Virus record (IMG/VR): IMGVR_UViG_3300037484_001104
Span: 1 to 31,115 of that record
From: a virus
Lineage: Duplodnaviria > Caudoviricetes
DNA length: 31,115 bases
Direction: 5' to 3' (one strand)
In this document: piece by piece, positions 1 through 31,115 of the stretch
How the letters are laid out: every line of letters begins with the position of its first letter
Position numbering within the stretch: position 1 is the stretch's first letter
Made by a program: the position numbers and the translations under genes
The notes under the pieces: generated by a model
Told to the model about the DNA's origin: nothing
The model's input: the letters and a program-made list of their open reading frames with translations, nothing else
Databases searched by the model: none

Positions 1-126
1 TGCTACCGCTCTTTATGGCGATGCGCCCGTCGGCTCAGTCGGCGCGAGTACGCGCCGGGCAAACAAGCGGGCGTTCCCCCCTGCGCCCCCCAACGACCGG
101 CGCCGGGACTTTCGCAGGCCCACCCC
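1..126. repeat. Terminal direct repeat, copy 1 (circularity overlap)
   Basis: 1-126 is identical to 30967-31092, giving a unit length of 30,966 bp. Confidence 0.95.
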
Positions 127-717
127 GCCCCCCTGCCGCGTGGCACACCCCCCACCCCAAAACCCAAGCCATGCCCCCCACTAGCGGGGGGGCTGGCTTT
201 GGGTTTAGCAATGTGTGTCGAACCGCTCTCAGGGGGGCGGGGTTCTCCGGCCCACGGCGGACGAACACCGCCTACCGTTCGCTCCGCTCACTGGCCTACG
301 CCTGCGAAATCCCGAAAACAACGCCGGTATGGAAGGGATTTAATTAAGAGCACGGCGGCAAACGCGCCGGGAGGGCTCGCCCATATCGGCTCGCCACGGC
401 ATCCTGGAAGTATCGCCATTTCAACAGGTGCGGGGGCTGGTATTTAAAGCGCCCCCGCACTTCTCCCGGACAGGTGGCCGGGCTGTATCCGAACGCCCGC
501 CCACAACCGATAAAGATCAAAAGCCACAAGCGCACGAGCGCCGAAAAAGGAAGCCGGAAGAGCATCCGGCCAAGAGCATTTAAAGCCACGAACCAGTACA
601 TCGTATCCATTCAGTCGGGTGTGGCATCGTTGCCCTTGCCGCAAAGAACAAGAGCGCGGCAATTCCTTCTCAGCCCACCACTCCTTCATAGGGCGGGGCC
701 GGGCATGGCAGGCAGTC

Positions 718-853
718 GGGGCAAGCGCCACAAAAAACGCGCGCGGGGGGCTTGTGCCCGTTCACCCCTAAGAGCATGGGGTTCACTCCCCGCGCCGTTT
801 TTGTGAGAACGCGCTTGCCCCTTGCCAGGCGGCAACGAACAAGAGCGCCGCCT
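718..853. promoter_or_regulatory. Structured hairpin module A upstream of the SLOG/DprA-like gene
   Basis: 47-nt core 745-791 is 46/47 identical to 29995-30041. It is enclosed by inverted repeats 718-728/811-821 and 729-739/796-805, and followed by hairpin 827-853. Confidence 0.7.
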
Positions 854-949
854 TGTGCCTTTTTGCCATGCAGTATGGAAATTGGGCTGCGCGTTTTTTA
901 GCCCCGCCAATCTAAGCAAGCCCGCAAGCGGGCAAAGGTCAAGGTCATC

Positions 950-1474
950 ATGTCAAGTGTCTATTTCGGTGGTTCCCGCAATCTCCCCCAGTCCCCATTA
1001 GTCGGTCAGGTCGTTTCAGCCGTCATCGAGTCCGGCGCGTCTGTCCATGTTGGTTGTCAATTTGGGGCAGATCAGCAAGTCGCCACTTTTTCAGCCTGCT
1101 TTTATCCTTTGTCTCTCGTTGTTTTCGCAGTTCATGCCCGTGGCCTGGCATCATCTCATGTTCAAACCGCCGAAAATATCGGCGCGCGTGTTGTCTATTC
1201 CGCAGGTGGTCAAGGCGCGCCCATGCGTGCCCGTTATCTGCTCAGGTCCAAAGCTGCCTTTGCTGGCTGTTCTGCTGCTGTTTTCTTTGCCCCTGGTGCT
1301 GGCTCGCTAGCCGTTGCCCGCGAGGCCGTCAAGGCTGGCATCCCCGTATTCGCTTTTTGGGTGCAAGCCTATCCCCCCGCTCCCATCCCATCCACCCCCG
1401 GCCAGTGGGTGCGTTCTTCATTCGCTGGCTTTGGTTGCTGGCAGTTCCAGCCCGCCCAGGCTGGCTTAATCTAA
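950..1474 (+). CDS. SLOG-superfamily (DprA/Smf-like Rossmann fold) protein
   Basis: Motifs VYFGGSR, VGCQFGAD, RYLLRS, GSLAVAREAVKAGIPVFAF follow the SLOG/DprA pattern. Confidence 0.7.
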   Translation: MSSVYFGGSRNLPQSPLVGQVVSAVIESGASVHVGCQFGADQQVATFSACFYPLSLVVFAVHARGLASSHVQTAENIGARVVYSAGGQGAPMRARYLLRSKAAFAGCSAAVFFAPGAGSLAVAREAVKAGIPVFAFWVQAYPPAPIPSTPGQWVRSSFAGFGCWQFQPAQAGLI

Positions 1475-1489
1475 TCCTTTGGAGGTCCC

Positions 1490-1660
1490 ATGTTAAAAAC
1501 ACTCATAGCCGAGAAAAAATCACAGGGTTGGGCTTTATTCGATTTCAACTCAAAAGCGTTTATCCCCAACCCCCGCAGTAAATCGCGTTTGTTTCGCTCA
1601 TATGAGTCCCTGTGGCAGTTTGCCAAAAACAAATACAAAAATCTTGCTATCCTGTCGTAA
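1490..1660 (+). CDS. Small hypothetical protein, 56 aa (MLKTLIAEKKSQGW...)
   Basis: GGAGG at 1481, ATG 1490, TAA ending 1660; below the ORF-track cutoff. Confidence 0.65.
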   Translation: MLKTLIAEKKSQGWALFDFNSKAFIPNPRSKSRLFRSYESLWQFAKNKYKNLAILS

Positions 1661-1714
1661 CCACCCTAGCCCCTGCCCGCTTAGGGCAGGGATCCAAAAA
1701 AGGAGACCCTACCA

Positions 1715-2005
1715 ATGTTCCCCCCCGATAACCCCACATCCGCCCCTATCATCCTGTCTTGCTGGTTCTGGTCGAACGGCTGGAAAGAAGGCCGAATCGA
1801 AGAGGCTTACGCAGCCAGCCAAACAGCCGTAATCACGCCTCGCAATTCTCTTGCGTCACTGGTCGTTGAGTTCAAGCACATCAGAAATGTGAGCCTGCAA
1901 TATGGCTTTTCTGGTGAGGTGCTCGAGTCCTTCGGCAGTCCACGCACCGCTACACCCTGGCTGCTCGAGAGCCTGCCAGTATCAGCCTATGGGGAAATCT
2001 CATGA
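1715..2005 (+). CDS. Hypothetical protein
   Basis: AAGGAG RBS; ATGA overlap with the next gene. Confidence 0.7.
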   Translation: MFPPDNPTSAPIILSCWFWSNGWKEGRIEEAYAASQTAVITPRNSLASLVVEFKHIRNVSLQYGFSGEVLESFGSPRTATPWLLESLPVSAYGEIS

Positions 2006-2337
2006 ATTACCAAACCCTAGCCCAAGAAGCACTCAAACGCTGGCCCGATCTCGACCCCGCACGGCTCGAACGCGCCGTAGAAATCGCCGCCCGCCCAGGC
2101 ATGATTTACAACGCCCGATGTAACGCGGGAGAATTCGATGTTCGCAATAGCGCCGGGAATGGCTGGTACCACGTCAACACAAAATCCAAATCCTGCACCT
2201 GCCCTGATTCGCACAAAGGGCACGTGTGCAAGCACCGGCTAGCCTGCTGGCTATTTGTCGAGGCCCGCACCCGCCCGGCAGCGCAAGCCCGCAGAGTAGA
2301 TACAGCCGTAATTATGGGGGAACTCGGTTATGCCTAA
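2002..2337 (+). CDS. SWIM zinc-finger protein
   Basis: YHV...CTCPD...CKHRLA is the SWIM CxC...CxH signature. Confidence 0.85.
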   Translation: MNYQTLAQEALKRWPDLDPARLERAVEIAARPGMIYNARCNAGEFDVRNSAGNGWYHVNTKSKSCTCPDSHKGHVCKHRLACWLFVEARTRPAAQARRVDTAVIMGELGYA

Positions 2338-2515
2338 ACAACTTACCACCGACGAATTGATCGAAGCCAGCCGAAAGGCGCGCGCCGAACTGCGCGAAGC
2401 GCTTGCAAGCCTTTTCACCACGATCGACATGGCCCGCGACCGCTTCCAGCAAATCAAAGAAGATGATTTAAACGCCAGGATGCAACCGGAAGAAAAAAAG
2501 GAATCCCTACCGTGA
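2330..2515 (+). CDS. Hypothetical helical protein
   Basis: Overlaps both neighbouring genes in an operon-like way. Confidence 0.65.
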   Translation: MPKQLTTDELIEASRKARAELREALASLFTTIDMARDRFQQIKEDDLNARMQPEEKKESLP

Positions 2516-3063
2516 AAAAGTGTTCTAAATGCGGAGCAGAAAAAGAACTAGGCGAATTCAAAAAAGATGCTCGCAGACCAGATGGACGAGGCTCATGGTG
2601 CAAATCATGCGAACATAAAGCCAGTGCGCAATGGCACGCGCTACACCCCGAAAAGGCACCCGCATACGATAAAAAGTATCGAGCAACACATCTAGAACAA
2701 CGCCAAGAGCAGCAGCGCGAAGTAGCCCGAAAATACCGGCAGAAACATCCTGAAAAAGTAAAGATAGCCCTAAAAAGATGGATTGCAGAACATCGAGATT
2801 ACAAACACGCAGAGAAACGAAATAGACGAGCGCAAAAGAGAACCAACGGCGGAGTCGTCACAGCCAAAGAATGGCAATCCATTCTAGACAAGTACAACCA
2901 TAAATGCCTAGCCTGCGGCAAAAGCGACGTGAAACTAACAATGGATCACGTAATACCAATAAAGCTAGGTGGACCAAACACCATCGACAATATACAACCG
3001 CTTTGCTCCACCTGCAATTCCCGCAAGGGTTCAAAACATATCGACTACCGCAAAAAACGGTAA
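2512..3063 (+). CDS. HNH endonuclease with N-terminal zinc finger
   Basis: CSKC/CKSC N-terminus; CLACG...MDHVIP..GG.N...N.QPLC..CN..K; A-rich relative to neighbours. Confidence 0.92.
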   Translation: MKKCSKCGAEKELGEFKKDARRPDGRGSWCKSCEHKASAQWHALHPEKAPAYDKKYRATHLEQRQEQQREVARKYRQKHPEKVKIALKRWIAEHRDYKHAEKRNRRAQKRTNGGVVTAKEWQSILDKYNHKCLACGKSDVKLTMDHVIPIKLGGPNTIDNIQPLCSTCNSRKGSKHIDYRKKR

Positions 3064-3082
3064 ACTAAAGAGGACAAGAAAA

Positions 3083-3526
3083 ATGAACACAAAGCCAATT
3101 CCCGATAATACGTTATTAGACGACCTGCACCCGGCCCGCTTCCTAAAGGTCGCAGACCTGCTGGAACGCTGGAAGGTCCAAAACGTGACCGTAGAAATTT
3201 CACGCATGACCCAGGAAGAGACCATACCCAACCCGCGCGACATCGACCCGCACACACACAAGCCAGCCGTGAAGGTTCAGCCCGTGCTTTACTTCAAGAC
3301 CAAGAGCGGCGCAGAATTCCCGCGCGGGTATCTTCTATCCGCCGCCGTGGACGTGGAGAGTCTCAAAGCATCCACCGGCGCCAGCACGGTCGGCGAACTG
3401 GTCGGAAAGAAGATCAAAATCCAGGTCGGAGAGCACAAGGGAAAGGCTGTGCTCAGAATATCGCCAACAGCACCAGAACATCCGCACCTGGAAGGATACG
3501 TAACCGACCAGAAAGTCCAGGAGTAG
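3083..3526 (+). CDS. Hypothetical phage protein, possibly ssDNA-binding or recombination-associated
   Basis: GAGG RBS before ATG 3083; HPARFLKVADL N-terminal motif and beta-rich body; function is a guess. Confidence 0.6.
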   Translation: MNTKPIPDNTLLDDLHPARFLKVADLLERWKVQNVTVEISRMTQEETIPNPRDIDPHTHKPAVKVQPVLYFKTKSGAEFPRGYLLSAAVDVESLKASTGASTVGELVGKKIKIQVGEHKGKAVLRISPTAPEHPHLEGYVTDQKVQE

Positions 3527-3531
3527 CAGCC

Positions 3532-3696
3532 ATGACCGACGCAGAGAAAGCACTTCGCGAGCTATGGACCCGCAAGGGAGTCCCCGAGGCCCGGCAGGAC
3601 GAGATCCTTGCAGACATCGCAGCAAAGGCCCAGCCAGGCGCGAGAATCGGCCCACTCACAATTCCAGAGAAGCCAGCGCAGCCGAGCCAAGAATAA
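3532..3696 (+). CDS. Small hypothetical protein, 54 aa (MTDAEKALRELW...)
   Basis: AGGAG RBS, ATG 3532, stop immediately before a terminator. Confidence 0.7.
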   Translation: MTDAEKALRELWTRKGVPEARQDEILADIAAKAQPGARIGPLTIPEKPAQPSQE

Positions 3697-3700
3697 AGAC

Positions 3701-3733
3701 AATCCCCCGCCCATATCGGCGGGGGATTTTTTT
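3701..3733 (+). terminator. Intrinsic terminator
   Basis: AATCCCCCGCC-CATATC-GGCGGGGGATT followed by a T run. Confidence 0.85.
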
Positions 3734-4040
3734 AGGACCGTACCGCCAGAAATGGCGAGGGTGACGTGCCCAAAAAATTTCGTTAAGCCCTATCGGGCTT
3801 CGCTTTCGCGGTCGAGGCCGAGAGCGGTTACAGTCATGCGGATGGTCTTGGCCTGGCTGACGGGCTCGGGTTTGGCTGGGCAACACCAGTAGGCACACGC
3901 CACTTAAGTGACCAGTCCTGTTTAGCGCCAGAGAGTCCCATCAAACCTGCCCATTGCCGCCCCACCCCTAGGCGGCAGAACATGGGCAGCGCCGCACCGC
4001 CCCTAGCCTTGCGGCGGGCGGCGGAACATCCCAAAAAACC

Positions 4041-4068
4041 TTGACACATTGCGCACATTGCGTATAAT
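4041..4068 (+). promoter_or_regulatory. Sigma70-type promoter of the xis-like gene (leaderless)
   Basis: TTGACA-N16-TATAAT with ATG 6 nt downstream; tandem CACATTGCG x2 covers the spacer. Confidence 0.8.
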
Positions 4069-4074
4069 ACGGGC

Positions 4075-4293
4075 ATGAACCAAGTAGAACATTTATCCAC
4101 CTTAGAAGCCGCCGAAGAACTGGGGGTATCCTATCGCACACTCCAACTATGGGTCAAGCAAGGGAAGTTTCCCAACGCGTACAAGCTCGACCCCGACGCC
4201 CTGAACTCCCCCTATCGCATCCCCCGCCCCGACGTCGAAGCCATCAAAGAGAAACGAAAGACAGGCCCCCTTGATCCCGATACACTCCCGTAG
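4075..4293 (+). CDS. Excisionase/MerR-like HTH DNA-binding protein
   Basis: LSTLEAAEELGVSYRTLQLWVKQGKFPNAYK...YRIP pattern; next to attP and int. Confidence 0.85.
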   Translation: MNQVEHLSTLEAAEELGVSYRTLQLWVKQGKFPNAYKLDPDALNSPYRIPRPDVEAIKEKRKTGPLDPDTLP

Positions 4294-4414
4294 AGCAATT
4301 AAAGCCAACATTTGGAAGTCCCTTTTGAAAGGGACCAGCCGCCCCACTGCGTGGACGGACTGGATACTAGCCGCAGCCGTGGCCGCCATTATCCTAAGTC
4401 TATTCTGGCGTTAA
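4271..4414 (+). CDS. Possible small membrane peptide, 47 aa
   Basis: TTG start; C-terminal hydrophobic stretch WILAAAVAAIILSLFWR; followed by a hairpin at 4421-4448. Confidence 0.3.
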   Translation: MIPIHSRRAIKANIWKSLLKGTSRPTAWTDWILAAAVAAIILSLFWR

Positions 4415-4520
4415 ACGCGAAGCGGGCCACTCTAGCCAGCGGCCCGCTCCAGTACGGCCAGACGTAAAGGTGATCGTAGCACCTTAACAATCTAGCTAGT
4501 GCCCCATTCTCAGGGGTACA

Positions 4521-4555
4521 GGGTGGGCGATGGGTTTCGAACCCACAACATCTTC
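4521..4555 (-). mobile_element. attP core: 3' fragment of a tRNA, probably tRNA-His
   Basis: Minus strand GAAG-ATGTT-GTGGG-TTCGAAA-CCCAT-CGCCCAC-CC gives a variable loop, T-arm and acceptor 3' strand with C discriminator; it abuts the int stop codon. Confidence 0.8.
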
Positions 4556-5380
4556 TTATGCAGTCAAGTTTTTGACCGGCAAGTAGGGCCGGACAGCTTC
4601 CAGGCTAACTGACTGTGTATAACGCTCAACCATTCCTATCGACGACCAACGCCCTCCAAGCTGGATCAACCGGCTGGGAGCGCCGAACACCGTTGCAATA
4701 GTAGCATAGGAACGTCGGAAATCGTGAGGAGAGAGCTTGATACCTATAGCCCGACCCCACTGTTTAACAATACTCTGCAAGCCTTCCCTTGTCAACTTAC
4801 GGCCAGAGCGTGTACTCACGAACAAAGCCCCTTCGCCCGGCTTCGCCCGGCGAAGCGCGAGCCAAGCCAATATGTATTCAGTAGTCTGGTCCGAGAATAT
4901 CCCAATCCCCCACTGACCACCTTTGACAACCACTTGAAGCACATGCCGGTCAAGGTCTGTATCGGCCAACTGTAACCGGCAGACCTCAGACACGCGCAGG
5001 CCTGTATCCAACAACGTAGCCGCAAGAGCCAGATCACGCGCCCCCTTCGGGTTCGACGCATCAAACCACATTAGAAGCTCGAGCGCCTTTTCAGGAGTAA
5101 GCACCCGCTGGGGCTTCGGTCGCTGGGATTTGATCCTAGCCGATAAAGCCGGATGACTCTGGCCATGGCGCCAGCGCAGAAACTTCCGGCAAGCCGCCAC
5201 CGCAAGACACTGCTGACTATTCCCCCACCCCTGAGATTGAACCAATTCCACAAGCCCCGACGCCGTCAGACCTTGCAGGTCTCGACCAGCCAATAACCGG
5301 GCAAAGACTCTTCGATAAGAGTCCTTCGTGGCTTCGCTGTAAGCGTGCGAAGCCAGAAATTCACCTACATCCTTTTCCAT
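4556..5380 (-). CDS. int: Tyrosine recombinase/integrase
   Basis: TGLRVSE, VKGG, HDFRR, GRW, ERY give the R-K-H-R-W-Y catalytic set; GGAG RBS. Confidence 0.95.
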   Translation of the reverse strand: MEKDVGEFLASHAYSEATKDSYRRVFARLLAGRDLQGLTASGLVELVQSQGWGNSQQCLAVAACRKFLRWRHGQSHPALSARIKSQRPKPQRVLTPEKALELLMWFDASNPKGARDLALAATLLDTGLRVSEVCRLQLADTDLDRHVLQVVVKGGQWGIGIFSDQTTEYILAWLALRRAKPGEGALFVSTRSGRKLTREGLQSIVKQWGRAIGIKLSPHDFRRSYATIATVFGAPSRLIQLGGRWSSIGMVERYTQSVSLEAVRPYLPVKNLTA

Positions 5381-5429
5381 TTTTTATCTCCATAGGTTAT
5401 CCCAGGCTCGGACGACCCCCAAGCCTGAT

Positions 5430-5516
5430 AACAGAAAGCCGCGCCGGGAACGCGGCCAAGTAACGCGCAGTCACCCGCTGGGGAGTCCCTACCACAGGAG
5501 ACCAGCGGGCGACTGC
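5430..5516 (-). ncRNA. Candidate ~87-nt antisense/leader RNA upstream of int
   Basis: TAGAAT -10 at 5528-5523; 15-bp stem 5467-5481/5502-5516 whose one mismatch is G-U only on the minus strand; terminator-like hairpin 5438-5456 followed by UUUCUGUU. Confidence 0.6.
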
Positions 5517-5573
5517 ATCTCAATTCTACACTATTTCAAAGTCCCGCCACGGCGGGAAAAGGAGACCCTACCA

Positions 5574-5756
5574 ATGTCTAAATCCCTCCCCATCGGTACC
5601 AAAGTCAAGGTATCGACCAATCACAACCGCAAGATTGGCGATGAAATCGAAATCGGCGACAGCAAAACCCAAGAGTCGATCAACATCGGCAAAGTGGTCA
5701 AGCTCATTCTGGCAGGAAGTTCAGTAATCGCCGTCATCGCACAGATCGTCAGGTGA
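5574..5756 (+). CDS. Hypothetical protein
   Basis: AAGGAG RBS motif; first gene of the rightward early operon. Confidence 0.7.
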   Translation: MSKSLPIGTKVKVSTNHNRKIGDEIEIGDSKTQESINIGKVVKLILAGSSVIAVIAQIVR

Positions 5757-5760
5757 AGCC

Positions 5761-5898
5761 ATGGGTAACGAAAAAAAACCAATCCTTCATTTCAAGGCAA
5801 GCGGACCAGGATGCGAAGCAGTGGTAATTGGCTTCATGATCGTAGTACTGATCCTTACAGTGGTTCGTATCCTGGCTATTTCCAACATACTCAAATAA
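5761..5898 (+). CDS. Small membrane protein, 45 aa
   Basis: AGGT RBS; hydrophobic stretch VVIGFMIVVLILTVV. Confidence 0.55.
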   Translation: MGNEKKPILHFKASGPGCEAVVIGFMIVVLILTVVRILAISNILK

Positions 5899-5909
5899 GG
5901 ACTGCCACC

Positions 5910-6140
5910 ATGCTCTACCACATTCAAATCATACGCAACAAGGCACAGATCGAGCAGCCAGGTTATCAGACCCAGCAATACACCCCGGAAGAACTGGCAG
6001 CCGTGATCGCCAACACTACCCACCCGTTCAGGCGTTTGGCCGCGCTACGCGCAGCCAAACGCCTGCTTGAGCGCCATCTAAATCCGGTCTCGCTTCCAGC
6101 ATTTCTCACCCGGAGAAAGGAGTCATATAGGCCCAAATGA
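5910..6140 (+). CDS. Hypothetical protein
   Basis: AAGGA RBS before ATG 5910; ATGA overlap with the next gene. Confidence 0.65.
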   Translation: MLYHIQIIRNKAQIEQPGYQTQQYTPEELAAVIANTTHPFRRLAALRAAKRLLERHLNPVSLPAFLTRRKESYRPK

Positions 6141-6412
6141 ACCCCCGTGAAACCGCCGTGCTCGCAGCCGTCCAAGGACACTACGCCCGGTACGGCGTGC
6201 CCCCCACTATCCGCTACATCATGCGGCGGACCAATATCCCCAGTTCGGACACAGTTTTTTATTATTACAAAAAACTGGTCCAGGCGAAAGAGATCGTGCT
6301 CGCTGGGAGTCCCGGCTCCCAGCGCAAGCCGGTCCCCATATCCATATTCAATTTGATTACCAAAAAGGAGACCCTACCAAATGTCACAACAAGACTTGAA
6401 CCCACAGAATAA
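6137..6412 (+). CDS. LexA-type winged-HTH DNA-binding domain protein with no peptidase domain
   Basis: RETAVL...YGVPPTIR.I.....I.SSDTV.YY.KKL resembles the LexA N-domain. Confidence 0.75.
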   Translation: MNPRETAVLAAVQGHYARYGVPPTIRYIMRRTNIPSSDTVFYYYKKLVQAKEIVLAGSPGSQRKPVPISIFNLITKKETLPNVTTRLEPTE

Positions 6413-7112
6413 TGAATTCCAGCGAGGCCGCTCCACCGCCATGTTCATGGCCGGTTTCGTTTATGTCGGCGTCGTACTGGCCGCCACCACCCTGTTTATC
6501 AGCTTCGTGCTCACAGCCTTTCCCAATGACGCCTACTTCTCGCGCGGCGTCATGATCGTGGCTGGCTTGATGATTGGCGGCTCGATGCTGGCCTTCCCGG
6601 TATCCCTGCATAACTGGGCTATCAGCGGCCTGCACCGCACCATCACCACCGGACTGTACTACGGCGAAATGATCATCATCGCCCTGAACACCGTCGTGTC
6701 CTTTGCGGCCCTGCTCTTCGAATACTCGAACACCCCCCTGCCCGCCTGGATCACCTGGTACGAACCCTTCTCCATCGTGTCGATTGTCTACACACTCGCA
6801 GCCTGGGGCACGGTTTTTCTCACCGACCCTATGGCACAGGCCAAGGCAAACGAGTTAAAAGCTGACCAGACATATCTCAAGCGCATCGGCGACAAACGCA
6901 TGGAATTTCTCGACTCCATCGAAGGCGAAGAAGCCATCCGGCAGGCCTCAGAGATCGATATCGCCAAGCGCTTCAATCCGGCCAACCTAAGAAAGGTACG
7001 CGGGCACTTCGGAAAAGCACGCGAAGAAGATGAGCTAGCCGATAGCTTGTTCAGCCAGAAGAAACTCACGGCTGAAGCCCCCTTTCGTCCCGACCCCGAA
7101 GCAAAGGGGTAA
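6381..7112 (+). CDS. Multi-pass membrane protein with charged C-terminal tail
   Basis: About four hydrophobic segments; AAGGAG RBS motif. Confidence 0.8.
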   Translation: MSQQDLNPQNNEFQRGRSTAMFMAGFVYVGVVLAATTLFISFVLTAFPNDAYFSRGVMIVAGLMIGGSMLAFPVSLHNWAISGLHRTITTGLYYGEMIIIALNTVVSFAALLFEYSNTPLPAWITWYEPFSIVSIVYTLAAWGTVFLTDPMAQAKANELKADQTYLKRIGDKRMEFLDSIEGEEAIRQASEIDIAKRFNPANLRKVRGHFGKAREEDELADSLFSQKKLTAEAPFRPDPEAKG

Positions 7113-7353
7113 CCAGATCTACACCTGGACCTGCCAATACTGCATGATGCCTTTCGATACCGAAATCTATGCACAACGCTATTGCAGCCCAAGCCATAAA
7201 ACCATGGCCTACAGGCTTCGAAAGGCCGAACGTGAAGCGCAGGTCGAATTAGAGTGATCGTGTTCACGCTTTGACCGTGAACACAGAATCGCATGTAGGC
7301 CCTCTGGAGGGCGGTTCCGTGGCCGCCCTCCAAGGCCAAACAAAGGAGACAGC

Positions 7354-7449
7354 GTGGAAATCAAAAAAGAACAACTTATCGCGGCTATCTTTTTCTTTGG
7401 CCTGGCTTGCCTGGTCTTTCTCACCATCCTGGCAAACAGCGGCCGCTAA
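7354..7449 (+). CDS. Small membrane peptide, 31 aa (MEIKKEQLIAAIFFFGLACLVFLTILANSGR)
   Basis: AAGGAG RBS, GTG start, single hydrophobic helix. Confidence 0.55.
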   Translation: MEIKKEQLIAAIFFFGLACLVFLTILANSGR

Positions 7450-7464
7450 ACAGGAGTCCCTACT

Positions 7465-8115
7465 ATGCAATACGAAAACCCGATCAAACTTTTGCGCATG
7501 CTCAAAGGCGCGCCGCTCTCCGTGCTCTTAGCGATCGCATGGTCCGGCCAAGCCGTCACGAACGGCTGGCTGGCAAGCGTGACAGGCTACACAGACAAGA
7601 CCGTCGCCAGCGCTTTGATCTTGCTCAAAGAATACGACATGATCACCAACACACGCACCGGCTGGATGATCGCCAATGGAGCTCAACTTAAACTAGGCAT
7701 CTCTGATAATTCGGATACCTTTGTCCGATTAAGTCGGAATAATTCCGATTCTTCTTCTTCTTTAATTAAAGAATCAGTAGAGATTTATAGTGAAGAACAA
7801 CAAGAAGAGTCGGAGAAATTCCGGATTAATCCGCTATTTGAGTCCAATTTAGTTGCTTGTCTAACATCCAAGATCCGGGAACCCAAAGCCAGCATCCTGG
7901 CCGACTTACCACACGTCACCCCCGAATACATCTATGCCCACACCCAGACCGCACGCCTCGAAGGCAACCTAATCGGCACCGCTATCTACCGCATAGAGAA
8001 CAACTGGGACCAGCCACTACCACCACCAAGCACCGCGCAAAAGGTTTCTTACATGGACGAGTACCTGAAAGCAGACGGCGCGGAGCCATTCAAAACGGGA
8101 GAAAAGTTCAAATGA
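7465..8115 (+). CDS. Putative replication initiator / replisome organizer (N-terminal wHTH)
   Basis: HTH-like LASVTGYTDKTVASAL; low-complexity linker coinciding with DNA repeats; helical C-domain. Confidence 0.65.
   Translation: MQYENPIKLLRMLKGAPLSVLLAIAWSGQAVTNGWLASVTGYTDKTVASALILLKEYDMITNTRTGWMIANGAQLKLGISDNSDTFVRLSRNNSDSSSSLIKESVEIYSEEQQEESEKFRINPLFESNLVACLTSKIREPKASILADLPHVTPEYIYAHTQTARLEGNLIGTAIYRIENNWDQPLPPPSTAQKVSYMDEYLKADGAEPFKTGEKFK
7711..7827. other. Putative replication origin (iteron-like palindromes) inside the initiator gene
   Basis: TCGGA...TCCG palindromes at 7711-7728, 7734-7748 and 7810-7824 around AT-rich TTTAATTAAA (7761-7770). Confidence 0.5.
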
Positions 8116-8483
8116 GAAAAATACTCACGATCCTACCTTTTATCTTCTTGCTCGCCTGCCTGGCACCAGTAGCAGGCTTTGAACCCCCGGCAGATCCGGC
8201 ACCAACAAAAACAGCGATCCCGCCGGCAGCACCGTCACCGACGCCGGTACGGTCCACCTCCTGCGCCGCCGTCAACACCGACTCCCTGCACGTCCGCTAC
8301 CAACCCAACGAGCACGCCCAGGCGATGGGGTGGGTGACCGAAGATACAACACTCAAAGTCCTGGATAATTCGGGCGGGTGGTGGAAGATCAACGGCGCCG
8401 GCATCGACGATCAGGGACGCCAGACGCGCATGACCGGCTATGTCAATTCGGACTATCTGACAGAAATGGAGTGCAACCCATGA
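8112..8483 (+). CDS. Lipoprotein with Pro/Thr linker and SH3b-like domain
   Basis: MRKILTILPFIFLLAC lipobox; LHVRYQP...WWKI...GYVNSDYL. Confidence 0.8.
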   Translation: MRKILTILPFIFLLACLAPVAGFEPPADPAPTKTAIPPAAPSPTPVRSTSCAAVNTDSLHVRYQPNEHAQAMGWVTEDTTLKVLDNSGGWWKINGAGIDDQGRQTRMTGYVNSDYLTEMECNP

Positions 8484-8659
8484 CAGCCATCCACATGATC
8501 AAAGTCAACGAAAAGGCCGTGCTCAGGATCGTAGGCATAAAGGGAAATGCCGTTAGCGAAGCCAAGTTCCTAGAGGGCCACGGCTGGAAGGTCGTAACCA
8601 AAGAAACATACGACCTGAAGAAAAAAGAGATCCACCAACTCGGGAGGAAATCAGCATGA
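8480..8659 (+). CDS. Hypothetical protein
   Basis: ATGA overlaps at both ends. Confidence 0.65.
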   Translation: MTAIHMIKVNEKAVLRIVGIKGNAVSEAKFLEGHGWKVVTKETYDLKKKEIHQLGRKSA

Positions 8660-8862
8660 TCGAAACTATCCAAATCCCGCTCGAATTCGTGCGAAACATC
8701 GCAGAGATGCGCCGGGCACAGAAGCAAGGCGATCCATTCCGTAGCAAGGAACTCGAAAAGATTGTAGATCTGGAGCTAGCCACCATCACCAACACACTCG
8801 AACAGCTCAAACAAGGACGCTTCTACGATGACGACCGGACGGAAGTCGAAAGCAGGCTGTGA
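8656..8862 (+). CDS. Hypothetical protein
   Basis: GGAGG RBS; operon overlap. Confidence 0.7.
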   Translation: MIETIQIPLEFVRNIAEMRRAQKQGDPFRSKELEKIVDLELATITNTLEQLKQGRFYDDDRTEVESRL

Positions 8863-9206
8863 TGCCCACACCAGTACTCTACGTCTTCACCCCCAAAGCC
8901 AGCAAAGAAATCAGTGAGCGCCTGCTCGCACTCACCGGCCACACCGCCGACCTCAGCGAAGCCCTCGACCAATGGGAAGCCGAACGCGAACTGACCCAGG
9001 ACTTGCACGAAAACTACGACCGCTACCGGATCGAGAATACCCAGCTTATCAAACTGGTACGCCAGGCAAAGATGACCATCGACCGGATGAACGCAGATGC
9101 GGGCCTGTTCCTGAAAGACAAATCCCGGCAGTGGATGCAGGATTTTATGGATGAACTTGAGAAACTGAGAAAGATCATCCCGCAGCTTATGGAACCCCCG
9201 TTCTAA
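8859..9206 (+). CDS. Hypothetical coiled-coil protein
   Basis: Operon overlap; genome-typical codon usage. Confidence 0.7.
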   Translation: MMPTPVLYVFTPKASKEISERLLALTGHTADLSEALDQWEAERELTQDLHENYDRYRIENTQLIKLVRQAKMTIDRMNADAGLFLKDKSRQWMQDFMDELEKLRKIIPQLMEPPF

Positions 9207-9246
9207 GTACCCTGTACGATGTCAGAAGTATGTCAGAAATCGCGCA

Positions 9247-9669
9247 ATGAGCAAAGCCATATCAGAAGACCTGCAAAGCCTGTTCGACATCCTGGAAGCC
9301 CTACAGCCGCGCGCCGGGAAAGTGAAGATCTTCGAACGCCTGGCGCACAGGCTGTCCAGGATCGCAGGCCAAAACCGGCCATGGTCCTGGCGCTACATCC
9401 AGGGAGTCATGACCGGAACCATCCAGCCCAGCAAGCACCTGGCCCACGCCGTAGAACTCCTGGCCGCAGCCATCGACGGCGAACCGCCCGAATTCGTGGA
9501 GGCCCAGCCAATGCAGGTCCTGGCCGACCCGGCCAAAGTGCAGGCCGGGAGCATGATACTCGGACAGTCGAAGCAATGCGACGAGCCAGGCTGCACCATC
9601 CAATTCGTCCCTGTTGTGCCATGGCAGAAATACTGCCCGGCGCACCGGGAGCCAAGAAACCGAAAGTAG
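9247..9669 (+). CDS. Hypothetical protein with possible HTH and C-terminal Zn ribbon
   Basis: CDEPGC...F.P....QKYCP.H at the C-terminus. Confidence 0.7.
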   Translation: MSKAISEDLQSLFDILEALQPRAGKVKIFERLAHRLSRIAGQNRPWSWRYIQGVMTGTIQPSKHLAHAVELLAAAIDGEPPEFVEAQPMQVLADPAKVQAGSMILGQSKQCDEPGCTIQFVPVVPWQKYCPAHREPRNRK

Positions 9670-9676
9670 GTAACCC

Positions 9677-9868
9677 ATGTCAGAAATAGACAATTTCGAT
9701 GAACTAGAGAAAGCCATCAAAAAGCAAATACACGACGCACTCAGCGAGATTGCAGATCAAAACCGATTTGCTGAAATCCAACCCACGGACGCAATTCTCG
9801 AAGCCGCCGCACTGGCAGCCGCGCAAGTAATTATCGCCTTCGAACACGGCTACAGACTTGGAGGCTAA
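9677..9868 (+). CDS. Hypothetical protein
   Basis: Close operon spacing. Confidence 0.65.
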   Translation: MSEIDNFDELEKAIKKQIHDALSEIADQNRFAEIQPTDAILEAAALAAAQVIIAFEHGYRLGG

Positions 9869-9870
9869 TC

Positions 9871-10194
9871 ATGTCCCAATCCGAAAATGATGAACTCTTC
9901 CAAAACTACAAAGCCGAACTCGAACAACTCGAAAAGGCAGGCTTCCAGATCCACATCTCACTCAAGCCCGTACTTGCCGTGTCCATCATCAGCGCACTAC
10001 AACTCGCGCTCCGCCACCCGAACTTCAAAGGCCCGGTCAGTGTAATTGTGTTTAACTTCATCCGCATGTTGAGCGATGAATTCAAGGGCCGCGCGCCCTT
10101 CACAGCGGAGGTCATCCGGCGCGGCGGGTTGAGAGAATACGACCAGCCGGTCAAGCGCCACCCCAAGAAAGGCGGGAACCATGCCGACCCTTGA
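9871..10194 (+). CDS. Hypothetical phage protein
   Basis: GGAGG RBS; LQLALRHP motif. Confidence 0.7.
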   Translation: MSQSENDELFQNYKAELEQLEKAGFQIHISLKPVLAVSIISALQLALRHPNFKGPVSVIVFNFIRMLSDEFKGRAPFTAEVIRRGGLREYDQPVKRHPKKGGNHADP

Positions 10195-10528
10195 ACACAC
10201 ACTCGAAGACATCATTGCCGCCGCAGACGCAGCCACTCCGAACCAGGCCAAGCTCACACTCTCAGGCGGACTCCATCTCAACCTACGCCGAGACGGGAGC
10301 ATTTACCGGCTGATCATCTGGCGCAACGGCATCTATCCATCCTTCAAAGAGTGGAACACCATCTGCGCAAAATGGCCCTACAATACAGGCTGGCCGAACC
10401 CACACGAGGGCAGCTTTGAAGGCCGGAAGTACTTGCAAGGAGTCATCCCGGCCCACCCGAAGACGAGCGAGATGCAACCGGCCAACGGCCAACCCAGCGG
10501 ACGGACAGAACCCGCCGCTGATTTCTAA
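10181..10528 (+). CDS. Hypothetical protein
   Basis: Operon overlap. Confidence 0.7.
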   Translation: MPTLEHTLEDIIAAADAATPNQAKLTLSGGLHLNLRRDGSIYRLIIWRNGIYPSFKEWNTICAKWPYNTGWPNPHEGSFEGRKYLQGVIPAHPKTSEMQPANGQPSGRTEPAADF

Positions 10529-10540
10529 GTTAGGCTTCTT

Positions 10541-10762
10541 ATGAATGATAATCGCCCATTCCCTATCCAGCATGAATACAGCCGCAATGAACGCGGTGAG
10601 ATGGAACGCCACGCTGAATGTACGATCCCTTGGTGGTTGGCTGAGATTGCTTATGAATGGTATTCTAGGCAATATGGCACAATCCAGAGCCTGGAAAGGT
10701 TAGCTGAACGCGGCGGATTTGGCAGAAAAGAATTGCTCATGCTTATCCGTCACGAAGCCTAA
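10541..10762 (+). CDS. Hypothetical protein in an attC-like cassette frame
   Basis: T-richer codon usage; flanked by GTTAGGC (10529-10535) and GCCTAAC (10757-10763). Confidence 0.7.
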   Translation: MNDNRPFPIQHEYSRNERGEMERHAECTIPWWLAEIAYEWYSRQYGTIQSLERLAERGGFGRKELLMLIRHEA

Positions 10763-11772
10763 CACCACGTGCAGCGGACGGGCGAAAGAATACCAATAAA
10801 TCGCCGCATCCAACCGTGACGGTTGATCCCGTTATGGTGCAGCAGCCAAAGAAAGCCCACCGACGCCAGCCGAAAGGCCACCTATGACTATATCCACAAC
10901 TCTCCCAACCTACTGCCAATCTCCCGAAAACTGCGCTCACACCTGTTTTGAGAGCGAGTCACAGGACAGCAACCACGTAAGGACAATGTGCCTTTCTTGC
11001 GGCTCGCCATTGCCAAACCCGAACACCCGTGCTACACTTCCCCACGGCGGGGGACTGGCTGCCCCCCTCAGCCCGAAACCCGCCCCTTAGATCGATACTT
11101 ATTATAGGGGAGTTGACCCGGTCAACGGTCAAGCTCCCCGCATTGAGACAGGACCGCCCGGCGAACCCGGGCGGTTCGCATTTAACACATGGCCAGCACC
11201 GTCAGAAATGACGAGCATCGAAGCTCGCCATAAATAGCGATACCAGCTCAATCACTCTTGCTCAGGCGGACGGGCCGGCTCCATCGGCCCGCGAGTACGC
11301 GGGCCTTTTTGCTACCGGGGGGAGTACCCCCCGAACCCCCAACATCCCCACATCCGCACAACACCCCACATCCGTGCGCGGCCAGAACGCCAATGGTGCG
11401 GCTTCCCTCAGTCCCCCCTGCCACCCCGCCCCCCACACCCCCCACCCCGGCACACCCCCCAGCAATGTACCCATCTAGAAGTGGGGGGCAGGCGTTCTCA
11501 GGGGGGCTTCGGCTGGCTACCTTCACGAAATTGGGCGAAGAGCACCGCCGTCAATTTCGCTCAGTCGCCCAGGCCGCCCATTGGCAGGCCGCGCAGATTG
11601 CGAGCGAGTACGCTCGCCTTTGCGACGGGTGACAAACACCACCCGTCGCCCCTCTCACAGCGGCGGCCAACCCCCGCCGCTCCCGTTCGAGCACCGGCCC
11701 GCCCCCGCCAAGAACGCGGGCCGGACGTTCAAACATTCGTAGGACAAACGTACCCCCCCTTGCGCACCTACA

Positions 11773-11801
11773 TTGACAGCCTAGAACAAGTGTGCAAAAA
11801 T
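11773..11801 (+). promoter_or_regulatory. Probable late-operon promoter
   Basis: TTGACA-N17-AAAAAT with a TGn extension; degenerate GAAC-N4-GTTC box in the spacer. Confidence 0.55.
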
Positions 11802-11807
11802 CGAATT

Positions 11808-11886
11808 GGCTAGACTCGCTCCCCTTGAGAGTCTAGCCGCTTTTTTAAGGGGAGCGAGCGACAGCCGGCAGCCGGCTGTTTTTTTT
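11808..11886 (+). terminator. Attenuator-like leader: two tandem terminators plus an alternative pairing
   Basis: Stem 11808-11817/11829-11838 + T6; stem 11861-11879 + T7; 11815-11826 is complementary to 11847-11858. Confidence 0.7.
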
Positions 11887-11903
11887 ATCTGTATAAGCGG
11901 CGG

Positions 11904-12218
11904 ATGAGTCCCATGCCCGAAAGCGCCATACAACTTCTTCTGCAACTGCCCATCGTCGGTATCTTCGTCTTCTTCATCCTGGAGTGGTCGAAGCGCATGG
12001 AGAAGAGCCAGGAAGACCGCGAGACAAAATGGAGGGAGTTTCTAAGAGAAGAACGAGAGCAACGCTCAGAGAACGCCAGGCGACTAGCAGAAGAGATCAA
12101 ATCAGTCTCGCAGGAAGTCTCACGCATGAGCGGGATCATCACCGCGCACGATGCGCGCAGCCAGGTCCGGGCAGAACAGGGACGCGCAACCGGGCAATTG
12201 AAGCCGAAGGACCCATGA
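11904..12218 (+). CDS. Holin-like protein (one N-terminal TM helix plus coiled coil)
   Basis: LLLQLPIVGIFVFFIL followed by a charged helix; alternative start at 11913. Confidence 0.55.
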   Translation: MSPMPESAIQLLLQLPIVGIFVFFILEWSKRMEKSQEDRETKWREFLREEREQRSENARRLAEEIKSVSQEVSRMSGIITAHDARSQVRAEQGRATGQLKPKDP

Positions 12219-12222
12219 GCAC

Positions 12223-12591
12223 ATGCCCGCCCCCCCAGGCAATACCAACGCAGTCAAACACGGCTTCTACTCCAAACGCTTCACTCGCCGCGAAAAGAAC
12301 CGCCTCGCCAAAGGCGACGACGACCTCGAAAGCGAGATCAACGCTTTACGGATCGTGGCCGACCGGATCATGCAACGGCTCGGAGAGAATGGGCTCAAGC
12401 CCATCGAAGCCGATGAGACCACAACCCAACTCAGTGAAAACGCACTCAAGACAGTCAACACCCTGGCTAATGTGATGCTCACTATCTCAACCCTGGCCCG
12501 CTCACACCAGCTCATCATCGGCAAGTACCTGCCGGTCGAGACCGCCATCATGGACGCGCTGGCCGAACTCAACGACGAAGACGGGATATAA
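12223..12591 (+). CDS. terS: Terminase small subunit
   Basis: APPGNTNAVKHGFYS N-terminus; directly upstream of terL. Confidence 0.8.
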   Translation: MPAPPGNTNAVKHGFYSKRFTRREKNRLAKGDDDLESEINALRIVADRIMQRLGENGLKPIEADETTTQLSENALKTVNTLANVMLTISTLARSHQLIIGKYLPVETAIMDALAELNDEDGI

Positions 12592-12592
12592 C

Positions 12593-14089
12593 ATGTCGAC
12601 ACTTACCCAGCGCGCCAAGACCATCCAGCGCAACCCGTACAACTTCTCACTCCACGGCGGGGGAATGGAACTCAGGCCGTATCAAGTCGAACCCATCGAG
12701 GCAATCTGGAATTCAGTTAAACACAATCTCGGTCTGACCATCGTCATTATCATCTCACGCCAGTCAGGCAAAGACGAGCTCCTCTGCCATCTCAAAGCCT
12801 ACCTGCTACACCGCTTCCAGAACAAAGACGTGGAGATCGTCGAATTCAATCCCACCTACAAACCCCAGACCATCCGCGCCATCTTCCGCTTGGAAAGCCG
12901 GATGAACACCAACGTGCTCACGCGTAACCGCTGGAAGAAGCGCTCGGACTTCATGCGCATGATCGGCCAGGCAAAGGTTAGCTTCCTATCCGGCGACGGG
13001 CAAGCCAACGTGGTCGGAGCGACTGCGTCACTCCTGCTGATCATCAACGAAGCCCAGGACATCTCGCCAACTGTGTACGACAAGAAGGCCAGCCCCATGG
13101 CCGCCAGTACCAACGCCACCAGAGTCATTGTCGGCACGGTCTGGACATCCGGCAGCCTGCTATCCCGCGAACGCCGCGCGGCGGAAGCCGCCGAGAAACT
13201 GGACGGCATCCGGCGCGTGTTCATGTACGACGCGGACGAAGTCCGCAAACACAACCCGGCCTATGGCCGCTTCGTGGACGGCGAAGTGCAGCGATTAGGG
13301 AGACAACACCCGCTCGTCAAAACGCAGTACTTCAACGAAGAGATCGACGCCGAGATCGGCATGTTCAACGCGGCGCGGCGGGCGCTTATGGTCGGTGACC
13401 GCCCGGGCACAGACCTACCCGAACCCGGTCACGCTTACGCCTTCCAGATCGACGTTGCCGGGCAGGACGAAGCGCGCATGAACCTGGACGAAAACGCGCC
13501 GCTCACCAATCCCGGACGCGATGCGCTCACGCTTTCCGTGATCGACATCGACCTGTCATCGCTCGAATTGCTTTCCTTCCCGACCTACCGGGTCGTACAC
13601 CGCCAGCCCTGGACCGGTCAGAACCACGTGGTCATGTTCGGCAAACTCAAGGCGCTAGGCGAAGTATGGAGACCGCTCTATTTCATAATCGACGCAACAG
13701 GAGTAGGGGAGGGACTGTGGGCCATGCTCGACCGCGCCTTCCCCGGTAAAGTGATTCCCATCAAGTACACCCAGCAGGCCAAGTCCGAGATCGGATACGG
13801 CTATATCGCCGTGATCGAAACCGGACGCTTCCGCGACTGCGCGCCGCAGGCACTTGTCGACTTGCAATATCTCAACATCAAAAGCGAGATCCTGCCCGGC
13901 CCAGCCAAAACCATGCGCTGGTCCGTGCCCGAAGGCACGCGCGACGACGCGACCGGCGAACTCATCCACGATGACTTCGTCATGTCCGATTCCTTAGTAG
14001 CCATTCTCGACAAGCTCGAATGGACGATCAGCCAGGAGTCGACCATCCTGCAACGGGACATACAGAAAGAAATTGACGGAGGTTATTAA
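12593..14089 (+). CDS. terL: Terminase large subunit
   Basis: LRPYQ, Walker A SRQSGKDE, Walker B LLIINEAQD, nuclease motifs IDVAG / IDATGVG / HDD. Confidence 0.93.
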   Translation: MSTLTQRAKTIQRNPYNFSLHGGGMELRPYQVEPIEAIWNSVKHNLGLTIVIIISRQSGKDELLCHLKAYLLHRFQNKDVEIVEFNPTYKPQTIRAIFRLESRMNTNVLTRNRWKKRSDFMRMIGQAKVSFLSGDGQANVVGATASLLLIINEAQDISPTVYDKKASPMAASTNATRVIVGTVWTSGSLLSRERRAAEAAEKLDGIRRVFMYDADEVRKHNPAYGRFVDGEVQRLGRQHPLVKTQYFNEEIDAEIGMFNAARRALMVGDRPGTDLPEPGHAYAFQIDVAGQDEARMNLDENAPLTNPGRDALTLSVIDIDLSSLELLSFPTYRVVHRQPWTGQNHVVMFGKLKALGEVWRPLYFIIDATGVGEGLWAMLDRAFPGKVIPIKYTQQAKSEIGYGYIAVIETGRFRDCAPQALVDLQYLNIKSEILPGPAKTMRWSVPEGTRDDATGELIHDDFVMSDSLVAILDKLEWTISQESTILQRDIQKEIDGGY

Positions 14090-16081
14090 ATGGCAAAAAT
14101 CTTCGGGCGAGAAATCCGAGTCCGCAACCCCTTCCGCGCAGCCATCGACCAGGCCGTCGAAGAACGCGTAAAGGCACGGCTCTCGAGCATGGCCGAGACT
14201 GACGATACCATCATCATCGGCACACGCACCGGGCGGGACATCTTCCGCGACCGCAACAATTGGGACCGTGCCACCATTATCAGCGAGACCTTACTCGCCT
14301 GGAGAACCAACCCGATCGCGCGGCGGATCACAGACGCCATCGTCGAATTCGTAGTAGGCGACGGCATGGCCCCGACTATCCCGCACAAGCCTACCGCCGC
14401 TTATGTTAAAGAATTCTGGGAGCATCCACTCAATAACCTGAATGAGCAAATCCCCGAATGGGTAGCCGAACAATCACGCACCGGCGACCTGTTTCTACTG
14501 TGCAGCGTGGACGCCATGGACGGGTCGATGTTCGCGCGCGCCGTGCCATCCGAACAGATCAGCGAGATACAGACCTTCGATAACGACTACCGCCAGGAAA
14601 CAGCCTACATCCAGCAGGACATCAACGCATCGCCATACGTAGCTTACGACCCACTCGACCCCGAGCAGACCCAGTTCATGTTGCACCACCCGATCAACAG
14701 GGTGGTCGGCTCGACCTTCGGTGAAGCCGACCTGACACCCGTCCTGAAATGGCTGGGTAGGCTGTCCACCTTGCTCAACGACCGGGTCATTATGAACCAC
14801 CTGCGCAACCTGATCGTGTACATCGTCAAGGTCAAAGGACTGGAAAAAAAACAGCGCGAGTTGCGCGAGCGCGAGCTCAACGCCAACCCACCCCAACCAG
14901 GTGCTATCGTCGTAAACGACGAGAGCGAAGTATGGGGCACGCTCTCCCCAAACATGCAATCCTTCGACGCCAATATGGACATCATTGCCATCAAGAAGCA
15001 CATTGCCGCAGGCATCGGGCTACCCTTGCACTACATCGCCGAGCCGGAGTCCAGCACGCGCACCACAGCGGAGGCGGCGGGCACGCCCACATTCCGCAAG
15101 TTCAAGATGCGCCAGAACAGCGTCAAACGGGCGCTGGCCTACCTATGCACCATCGCCGTGGTCAAGCGCAACCACTTCAGCAAGAAGCGCTTCCAAGCGG
15201 CCGGTATCGCCATCCGCGCCGATGACGTGACCGAGCGTGACAACTCCACGCTGGCCCTGGCCGCCGCCCGGATCGAGCCAGTCCTGGCCGACCTGTTCGA
15301 CAGGATGATGATCGACGAGCCGACCTACCTGCTTCTGTTCTACGAGATGCTGGGCAAAGATTACGACACGGACGGCACGCAGCCTAAAGGCATCCGGCGC
15401 AAAGTAAAAGAGCCGGAAGGCACAACCGGCGAACCAGATCCGGGTGAACCGGATGATACCAACACCGAGGAGAGCCAGAACGCCGCGCCGACGTTCAACA
15501 TCACACAACCGGCGATCCAGGTCCACATGCCCAAACAGGCCGCACCGGTTATCAACATCAAGAACCAGATCCCAGAGCAAAACGCGCCGGTCGTGAACGT
15601 CACCAATCAAATCCCGGAGCAGACCGCGCCGGTTGTCAACGTGACGAACCAGGTCGAGACCCCGGAAGTCACAGTACAAAACAACATCCCCCAGCAGGCT
15701 GCGCCTGTGGTGAATGTAACGAACGAAGTCGAGACACCAGAAGTCAACATCACGAACCAAGTCGAGACACCGGACGTGCATGTCACGAACCAGGTCCCCG
15801 AGCAGGCTGCGCCTGTCGTAAACGTCACCAACCAGGTCGAAACGCCGGAAGTCAATGTCACGAACCAAGTCGAGACACCGGACGTGCATGTCACGAACCA
15901 GGTCCCCGAGCAGGCTGCGCCTGTCGTGAACGTCCAAGTCGAAGCGCCAGAAGTGAACGTGACAAACCAGGTTCCTAAGCAGGCCACACCTATCGTGAAT
16001 GTGGTTAACCAGGTCGAGCCAGCGCCGCCACAAGCGCTGGACGTTGAATACGTCAAGCCGAAAAGGAAAGGCAAGAAATAA
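14090..16081 (+). CDS. Portal protein with repetitive C-terminal extension
   Basis: Follows terL; NPIARRI...FVVGDG, GDLF, IAAGIGLP.HY patterns. Confidence 0.85.
   Translation: MAKIFGREIRVRNPFRAAIDQAVEERVKARLSSMAETDDTIIIGTRTGRDIFRDRNNWDRATIISETLLAWRTNPIARRITDAIVEFVVGDGMAPTIPHKPTAAYVKEFWEHPLNNLNEQIPEWVAEQSRTGDLFLLCSVDAMDGSMFARAVPSEQISEIQTFDNDYRQETAYIQQDINASPYVAYDPLDPEQTQFMLHHPINRVVGSTFGEADLTPVLKWLGRLSTLLNDRVIMNHLRNLIVYIVKVKGLEKKQRELRERELNANPPQPGAIVVNDESEVWGTLSPNMQSFDANMDIIAIKKHIAAGIGLPLHYIAEPESSTRTTAEAAGTPTFRKFKMRQNSVKRALAYLCTIAVVKRNHFSKKRFQAAGIAIRADDVTERDNSTLALAAARIEPVLADLFDRMMIDEPTYLLLFYEMLGKDYDTDGTQPKGIRRKVKEPEGTTGEPDPGEPDDTNTEESQNAAPTFNITQPAIQVHMPKQAAPVINIKNQIPEQNAPVVNVTNQIPEQTAPVVNVTNQVETPEVTVQNNIPQQAAPVVNVTNEVETPEVNITNQVETPDVHVTNQVPEQAAPVVNVTNQVETPEVNVTNQVETPDVHVTNQVPEQAAPVVNVQVEAPEVNVTNQVPKQATPIVNVVNQVEPAPPQALDVEYVKPKRKGKK
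15488..16015 (+). repeat. About 15 P-x-V-N-V-T-N-Q coding repeats in the portal C-terminus
   Basis: Visible in the translation; near-exact DNA duplication at a 108-bp offset (15751 vs 15859). Confidence 0.9.
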
Positions 16082-16082
16082 C

Positions 16083-16349
16083 ATGCCACTCCGTGAAGTC
16101 GTAGCCGTCCGCAACCCCGAAGACGGGACCCCACTCGTTATGAAACTGGAAAACGAAGAGCAGATCGTTTCCCAGCTTGAAGCCATGAACGGGCTGATTC
16201 CCGTGGCCTACGACCACGTAACCCTATCCTACACCGGCGACCACCTCACACAAGCCACCTTCAAAGCAGGCGGACCCAACGGCCAGGTGGTCGCCACCTT
16301 GATCCTGACCTACACAGCCAACCGGCTGACGAGTGTAACGCGCACATGA
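16083..16349 (+). CDS. Small beta-rich virion-associated protein
   Basis: ATG 2 nt after the portal stop; ATGA overlap with the fibre gene. Confidence 0.65.
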   Translation: MPLREVVAVRNPEDGTPLVMKLENEEQIVSQLEAMNGLIPVAYDHVTLSYTGDHLTQATFKAGGPNGQVVATLILTYTANRLTSVTRT

Positions 16350-17881
16350 AAGTCATCTTCAACCCACTCTCCAACCAGTTCGAAATGGTCACGGACACGA
16401 AAGAGATCCGCACCGTAGTCATGGACGTGCTGCGAGATGTGCCGCTCGGCGGCGGGGGAGGCGGCTTACAAGATGCGCCGAGCAACGGCTCGCTGTATGG
16501 CCGACAGGATGGAGTCTGGACAGTCGTACCGGAAGGAGTCACAGATCACGCGCTTCTTTCCAACCTGGACTATGCCAGCGCCGCGCACACCGGCTTCCAA
16601 GAGACACTTACCTTCCCGCTCGCCGCCAACCTGGGTGGGACGGGCATTGCCAATCTAGCAGGTTCTACGCTCACGCTGGGCGCGGCAACCAGCATCACGG
16701 GCGGGGGAATTGTGGCGCTTGGCGGCTTTACGTTGACTGTACCGGCTACGGGGACGGCGGCGTTGCTGGCGACGGCGAATGTGTTTACGGCTATTCAAAA
16801 AATAAATGTCAACTCAACTGTTGCTTTATTGGTAGAACAAGATGGCGTAAAAGATAATGTTTTAGTAGTTGATACAACTAGTGGCAGAGTGGGAATAAAC
16901 GTAATACCGACCTTGCCTTTGCAAATTGCAGGGGCATCGACATCATCAGTTGTTTATATTGCGGGAACGTCAACAGTCAATTCATATGCGTATGGCAATC
17001 GACTGGATACGACAGTCACTTCGGCAACTCAACACGCCTACGGGTGGTATCAAAATGCGACAGTTGCACCAGCCAGCGGGAAAACAGGAACAAATTTTGC
17101 CGTACAAGGAACAATCTCAACCGCCGCCGGTACAGTTGACAATGTTCAATTTTTAATTGGCAATGTGACTAAAGCGGGCGCGGGGACTCTCAATAATAAT
17201 TATGGGTTACAGATTTTCAATCAAACGTCAGGGGCTAATAATTATGCCATTTCCGCCGGAAAAGGGTTAAGCGTGCTCGGAGATCAGCTATCCATTTCTG
17301 GCTGGCAGGATGTGAACCAGTTGATTGTTACCGGCTTCACTACGCAAACTTTACCGCTTGCTCATCTAATCGACAACACCGGAACCACAAATGCAATCCG
17401 AAACGTCCTGCAACTCGAAGCCCGAAGCACAGGCACGGCGGCGGCTGGCTTTGGCGTGGGGTTGCCGTTCCTTGCAGAGACGGCCACAGATGCGACGTAC
17501 CAGCAGCAGGGGCTAATCAGTACCAGTTGGATAGATGCTACGAATGCAACCCGCAAAGCGAAGATGAGCCTGAGCGCATACGATACGGCGGCGCGGTTGG
17601 GTATCGAAATTGAGGCAGATGGGAGCGCGGCCAAGCTGGGATTTTATGGAGTCGCAACTGTTGTTCGTCCTACCGCATTGACAACCCAACTAACCACCAT
17701 CACGCACACGGCCCCAACCCCGGACTATGCCATTCAGGATTTTGTAGACGTTTCGCTCGGCACGGGCTGGGCGTTTGCCAGTCATGACGAAGCCAACACA
17801 ACGTTATCCGTTATCGCAAATTTACAAACTCGCGTGAGCGAGATTGAGACGAAATTGCAGGCATTGGGCCTGCTGACATAA
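16346..17881 (+). CDS. Fibre/spike (receptor-binding-like) protein
   Basis: G/T/A-rich beta repeats, DAPSNGSLYGRQDG and GRVGIN motifs, C-terminal coiled coil; mosaic GC content. Confidence 0.7.
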   Translation: MKVIFNPLSNQFEMVTDTKEIRTVVMDVLRDVPLGGGGGGLQDAPSNGSLYGRQDGVWTVVPEGVTDHALLSNLDYASAAHTGFQETLTFPLAANLGGTGIANLAGSTLTLGAATSITGGGIVALGGFTLTVPATGTAALLATANVFTAIQKINVNSTVALLVEQDGVKDNVLVVDTTSGRVGINVIPTLPLQIAGASTSSVVYIAGTSTVNSYAYGNRLDTTVTSATQHAYGWYQNATVAPASGKTGTNFAVQGTISTAAGTVDNVQFLIGNVTKAGAGTLNNNYGLQIFNQTSGANNYAISAGKGLSVLGDQLSISGWQDVNQLIVTGFTTQTLPLAHLIDNTGTTNAIRNVLQLEARSTGTAAAGFGVGLPFLAETATDATYQQQGLISTSWIDATNATRKAKMSLSAYDTAARLGIEIEADGSAAKLGFYGVATVVRPTALTTQLTTITHTAPTPDYAIQDFVDVSLGTGWAFASHDEANTTLSVIANLQTRVSEIETKLQALGLLT

Positions 17882-17892
17882 GGAGATTTGAC

Positions 17893-18195
17893 ATGGCAGA
17901 GCAAGCACAAAAACTAGCATTTACGCAACACGTCCAGAACTTAGCCAACGAATTGGCATCGTTTCAGGACAGATGGACAGACGCCTTCAACGTGCAGACC
18001 GCGCGCGAATGGGACCCGGGCGGAGACGATCCGATCACCGATGAAGATATAACCAGTGCAAACATTACCGCCGCGCAGCTCAATTCGTTCCTGTCCACCC
18101 TGCGGACGCGCTTTGTTTCCCTGATGAGCGGACAAACTGTTTCCGGCGTGGTGGCTGGCCGTTCTGTGACCGATACGATCCGCAGCGATTTATAG
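17893..18195 (+). CDS. Hypothetical protein
   Basis: AAGGAG RBS. Confidence 0.75.
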   Translation: MAEQAQKLAFTQHVQNLANELASFQDRWTDAFNVQTAREWDPGGDDPITDEDITSANITAAQLNSFLSTLRTRFVSLMSGQTVSGVVAGRSVTDTIRSDL

Positions 18196-18414
18196 ATGAA
18201 AACAAAAACCATCGCGCCCCCAAACGGGACCGAGAAGACCGTCAAGAAACCGAACCTGAAAGCGCTCATCGAGCAGGAACGTAAAGAGCGTATCGAACGC
18301 TGCTCGAAGCGCATCGAGCAGGTCCTTACCGAAGAAAACTGTACACTGGACGCAACTGTGATCATCTCCGCGCGCGACATAATCGCGCAGATCCAGATCC
18401 TTTCGAAGGAGTGA
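18196..18414 (+). CDS. Hypothetical protein
   Basis: Abuts the previous stop codon. Confidence 0.65.
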   Translation: MKTKTIAPPNGTEKTVKKPNLKALIEQERKERIERCSKRIEQVLTEENCTLDATVIISARDIIAQIQILSKE

Positions 18415-18614
18415 AAGTGAAGTTCACCGCAAAAACAAAGTCCGTCAAAGCCGACCTTGCCAAAGGCACAATCAGCATCTCGTTCGAGATCGACCTGACA
18501 GACGGCACAACCAAAGAAGCCAGTGAACTGGCCTTCTATACCGACAGAGATTCCGGCCTGGTTGACTTGCTCATCACACCACGCCAGCAACACATGTTCA
18601 CGGAGGAAGAATGA
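18411..18614 (+). CDS. Hypothetical protein
   Basis: AAGGAG RBS; GTG start at 18411 or 18417. Confidence 0.65.
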   Translation: MKVKFTAKTKSVKADLAKGTISISFEIDLTDGTTKEASELAFYTDRDSGLVDLLITPRQQHMFTEEE

Positions 18615-18976
18615 CCTATCGCGTAATCCACACCGCCCCTTACTACGCCAGCCCAGGCGAATCCAACCGGGACGACATCCCCGCCGGCACCATCGTCGAA
18701 ATCGTCGGTACTTCAGAAGAATGGTCGCAGATCAGTGGCCGCGACCCAAACCCATGGCGCGGGAAATGGCTGCGCACGTTCTACCTGGAAGAAGTGATCG
18801 AGGGCGAAGAACCGGAGCCAGAGCCGGAGCCGGAGCCACAACCAGAACCCGCGCCTTACTTCATCCTGGAAGAACCGAGCGGCGCGCGCACGCGCTACCT
18901 GCTCGCGCCCGTTGGCTTCCAAGCGAGCGCCTTACAGCGTTTCATGAACTTCTTCAAAGGCGTCTTCCGTGCGTAA
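18611..18976 (+). CDS. SH3-like domain protein with EP-repeat linker
   Basis: IPAGTIVEI...W....GKWL...YL followed by EPEPEPEPEPQPEP. Confidence 0.6.
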   Translation: MTYRVIHTAPYYASPGESNRDDIPAGTIVEIVGTSEEWSQISGRDPNPWRGKWLRTFYLEEVIEGEEPEPEPEPEPQPEPAPYFILEEPSGARTRYLLAPVGFQASALQRFMNFFKGVFRA

Positions 18977-19853
18977 GATCATCTTGCCCAACGACCTAAC
19001 CTACATCGAAGCCGGAGAAGAACCAACCTTCGACCCAGCCTACGGCGTGACCCAATACATCGGCGACCCGCACCGCTTCGCGCGCGCGCGGCACGATTCC
19101 CCATCACGCACCCATAGCGAGAAGATCAAACTCGGCGAGACCAACGAGACGATCGTCATCCGGCCGGTGGTCGACGGCAAGCCGCGCCGCACCAGCCAGA
19201 TCGTCGTCAGCCTGGCCCAGCGCCCGGAATGGGTCGAACAGTTCAAGCGGATGCTCGGACCGTTCATGTGGGACCTATTCCACCAACCCAAGTTCGGCTA
19301 CTTCGACGGCAATCACGGATTGACCGGCGAGATCCATACCGTGCTTCGCAATGGCGGCGACCTGTTCAGGGTCAACAGAACACAAGGCGGATTCGCGCTT
19401 CTCACGTACCAGGACTTCCACAGCGAGCCAGACCCCACTATCAACGCCTGGAACCGTCCAGATATCGTCTCCGTGCAGGGCCTGGTCGGTCACACCAAAG
19501 AGCGTGACTACTGGAAGCGCCACCCCAAACACGGCCATCTGGAATGGCCGTTCGTGAGCAAACTCGAAACAGCCATCGAACTTAACAAACTCGAATTCTT
19601 TCCCGAACTCCCACACAAAGGCACATTACACGGGAAGCCGGTCTTAGTAGAAGCCTACGGCTTCACCGGCCCGCGCGTCTTCGGCTTGATCGAGGGCGCT
19701 TGGAAACTGCTCGAAGAAATGCTGATCATCGACCACATCCCCGGCTGGCCACGCGCCGGGTCGGACGCCGACCGGCGTGTCTACATCAAGCCATGGATTA
19801 CGACCTGGCCGCCTGCCTGGTGCAACTGGACAAGGGGACTCAACCATGCCTAA
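18969..19853 (+). CDS. Hypothetical protein, 294 aa
   Basis: Long ORF with genome-typical codon usage; no motif recognised. Confidence 0.75.
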   Translation: MRKIILPNDLTYIEAGEEPTFDPAYGVTQYIGDPHRFARARHDSPSRTHSEKIKLGETNETIVIRPVVDGKPRRTSQIVVSLAQRPEWVEQFKRMLGPFMWDLFHQPKFGYFDGNHGLTGEIHTVLRNGGDLFRVNRTQGGFALLTYQDFHSEPDPTINAWNRPDIVSVQGLVGHTKERDYWKRHPKHGHLEWPFVSKLETAIELNKLEFFPELPHKGTLHGKPVLVEAYGFTGPRVFGLIEGAWKLLEEMLIIDHIPGWPRAGSDADRRVYIKPWITTWPPAWCNWTRGLNHA

Positions 19854-20238
19854 AGGACCCTTCGACCCAAAAGGCGGATTGATCGGCAGGCTTTTCACCA
19901 TACATCCGGTCGAGCGTGAGACCCGCGTCCGTGGCCGCCACACCGTATTTATCAGCGAAGAAGTTGGATTCCGTGATCTCGGCGCAACACGCGGGTGCGC
20001 CGACTACATGGCCGAGTTCTCCACCTACACCACCTTTGCGGCAAAGCCAAATGAAATGCAAACAGAGACCGCGCCAGGTGAATTCAACGAAGCTGAATTC
20101 CTGGACTGCCCCGACCCGTTCGCAATCCTATTACCAAGCACAGCCCCCACAGCCCCGCCCCCGCCATTCTACGGCTTCCCTTATAACCCAGGAGAACCAC
20201 TTCCCACGGAGCCACAAGGCCCAGGACAACAGGAGTAA
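19846..20238 (+). CDS. Hypothetical protein with Pro-rich C-terminus
   Basis: AAGGGG RBS before ATG 19846. Confidence 0.65.
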   Translation: MPKGPFDPKGGLIGRLFTIHPVERETRVRGRHTVFISEEVGFRDLGATRGCADYMAEFSTYTTFAAKPNEMQTETAPGEFNEAEFLDCPDPFAILLPSTAPTAPPPPFYGFPYNPGEPLPTEPQGPGQQE

Positions 20239-20241
20239 CCC

Positions 20242-22458
20242 ATGAAAGTAAAGAAAGCCCCACCCCCAATTTTTAGCTCCGCCTACGTCTTCGAACTGGC
20301 CGTAACCGACCGCGCCGAAACCTTACGCAAGATCGAGAGCGGCGAACTGGAATTCATCGAGTTCGACGCAGCGGTCTTCCAACATGACAAGCCTAATAAG
20401 AACGGCTTCTTATTCGAAGCCGACTGGAAGAAATTCGCTGAGTCCTTCGAAGGCCAGCCGTTTGTCAAAGACCACAAGGAAAGCCTGGACGCGCTATTCG
20501 GGTCCATCCTACATTCCTGGCTGGACGGCCCACGCTTCAAGCACACAGTGCGACTTACCACCCGCGAAGCCATGACCGCCTACGCCGAAGGCAAGATCCA
20601 ACGTTTTTCAATCTCTTGGTTCTACGACATGGTCAAATGTTCCATTTGCCGCAATGACTTCTTTTCTCCTGATTGCATCCACTGGCCCGGACGGAAGTAC
20701 GAAGTCGACGGCCACCAAACAGTAATGCAACTCATCTTTGTCAACCCCACTGGCCGCCACACCGCCGCAGTCGTCGTCCCAGCATCCGAGGGCACCGAAG
20801 TCCTGGCCGCGCTATCGGCCTATAAATCTGAAATCAACGGCGATTCCGCCGATGATCTAAACGCGGGGCTAGACGCGTCCCAACCCATTACCGTACTGAA
20901 AGGAGTACACATGGACCCGAAAGATAGCACCACCCAAACGGGCGCGGGCGCGTCCAACACCCAGCCCGACGACATGCAAGAAGCCGAGCAGCTTGGCTCA
21001 CTCATCCGAGCCAACCGCGACGCCGCAGCCCAACTCTTAGGCGAGACCGAACGCATCGCCCGGCTCGAAGCGCAGGCGCAGGAGTCCGAAGAAATCCTGA
21101 TTGCAACCTGCGAAAACCTGCTATATTCCGCGCTCAATAATTCCCGCCTGCCAGACCTGACCCGCGCGCGGATCGAGAAGCAATTCAAGGGCCGCAGGTT
21201 CCAGGCCAACGAGTTACACGCAGCCATCGAAGGCGCAAAGATGGAAATCGCCGCCATCTCCAACCGGCTCACTATCAGCGGGCCAGGACGCAGCACGCAG
21301 ATGTTCAGCAGTGACGACCAGGTGCGCGCCGCAGCCTTCGACTTGTTCGCAGCAGACCGCGACCCCGGCACCGAAGCCCTGAAAGTCCACAAACTCAACG
21401 GCATCAAAGAGTTGTACTTGATGCTCACGGGCGACCATGAGTTTACCGGCAACGTAGACTACGACCTGATCATGGCCGGGCTCGCCACCACCACCAACTT
21501 CCCCGGCATCGTCAAGGACTCCATGAACAAGAAGCTGGTCAAGAGTTGGGACGAGTTCGCCATGGCCGACTATGGCTGGTGGCAGGAAATCGTCACCGAG
21601 GAACATTTCAGCGATTTGAACCAGGTCGATTGGGTCATCACCGGCACCATCGGCAGCCTGCCAGTCGTAGCCGAACGCGCAGAGTACACCATCCTGCCCA
21701 TCGGCGACAACGTCGAGACGTCCGACTGGACCAAGTACGGCGGGTACGTTCCGCTGACTTTGGAGGCCATCCTGCGCGACAACCTGCAAGCCTTCAAAGC
21801 CTTCCCGCGCGAGCTCGCGCTGGCCGGGATGCGCAACATCTCCGAGCAGGTTGCAGCGATCTTCACCAGCAATAGCGCAGTCGGCCCAACCCTGGCAGAC
21901 GGCGGGGCGCTCTTCAACTCGACCGCAGTCACGACCACGGGCGGCCATGCCAACCTGCTGACCACAGCCTTAGGGACGGATTACACCGCCTGGAAGGCCA
22001 TCGCCAAGGCGATGTACAACCAACCCCTCCACGTGGCCGCCACCATCGAGGGAACTAGCTATCTCGGCACCGGCAAGAAACAGGCCGTACGCCCGCGCTT
22101 CGCGCTGCTTCCTATCGACCTGTCAGACCAGGCCGATTCTCTCTTCCTGGAACGCTGGGCCGCCAACGTCGAAGCCATCCCCACCTCGGGCGGACGCACC
22201 TACATGGGCAAAGTCAAACCCCTGACCGTGCCCGAATTCACCGACGCGACAGACTTCGCCGCGGTCGCAGACCCGAAACTTGTACCGGGCGTCATGCTCG
22301 GCGAGATCTTCGGCGTCAAGCCACAGATCTTCATCGCTGGCCGGGAAAACGATCCGGCCATGTTCATGAACGACGAGAGCCGCTTGAAAGTGCGGCAGTT
22401 CCTGGTCGTAGGCGTGAGCAACTATCGCGGCCTGCATAAGTCCAACGTCGCAGGCTAA
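20242..22458 (+). CDS. Prohead protease-scaffold-major capsid fusion (HK97 fold, Mu gpT-like)
   Basis: N-terminal NKNG...KDH...FSISW...CSIC...CIH protease-like domain; coiled coil; capsid motifs KYGGYVPLTLEAILRDNL, DGGALF..H.N, KVRQFLVVGVSNYRG. Confidence 0.88.
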   Translation: MKVKKAPPPIFSSAYVFELAVTDRAETLRKIESGELEFIEFDAAVFQHDKPNKNGFLFEADWKKFAESFEGQPFVKDHKESLDALFGSILHSWLDGPRFKHTVRLTTREAMTAYAEGKIQRFSISWFYDMVKCSICRNDFFSPDCIHWPGRKYEVDGHQTVMQLIFVNPTGRHTAAVVVPASEGTEVLAALSAYKSEINGDSADDLNAGLDASQPITVLKGVHMDPKDSTTQTGAGASNTQPDDMQEAEQLGSLIRANRDAAAQLLGETERIARLEAQAQESEEILIATCENLLYSALNNSRLPDLTRARIEKQFKGRRFQANELHAAIEGAKMEIAAISNRLTISGPGRSTQMFSSDDQVRAAAFDLFAADRDPGTEALKVHKLNGIKELYLMLTGDHEFTGNVDYDLIMAGLATTTNFPGIVKDSMNKKLVKSWDEFAMADYGWWQEIVTEEHFSDLNQVDWVITGTIGSLPVVAERAEYTILPIGDNVETSDWTKYGGYVPLTLEAILRDNLQAFKAFPRELALAGMRNISEQVAAIFTSNSAVGPTLADGGALFNSTAVTTTGGHANLLTTALGTDYTAWKAIAKAMYNQPLHVAATIEGTSYLGTGKKQAVRPRFALLPIDLSDQADSLFLERWAANVEAIPTSGGRTYMGKVKPLTVPEFTDATDFAAVADPKLVPGVMLGEIFGVKPQIFIAGRENDPAMFMNDESRLKVRQFLVVGVSNYRGLHKSNVAG

Positions 22459-22529
22459 GAACTTTTGTATTCACCCCTGGGGTGAACAACCCCAGGGGAT
22501 CAATTCAATCCCTATAAGGAGACCAAGCC

Positions 22530-23036
22530 ATGGGATTCACCCACAATACCCACATGAGCCAGTACATCCCGCCAACCGCATTTCATTGCGTCACCGGGAC
22601 ATGGACGGATGCAGCCGGGAACGTAGCCGGGACCATCGTCAAGCAAAAATCCGCAGCCGCAGAAACCGCAGTCGTCAACATCCCGATCGTACTTCCATCA
22701 AACAGCCAGGACCAGGCAGGCTCGTTACTCAAATCCATCGAAACCGACTACGAGATATTGACTGCTGCGGCAACCAGCATCACCGCCGTCCTCAATAAGG
22801 TCACACGGGGCGCAGACGGGGCCGTCGCAGTCGTAGCAGTCAAGACGGCCACCCAGGACCTGGCAGCCGCCACCGACGCCGCCGACGTAGACCAGCACAA
22901 GCTCACCGTTACGGTGACCACGCCAGAATACATCGACAACGATGAGTATTTCTTGCTCGAATTGACTTGTGTCTGTGCTCTGACAACCGTCCTGGAGTTC
23001 CTGGGAGCCGTTGCTAACTACACTGTGAAGCAGTAG
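22530..23036 (+). CDS. Beta-rich structural protein, paralog 1 (possible capsid decoration)
   Basis: Follows the capsid gene; AAGGAG RBS; clear paralog of the next gene. Confidence 0.7.
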   Translation: MGFTHNTHMSQYIPPTAFHCVTGTWTDAAGNVAGTIVKQKSAAAETAVVNIPIVLPSNSQDQAGSLLKSIETDYEILTAAATSITAVLNKVTRGADGAVAVVAVKTATQDLAAATDAADVDQHKLTVTVTTPEYIDNDEYFLLELTCVCALTTVLEFLGAVANYTVKQ

Positions 23037-23045
23037 GAGGCCAGC

Positions 23046-23561
23046 ATGGGATACACACACAATACCCACATGAGCCAGTACATCCCGCCGACCTTGTTCC
23101 ATTGCGTCACCGGGACATGGACGCTGGCAGCCGGGCAAGTCGCCGGGACCATCGTCAAGACGGTCAACGACGCCAACCAGACCAGCGTAATCAACATCCC
23201 GATTCTCATCCCGTCCAACAGCGTAAACCAGCAAGGCTCGAAACTCAAGTCAATCGAGATCGACTTCGAAATCACCGGCGCAGCGCTTACAGCCCTGGCT
23301 GCCGTGGTCAACAAAGTGACTCGCGGCGCGGACGGAGCCGTCGCAGTCGTGGCAGCGCAGACATTCACCTATGACAGCGGGCACGATGCAGCCGGGGAGC
23401 GCGTAGATGTAGCCCAACACAAGATGACGCTCAACATCACCACACCCTTTTGGGTGGACAATGATGTCTACGTGCTAGTCGAACTCACCTGCGACCAGGC
23501 CGGGGACACCGGCGTGATCGAACTACTGGGCGCAGTAGCCAATTTCGACCTGAGAGAGTAG
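23046..23561 (+). CDS. Beta-rich structural protein, paralog 2 (possible capsid decoration)
   Basis: Shares THNTHMSQYIPPT.FHCVTGTWT and NKVTRGADGAVAVVA with paralog 1. Confidence 0.7.
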   Translation: MGYTHNTHMSQYIPPTLFHCVTGTWTLAAGQVAGTIVKTVNDANQTSVINIPILIPSNSVNQQGSKLKSIEIDFEITGAALTALAAVVNKVTRGADGAVAVVAAQTFTYDSGHDAAGERVDVAQHKMTLNITTPFWVDNDVYVLVELTCDQAGDTGVIELLGAVANFDLRE

Positions 23562-23563
23562 AG

Positions 23564-23851
23564 ATGGACGCCAAAACCAAAGCCATGGCCGAGCGGGCCA
23601 TCGCCAAAGAAACCCCGCTCAAAGGTTACAAACTGGGCGTCTTGAATGCAGGCATCCGGGAGGACAGCAACGAGCTCGTTGTCATCCTTCTGGACGGGCG
23701 CAAGATAGTATACCCGCTCGCCCCGCCCAAAGGCGGGCCGAACATGAAAGCCAAGCCCGACCCGCTGGCAAAGATGGCCGAAGACTTTACCAAGGCACCC
23801 CCAGCTCGCACCGCCAGAAATCGCGGTAGCAGATCCAAAAAGGAGAACTAA
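23564..23851 (+). CDS. Hypothetical basic protein
   Basis: Operon spacing. Confidence 0.65.
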   Translation: MDAKTKAMAERAIAKETPLKGYKLGVLNAGIREDSNELVVILLDGRKIVYPLAPPKGGPNMKAKPDPLAKMAEDFTKAPPARTARNRGSRSKKEN

Positions 23852-23854
23852 CTC

Positions 23855-24208
23855 ATGGAACTAGACCCGCTTGTGCTCGCCTATATCGGCATCGCGGCCA
23901 GCGCCATCGTCTGGCTCGCAAAGCAGCTCATCAAAGTCGGAAAACCAATCCCGGACGTCTACTTAACCGCAGGCGTATATGTCGTATCCTTCGGGATCGC
24001 GCTCATCGCTTCCGCTCCGGCGCTCCCGCCACCCCCAGCCTGCCCAGACCTGGCTACCTGCGTCCCAAACGTGCTCACCTACATCGGCGAATTACTCATC
24101 CCCTTAAGTGCCTTCGTCGGATTCGCAACCCTGGTCTATCAAGCCTTACTGAAACGCGTGCTTGATGGGCTGGCAAACGCAGCCCGCAGACTTCTGACCA
24201 AGAGCTAA
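23855..24208 (+). CDS. Membrane protein with ~3 TM helices (holin-like)
   Basis: AAGGAG RBS; hydrophobic segments and a basic C-terminus. Confidence 0.6.
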   Translation: MELDPLVLAYIGIAASAIVWLAKQLIKVGKPIPDVYLTAGVYVVSFGIALIASAPALPPPPACPDLATCVPNVLTYIGELLIPLSAFVGFATLVYQALLKRVLDGLANAARRLLTKS

Positions 24209-24337
24209 ACCTATACCGGAATCGTGCCGAGATGGCACGATTCCGGATCCTACCGTCAAATAAAGCGATGGGCGCCGGCAGACATCGCCTAAAACGGCGA
24301 TGCTGGCCAGCACCACCAGAAACAGCGATGTGATCAT

Positions 24338-25021
24338 ATGTCCGACTCCCTGACCACGCTCATTGCCCGCGTCCAGGCCCAACTCCTCGACGACGGGACC
24401 TTATTCTCAACCGCGACCGTTACAGCCGCAGTCCGCCAGGCCCTGCGCGATTTCAACCAGCGCGCGCCGATCAACATGGGCGAGATCGTAGAAGTAACCA
24501 GCGGCCTGCTGGCCTACGAACTGACAGGCGGGTCCTTCCCGAGCGTAGTGCTGGATGTCCTGGACGTGCTGAAGAACGATGACCTGGGCGAAGATGACGA
24601 GCCGCTCGAATACGACAAGGTCTTCGAAGACAACCGCGTCTGGATACGCTTGCGCGATGCCGAACAGAGCGGCAACCTGCTCATCCGCTACACCCAGGGC
24701 CACACCGTCAACGGGCTCGACTCGGAAGTCGAGAGCACCATGAACGCCGACCAGGACCAGATCCTTGTAGACGGAGCTTGCGGCCACGCGATCAACATCC
24801 GCTTACTCAAACCCATCGAAGCAATCAACCTCAACCAAGCCAACGTAATCATTGCCTCCTACGAACGCGCGGCAAAGCGATTCTTCGACATCTTCAACAC
24901 CGCCATTTCCCGCTACGAAAACCGGCCCGAACCCAGGAGCGAGAAGCGTAAAACATCCTGGCTAGACAATGACATCCGGCTGACTTCCAGCAGCCAGGCG
25001 CGCAGCTTGAAAGACTTGTAA
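24338..25021 (+). CDS. Putative head-completion/adaptor protein
   Basis: N-terminal helices LTTLIARVQAQL.D...AVRQALRDFN, beta middle, C-terminal helices; position after the head genes. Confidence 0.6.
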   Translation: MSDSLTTLIARVQAQLLDDGTLFSTATVTAAVRQALRDFNQRAPINMGEIVEVTSGLLAYELTGGSFPSVVLDVLDVLKNDDLGEDDEPLEYDKVFEDNRVWIRLRDAEQSGNLLIRYTQGHTVNGLDSEVESTMNADQDQILVDGACGHAINIRLLKPIEAINLNQANVIIASYERAAKRFFDIFNTAISRYENRPEPRSEKRKTSWLDNDIRLTSSSQARSLKDL

Positions 25022-27612
25022 TGCGGGACATCGACCCCATCCTTGCAGATGGACTTGCCAACCAGAAAGGCTCAGCCATCATCCGGGTCAACACCTGGGA
25101 TGACATCAGCGATTGGTTCGCCAACCAGGACGACCCGGATCACGTCTGGATTTGCACCAGCTTCAAAATCGGGAACACTGATGCAAGTTGCACGATCATC
25201 ACGGCCAACGACTACACCATCTCAGACTTCACAGTCTTCACCATCGAGCGCGGCCTGAACATCGGCGGGACCGAATACACGGTCGAGTCCGGGCTCATGT
25301 TCGTGCGCAAGTACAAGGAAAACTACGGCAGGATCACCCTGGAAGGCTCGAGCTACCCCAATAAGAAAATATCCATCGAGCAAATAGATGGACCCTATGA
25401 AACCTACCAGGAAGTCATCGAAGCCTTTTGCGCGCGGATCGGCAAGACAGCCGTATTCAAAAACGAAGACGACGCCTGGCTCGGCTACCAGTTTTTCCCT
25501 TCCGGGAAAAACGTCAGTCTCAATAAGCCCGAATTCTTCGAGAGCCTGCTAAAGCAAAAGTACACCATCCTGGTCTATGAAGAAAGCCCAGGCAATCTCG
25601 TTTTCTACAACCAAGACAGTTACCTCTACTTCCCAACGGCAACCGCGCCAAGGGGCATCGCATGGTCACCCGAACTCGGCCTGTTTGCCACGATCTTCGC
25701 ATTGACCGATACCATCGCCACATCCGCAGATGGGATCTACTGGAAACTCAGGGACGCAGCCGAAAACAATCACTATCAAGATATTTGCTGGTCTCCCGAA
25801 CTGGGATTATTTTGCACAGTCTCCATTACCGGCACATTCAGAGTCTCCACATCCCCGGACGGGATCACCTGGACCGGCAGGACAGCGTCATCGGTCCATC
25901 AATGGGACGGCATCTGCTGGTCTCCCGAACTTGGATTGTTCTGCGCAGTCGCCTATGGCGCCGGCTTCATGACATCCCCGGACGGGATCACCTGGACAGC
26001 CAGAACCGCCCCATCAGCCAGCCTTTGGATAAAGGTTACATGGTCTCCCGAACTTGGTCTATTCTGCGCCGTCACAGAAACAGGGGACTTCGCCACATCC
26101 CCGGACGGGATCACCTGGACGGCCAGGACGGGCGACGCCGAAGATAAAACAGACATCTGCTGGTCTCCCGAACTCGGCTTATTCTGCGCCGTTGGAGCCA
26201 CCATCCTGACATCCCCGGACGGGATCACCTGGACGGCCAGGACCAACCCAGAAGCCAACAGCCTACAATCTATCGCCTGGTCTCCCGAGCTCGGCTTGTT
26301 TGCCGCAGTCGCTTCGAACGGGACCAACAGGGTGCTGACATCCCCGAACGGGATCACCTGGACAGGCCGGAGCGCAGCCGAAGCCAACGCTTGGAGATCT
26401 ATAGAATGGTCTCCCGAACTTGGCCTGTTCTGCGCGCTATCCGATGACGGCACAAACCGAGTGCAGACCAGCGCAGACGGGATCACCTGGAACGCGCTCA
26501 ATTCCACCATCGACCACAATCTTACCTACCAAGACGGCCCCGCCTCCCACATCGTGCGCGACCAGTCCGAAATACACTACCTTTGGCGCGACGAAGCGGC
26601 AACTATCCACACCGCAGGCGACACCGACCGGCCACAATGGAACCTGGGTTACCTGGAAAGCACAGACTCCCCACCGGCCACGCGCCAGGACCCCTACTAC
26701 AAAATCTTCCTACAAAAAGCGCCGGTGCGCCTGGACATCACGGACTCGGACCGCATCCACTTCGAGCCTTATTGGTCCATCGACCCAACACAAACCATCG
26801 ACGCCATGATGCAAGTTACCGAGGTCTTCGACACCAAGAAATCCCCATCCTGGTATCAAGAGATCCGCTCGATCATCCTGTTCAACGCCACCGAAGGCGG
26901 CGCGCTGCCGTCCACCATCGAACGAGTGGCCGCATACACCCCGCTGGTCACCACCAATTTCGACGGTAACCTGGACGAGACGGTCAATAATTTACAAGCG
27001 TTTGCCGAGGCCGTGGACGAGCTAGAACTAGGCACAGTCTCACCACCCATCGACGCACCGACCGCAACCAATGACTTCCTCATCGGCGCACAGGTCTCCA
27101 CAGTCTGGACCTGGGTCAAGAATACCCTGGCTCAAGCCGTGACCGTGCTGCGCACGTCACTGGACAGCATATATGCAGCCATCGTACACACCCACAAGTA
27201 CACCCTAACCTTCGGCTCTCACGCACAAGGGGGAACGGTTGGGGCAAGGCCGGGCGGAGTTGGAACATTCACTCGTGCATCTCTATCTATTTTTAATGTT
27301 GGGTTCGCCGCATCGTTGGCAGCAAACCCGATCAACTACACCGGAACGTTGAAAAATCTCAGGGTTCGTGGAACTAGTGGAGCACAACCGGCAAGTGGAG
27401 ATTTAATTATTACAATTAATGTTGCCGGAAGCGCAACGGCCCTAACCTTGACTATCCCGGCAGGGAGCACAGGAACTACCTTTGAGAATACATCAAATTC
27501 AGTAGCCTATACGGCAGGAGATTTGGTGCGCATTGACTGCGACAATTATGCCAGCGCAGCCAGCAAGCCACTCGGATTGGTCACCTTCGACATCGAAGTA
27601 GACACCAGCTAA
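25021..27612 (+). CDS. Large virion protein with a 7-repeat beta-propeller and C-terminal beta domain
   Basis: Seven WSPELGLF...TS(P/A)(D/N)GI(T/Y)W Asp-box-like repeats. Confidence 0.75.
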   Translation: MRDIDPILADGLANQKGSAIIRVNTWDDISDWFANQDDPDHVWICTSFKIGNTDASCTIITANDYTISDFTVFTIERGLNIGGTEYTVESGLMFVRKYKENYGRITLEGSSYPNKKISIEQIDGPYETYQEVIEAFCARIGKTAVFKNEDDAWLGYQFFPSGKNVSLNKPEFFESLLKQKYTILVYEESPGNLVFYNQDSYLYFPTATAPRGIAWSPELGLFATIFALTDTIATSADGIYWKLRDAAENNHYQDICWSPELGLFCTVSITGTFRVSTSPDGITWTGRTASSVHQWDGICWSPELGLFCAVAYGAGFMTSPDGITWTARTAPSASLWIKVTWSPELGLFCAVTETGDFATSPDGITWTARTGDAEDKTDICWSPELGLFCAVGATILTSPDGITWTARTNPEANSLQSIAWSPELGLFAAVASNGTNRVLTSPNGITWTGRSAAEANAWRSIEWSPELGLFCALSDDGTNRVQTSADGITWNALNSTIDHNLTYQDGPASHIVRDQSEIHYLWRDEAATIHTAGDTDRPQWNLGYLESTDSPPATRQDPYYKIFLQKAPVRLDITDSDRIHFEPYWSIDPTQTIDAMMQVTEVFDTKKSPSWYQEIRSIILFNATEGGALPSTIERVAAYTPLVTTNFDGNLDETVNNLQAFAEAVDELELGTVSPPIDAPTATNDFLIGAQVSTVWTWVKNTLAQAVTVLRTSLDSIYAAIVHTHKYTLTFGSHAQGGTVGARPGGVGTFTRASLSIFNVGFAASLAANPINYTGTLKNLRVRGTSGAQPASGDLIITINVAGSATALTLTIPAGSTGTTFENTSNSVAYTAGDLVRIDCDNYASAASKPLGLVTFDIEVDTS

Positions 27613-27724
27613 ATCTTCATGCAGATATGAACCCGCTTCAAACGGGCATCACAGCCTGCCACCCTACCCCAGAGAGTCCCCCATCCCATCCAGCACACCG
27701 TCCTAAAGCGGTGTCCCTTTAGGA

Positions 27725-27756
27725 GAAAACGCCCGGCCAGGGGCGTTTTCAATTTT
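27725..27756. terminator. Probable terminator between the convergent late operon and MTase gene
   Basis: GAAAACGCCC-GGCCAG-GGGCGTTTTC followed by AATTTT. Confidence 0.6.
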
Positions 27757-27950
27757 GGCTGCATCAGGTCACGTGAAACGAAGGCATCCAGAGAGTCCCT
27801 AATATTATATATAAAAATCATAAATATTACAACGTGCTCAGGCGTGACGTAACCAAAGTGTGAGCTTCCTGGACTTTCACAGCGCCGGCGCGTCACAGCC
27901 GTGACTGAGCTCAGCGCGTGACGGCTCGAAGCGTCACAACATCCAGAGGG

Positions 27951-28754
27951 TCACACCTGTGACATACCCACCGTGACCCCTCCAGGAGCAATCACACCAG
28001 CGAAGTCACGTTTCCTTTGCATCCGCTTCCGGCAAGCCGGGAGCGCGGCCTGCTTCTTCCCCTCCACCACCCGGCCACAGCCACACACACACAGCCGTTC
28101 CCCAACCCCCAACACACGCGCGACCTTGACCGCGCGCGCCAAGACCCGCGCCACCGGCACCGGCACGCCGTTACCGACCGCCGCATAACGCGCGGCGATG
28201 GACATCCCCGGCAGGGAGAAATCGCGCGGGAGTCCTTGCAGCTCGCAGAAATCCGCCCAGCTGCGCCGGCCGGTCTTCCGCCCTTCGATTGCCATGGCAA
28301 TCGGCTCAGGCTCGCCTTGCGGCTCGCGCCGCTCCGGGACCAGCACCCGGCCCAGCCTGCTGCCAAACTGGAAATGACGCAGCCGGAACTGCTTCATCCC
28401 ACATTCCCGCGCGTTCAGATCAAAGCGCTGGACGGTAAACCCAGGCACAACAATGTCAGGCACACGAGGAACATTTTCTAACAGGAACCAATACGGCCGG
28501 GCTTCCGTGACCACACGTGTGAATTCGCTCAGCATCTCGACACCGTAGCCGGTCACGGGCGCGCGCCGTGCCCCGCTGAATTCCTGGCAGGGACTGCCAC
28601 CGATCACACCATCGAAGCGGCCAACAGGAACATGGAAGGCTCGGATATCCCCACCCCAAAGCAGATCCGGGCCGCGTACCACCGCGAAGCCTTCGGCTTC
28701 GAAGCCACGGCCCAGCAGGTCAATACCGGGAAAGATGGAAAGAATAAGGTTCAT
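27951..28754 (-). CDS. C5 DNA cytosine methyltransferase with C-terminal Cys-rich basic domain
   Basis: FPGID (motif I), GGSPCQEFS (IV), ENV (VI), QFRLR (VIII), VGNGV (X), then CVCGCG...ACRKRMQR; AAGGAG RBS before ATG 28754. Confidence 0.92.
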   Translation of the reverse strand: MNLILSIFPGIDLLGRGFEAEGFAVVRGPDLLWGGDIRAFHVPVGRFDGVIGGSPCQEFSGARRAPVTGYGVEMLSEFTRVVTEARPYWFLLENVPRVPDIVVPGFTVQRFDLNARECGMKQFRLRHFQFGSRLGRVLVPERREPQGEPEPIAMAIEGRKTGRRSWADFCELQGLPRDFSLPGMSIAARYAAVGNGVPVPVARVLARAVKVARVLGVGERLCVCGCGRVVEGKKQAALPACRKRMQRKRDFAGVIAPGGVTVGMSQV

Positions 28755-28775
28755 GTGGTAGGTCTCCTTGCCCCC

Positions 28776-28804
28776 AGCATAGCAGATAAGGTGTGACTTG
28801 TCAA
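28776..28804 (-). promoter_or_regulatory. Sigma70-type promoter of the MTase gene
   Basis: Minus strand TTGACA-N17-TATGCT with a TGn extension; a GTCAC site lies in the spacer. Confidence 0.75.
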
Positions 28805-29040
28805 ATGCAGTGACAAACCAGTCGGTCACGGCGGTCAATGCGTCACACTTTCGCCGGTCGGCTCCATCGGCCCGCGATTACGCGGGCCTTTTTCCTACCC
28901 CGCACATCCGTGCGGGGCTTACAGCGGCTCCGCCGCAACATCCAACCCCGACGCCCTTCCCGTTTCCAAGCGAAAGCCAGCGCGCAGACGCCCACCCGTG
29001 GGCGCGCGCTTCCCGGGTCCATGACTGGAGGAGTTGGCCG

Positions 29041-29304
29041 TTATTCTTTAAATCTACAAGGAATAGCAACAATCCCCTTTAAAGCATCCGAACCAAGTTC
29101 AGAATATGGGACTACTACATTATGCCAATGCTCAGGCGGATAGTCAGGGACATTGTCATCGAAGACAACAAACTCCGCCGAAGCCCCTTTGATCTCTTCC
29201 CCTTCACCAGGAATGCCACCGTAGATCCGCCCAACGACACGCCAAACCCCATCGGCGCACCAGCAAGCATCCAAGACCAGAGAAGAAGCAGAAGACATAG
29301 ACAA
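29041..29304 (-). CDS. Hypothetical protein
   Basis: Directly follows the 29308-29625 gene; start could be ATG 29298. Confidence 0.45.
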   Translation of the reverse strand: MSMSSASSLVLDACWCADGVWRVVGRIYGGIPGEGEEIKGASAEFVVFDDNVPDYPPEHWHNVVVPYSELGSDALKGIVAIPCRFKE

Positions 29305-29307
29305 ATT

Positions 29308-29625
29308 CTATCCAATTTCCAGCGGCATCCATCCAGTAAACAAAACCCGAAGCCGTTCCACAAGGCCAAGCCGACGAGCCTTTGGAAGAAGTGCTAAATG
29401 TCTAACATCAGCTTCACCAACGTGAAGAGAAACGCGGACACGTTCAACCCCTTCTAACCCATCTAGTTGAGACGTTCGGCGGACTTCAGCAGAGTAAATC
29501 TTACCTACCCTGAGATTACGAAACAGTTCATACCCCATCTCACGCTCATAGCCTTCGATCACATGCTGAAAATGATCAGCGGACATTCCAAAAGGCCGTT
29601 CCAATTCAAAATTTAGATTGTCCAT
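29308..29625 (-). CDS. Hypothetical protein
   Basis: AAGGAGACCCTGCCA-ATG RBS motif. Confidence 0.75.
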   Translation of the reverse strand: MDNLNFELERPFGMSADHFQHVIEGYEREMGYELFRNLRVGKIYSAEVRRTSQLDGLEGVERVRVSLHVGEADVRHLALLPKARRLGLVERLRVLFTGWMPLEIG

Positions 29626-29985
29626 TGGCAGGGTCTCCTTTCCACAAATTCTACCACCGACGTTCGCACTCGCGTGGCCGCTCGCACTCAGACCCTTCGC
29701 GCGTAGGGCGCGCTCAGCGGAACCGCGCGTAAAGCGCGGGCGATCCCACCTGCCCCGCAGTGATGGCAGGCGGGGTAAACATCCAAGCGCGGACCAACGC
29801 CGCGCGCCCGCCTGAGAGCGGGATACTCAGCGCTTCGCTTATCGGCTTTTTGCAGGCCGCACGCCGGGACAAGCACCCCGGCCTAAACGCGTCCTGTGTC
29901 CCACCCTTCCGGCCCGCGACTCGCGGGCCGCTGGCTCTCCCCCCGCTTTTGGGACATTTTACACGGCGGGCAAGGCAACCCCGCT

Positions 29986-30080
29986 AGGGCAATGGGGGGG
30001 CTTGTGCCCGTTCACCCCTAAGAACATGGGGTTCACTCCCCCATTGCCCTGCGAGGCGGCGCAAAGAAAAAGAGCGCGCC
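29986..30080. promoter_or_regulatory. Structured hairpin module B
   Basis: Same 47-nt core as module A, enclosed by a different stem (AGGGCAATGG/CCATTGCCCT), followed by hairpin 30058-30080. Confidence 0.7.
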
Positions 30081-30177
30081 GGCCTTGCCTTCGCCGTGTC
30101 ATGCCCAAAGTGCAGCGGGCGGCTTCGCCCCGCATCATTCTCTCGTTTGGGCTAAAGCCCAGAAAGGTCAGTGTGCC

Positions 30178-30333
30178 ATGTCTTTAGTCTCAGTTCGTTC
30201 CCGTTTCGTTCGCGGTCACCGTGTCGTCCGTCAGGGCGCGTCAGTTCGTTGCTTTGCGTTTTGGGCTTGCCCACGCAGTGGCTGGCGGCCAGGTCAGCCG
30301 TCGCGTTATTTCAAGGGCAGCAAGGTCATTTAG
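30178..30333 (+). CDS. Small Arg-rich, A-poor protein, 51 aa
   Basis: AAAGGTCA leader shared with the 950 gene; stop is followed directly by a terminator. Confidence 0.55.
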   Translation: MSLVSVRSRFVRGHRVVRQGASVRCFAFWACPRSGWRPGQPSRYFKGSKVI

Positions 30334-30344
30334 GTTAGGCAATC

Positions 30345-30368
30345 AGCCCCTGCAAAGGGGCTTTTTTT
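30345..30368 (+). terminator. Intrinsic terminator
   Basis: AGCCCCT-GCAA-AGGGGCT followed by TTTTTT. Confidence 0.85.
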
Positions 30369-30413
30369 ATGGGGTCCGGCCTGGTCCCGGGTTCGCTCCG
30401 ACGAGCTCCGCTC

Positions 30414-30744
30414 AGTCTCTTCGCGCGTAGGGCGCGCTCAGCGGGGAGTTCGCTCCGGACATCGCTCACAACATCCCGGCTCGCGCCGCACATCCGACTG
30501 GCTTGCGCCGCGGTACGCCCACCGCGAACGGCGCAAGCAAACTTCGTTTCGGCAAAGCCCGCCGAGTCTCTTCGCGCGTAGGGCGCGCTCAGCGGGGAGT
30601 TCGCTCCGGACGTCGCTCACAACATCCCGGCTCGCGCCGCACATCCGACTGGCTTGCGCCGCGGTACGCCCACCGCGAACGGCGCAAGCAAACTTCGTTT
30701 CGGCAAAGCCCGCCGAGTCTCTTCGCGCGTAGGGCGCGCTCAGC
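30414..30744. repeat. 151-bp tandem repeat, about 2.2 copies
   Basis: AGTCTCTTCGCGCGTAGG starts at 30414, 30565 and 30716; one A/G difference seen between the full copies. Confidence 0.92.
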
Positions 30745-30966
30745 CAGAACCGCGCATAAAGCGCGGGCGATCCCCTAAACAGCAAAGCTCGCCATAAAGG
30801 CTCGCAGATCTATAAAACATCCAAGCGCAGGCGCGGCCTACGGCCCGCCAGCGCGGGACATAGATGGTGGCACCATCAAAAAAAGCGGTGCCACCATCTG
30901 AGCCGACCGGTCGACCATCGCCAGCATTAGCGGTAGCACCATGCTCGCCTAAAGGCTTCGACATGG

Positions 30967-31092
30967 TGCTACCGCTCTTTATGGCGATGCGCCCGTCGGC
31001 TCAGTCGGCGCGAGTACGCGCCGGGCAAACAAGCGGGCGTTCCCCCCTGCGCCCCCCAACGACCGGCGCCGGGACTTTCGCAGGCCCACCCC
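30967..31092. repeat. Terminal direct repeat, copy 2
   Basis: Identical to 1-126. Confidence 0.95.
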
Positions 31093-31115
31093 CCCCCCCC
31101 CCCCCCGGGGAAGCC

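Follow-up and report, generated by a model that had tools for sequence, protein, structure and literature searches.

A conserved branched fold ahead of the early genes of terminase-packaged phages, probably a promoter for single-stranded DNA

Main

Many phages of one terminase-packaged group carry, directly ahead of their early operon, a module that, on comparative sequence evidence, is a real and conserved element, probably of the single-stranded DNA (ssDNA) type and most likely a promoter. Sequence comparison indicates that the conserved object is a branched fold of about 225 nt, of which a 47-nt core forms a swappable tip. A preliminary description had drawn attention to this core, which it found duplicated in long hairpins, and had suggested that the hairpins could be ssDNA promoters; covarying stems, template-strand mini-hairpins, a promoter-like position and a downstream gene for a protein of predicted DprA fold now speak for that suggestion, whereas a canonical −10 element is lacking.

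A group of small temperate phages

The window analysed here (the whole 31,115-nt stretch of viral record IMGVR_UViG_3300037484_001104) is a circular 30,966-bp phage genome whose positions 1–133 are repeated at 30967–31099. It encodes TerS/TerL, a portal protein, a protease–capsid fusion, a tyrosine integrase, an excisionase-like protein and a methylase. The window and its relatives are small temperate HK97-fold phages, probably with an Anaerolineae host, a host assignment that follows from a homologue of open reading frame (ORF) 950 on an Anaerolineales genome contig and from terminases, 36–50% identical, in 70 of 401 Anaerolineae genomes. These distant terminase homologues (in G211, G137, G256 and others; loci L159–L178) nearly always number one per genome, and in 10 inspected chromosomes they often stood alone or with portal and capsid genes set apart, with no tailed-versus-tailless contrast among the ten; such loci are possibly domesticated head modules resembling gene transfer agents (GTAs). 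Annotated phages gave no match to the group, one related record of which, with repeated ends, is only 17.7 kb long.

Among the structural proteins, one of 227 aa resembles SU10-type adaptors (12% of a cluster, with one cluster commonest in Chloroflexota), while the likeness to baseplate hubs of a short homologue of an 863-aa protein, with low shared-feature counts, is a lead only; the single-sequence fold of this hub protein reached a pLDDT of 34.5. None of 30 related records contained the tape-measure family PF10145, and none of 17 contained any of the relaxase/Rep families PF03432, PF08751 and PF02486, for which the controls did match. Neither kind of protein appeared when 51 window ORFs, a further 30 ORFs and 40 representatives of clusters were scanned against Pfam (9 of the 44 listed representatives were omitted as likely antisense shadows), and the PF01446 profile matched nothing anywhere, controls included.

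Elsewhere in the window, a stretch resembling a tRNA 3′ end at 4500–4560 adjoins the integrase gene, has weak matches in 32 of 101 Anaerolineae genomes and is likely attP, and the portal ORF bears a long repetitive C-terminal extension (15540–16030).

A branched fold with a replaceable tip

As first described, the 47-nt core is present twice (46 of 47 positions identical), within different closing stems and 159 and 137 nt ahead of the ATGs at 950 and 30178; the genome being circular, the copies lie 1,716 nt (~1.7 kb) apart. When up to 3 mismatches were allowed, a 22-nt piece of the core had 2 matches, and none in 100 shuffles. The hairpins originally drawn around the core are real, but they were drawn too short and centred on what is a replaceable tip, the conserved parts being the basal stems and loops (Table 1). 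Folded as minus-strand DNA, 690–916 and 29945–30150 gave z-scores of −5.0 and −8.4, respectively, and 0 of 200 shuffles were as stable. A further hairpin at 3947–3990, at first taken for a looser relative, is genuine and has the same AGAAC bulge but is neither a third copy nor a homologue; its letters in common with the core hold other structural roles (loop versus stem), a model of the module does not match there, and it precedes a perfect double-stranded DNA (dsDNA) promoter at 4041–4068. Separately, a reading of the core as a LexA box was rejected on its spacing of 5, not the 4 of what we take to be the LexA box.

Table 1. Coordinates of the two modules and neighbouring features in the window
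Feature	Position	Strand	Description
Hairpin-rich region, continuation	1–690	−	Upstream of module A
Module A	690–916	−	Template-strand branched fold, ~225 nt: three nested stems, side hairpin, large template loop
Stem 2	703–710 with 864–871		Compensatory versions in copy B, L071 and G416
Stem 3	718–728 with 811–821		Holds the invariant CAAG/CTTG duplex; A/T-tract stem above
47-nt core	745–791		Variable apical cassette: 4-bp mini hairpin and tip hairpin; replaced in relatives
AGAAC bulge	806–810		Within 718–821
−35-like TTGCCC	815–820		Within stem 3; likeness drawn from the family's dsDNA promoters
Side hairpin	828–852		Recurring 13-nt purine-rich loop, also at 638–660 and near 30058–30080
Unpaired template loop	872–900	−	Between stems 1 and 2; invariant AA (sense) at 879–880; T6 tract
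GCGCAGC mini-hairpin	886–892	−	Inside the template loop
RBS-like stretch	934–949	+	Before the ATG; conserved in relatives
A-poor gene	950–1474	+	Opens the early operon; 174 aa, 13% A; DprA/SLOG fold predicted
Hairpin-rich, largely non-coding region	29600–30966	−	Runs across the circle junction into 1–690
Module B	29945–30150	−	Second member of the fold family; 47-nt tip at 29995–30041
A-poor 51-codon ORF	30178–30333	+	Behind module B
Terminator-like hairpin	30345–30368		After the 51-codon ORF

The hairpin-rich region also contains a 151-nt tandem duplication (30392–30744), at the equivalent place of which another genome, G425, has a 43-nt tandem array with mini-hairpins. A second non-coding hairpin cluster, at 11200–11900 and 28780–28960, lies just before the holin-like and terS genes and has GA(G/T)TAC-loop hairpins in common with the early region (18 on the sense strand versus 3 in ten genomes); it is possibly an extra priming site or a packaging signal.

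Conservation among relatives

ORF 950 has 254 close homologues, and clustering at 50% gave 381 representatives. Locus searches yielded 73 loci, of which 43 were kept along with the window and 30 dropped as duplicates or for too little upstream DNA; in the searched relatives, contig ends gather within ~5 kb of the DprA-like gene, which may reflect assembly breaks at hairpins, strain variation or true genome ends. Eleven modules could be aligned. Their tips vary freely (different ones occur in L009, L013, L030, L036 and others), and a population variant in run X1 has 63 nt of the tip region replaced by 90 nt. Across 10 sequences, both partners have changed in 15 of 26 pairs, compared with 6.7 ± 1.6 after shuffling and 3–4 with partners slid, counts that are not independent since the structure was derived from the sequences on which it was scored and the loci are related. 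The CAAG/CTTG duplex is unchanged in 10 of 10 modules while the pairs flanking it covary, and the template loop contains a minus-strand GCGCAGC mini-hairpin in 9 of the 11.

The module model matched copy B (E = 2.9e-6, partly through the shared tip), five further sites among the gene-selected loci (E up to 0.003) and two capsid-selected genomes outside its training set, G416 (E = 1.5e-18) and G411. G416 is without the DprA-like gene, its module preceding a different small gene, and a module recognized by eye in G422 also stands before a different small gene, so that the module is tied to the start of the early operon and not to one particular gene. Neither module nor gene was found in G418 (whose ends repeat), G421 or G413. 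The model returned nothing in 151 Anaerolineae genomes (a search run without a positive control), in 24 chance loci or in 2 plasmid loci; its strand preference exists by construction and was excluded from the evidence. Pattern searches added no new module: an exact search for the core in IMG/VR gave 0 matches, a gapped core pattern 54 loci (2 real modules in already known contigs and 52 chance hits) and a loop-hairpin pattern 1 contig, already known.

The fold probably belongs to the template strand

We take the stability of the GCGNAGC triloop to be specific to DNA. Within 1.5 kb upstream of the 44 loci, the minus strand has 89 copies of this motif where local shuffles have 21.7, and the plus strand has 17; minus exceeds plus at 33 loci, with the reverse at 5 and ties at 6. 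The excess recurred in 8 genomes found through their capsid or terminase (27 on the minus strand against 3.4 ± 1.9; 3 on the plus strand), two of which, G417 and G423, showed none. It is local, extending from about −2 to +0.5 kb, whereas the window as a whole is even (21 versus 20), as are unrelated viral loci (0.41 versus 0.41 per kb). AAGAGC is strand-biased as well (96 versus 15). The sense strand shows no preference for loops of RNA type (UNCG, 3; GNRA, 12 sense versus 24 antisense); CCGAAGG was left out of the mini-hairpin count because its complement can be a UUCG loop.

Other measures did not separate the strands: their folding energies are nearly equal, and a wobble/mismatch test (G·T/A·C and tandem G·A) had only 35 single mismatches in all, for which reason tandem G·A in the core was dropped as a strand marker. 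The strand call therefore rests on the loop statistics, from which the fold likely belongs to the template (minus) strand as DNA. GCGNAGC is an unusually stable DNA mini-hairpin at G4, ssiA and N4 sites, according to the part of PMC13037366 available to us, which compares RNA for the tetraloop form only.

The module takes the place of a promoter

A fixed rule applied to the 44 loci found a canonical promoter within 480 nt at 14, an adjacent module at 14, both at 0 and neither at 16, several of the last being visible misses of the rule; the relatedness of the loci means that the Fisher p value for this exclusion, 0.0015, overstates the case. The module thus occupies the slot of the ordinary −35/−10 promoter from which 14 relatives express the same A-poor gene, and an RBS and then the ATG follow 60–100 nt further on.

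The preliminary description could identify no clear −35 and −10 boxes in the core; below the core, stem 3 contains an invariant −35-like duplex (CTTGCN) resembling the TTGCNT of the family's dsDNA promoters. By eye, neither arm has a canonical −10 at 17 nt from this hexamer (no TAnnnT at 17), and the module was therefore not filed as Frpo. A second conserved hexamer, YATGCY, lies 11–12 nt from the −35-like one in the short arm and is replaced in L071. In this same locus, which is without the side hairpin, AA follows 30 nt after the hexamer, the usual distance of a start site, and in the other modules it follows after 31–35 nt once the side hairpin is removed, a spacing that is no more than suggestive of a start site.

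An adenine-poor gene with a DprA-like product

The predicted structure of the ORF 950 product (pLDDT 96) has its best structural matches among DprA proteins (Z 14.5–15.4; rmsd 2.7–4.8 over about 150 residues). Other SLOG proteins are close (Z 13.2–14.1), with MoCo-carrier proteins and ShosA within about 1–2 Z, and the fold consequently does not fix the function. The product shares this predicted fold with the DprA/SLOG superfamily (DprA, ShosA, LOG, ThsA) but differs in its sequence (14–18% identity, with no Pfam and no PDB sequence match), its single domain and its A-poor gene. The model is compatible with a possible anti-defence, nucleotide-binding role.

At 38 loci the DprA-like gene contains 0.2–18% A, against about 27% elsewhere, and the template strand is accordingly poor in thymine. 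The deficit extends to silent sites (A 0.11 versus 0.20; T 0.30 versus 0.16) and to the protein, which avoids residues needing an A (20% versus 44%). It is also present where a dsDNA promoter serves, and genome skew leaves the methylase gene on the reverse strand similarly short of A (14%). The idea that a low A content weakens RNA:DNA hybrids finds only partial support: the effect is about 0.07 kcal/mol per step in the window, and hybrids of the GC-rich homologues are strong. In one relative (L025:10001–10480), a DprA-like coding stretch has 1 adenine in 480 nt.

A 147-aa protein conserved at 3083–3526 and in the early operons of relatives has no family match and is, we presume, possibly SSB-like; genes for SWIM, J-domain-like and DUF3560 proteins and an orphan methylase lie near it, a content resembling that of plasmid leading regions. 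Five plasmids typed as non-mobilizable carry distant ORF 950 homologues, and the two inspected (L131 and L132) contain nearly A-free gene blocks, with mini-hairpins in L132 (9 minus, 0 plus) and none in L131. L132, a 25.7-kb Methylocaldum plasmid in which the DprA-like ORF is unannotated, has a CRISPR-like array directly upstream of its hairpin region and nearly adenine-free ORFs (12400–15500).

Comparison with known systems

The closest parallels are the Frpo/ssp and ssi promoters of F and IncI leading regions, which likewise place a long GC-rich template-strand fold ahead of early establishment-type genes, occur several per region and have an A/T tract above a −35-like duplex; transcripts from Frpo are also able to prime, according to the portions available of PMC11541004 and bioRxiv 10.64898/2026.01.09.698686. 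Set against Frpo's description rather than its sequences, the module differs in having no canonical −10 at 17 bp; it is also branched, with a large template loop and mini-hairpin, and sits in terminase-packaged phages in which no relaxase was found rather than in a relaxase-transferred leading region. Matches to 'Frpo' in the available part of PMC13532299 refer to a phage name, not the promoter.

The primase sites of G4 and RSF1010 ssiA are also ssDNA hairpins with G-A mini-hairpin loops, as far as the available part of PMC13037366 describes them, but the module sits in a promoter slot before an RBS and no phage primase gene was found. The promoters of the N4 virion RNA polymerase share the GNA-triloop hairpin in the template strand and the setting in a dsDNA, terminase-packaged phage, yet the N4 hairpin has 5 bp and is served by a 3,500-aa enzyme of the phage's own, compared with a fold of about 225 nt and a longest ORF of 1,393 aa in ten genomes of this group. 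For ssDNA entry from a phage-like head, the Rhodobacter GTA offers a precedent, its capsid-delivered DNA passing through ComEC/ComF (available part of PMC12378983); GTAs, however, are not self-propagating and are without an ssDNA promoter, and ComEC entry of the phages here is only inferred. In the literature searched, with subscription journals mostly uncovered, there was no description of this module or phage group, or of ssDNA promoters in dsDNA phages.

Discussion

We consider it probable that the fold, in the template strand when that strand is single-stranded, acts as a promoter for the host RNA polymerase, with a transcript that could also prime the missing strand. Once the phage DNA is single-stranded, its template strand would fold into the branched structure and rebuild a duplex −35-like site (CTTGCN), from which polymerase would start in the unpaired template loop near the predicted start at 879–880. 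The transcript could additionally prime synthesis of the missing strand, the DprA-like protein may protect or handle the incoming strand, and second-strand synthesis would remove the fold and switch the promoter off.

An alternative that we regard as unlikely is a primase-dependent ssi site of the G4ori/ssiA type, which would start second-strand synthesis only and leave the gene to be transcribed from elsewhere. The template loop reads TTA or TTT at its invariant site in most modules, which we take to recall Firmicute primase triplets; the modules have no −10, related hairpins also occur at 11.2–11.9 kb, away from early genes, and mini-hairpins of this kind are present at the G4 origin and in ssiA (PMC13037366, available part). 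Against such a site, the module alternates with a dsDNA promoter, leads into an RBS and ATG 60–100 nt further on and preserves its −35-like duplex unchanged. A structured RNA, either antisense or leading the early operon at its 5′ end, we hold to be very improbable: both strands fold about equally with RNA parameters, covariation alone cannot tell RNA from DNA, and sense CCTTCGG, readable as a UUCG loop, is enriched (34 versus 5.4), but the antisense strand alone is enriched in the GCGNAGC motif, in all four of its variants, no promoter-like site was listed on the sense strand upstream of the fold, and Rfam gave no credible match (its 2 matches, at E = 0.5 and 0.94, lie outside the modules and do not reach the gathering score).

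It is also quite improbable that the module was captured from a plasmid leading region and survives as a relic, serving the phage at most as a weak dsDNA promoter or an N4-like extruded cruciform. The same kind of gene block on plasmids and the dsDNA promoters of many relatives would agree with such an origin, as would the GCGGAGC hairpin promoter of the dsDNA phage N4 (PMC13037366, available part). Against it, compensatory change maintains the pairing among phages whose capsid proteins are only about 45–55% identical, the imperfect, branched arms lie 200 nt from each other, and no virion RNA polymerase gene was found.

For the promoter reading, the single strand could come from several sources. 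Virion DNA imported via the host competence channel is a plausible if tentative one; conjugative carriage of the prophage or its mobilization through an oriT acting in trans is possible though doubtful, as are, to the same degree, replication or resection intermediates, and some other source seems unlikely. GTA DNA enters by ComEC/ComF and needs DprA (PMC12378983, available part), and entry of this type would fit phages in which no tail tube was found. Against ComEC entry, transformation is said to cut DNA into few-kb pieces (PMC12282955, available part), the mini-hairpin signal spans only about 2.5 kb, in 3 of 27 loci the early block runs opposite to the virion genes, and three relatives (G418, G421 and G413) showed neither module nor gene; ComEC itself, present in 113 of 121 genomes of the class, does not discriminate, being present in 10 of 14 controls too. 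More speculatively, and with considerable doubt, we propose self-propagating HK97-fold phages that have a head, an adaptor and a hub but lack a tail tube and tape measure, and that would hand their genome to ComEC so that one strand enters, and boot from ssDNA via branched promoters, an A-poor gene for a DprA-like protein and second-strand synthesis from RNA primers; plasmids that carry this gene block but no relaxase may spread likewise.

In the literature consulted, the host-polymerase ssDNA promoters are those of conjugative elements, which deliver their DNA as a single strand. A conserved ssDNA-type module in terminase-packaged phages would imply a single-stranded stage, which the standard tailed-phage cycle lacks, and may mark a phage entry route through the competence channel. 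The module makes sharp predictions of strand, start site and stem dependence, and would represent a new promoter architecture without a canonical −10, while a one-strand GCGNAGC excess together with adenine-poor genes may provide a genomic signature for elements that travel as ssDNA.

Follow-up and report, generated by a model that had tools for sequence, protein, structure and literature searches.

Introduction

Avoidance of target sites in first-expressed phage DNA is known from early regions that are poor in restriction sites and from mRNAs that lack ACA under MazF. Among the described systems closest to the locus reported here are toxins of the phosphoribosyltransferase (PRTase) class and the DprA-like antitoxins that are their cognates. 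According to the accessible portions of the reports cited here, the toxicity of RqlH depends on its PRTase domain, which has been proposed to alter a DNA nucleotide, with the DprA-like RqlI resolving the change (PMC4670107), and the toxicity of ShosT has been attributed to disturbed purine metabolism (PMC11961720). R139 and R234 of the antitoxin ShosA, which correspond to R52 and R143 of HpDprA, are required for ssDNA binding and for antitoxin function (accessible text of PMC12961424). Viral SLOG domains, to judge from its accessible part, are the topic of PMC9503650.

ADP-ribosyltransferases provide a second comparison. CmdT modifies the A of GA in single-stranded RNA and blocks translation, and its authors mention the GA in Shine-Dalgarno (SD) sequences (PMC11618068, accessible text). 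DarT acts on T of single-stranded DNA only (PMC5179494, in the part that is accessible) and requires TNT; ADP-ribose on the template strand causes only some stalling of RNA polymerase in vitro (both from the accessible text of PMC12170906).

Here we analyse a stretch of 31,115 nt of viral DNA (positions 1 to 31,115 of IMGVR_UViG_3300037484_001104; Duplodnaviria, Caudoviricetes), hereafter the window. An initial annotation of this DNA had claimed that two of its genes are purged of GA and AC dinucleotides. We find that the purge is real, conserved and strongly selected, and that it is unexplained by characterised enzymes.

Results

The phage and its non-coding region

Judged from its integrase, terminase, portal and protease-capsid genes (Table 1), the window is a complete small temperate tailed phage. 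Its ends overlap by 133 nt, so that on a circle the two purged zones would lie about 1.6 kb apart, both within a single stretch of non-coding DNA that is rich in hairpins and precedes the early genes. The host likely belongs to the Anaerolineae, on the thin basis of one homologue in an Anaerolineales MAG and one protein labelled Chloroflexota.

Table 1. Positions of the features discussed, in the window unless a contig is named.
Feature	Position	Strand	Remarks
Purged zone 1 (leader, RBS, DprA-like gene)	845..1481	+	5 GA and 3 AC in 637 nt
Gene for the 174-aa minimal DprA/SLOG Rossmann-fold protein	950..1474	+	Invariant G8, R10, G39, D41, R99, G118
GA-free Shine-Dalgarno-like sequence AAAGGTCA	934..947	+	Overlaps a second AAGGTCA
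Hairpin with 13-nt purine-rich loop	829..851		Upstream edge of zone 1; further copy at 638-660
47-nt double-hairpin element	745..791		Tip of a long stem; 98% identity to 29995-30041; z -3.7
Purged zone 2 (leader, RBS, small ORF, terminator)	30074..30399	+	1 GA and 2 AC in 326 nt; RBS at 30163-30170
51-aa basic orphan ORF	30178..30333	+	Without D, E, T, N; exchangeable slot
Copy of the loop hairpin	30058..30080		Upstream edge of zone 2
47-nt element, second copy	29995..30041		z -7.8
Intrinsic-terminator-like hairpin and T run	30345..30368	+	Closes zone 2
Phage gene block	4556..27612		Context of the zones
Integrase	4556-5380	-	
Terminase	12223-14089		
Portal	14090		
Protease-capsid	20242		
Predicted tail protein	25021		
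Purged slots with other small ORFs	L206:5250-5727 (G560); L200:6459-6560 (G559); L207:446-644 (G561)		No DprA-like gene

None of the 51 window ORFs was recognised as a tape-measure or ejection protein, and none matched PRTase or RecQ. The tail module (22530-27612) is very small and encodes a pair of paralogous proteins of 170 aa, one of 227 aa and a repeat protein of 863 aa. The early region encodes a four-helix membrane protein with a coiled-coil tail (6381-7112), which we take to be reminiscent of plasmid spread proteins, and an SH3b lipoprotein (8112-8483). A terminase related to that of the window is present in 474 viral contigs. The non-coding region also carries a 151-nt direct repeat (2.3 copies, 30392-30744), one 153-nt unit of which is missing in a relative from the X1 run, and a 28-bp inverted repeat (30916-30989). 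Many viral contigs (L001, L002, L005, L007, L012, L016, L017 and L198/L199) end in the cassette or within about 2.5 kb of it; these ends may be a real terminus or an assembly failure caused by the hairpins.

The purge in the window

The hand counts of the initial annotation were reproduced. The gene at 950-1474 contains 13.0% A and 29.7% T, with 4 GA (17.4 expected) and 3 AC (21.6 expected), and the small ORF at 30178-30333 contains 11.5% A, with no GA (5.5 expected) and 2 AC (4.8 expected). The leaders had been described as similarly depleted, and indeed both purged zones exceed the limits of their ORFs. They are the lowest in GA+AC of the whole genome: the minima over 300 nt hold 2, 3 and 4 sites, the next holds 22, and the mean is 41.

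The depletion of the large ORF survived a shuffle that preserves both the protein and its codon counts (7 sites against 14.3, p<=0.0001) as well as recoding by the codon usage of the phage (7 sites against 31.9, p<=0.0001; 10,000 shuffles in each control). All seven GA/AC sites in this gene are forced by Asp, Glu or Thr codons, with none at synonymous positions and none at codon junctions, and its His, Tyr, Asn and Asp codons end in T in 11 of 11 cases, where the phage uses C in 70-74%. The depletion is more than codon bias. For the small ORF the claim stands for GA, which is significantly depleted against a mononucleotide shuffle (p=0.0016), but not for AC (p=0.10), and no depletion was left after codon-preserving shuffles. 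Usage had been said to return to normal at the ORF starting at 1490; the return there is partial (observed/expected (o/e) 0.44 for GA and 0.54 for AC), with GA reaching 1.02 in the ORF at 1715.

The purge among homologues

A tblastn search for the DprA-like gene gave 68 hits, 57 of them distinct and 42 complete, the window's gene included. The homologues share the depletion, with pooled o/e ratios of 0.26 for GA, 0.41 for AC and 0.48 for TA; the DNA downstream of 25 homologues gave 1.02, 0.84 and 0.70, respectively. Across the 42 complete genes GA spans a codon junction 13 times where 156.5 were expected, and GGA is used for one of 681 Gly codons. TGA is the stop codon in 1 of 42 homologous genes, compared to 10 of 36 other window genes. 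Just 20 unforced GA remain across 34 de-duplicated genes with at least 7.5% A. Avoidance of AC is weaker and more variable, with 0-20 unforced sites per gene in 34 genes, and the ratios were 0.60 for AC, 0.29 for TAC and 0.19 for GTA. The leaders are non-coding and have a GA ratio of 0.21; in 27 of them GAC occurs 2 times against 51, GAT 4 against 59 and TAC 15 against 66.

Where an A is needed, its neighbour is altered and not the A itself: CAT exceeds CAC by 129 to 47, but TGT and TGC stand at 97 to 135. Genes for host DprA and for PsyrA are unpurged (GA o/e 1.09 and 1.13, the latter from one PsyrA). On the downstream side the purge extends no more than about 25 nt from the stop codon, and in two loci (L013 and L019) its onset is at or near the start codon. 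The partly purged members reveal the sequence context, in the order GAC > GAT > TAC/GTA on the coding strand and GTC > ATC on the template, and distant members are nearly adenine-free (1-5% A). The slot is kept GA/AC-free on the coding strand by selection, which acts on the dinucleotide and not just on A or on the amino acids. The initial annotation had proposed strand-specific selection on first-expressed genes: selection is borne out by the codon controls, by the homologues and by the leader, SD and stop sites, while the 'first-expressed' part is suggested by position only.

In L018 a 1.9-kb nearly A-free block with two ORFs (L018:3757-5885) starts about 230 nt ahead of a predicted promoter and runs on for 270 nt past a terminator-like hairpin, with a tract of about 30 A on its upstream side and 8 A on its downstream side. 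In some distant cassettes a small adenine-poor partner ORF lies upstream of the DprA-like gene (L014:1963-2274, L080:7651-7944 and L058:2078-2335). For these partner ORFs we found just a sub-threshold SPOR match (E 0.006) and no confident match in the Atlas.

A minimal DprA-like protein

The SLOG identity given to the 174-aa protein holds, but its likeness to DprA, ShosA and PsyrA had been missed. A word-based search found 254 relatives and a profile search 378 cluster representatives. The structure model (pLDDT 96) retrieved ShosA first and DprA next in Foldseek, and aligned with DprA at Z 15.6 and rmsd 2.9 over 154 residues, the DprA-type domain taking up residues 1-163 of 174. A profile of 89 members matches DprA structures with E 3e-9. 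R10 and R99 are invariant in all 89 and align with R52 and R143 of HpDprA, its ssDNA-binding arginines. Asp41 is likewise present in 89 of 89 members, is the sole acidic residue in 25 of them and forms the sole conserved acidic column. It is retained at the cost of a GA, in a family that is poor in D, E, T, K and N.

The window protein did not match PF02481 at its curated cut-off, nor any other Pfam or PADLOC family. Weak matches to PF02481 were seen in 10 of 103 close members (best E 7e-4), and some wider members carry its label. PADLOC called PsyrA in 11 of 89 members and ShosA in 6, all of them weak matches (best E 2e-6) to models that ordinary DprA matches too. From its sequence and modelled fold, the phage protein would work like DprA, ShosA and PsyrA, and we do not file it as a ShosA, a PsyrA or a LOG member. 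The family is rare in genomes of the presumed host phylum (2 of 401 at E<=1e-12) and is here a phage gene. Annotated phages gave no match to the 174-aa protein; plasmids gave three Nitrosococcus records, with a similar cassette.

The purged slot without the gene

No homologue was found for the 51-aa ORF of zone 2. In one contig from the X1 run the leader and terminator of this zone are kept with 242 other letters between them, and in a second X1-run contig the slot at 30178-30333 has an in-frame 3-nt insertion. The DprA-like gene is present in 6 of 22 relatives picked by their terminase (2 of 4 near-complete ones). Three of 10 gene-less relatives have a purged slot with a similar leader and other small ORFs in it. 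The purge thus belongs to the slot more than to the gene, and the ORFs in the slots of L206, L200 and L207 are candidate anti-defence genes.

Ribosome-binding sites and hairpins

As the initial annotation had claimed, AAAGGTCA precedes both starts; among the other window genes GGAG or AGGA is found in 21 of 31, and GA at -20..-3 in all 31. The SD windows of the homologues have GGAG or AGGA in 1 of 34, compared to those 21 of 31.

Ahead of each zone stand a copy of the 47-nt element and one of the loop hairpin. The stem of this boundary hairpin covaries in nine hand-picked copies. It is also found before the RBSs of unpurged genes, with normal GA downstream in 5 of 7 motif-only finds, and so may belong, as an RNA element, to a longer transcript. 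The loop hairpin was rejected as an indicator of purging: among 74 motif matches 7 had a stem of at least 5 pairs, and only the 2 known loci were purged. Folding showed no strand preference (mean z -4.4 for the top and -4.6 for the bottom strand, the top being better in 10 of 22), and the mismatches in the top-strand stems, 52 A-C against 28 G-T, are a bias that mutation skew alone could yield. Rfam gave no match for three loci. A single-strand-origin motif was uninformative, as it occurs on both strands and both near to and far from the slot.

The motif AAGAGC is strand-biased upstream of the gene, with 83 top-strand and 12 bottom-strand occurrences over 42 loci (in the window at 340-851 and 30020-30080). 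Hairpins with AAGAGC in the loop also stand before the RBSs of ordinary genes in unrelated viral contigs (L219, L275, L279 and L290). The reverse complement of AAGAGC presumably resembles boxA.

DNA or mRNA as the target

The 150 nt upstream of the -35 box contain 1.6 GA at 14 cassette promoters and 8.9 at 56 control promoters, all of them sigma-70-like, predicted by pattern only and drawn from related loci; intergenic controls (42/43) have 8.1 GA per 150 nt. A paired comparison in 13 of 14 loci gave 1.0 against 4.5 GA per 100 nt (p=2e-4), with TC on the same strand unchanged. By a promoter search that was neutral for box positions 4-6, the -35 box itself is TTGC at 15 of the 16 cassette promoters, whereas 16 of the 20 controls have TTGA (p=1e-5). 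Six of 15 predicted promoters would give a leaderless mRNA, and the purge is present all the same. In the window's own two zones we found no such promoter.

Because the purge affects a single strand, any target in DNA has to be the template-strand T, with TC preferred over GT. Purging upstream of the promoters, in the -35 box and together with other ORFs points to selection on DNA, and the first two of these favour the template-strand alternative that the initial annotation had put forward in generic form. On balance we lean, by slightly better than even odds, towards DNA rather than mRNA as the target. Against DNA stand the boundary hairpins before RBSs of unpurged genes, since an upstream transcript could cover the -35 box, as well as the onset of the purge near the start codon in L013 and L019, the lack of a folding preference and the failure to find a promoter in the window's own zones.

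In the window and in 7 of 7 relatives an integrase-flip test shows the template strand to be rich in G at its fourfold sites, no matter which strand is coding; AT skew, or T-richness, tracks the physical strand in 5 of 7 relatives. At fourfold sites the plus-strand genes have A 0.20, T 0.08, C 0.47 and G 0.25, and the minus-strand genes A 0.09, T 0.30, C 0.22 and G 0.39. Nearly all genes have a template strand rich in G and T; the relatives compared were G002, G542-G546 and G549, the AT part being reversed in G549. This skew is as for a strand that is often exposed single-stranded. The composition of the slot opposes the genome's own A-rich skew.

A proposed orphan antitoxin to a toxin that modifies DNA

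The enzymes named in the initial annotation do not account for the motifs. Coding-strand ANA, which DarT specificity for TNT or TNTC would deplete, is not depleted (o/e 1.16 in genes and 1.27 in leaders), and GANA is depleted hardly beyond other GANN (0.33 and 0.45). Of the 205 unforced AC sites that remain, 78 are in ACA, the MazF site, and among the GANN 4-mers the ToxN site GAAA is depleted least (13 against 15.6 expected). MazF and ToxN thus fall as mRNA-side candidates, and the best one, CmdT with its adenine in GA, had been missed.

As the main reading, to which we give a probability of roughly 0.36, we propose that the phage carries an orphan antitoxin to a PRTase toxin, of the PsyrT/RqlH or ShosT kind, that modifies DNA. 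A host enzyme would modify DNA bases, namely template-strand thymines in TC and GT contexts, and the purged slot would leave it few target thymines, so that the DprA-like protein could still be made under attack. The attacker would be a PRTase toxin of the kind named. The phage protein would bind the modified single strand and either remove the adduct via Asp41 or load RecA for bypass. Going by its position, the slot would be expressed first, and the later, unpurged genes would rely on its product. We propose a PRTase toxin because its cognate antitoxins are DprA-like and direct DNA modification has been proposed for these toxins; such modification, the base included, is a proposal for any toxin of the class. 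The Anaerolineales MAG (G001) has a homologue in two pieces and also a PsyrTA pair with a PRTase domain. That pair, which is PsyrTA/RqlHI-like, comprises a RecQ helicase with a C-terminal PRTase and then a DprA-like gene (L213:4112-7860). Among 151 Anaerolineae genomes PsyrA occurs in 7 and DarT in 20. GA, the strongest motif, is the known CmdT motif, and this counts against a PRTase. So do the attribution of ShosT toxicity to purine metabolism (PMC11961720), the low frequency of PsyrA in the class (7 of 151), the thin basis of the host assignment and the failure of the window's own protein to match a Pfam or PADLOC family, and the weak stalling of RNA polymerase by template-strand ADP-ribose (PMC12170906) speaks against the wider reading. 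The wider generalisation, that the PRTase toxins ShosT and PsyrT/RqlH phosphoribosylate a TC/GT thymine on ssDNA and that minimal DprA-fold proteins erase it, we regard as unlikely.

Two other sources of the purge were considered and rejected. The sole candidate recognised for a phage-made modifying enzyme, a C5 methyltransferase, is absent from 10 of 10 related records. An uncharacterised 294-aa ORF at 18969 occurs in 2 of 10 related records. Mutational loss of A, by a diversity-generating retroelement or a deaminase, does not fit the finding that a needed A stays while its neighbour changes, and none of the 51 ORFs was recognised as a reverse transcriptase.

A close rival to the PRTase reading is CmdT-like attack on mRNA, a tentative possibility to which we also give well under even odds. 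In this reading the toxin is a CmdT-like ADP-ribosyltransferase that targets N6 of the adenine in GA, or else an RNase with an adenine context. It would block other messages while the purged one could still be translated, and the SLOG protein would act against the toxin by taking off the adduct or in some other way. It accounts well for GA as the most purged pair, for an SD without GA, the motif being avoided in SD and coding sequence as for a CmdT-evading message, and for the avoidance of TGA. It likewise fits a purge that stops about 25 nt past the stop codon and sets in near the start codon in L013 and L019, and a boundary hairpin that behaves elsewhere as a 5'-UTR element; the nearly A-free members (1-5% A) would fit a wider adenine specificity in other hosts. 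However, protection of mRNA makes a purged -35 box and upstream DNA unneeded, least of all needed at leaderless promoters. CmdT needs no C or U, so that AC, TAC and GTA (0.60, 0.29 and 0.19) are left over, ACA and GAAA are not singled out, and the protein retains the ssDNA-binding residues of DNA-directed antitoxins.

Improbable, in our estimate, is a genome that enters or persists with only its template strand, the hairpins priming the second strand or serving as single-strand promoters; the purge would then keep the first-copied stretch free of sites for a T-directed nuclease or glycosylase. Long hairpin arrays do stand before both zones (mean z about -4.5 over 22 loci), at several loci the purge sets in at the hairpin up to 200 nt before the promoter, and fourfold GC skew is 0.25-0.47, as opposed to <=0.17 for the majority of the lambda and phiC31 gene sets. 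DprA handles incoming single strands, and no tape-measure or ejection protein was recognised among the 51 ORFs. Against this, terminase, portal and capsid indicate a virion with double-stranded DNA, neither a rolling-circle initiator nor a relaxase was recognised, the comparison phages are just two, and the hairpin also occurs unpurged.

We think it still more improbable that a DarT-like thymidine ADP-ribosyltransferase, with an unreported preference for TC and GT, attacks the exposed template strand, which the phage protein would coat while loading RecA for bypass of the lesion. The restriction of DarT to ssDNA (PMC5179494, accessible text) agrees with it, as do a modified T that precedes C in TNTC, the presence of DarT in 20 of the 151 genomes from the class presumed to include the host and the skew that suggests template-strand exposure. 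Yet every characterised DarT needs TNT, on the accessible text of PMC12170906, whereas ANA and AAA are enriched here, and the known anti-DarT proteins in the accessible part of PMC11825919 are macrodomain or NADAR enzymes and not DprA folds.

That there is no conflict at all, the purge reflecting mutation bias, amino-acid needs or missing tRNAs, agrees with a family poor in D, E, T, K and N but is scarcely credible, because junction, synonymous, leader (GAC 2 against 51), -35 box and stop sites are all purged, which led us to reject the amino-acid and tRNA-shortage versions, and because host DprA and PsyrA genes are normal and the slot runs against the A-rich skew of its genome.

Discussion

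A family that forgoes Asp, Glu, Thr, GGAG, TGA and TTGACA to avoid two dinucleotides must be under very strong pressure. The full-text literature covered here, a scope outside which lie most subscription papers and the 2015 SLOG classification, holds no description of GA/AC-purged or adenine-purged DprA-like genes. The window contributes a form purged only in part, in which the context is visible, as well as purging of the -35 box and the occurrence of the slot without the gene. Partly purged members can reveal a sequence context that fully adenine-free members cannot, and this context gives a concrete substrate prediction for the defence toxins ShosT and PsyrT/RqlH or for CmdT-like enzymes. 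Scanning for slots purged on one strand is, moreover, a homology-free route to anti-defence genes. If the wider generalisation on the PRTase toxins is true, the sequence of a purged 'boot slot' would be the written record of an undescribed DNA modification. The PRTase toxin class would gain a substrate, catalysis would be added to what the DprA fold does, and in natural transformation ComFC and DprA would appear as writer and eraser.

How does this locus compare with known systems? DprA/Smf (PF02481, SLOG superfamily) shares the fold, the GSR and GxD motifs and both ssDNA-binding arginines. It is a chromosomal competence gene, whereas the gene here is carried by phages, and on plasmids, and encodes a stand-alone domain of 174 aa in which a C-terminal beta hairpin is added in the model and acidic residues are almost gone. 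The phage gene is purged of GA and AC, and the DprA gene of the host has normal usage.

ShosA and PsyrA/RqlI also have a DprA-like domain. ShosA is the top Foldseek match, and the arginines of the phage protein match those that neutralise ShosT. Unlike ShosA, with its SAM domain at residues 1-94, the phage protein has no N-terminal SAM domain; it has no adjacent PRTase toxin, it is carried by the invader, and the genes of the described antitoxins are unpurged (one PsyrA). The LOG phosphoribohydrolases have a PGGxGTxxE motif with the catalytic Glu. In the phage protein the corresponding stretch is PGxGSLAVA and the catalytic Glu is absent.

Phage orphan antitoxins offer a parallel in strategy: as proposed for NADAR against DarTG1, a borrowed antitoxin fold disarms a toxin-antitoxin defence. 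The fold and the toxin are different there, and the accessible text of PMC11825919 makes no mention of a purge of the antitoxin's own gene. CmdTAC comprises the only characterised enzyme that we found whose motif is the most purged pair, SD included. It leaves unexplained the purge of AC, TAC and GTA and that of untranscribed promoter DNA, and a GA-free escape gene is not mentioned in the accessible part of PMC11618068. Finally, the locus resembles target-site avoidance in first-expressed phage DNA in that an antidote gene avoids the recognition site of the poison; here, in contrast, what is avoided is a dinucleotide on one strand, to a degree that reshapes what the protein is composed of and also its SD, stop codon and -35 box.

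Follow-up and report, generated by a model that had tools for sequence, protein, structure and literature searches.

The temperate phage studied here carries, upstream of its integrase gene (int), a predicted promoter followed by a long hairpin. The loop of this hairpin is complementary to a motif, or tag, that covers the ribosome-binding sites (RBSs) of several early genes of the same phage. We propose that a small RNA from the int strand pairs in trans with the tagged RBSs and blocks ribosome loading, and that it probably keeps the prophage silent and immune. We give this reading a probability of about 0.66. The trans pairing of loop and tags is, in our view, highly probable, and a lysogeny role, once the pairing is granted, is likely. 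The comparison of related phages strongly supports a real, conserved element, which would exert RNA-guided, tag-specific control of translation. An earlier note on this DNA had proposed an int-strand RNA acting in trans on early RBSs. The comparative core of that proposal stands, but its genome-wide reach is overstated and its terminator at ~87 nt is not supported as a family feature.

The window, that is, the whole stretch of 31,115 nt analysed here, corresponds to the entire record of a temperate phage, the ends of which overlap, and its terminase, portal and capsid genes were recognised. Its host likely belongs to the phylum Chloroflexota, because most of its nearest integrase relatives from named genomes belong to Chloroflexota assemblies. 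Table 1 gives the coordinates of the features.

Table 1. Features of the window, with the strand and the basis or pairing value of each.
Feature	Coordinates	Strand	Basis or value
Predicted RNA/int promoter, -10 box TAGAAT	5523..5528	-	sequence
Guide hairpin H1, 15-bp stem from the predicted +1	5467..5516	-	sequence, fold, covariation in relatives
Guide loop, antisense to the RBS tag	5482..5501	-	tag search and co-variation across relatives
Hairpin H2, weak U tail, doubtful terminator	5437..5457	-	terminator scan; relatives commonly have a hairpin at this place
Hairpin H3 (CAGG..GGGG..CCTG type), before the int RBS	5400..5428	-	recurs in many relatives; absent in L007/L041
Tyrosine integrase, int	4556..5380	-	PF00589 8e-27, phrog_1; downstream of the hairpin, same strand
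tRNA-3'-like stretch, probable attP core	4520..4556	-	tRNA T-arm pattern just past the int stop
12/12 consensus promoter and leaderless excisionase-like HTH gene (4075-4293)	4041..4293	+	converges on int/attP
Small protein like a LexA DNA-binding domain, without peptidase domain, untagged	6137..6412	+	PF01726, below cut-off
RBS tag, early gene 1715-2005	1701..1717	+	tag search, loop-pairing rank
Weaker RBS tag, HNH endonuclease gene 2512-3063	2500..2514	+	-19.3 kcal/mol
RBS tag, first divergent early gene (5574-5756)	5560..5576	+	-21.1 kcal/mol
RBS tag, 243-aa membrane protein gene (6381-7112)	6366..6383	+	loop-pairing rank
RBS tag, winged-helix, likely replication-initiator gene (7465-8115)	7452..7467	+	-25.5 kcal/mol
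RBS tag one base shorter, C5 DNA methylase gene	28749..28768	-	-23.1 kcal/mol
RBS tag, unknown gene 29308-29625	29623..29639	-	-26.0 kcal/mol

The architecture of the hairpin was confirmed as it had been described in the earlier note. The TAGAAT box lies at 5528-5523 of the minus strand, and the +1 that it predicts, 5516, is the first base of the stem. The stem forms between 5516-5502 and 5481-5467, with a single G-U pair on the minus strand that becomes A-C on the plus strand. The folding energy of H1 is -36.9 kcal/mol on the minus strand vs -33.3 on the plus strand, and none of 200 shuffled sequences was equally stable (z = -5.7). The loop is partly self-paired (4 bp), and its segments GUGGUA and ACUCC stay exposed. 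There is no -35 box before TAGAAT, which is why the promoter scan did not list the site. A rule-based scan of the window returned a single promoter-plus-hairpin, namely H1. None of the Rfam models compared with the window (C4 included, E≤1) gave a meaningful match. The terminator hairpin claimed earlier was found, yet the window has only 3 such matches against 5.5 in shuffled sequences.

The tag is over-represented in the window. Allowing up to two mismatches, the search gave 11 matches against 2.0 expected, a number reached in none of 100 shuffles. With at most one mismatch, five of six copies precede an ATG. The exception is the copy at 5482, in agreement with the claim of a lone copy without a start codon. 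The tagged starts are 1715, 2512 (weaker), 5574, 6381, 7465, 28751 (minus strand, one base shorter) and 29625 (minus strand). Seven is also the number of genes given in the earlier note, and all of them fall within the top 8 of 46 start regions ranked by pairing with the loop (29625, 7465, 28751, 22530, 1715, 5574, 6381 and 2512, in that order). When the loop was shuffled outside its anti-Shine-Dalgarno part, none of 500 versions equalled this ranking of the tagged starts. The two loop-RBS pairings reported in the earlier note, 13/13 with one G-U and 12/13, are both correct. Only one target in the window pairs perfectly, and the commonest tag has one A-A mismatch. The RBS of int itself pairs weakly with the loop (-14.2 kcal/mol). 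As for the product of 7465, it had no match in Pfam or PHROG, and its description as a replication initiator is an atlas lead only (HTH_36/DnaD_N/RepA_N clusters).

We compared this element with related integrase loci. Integrase searches in three collections led to 85 inspected loci, window included. The selection rule (a TAnnnT box and then a long hairpin, upstream of int) was passed by 51 of them. Five were dropped for another architecture (L043, L048, L050, L086 and L110) and eight as duplicates, leaving 38 distinct loci, to which seven further hairpin loci were added by eye. The hairpin is frequent where integrase identity exceeds ~45%, and its occurrence becomes patchy at lower identity. 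The stricter TAnAAT box precedes 34 of the 38 family hairpins (background 0.55%), a count to be read knowing that the loose TAnnnT box was part of the selection rule. The distance from TAnAAT to the stem is 5-7 nt in 29 of 38.

The stem sequences diverge widely and their pairing is kept, with changes on both sides in 13 of 13 pairs. The covariation score was 0.74, compared with 0.28 for shuffled and at most 0.21 for slid alignments. The members were chosen for having a stem, so this covariation speaks for the retention of the stem under divergence more than for an independent discovery. A strand preference is also seen. The stem cores contain 29 G-T against 1 A-C, with 9 other mismatches, in a selection that allowed G-T and also mismatches of any kind. 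Because of this bias the int strand is favoured, and it gives the more stable fold in 35 of the 38 hairpins. The same bias ruled out a plus-strand decoy hairpin for an RNA-binding protein. An integron-like folded DNA site for the integrase was set aside, since the tRNA-like attP lies at the opposite end of int and the stem starts at the predicted +1. The tRNA T-arm pattern immediately 3' of the int stop was found in 23 of 38 loci.

Other parts of the original description do not extend to the family. A terminator that would give an RNA of ~87 nt fails as a family feature, given that a U-rich tail follows the downstream helix in 4 of 38 loci; in another 4 of 38, such a tail (at least 5 T in 8 nt) comes directly after H1. 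In L007 and L041 the int ATG stands 7 nt past the stem, and both H2 and H3 are absent. The second anti-Shine-Dalgarno segment is private to the window and to its 92% relative L001. On the opposite strand, a search for a conserved early promoter found none. Searching 401 genomes of the host class (E≤1e-70) returned the seed genome alone, with no further prophages. The RNA model run over five host genomes recovered the known copy and one unconvincing match.

Some loci present variations on this arrangement. In L020, L025, L027, L032, L164 and L003, inspection by eye revealed a pyrimidine-rich stretch between hairpin and int. Read on the early strand it looks like an RBS, and in several of these loci it is accompanied by the start codon of a short ORF that runs into the hairpin. 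From the sequence, this hints that the early mRNA overlaps the predicted RNA gene in those loci. A second kind of promoter-hairpin is present in L274, L282, L285, L294, L013, L015 and L016, where one segment occurs three times. This allows two alternative pairings and may be a switch at another operon. Finally, the 68-kb record G013 (L018 and L031) contains two related integrase modules with nearly identical hairpin loops, and represents either tandem prophages or an assembly join.

Across the relatives, loop and tag change together. The earlier note had pointed to co-variation in relatives as a check, and the outcome was strongly positive: the loops match the tags of their own phage. Each loop was scored against the start regions of every locus, counting as a match at least 9 contiguous Watson-Crick pairs. 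Within ±10 kb, there were 57 own matches against 6.1 after permutation. Leaving out the adjacent gene, 45 own matches remained against 5.6. In whole records and with at least 10 nt, the own matches were 58, distributed in 31 of 41 records, and the mean for pairs from foreign groups was 0.026 per pair. After merging the loops into 24 specificity groups, 34 own matches were observed against 2.4 expected, and none of 100,000 permutations reached this number. Between close integrases, loop and tag differ by single matched bases. For example, GGTTGATCT loops accompany AGATCAACC tags, and GGTAGATCT loops accompany AGATCTACC tags. Counting all cassettes, a perfect own match of at least 9 nt is missing in 7 of 41 records (L010, L011, L013, L016, L036, L037 and L039). 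Five of these (L010, L011, L013, L016 and L037) are 10-18 kb long and mostly partial; L039 has 41 kb and is 93% complete.

The targets are fewer than the earlier idea of a genome-wide tag implied, which was overstated. With perfect pairing of at least 9 nt, most records have 1-4 targets, nearly all of them early genes; allowing one mismatch or G-U, the number ranges from 0 to 13 per record. A ~260-aa membrane protein family is a target in 10 of 16 records, the 234-aa membrane family of window gene 6381 in 3 of 4, and the family of window gene 1715 in 5 of 6. We searched for a family name for the main target membrane proteins and found none. The variable first gene beside the hairpin is a recurring target; this adjoining gene varies between phages and is often tagged. 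The replication initiator (7465) pairs in the window as claimed, but it is not a usual target of the family (3 of 23 records). Portal (0/25), TerS (0/15) and capsid (1/21) genes are spared. At the sequence level, the tags are confined to non-structural genes.

A covariance model built from the 38 hairpins was run on the records. It detected four further cassettes in three records, all outside the training set, and their loops match the tags of their own records. L023 has five tag copies and an int-proximal loop that matches none of them. Its second cassette presents a TATAAT box, a matching loop and a terminator made of a hairpin plus U7. In L026 and L028 the int-proximal loop has few or no good targets. 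These three complete-genome exceptions are explained by the extra stand-alone cassettes, because these carry the matching loops. In total, five stand-alone cassettes lie 0.1-0.7 kb farther from int with their own -10 box, and one of them has a true terminator. The orphan int-proximal loops of L023, L026 and L028 could be relics or could be aimed at other phages. Stacked cassettes were seen at L268:10200-10930, L273:2313-2934, L296:10360-10956 and L264:7508-8292, as promoter-hairpins facing away from small genes. At L264:8299-8345, three tandem tags stand in the leader of a single early gene, immediately behind the promoter of the second cassette.

The absence of a CI-type repressor, noted before, held in the relatives: no canonical CI was detected in 35 records, 17 of them rated at least 90% complete. 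Peptidase_S24 had no match in the 35 records and HTH_3 none over the cut-off, while the controls were positive in 9 and 14 of 14 genomes, respectively. ORFs with a LexA domain, mostly short, were found in 8 of 35 records, including 6137 of the window, and weak HTH_3 matches in 7 of 35. These proteins could be protein repressors, and the same could apply to the small HTH proteins 6137-6412 and 4075-4293 of the window. In P2/186- and Sfi21-type modules, CI usually lies upstream of int on the same strand, divergent from the early operon. The cassette occupies this place, being upstream of int, on its strand and divergent from the early operon. The role in lysogeny and immunity is argued mainly from this placement; together with the missing CI, it leads us to infer lysogeny control.

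The other end of int also presents a possible control point. Between its -35 and -10 boxes, the 4041 promoter contains two tandem 9-nt direct repeats (4045 and 4054), with no exact copies elsewhere in the window. A comparable promoter converging on int exists in 9 of 38 loci. On the strand of this promoter, the scan gave no terminator-like site before 5574, so after excision it could read into the early genes. The segment 4041-4293 is therefore a possible excision-dependent switch.

Taken together, the following mechanism can be proposed. A housekeeping promoter would produce an int-strand RNA starting at the base of the stem. This RNA would be freed from the int leader by processing or leaky termination, or the uncut leader itself would act. 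The exposed loop would seed the pairing, covering the Shine-Dalgarno, the spacer and sometimes the AUG. Ribosome loading would thus be blocked at the first gene and a few others, in both early regions, and the untranslated first gene of the early operon would quiet the genes downstream by polarity. The sequence of the loop would set the immunity group. After excision, transcription from the 4041 promoter could cross attP and int and reach the early genes, supplying early mRNA and, at the same time, a full antisense to the guide RNA.

Other regions of the window show features apart from this cassette. Just 5' of the packaging genes (11773-11880) a long hairpin and then one resembling a terminator come after a promoter-like site (10/12, extended -10); this is likely an antiterminated late leader. 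The portal has a long C-terminal extension rich in repeats. The capsid is fused to its own protease and is followed by two paralogous ~170-aa genes. Between 14090 and 27612, tail, tape-measure and lysis genes were not recognised by Pfam or PHROG. At 30400-30760, in a long gene-free stretch, two near-identical tandem repeats of ~150 nt and a partial third one were observed. This stretch is a possible origin or packaging region.

Several known phage RNAs resemble the candidate. According to the available part of its description, the C4 antisense RNA of P1/P7 occludes RBSs with its loops and serves lysogeny and superinfection immunity, a change of 4 nt in the loop sets P7 apart from P1, and the RNA is a three-stem product of RNase P with two loops, cut from a longer transcript (PMC5320573). 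Like C4 as described there, our candidate has a variable loop complementary, by sequence comparison, to RBS targets of the same phage. Unlike it, the candidate consists of one 13-bp consensus helix and one loop, and the three-stem fold with a'/b' loops was not found. The Rfam C4 model had no match in the window (E≤1) or in 15 related loci (gathering score). C4 works alongside a protein that is the primary repressor. Our phages differ from the C4 system in having targets spread across both early regions, and a canonical CI was not detected in them. The best reading is thus a putative antisense repressor that resembles C4 but folds more simply, has dispersed targets and is not a member of C4.

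The CI RNA of P4 is an immunity factor that pairs with seqA/seqC on its own transcript and causes termination, as stated in the accessible part of PMC4825925. The candidate would likewise be the immunity factor of a temperate element, but the sites complementary to it are RBSs that belong to separate genes, either on the opposite strand or located elsewhere. The phage RNAs sar (P22), OOP (lambda) and others of the cis-antisense kind tilt the lysis-lysogeny decision by pairing with mRNA (PMC12197685, in the portion available). The candidate would act on lysis-lysogeny in the same manner; what differs from sar and OOP, with a single overlapping target each in that account, is its dispersed tags and swappable loop.

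The closest parallel for the tags is the SAS of Cluster K. In the text available of PMC3203893, non-structural genes carry over their RBS a 13-nt motif private to each phage, of which a single copy is reversed and has no start; the role of this motif is still called unknown in the parts available of PMC11373665 and PMC12699233. Likewise, the tags of the window cover RBSs of non-structural genes with a motif of the phage's own. Their sequence differs from the consensus published in that text, and the host is unrelated. Adephagia, a Cluster K phage, has a protein repressor, and its late transcription starts between genes 92 and 93 (PMC11373665, same portion). In the Adephagia stretch searched, we found 16 SAS forward and one reversed. 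A long hairpin on the plus strand, between genes 92/93, has the reversed copy in its loop (L244:33600-33780); the last 11 kb of Pixie yielded no reversed SAS. This hairpin is at the reported late start, unlike that of the window, which adjoins int. Since it lies at that start and coexists with a protein repressor, hairpins against tags need not mean lysogeny. By analogy, Adephagia supports the general principle and warns about the timing. Within the main texts searched, which included few subscription papers, no description of the hairpin-tag element was found.

Alternative explanations have to be weighed against these data. The same RNA-RNA pairing might act during lytic growth, or as a secondary brake on toxic or early genes, with a small HTH protein (6137 or 4075) as the primary repressor. 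The few targets, typically 1-4 per genome, agree with such a brake, and so do the unknown membrane protein as the most constant target, the presence of HTH genes, and the anti-SAS hairpin of Adephagia at a late start in a phage with a protein repressor. We consider it unlikely, given that the cassette sits in the usual CI position, upstream of int and divergent from the early operon, that LexA-domain ORFs occur in just 8 of 35 records, and that the repeats of the 4041 promoter have no exact copy elsewhere in the window. A cis role was also considered, in which the hairpin is a sensor in the int leader and early mRNAs bind its loop, altering the read-through or translation of int. A sensor of this kind would have no need of tags covering several RBSs on the two strands, and five stand-alone cassettes with their own -10 box, one truly terminated, lie 0.1-0.7 kb farther out. 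This makes the idea hardly credible, even though the hairpin is within the 5' leader of int, 7 nt from its ATG in L007/L041, and H2 and H3 recur before int.

Two further readings dispense with the RNA. On DNA, the loop copy and the tags are direct repeats, and a protein repressor could bind them as operators (stoperator-like), the loop being one more of them, with a similarity that reflects the specificity of the protein. The loop-target mismatches are not biased to G-U (19 vs 14, p = 0.72), so this wobble asymmetry gives RNA pairing at the target no independent support, and the function of Cluster K SAS is still open in the parts available of PMC11373665 and PMC12699233. Nevertheless, every tag contains a Shine-Dalgarno whose distance to a start codon is suitable for function, and the lone copy without a start falls within a covarying, G-T-biased stem right behind a -10 box. 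In addition, no protein family common to all records and covarying with the tag was seen, in a search that was not exhaustive. Operators are, consequently, a very unlikely explanation. Lastly, module shuffling might use the tags as short homology joints, or the loop might be a neutral local duplicate of the neighbouring RBS, in line with a hairpin-adjacent gene that differs between phages and is often tagged. Non-adjacent genes match too (45 vs 5.6), including those beyond attP and on the other strand, and the loop follows the tag with stem and promoter maintained. We regard this explanation as extremely improbable.

The preferred reading, an antisense RNA acting in trans, can be extended tentatively. 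The guide RNA cassette may replace CI altogether, its promoter and fixed stem displaying a swappable anti-RBS guide that would be the only repressor and would determine immunity on its own. Co-mutation of guide and tag would then give rise to the immunity groups, stacked cassettes with orphan guides (L023, L026 and L028) would be kept to silence rival phages with other tags, and the SAS would be explained as well. We see this extension as possible rather than probable.

The finding offers a direct test of a question open since 2011: what reads the SAS of Cluster K. Adephagia, whose reversed SAS sits in a hairpin loop, can be grown on a laboratory host. If the reading is true, about two dozen natural loop-tag pairs would be ready orthogonal translational repressors. 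It would also mean that a temperate phage family runs its early-gene switch by a reprogrammable RNA that replaces CI, with a specificity legible directly from the sequence.
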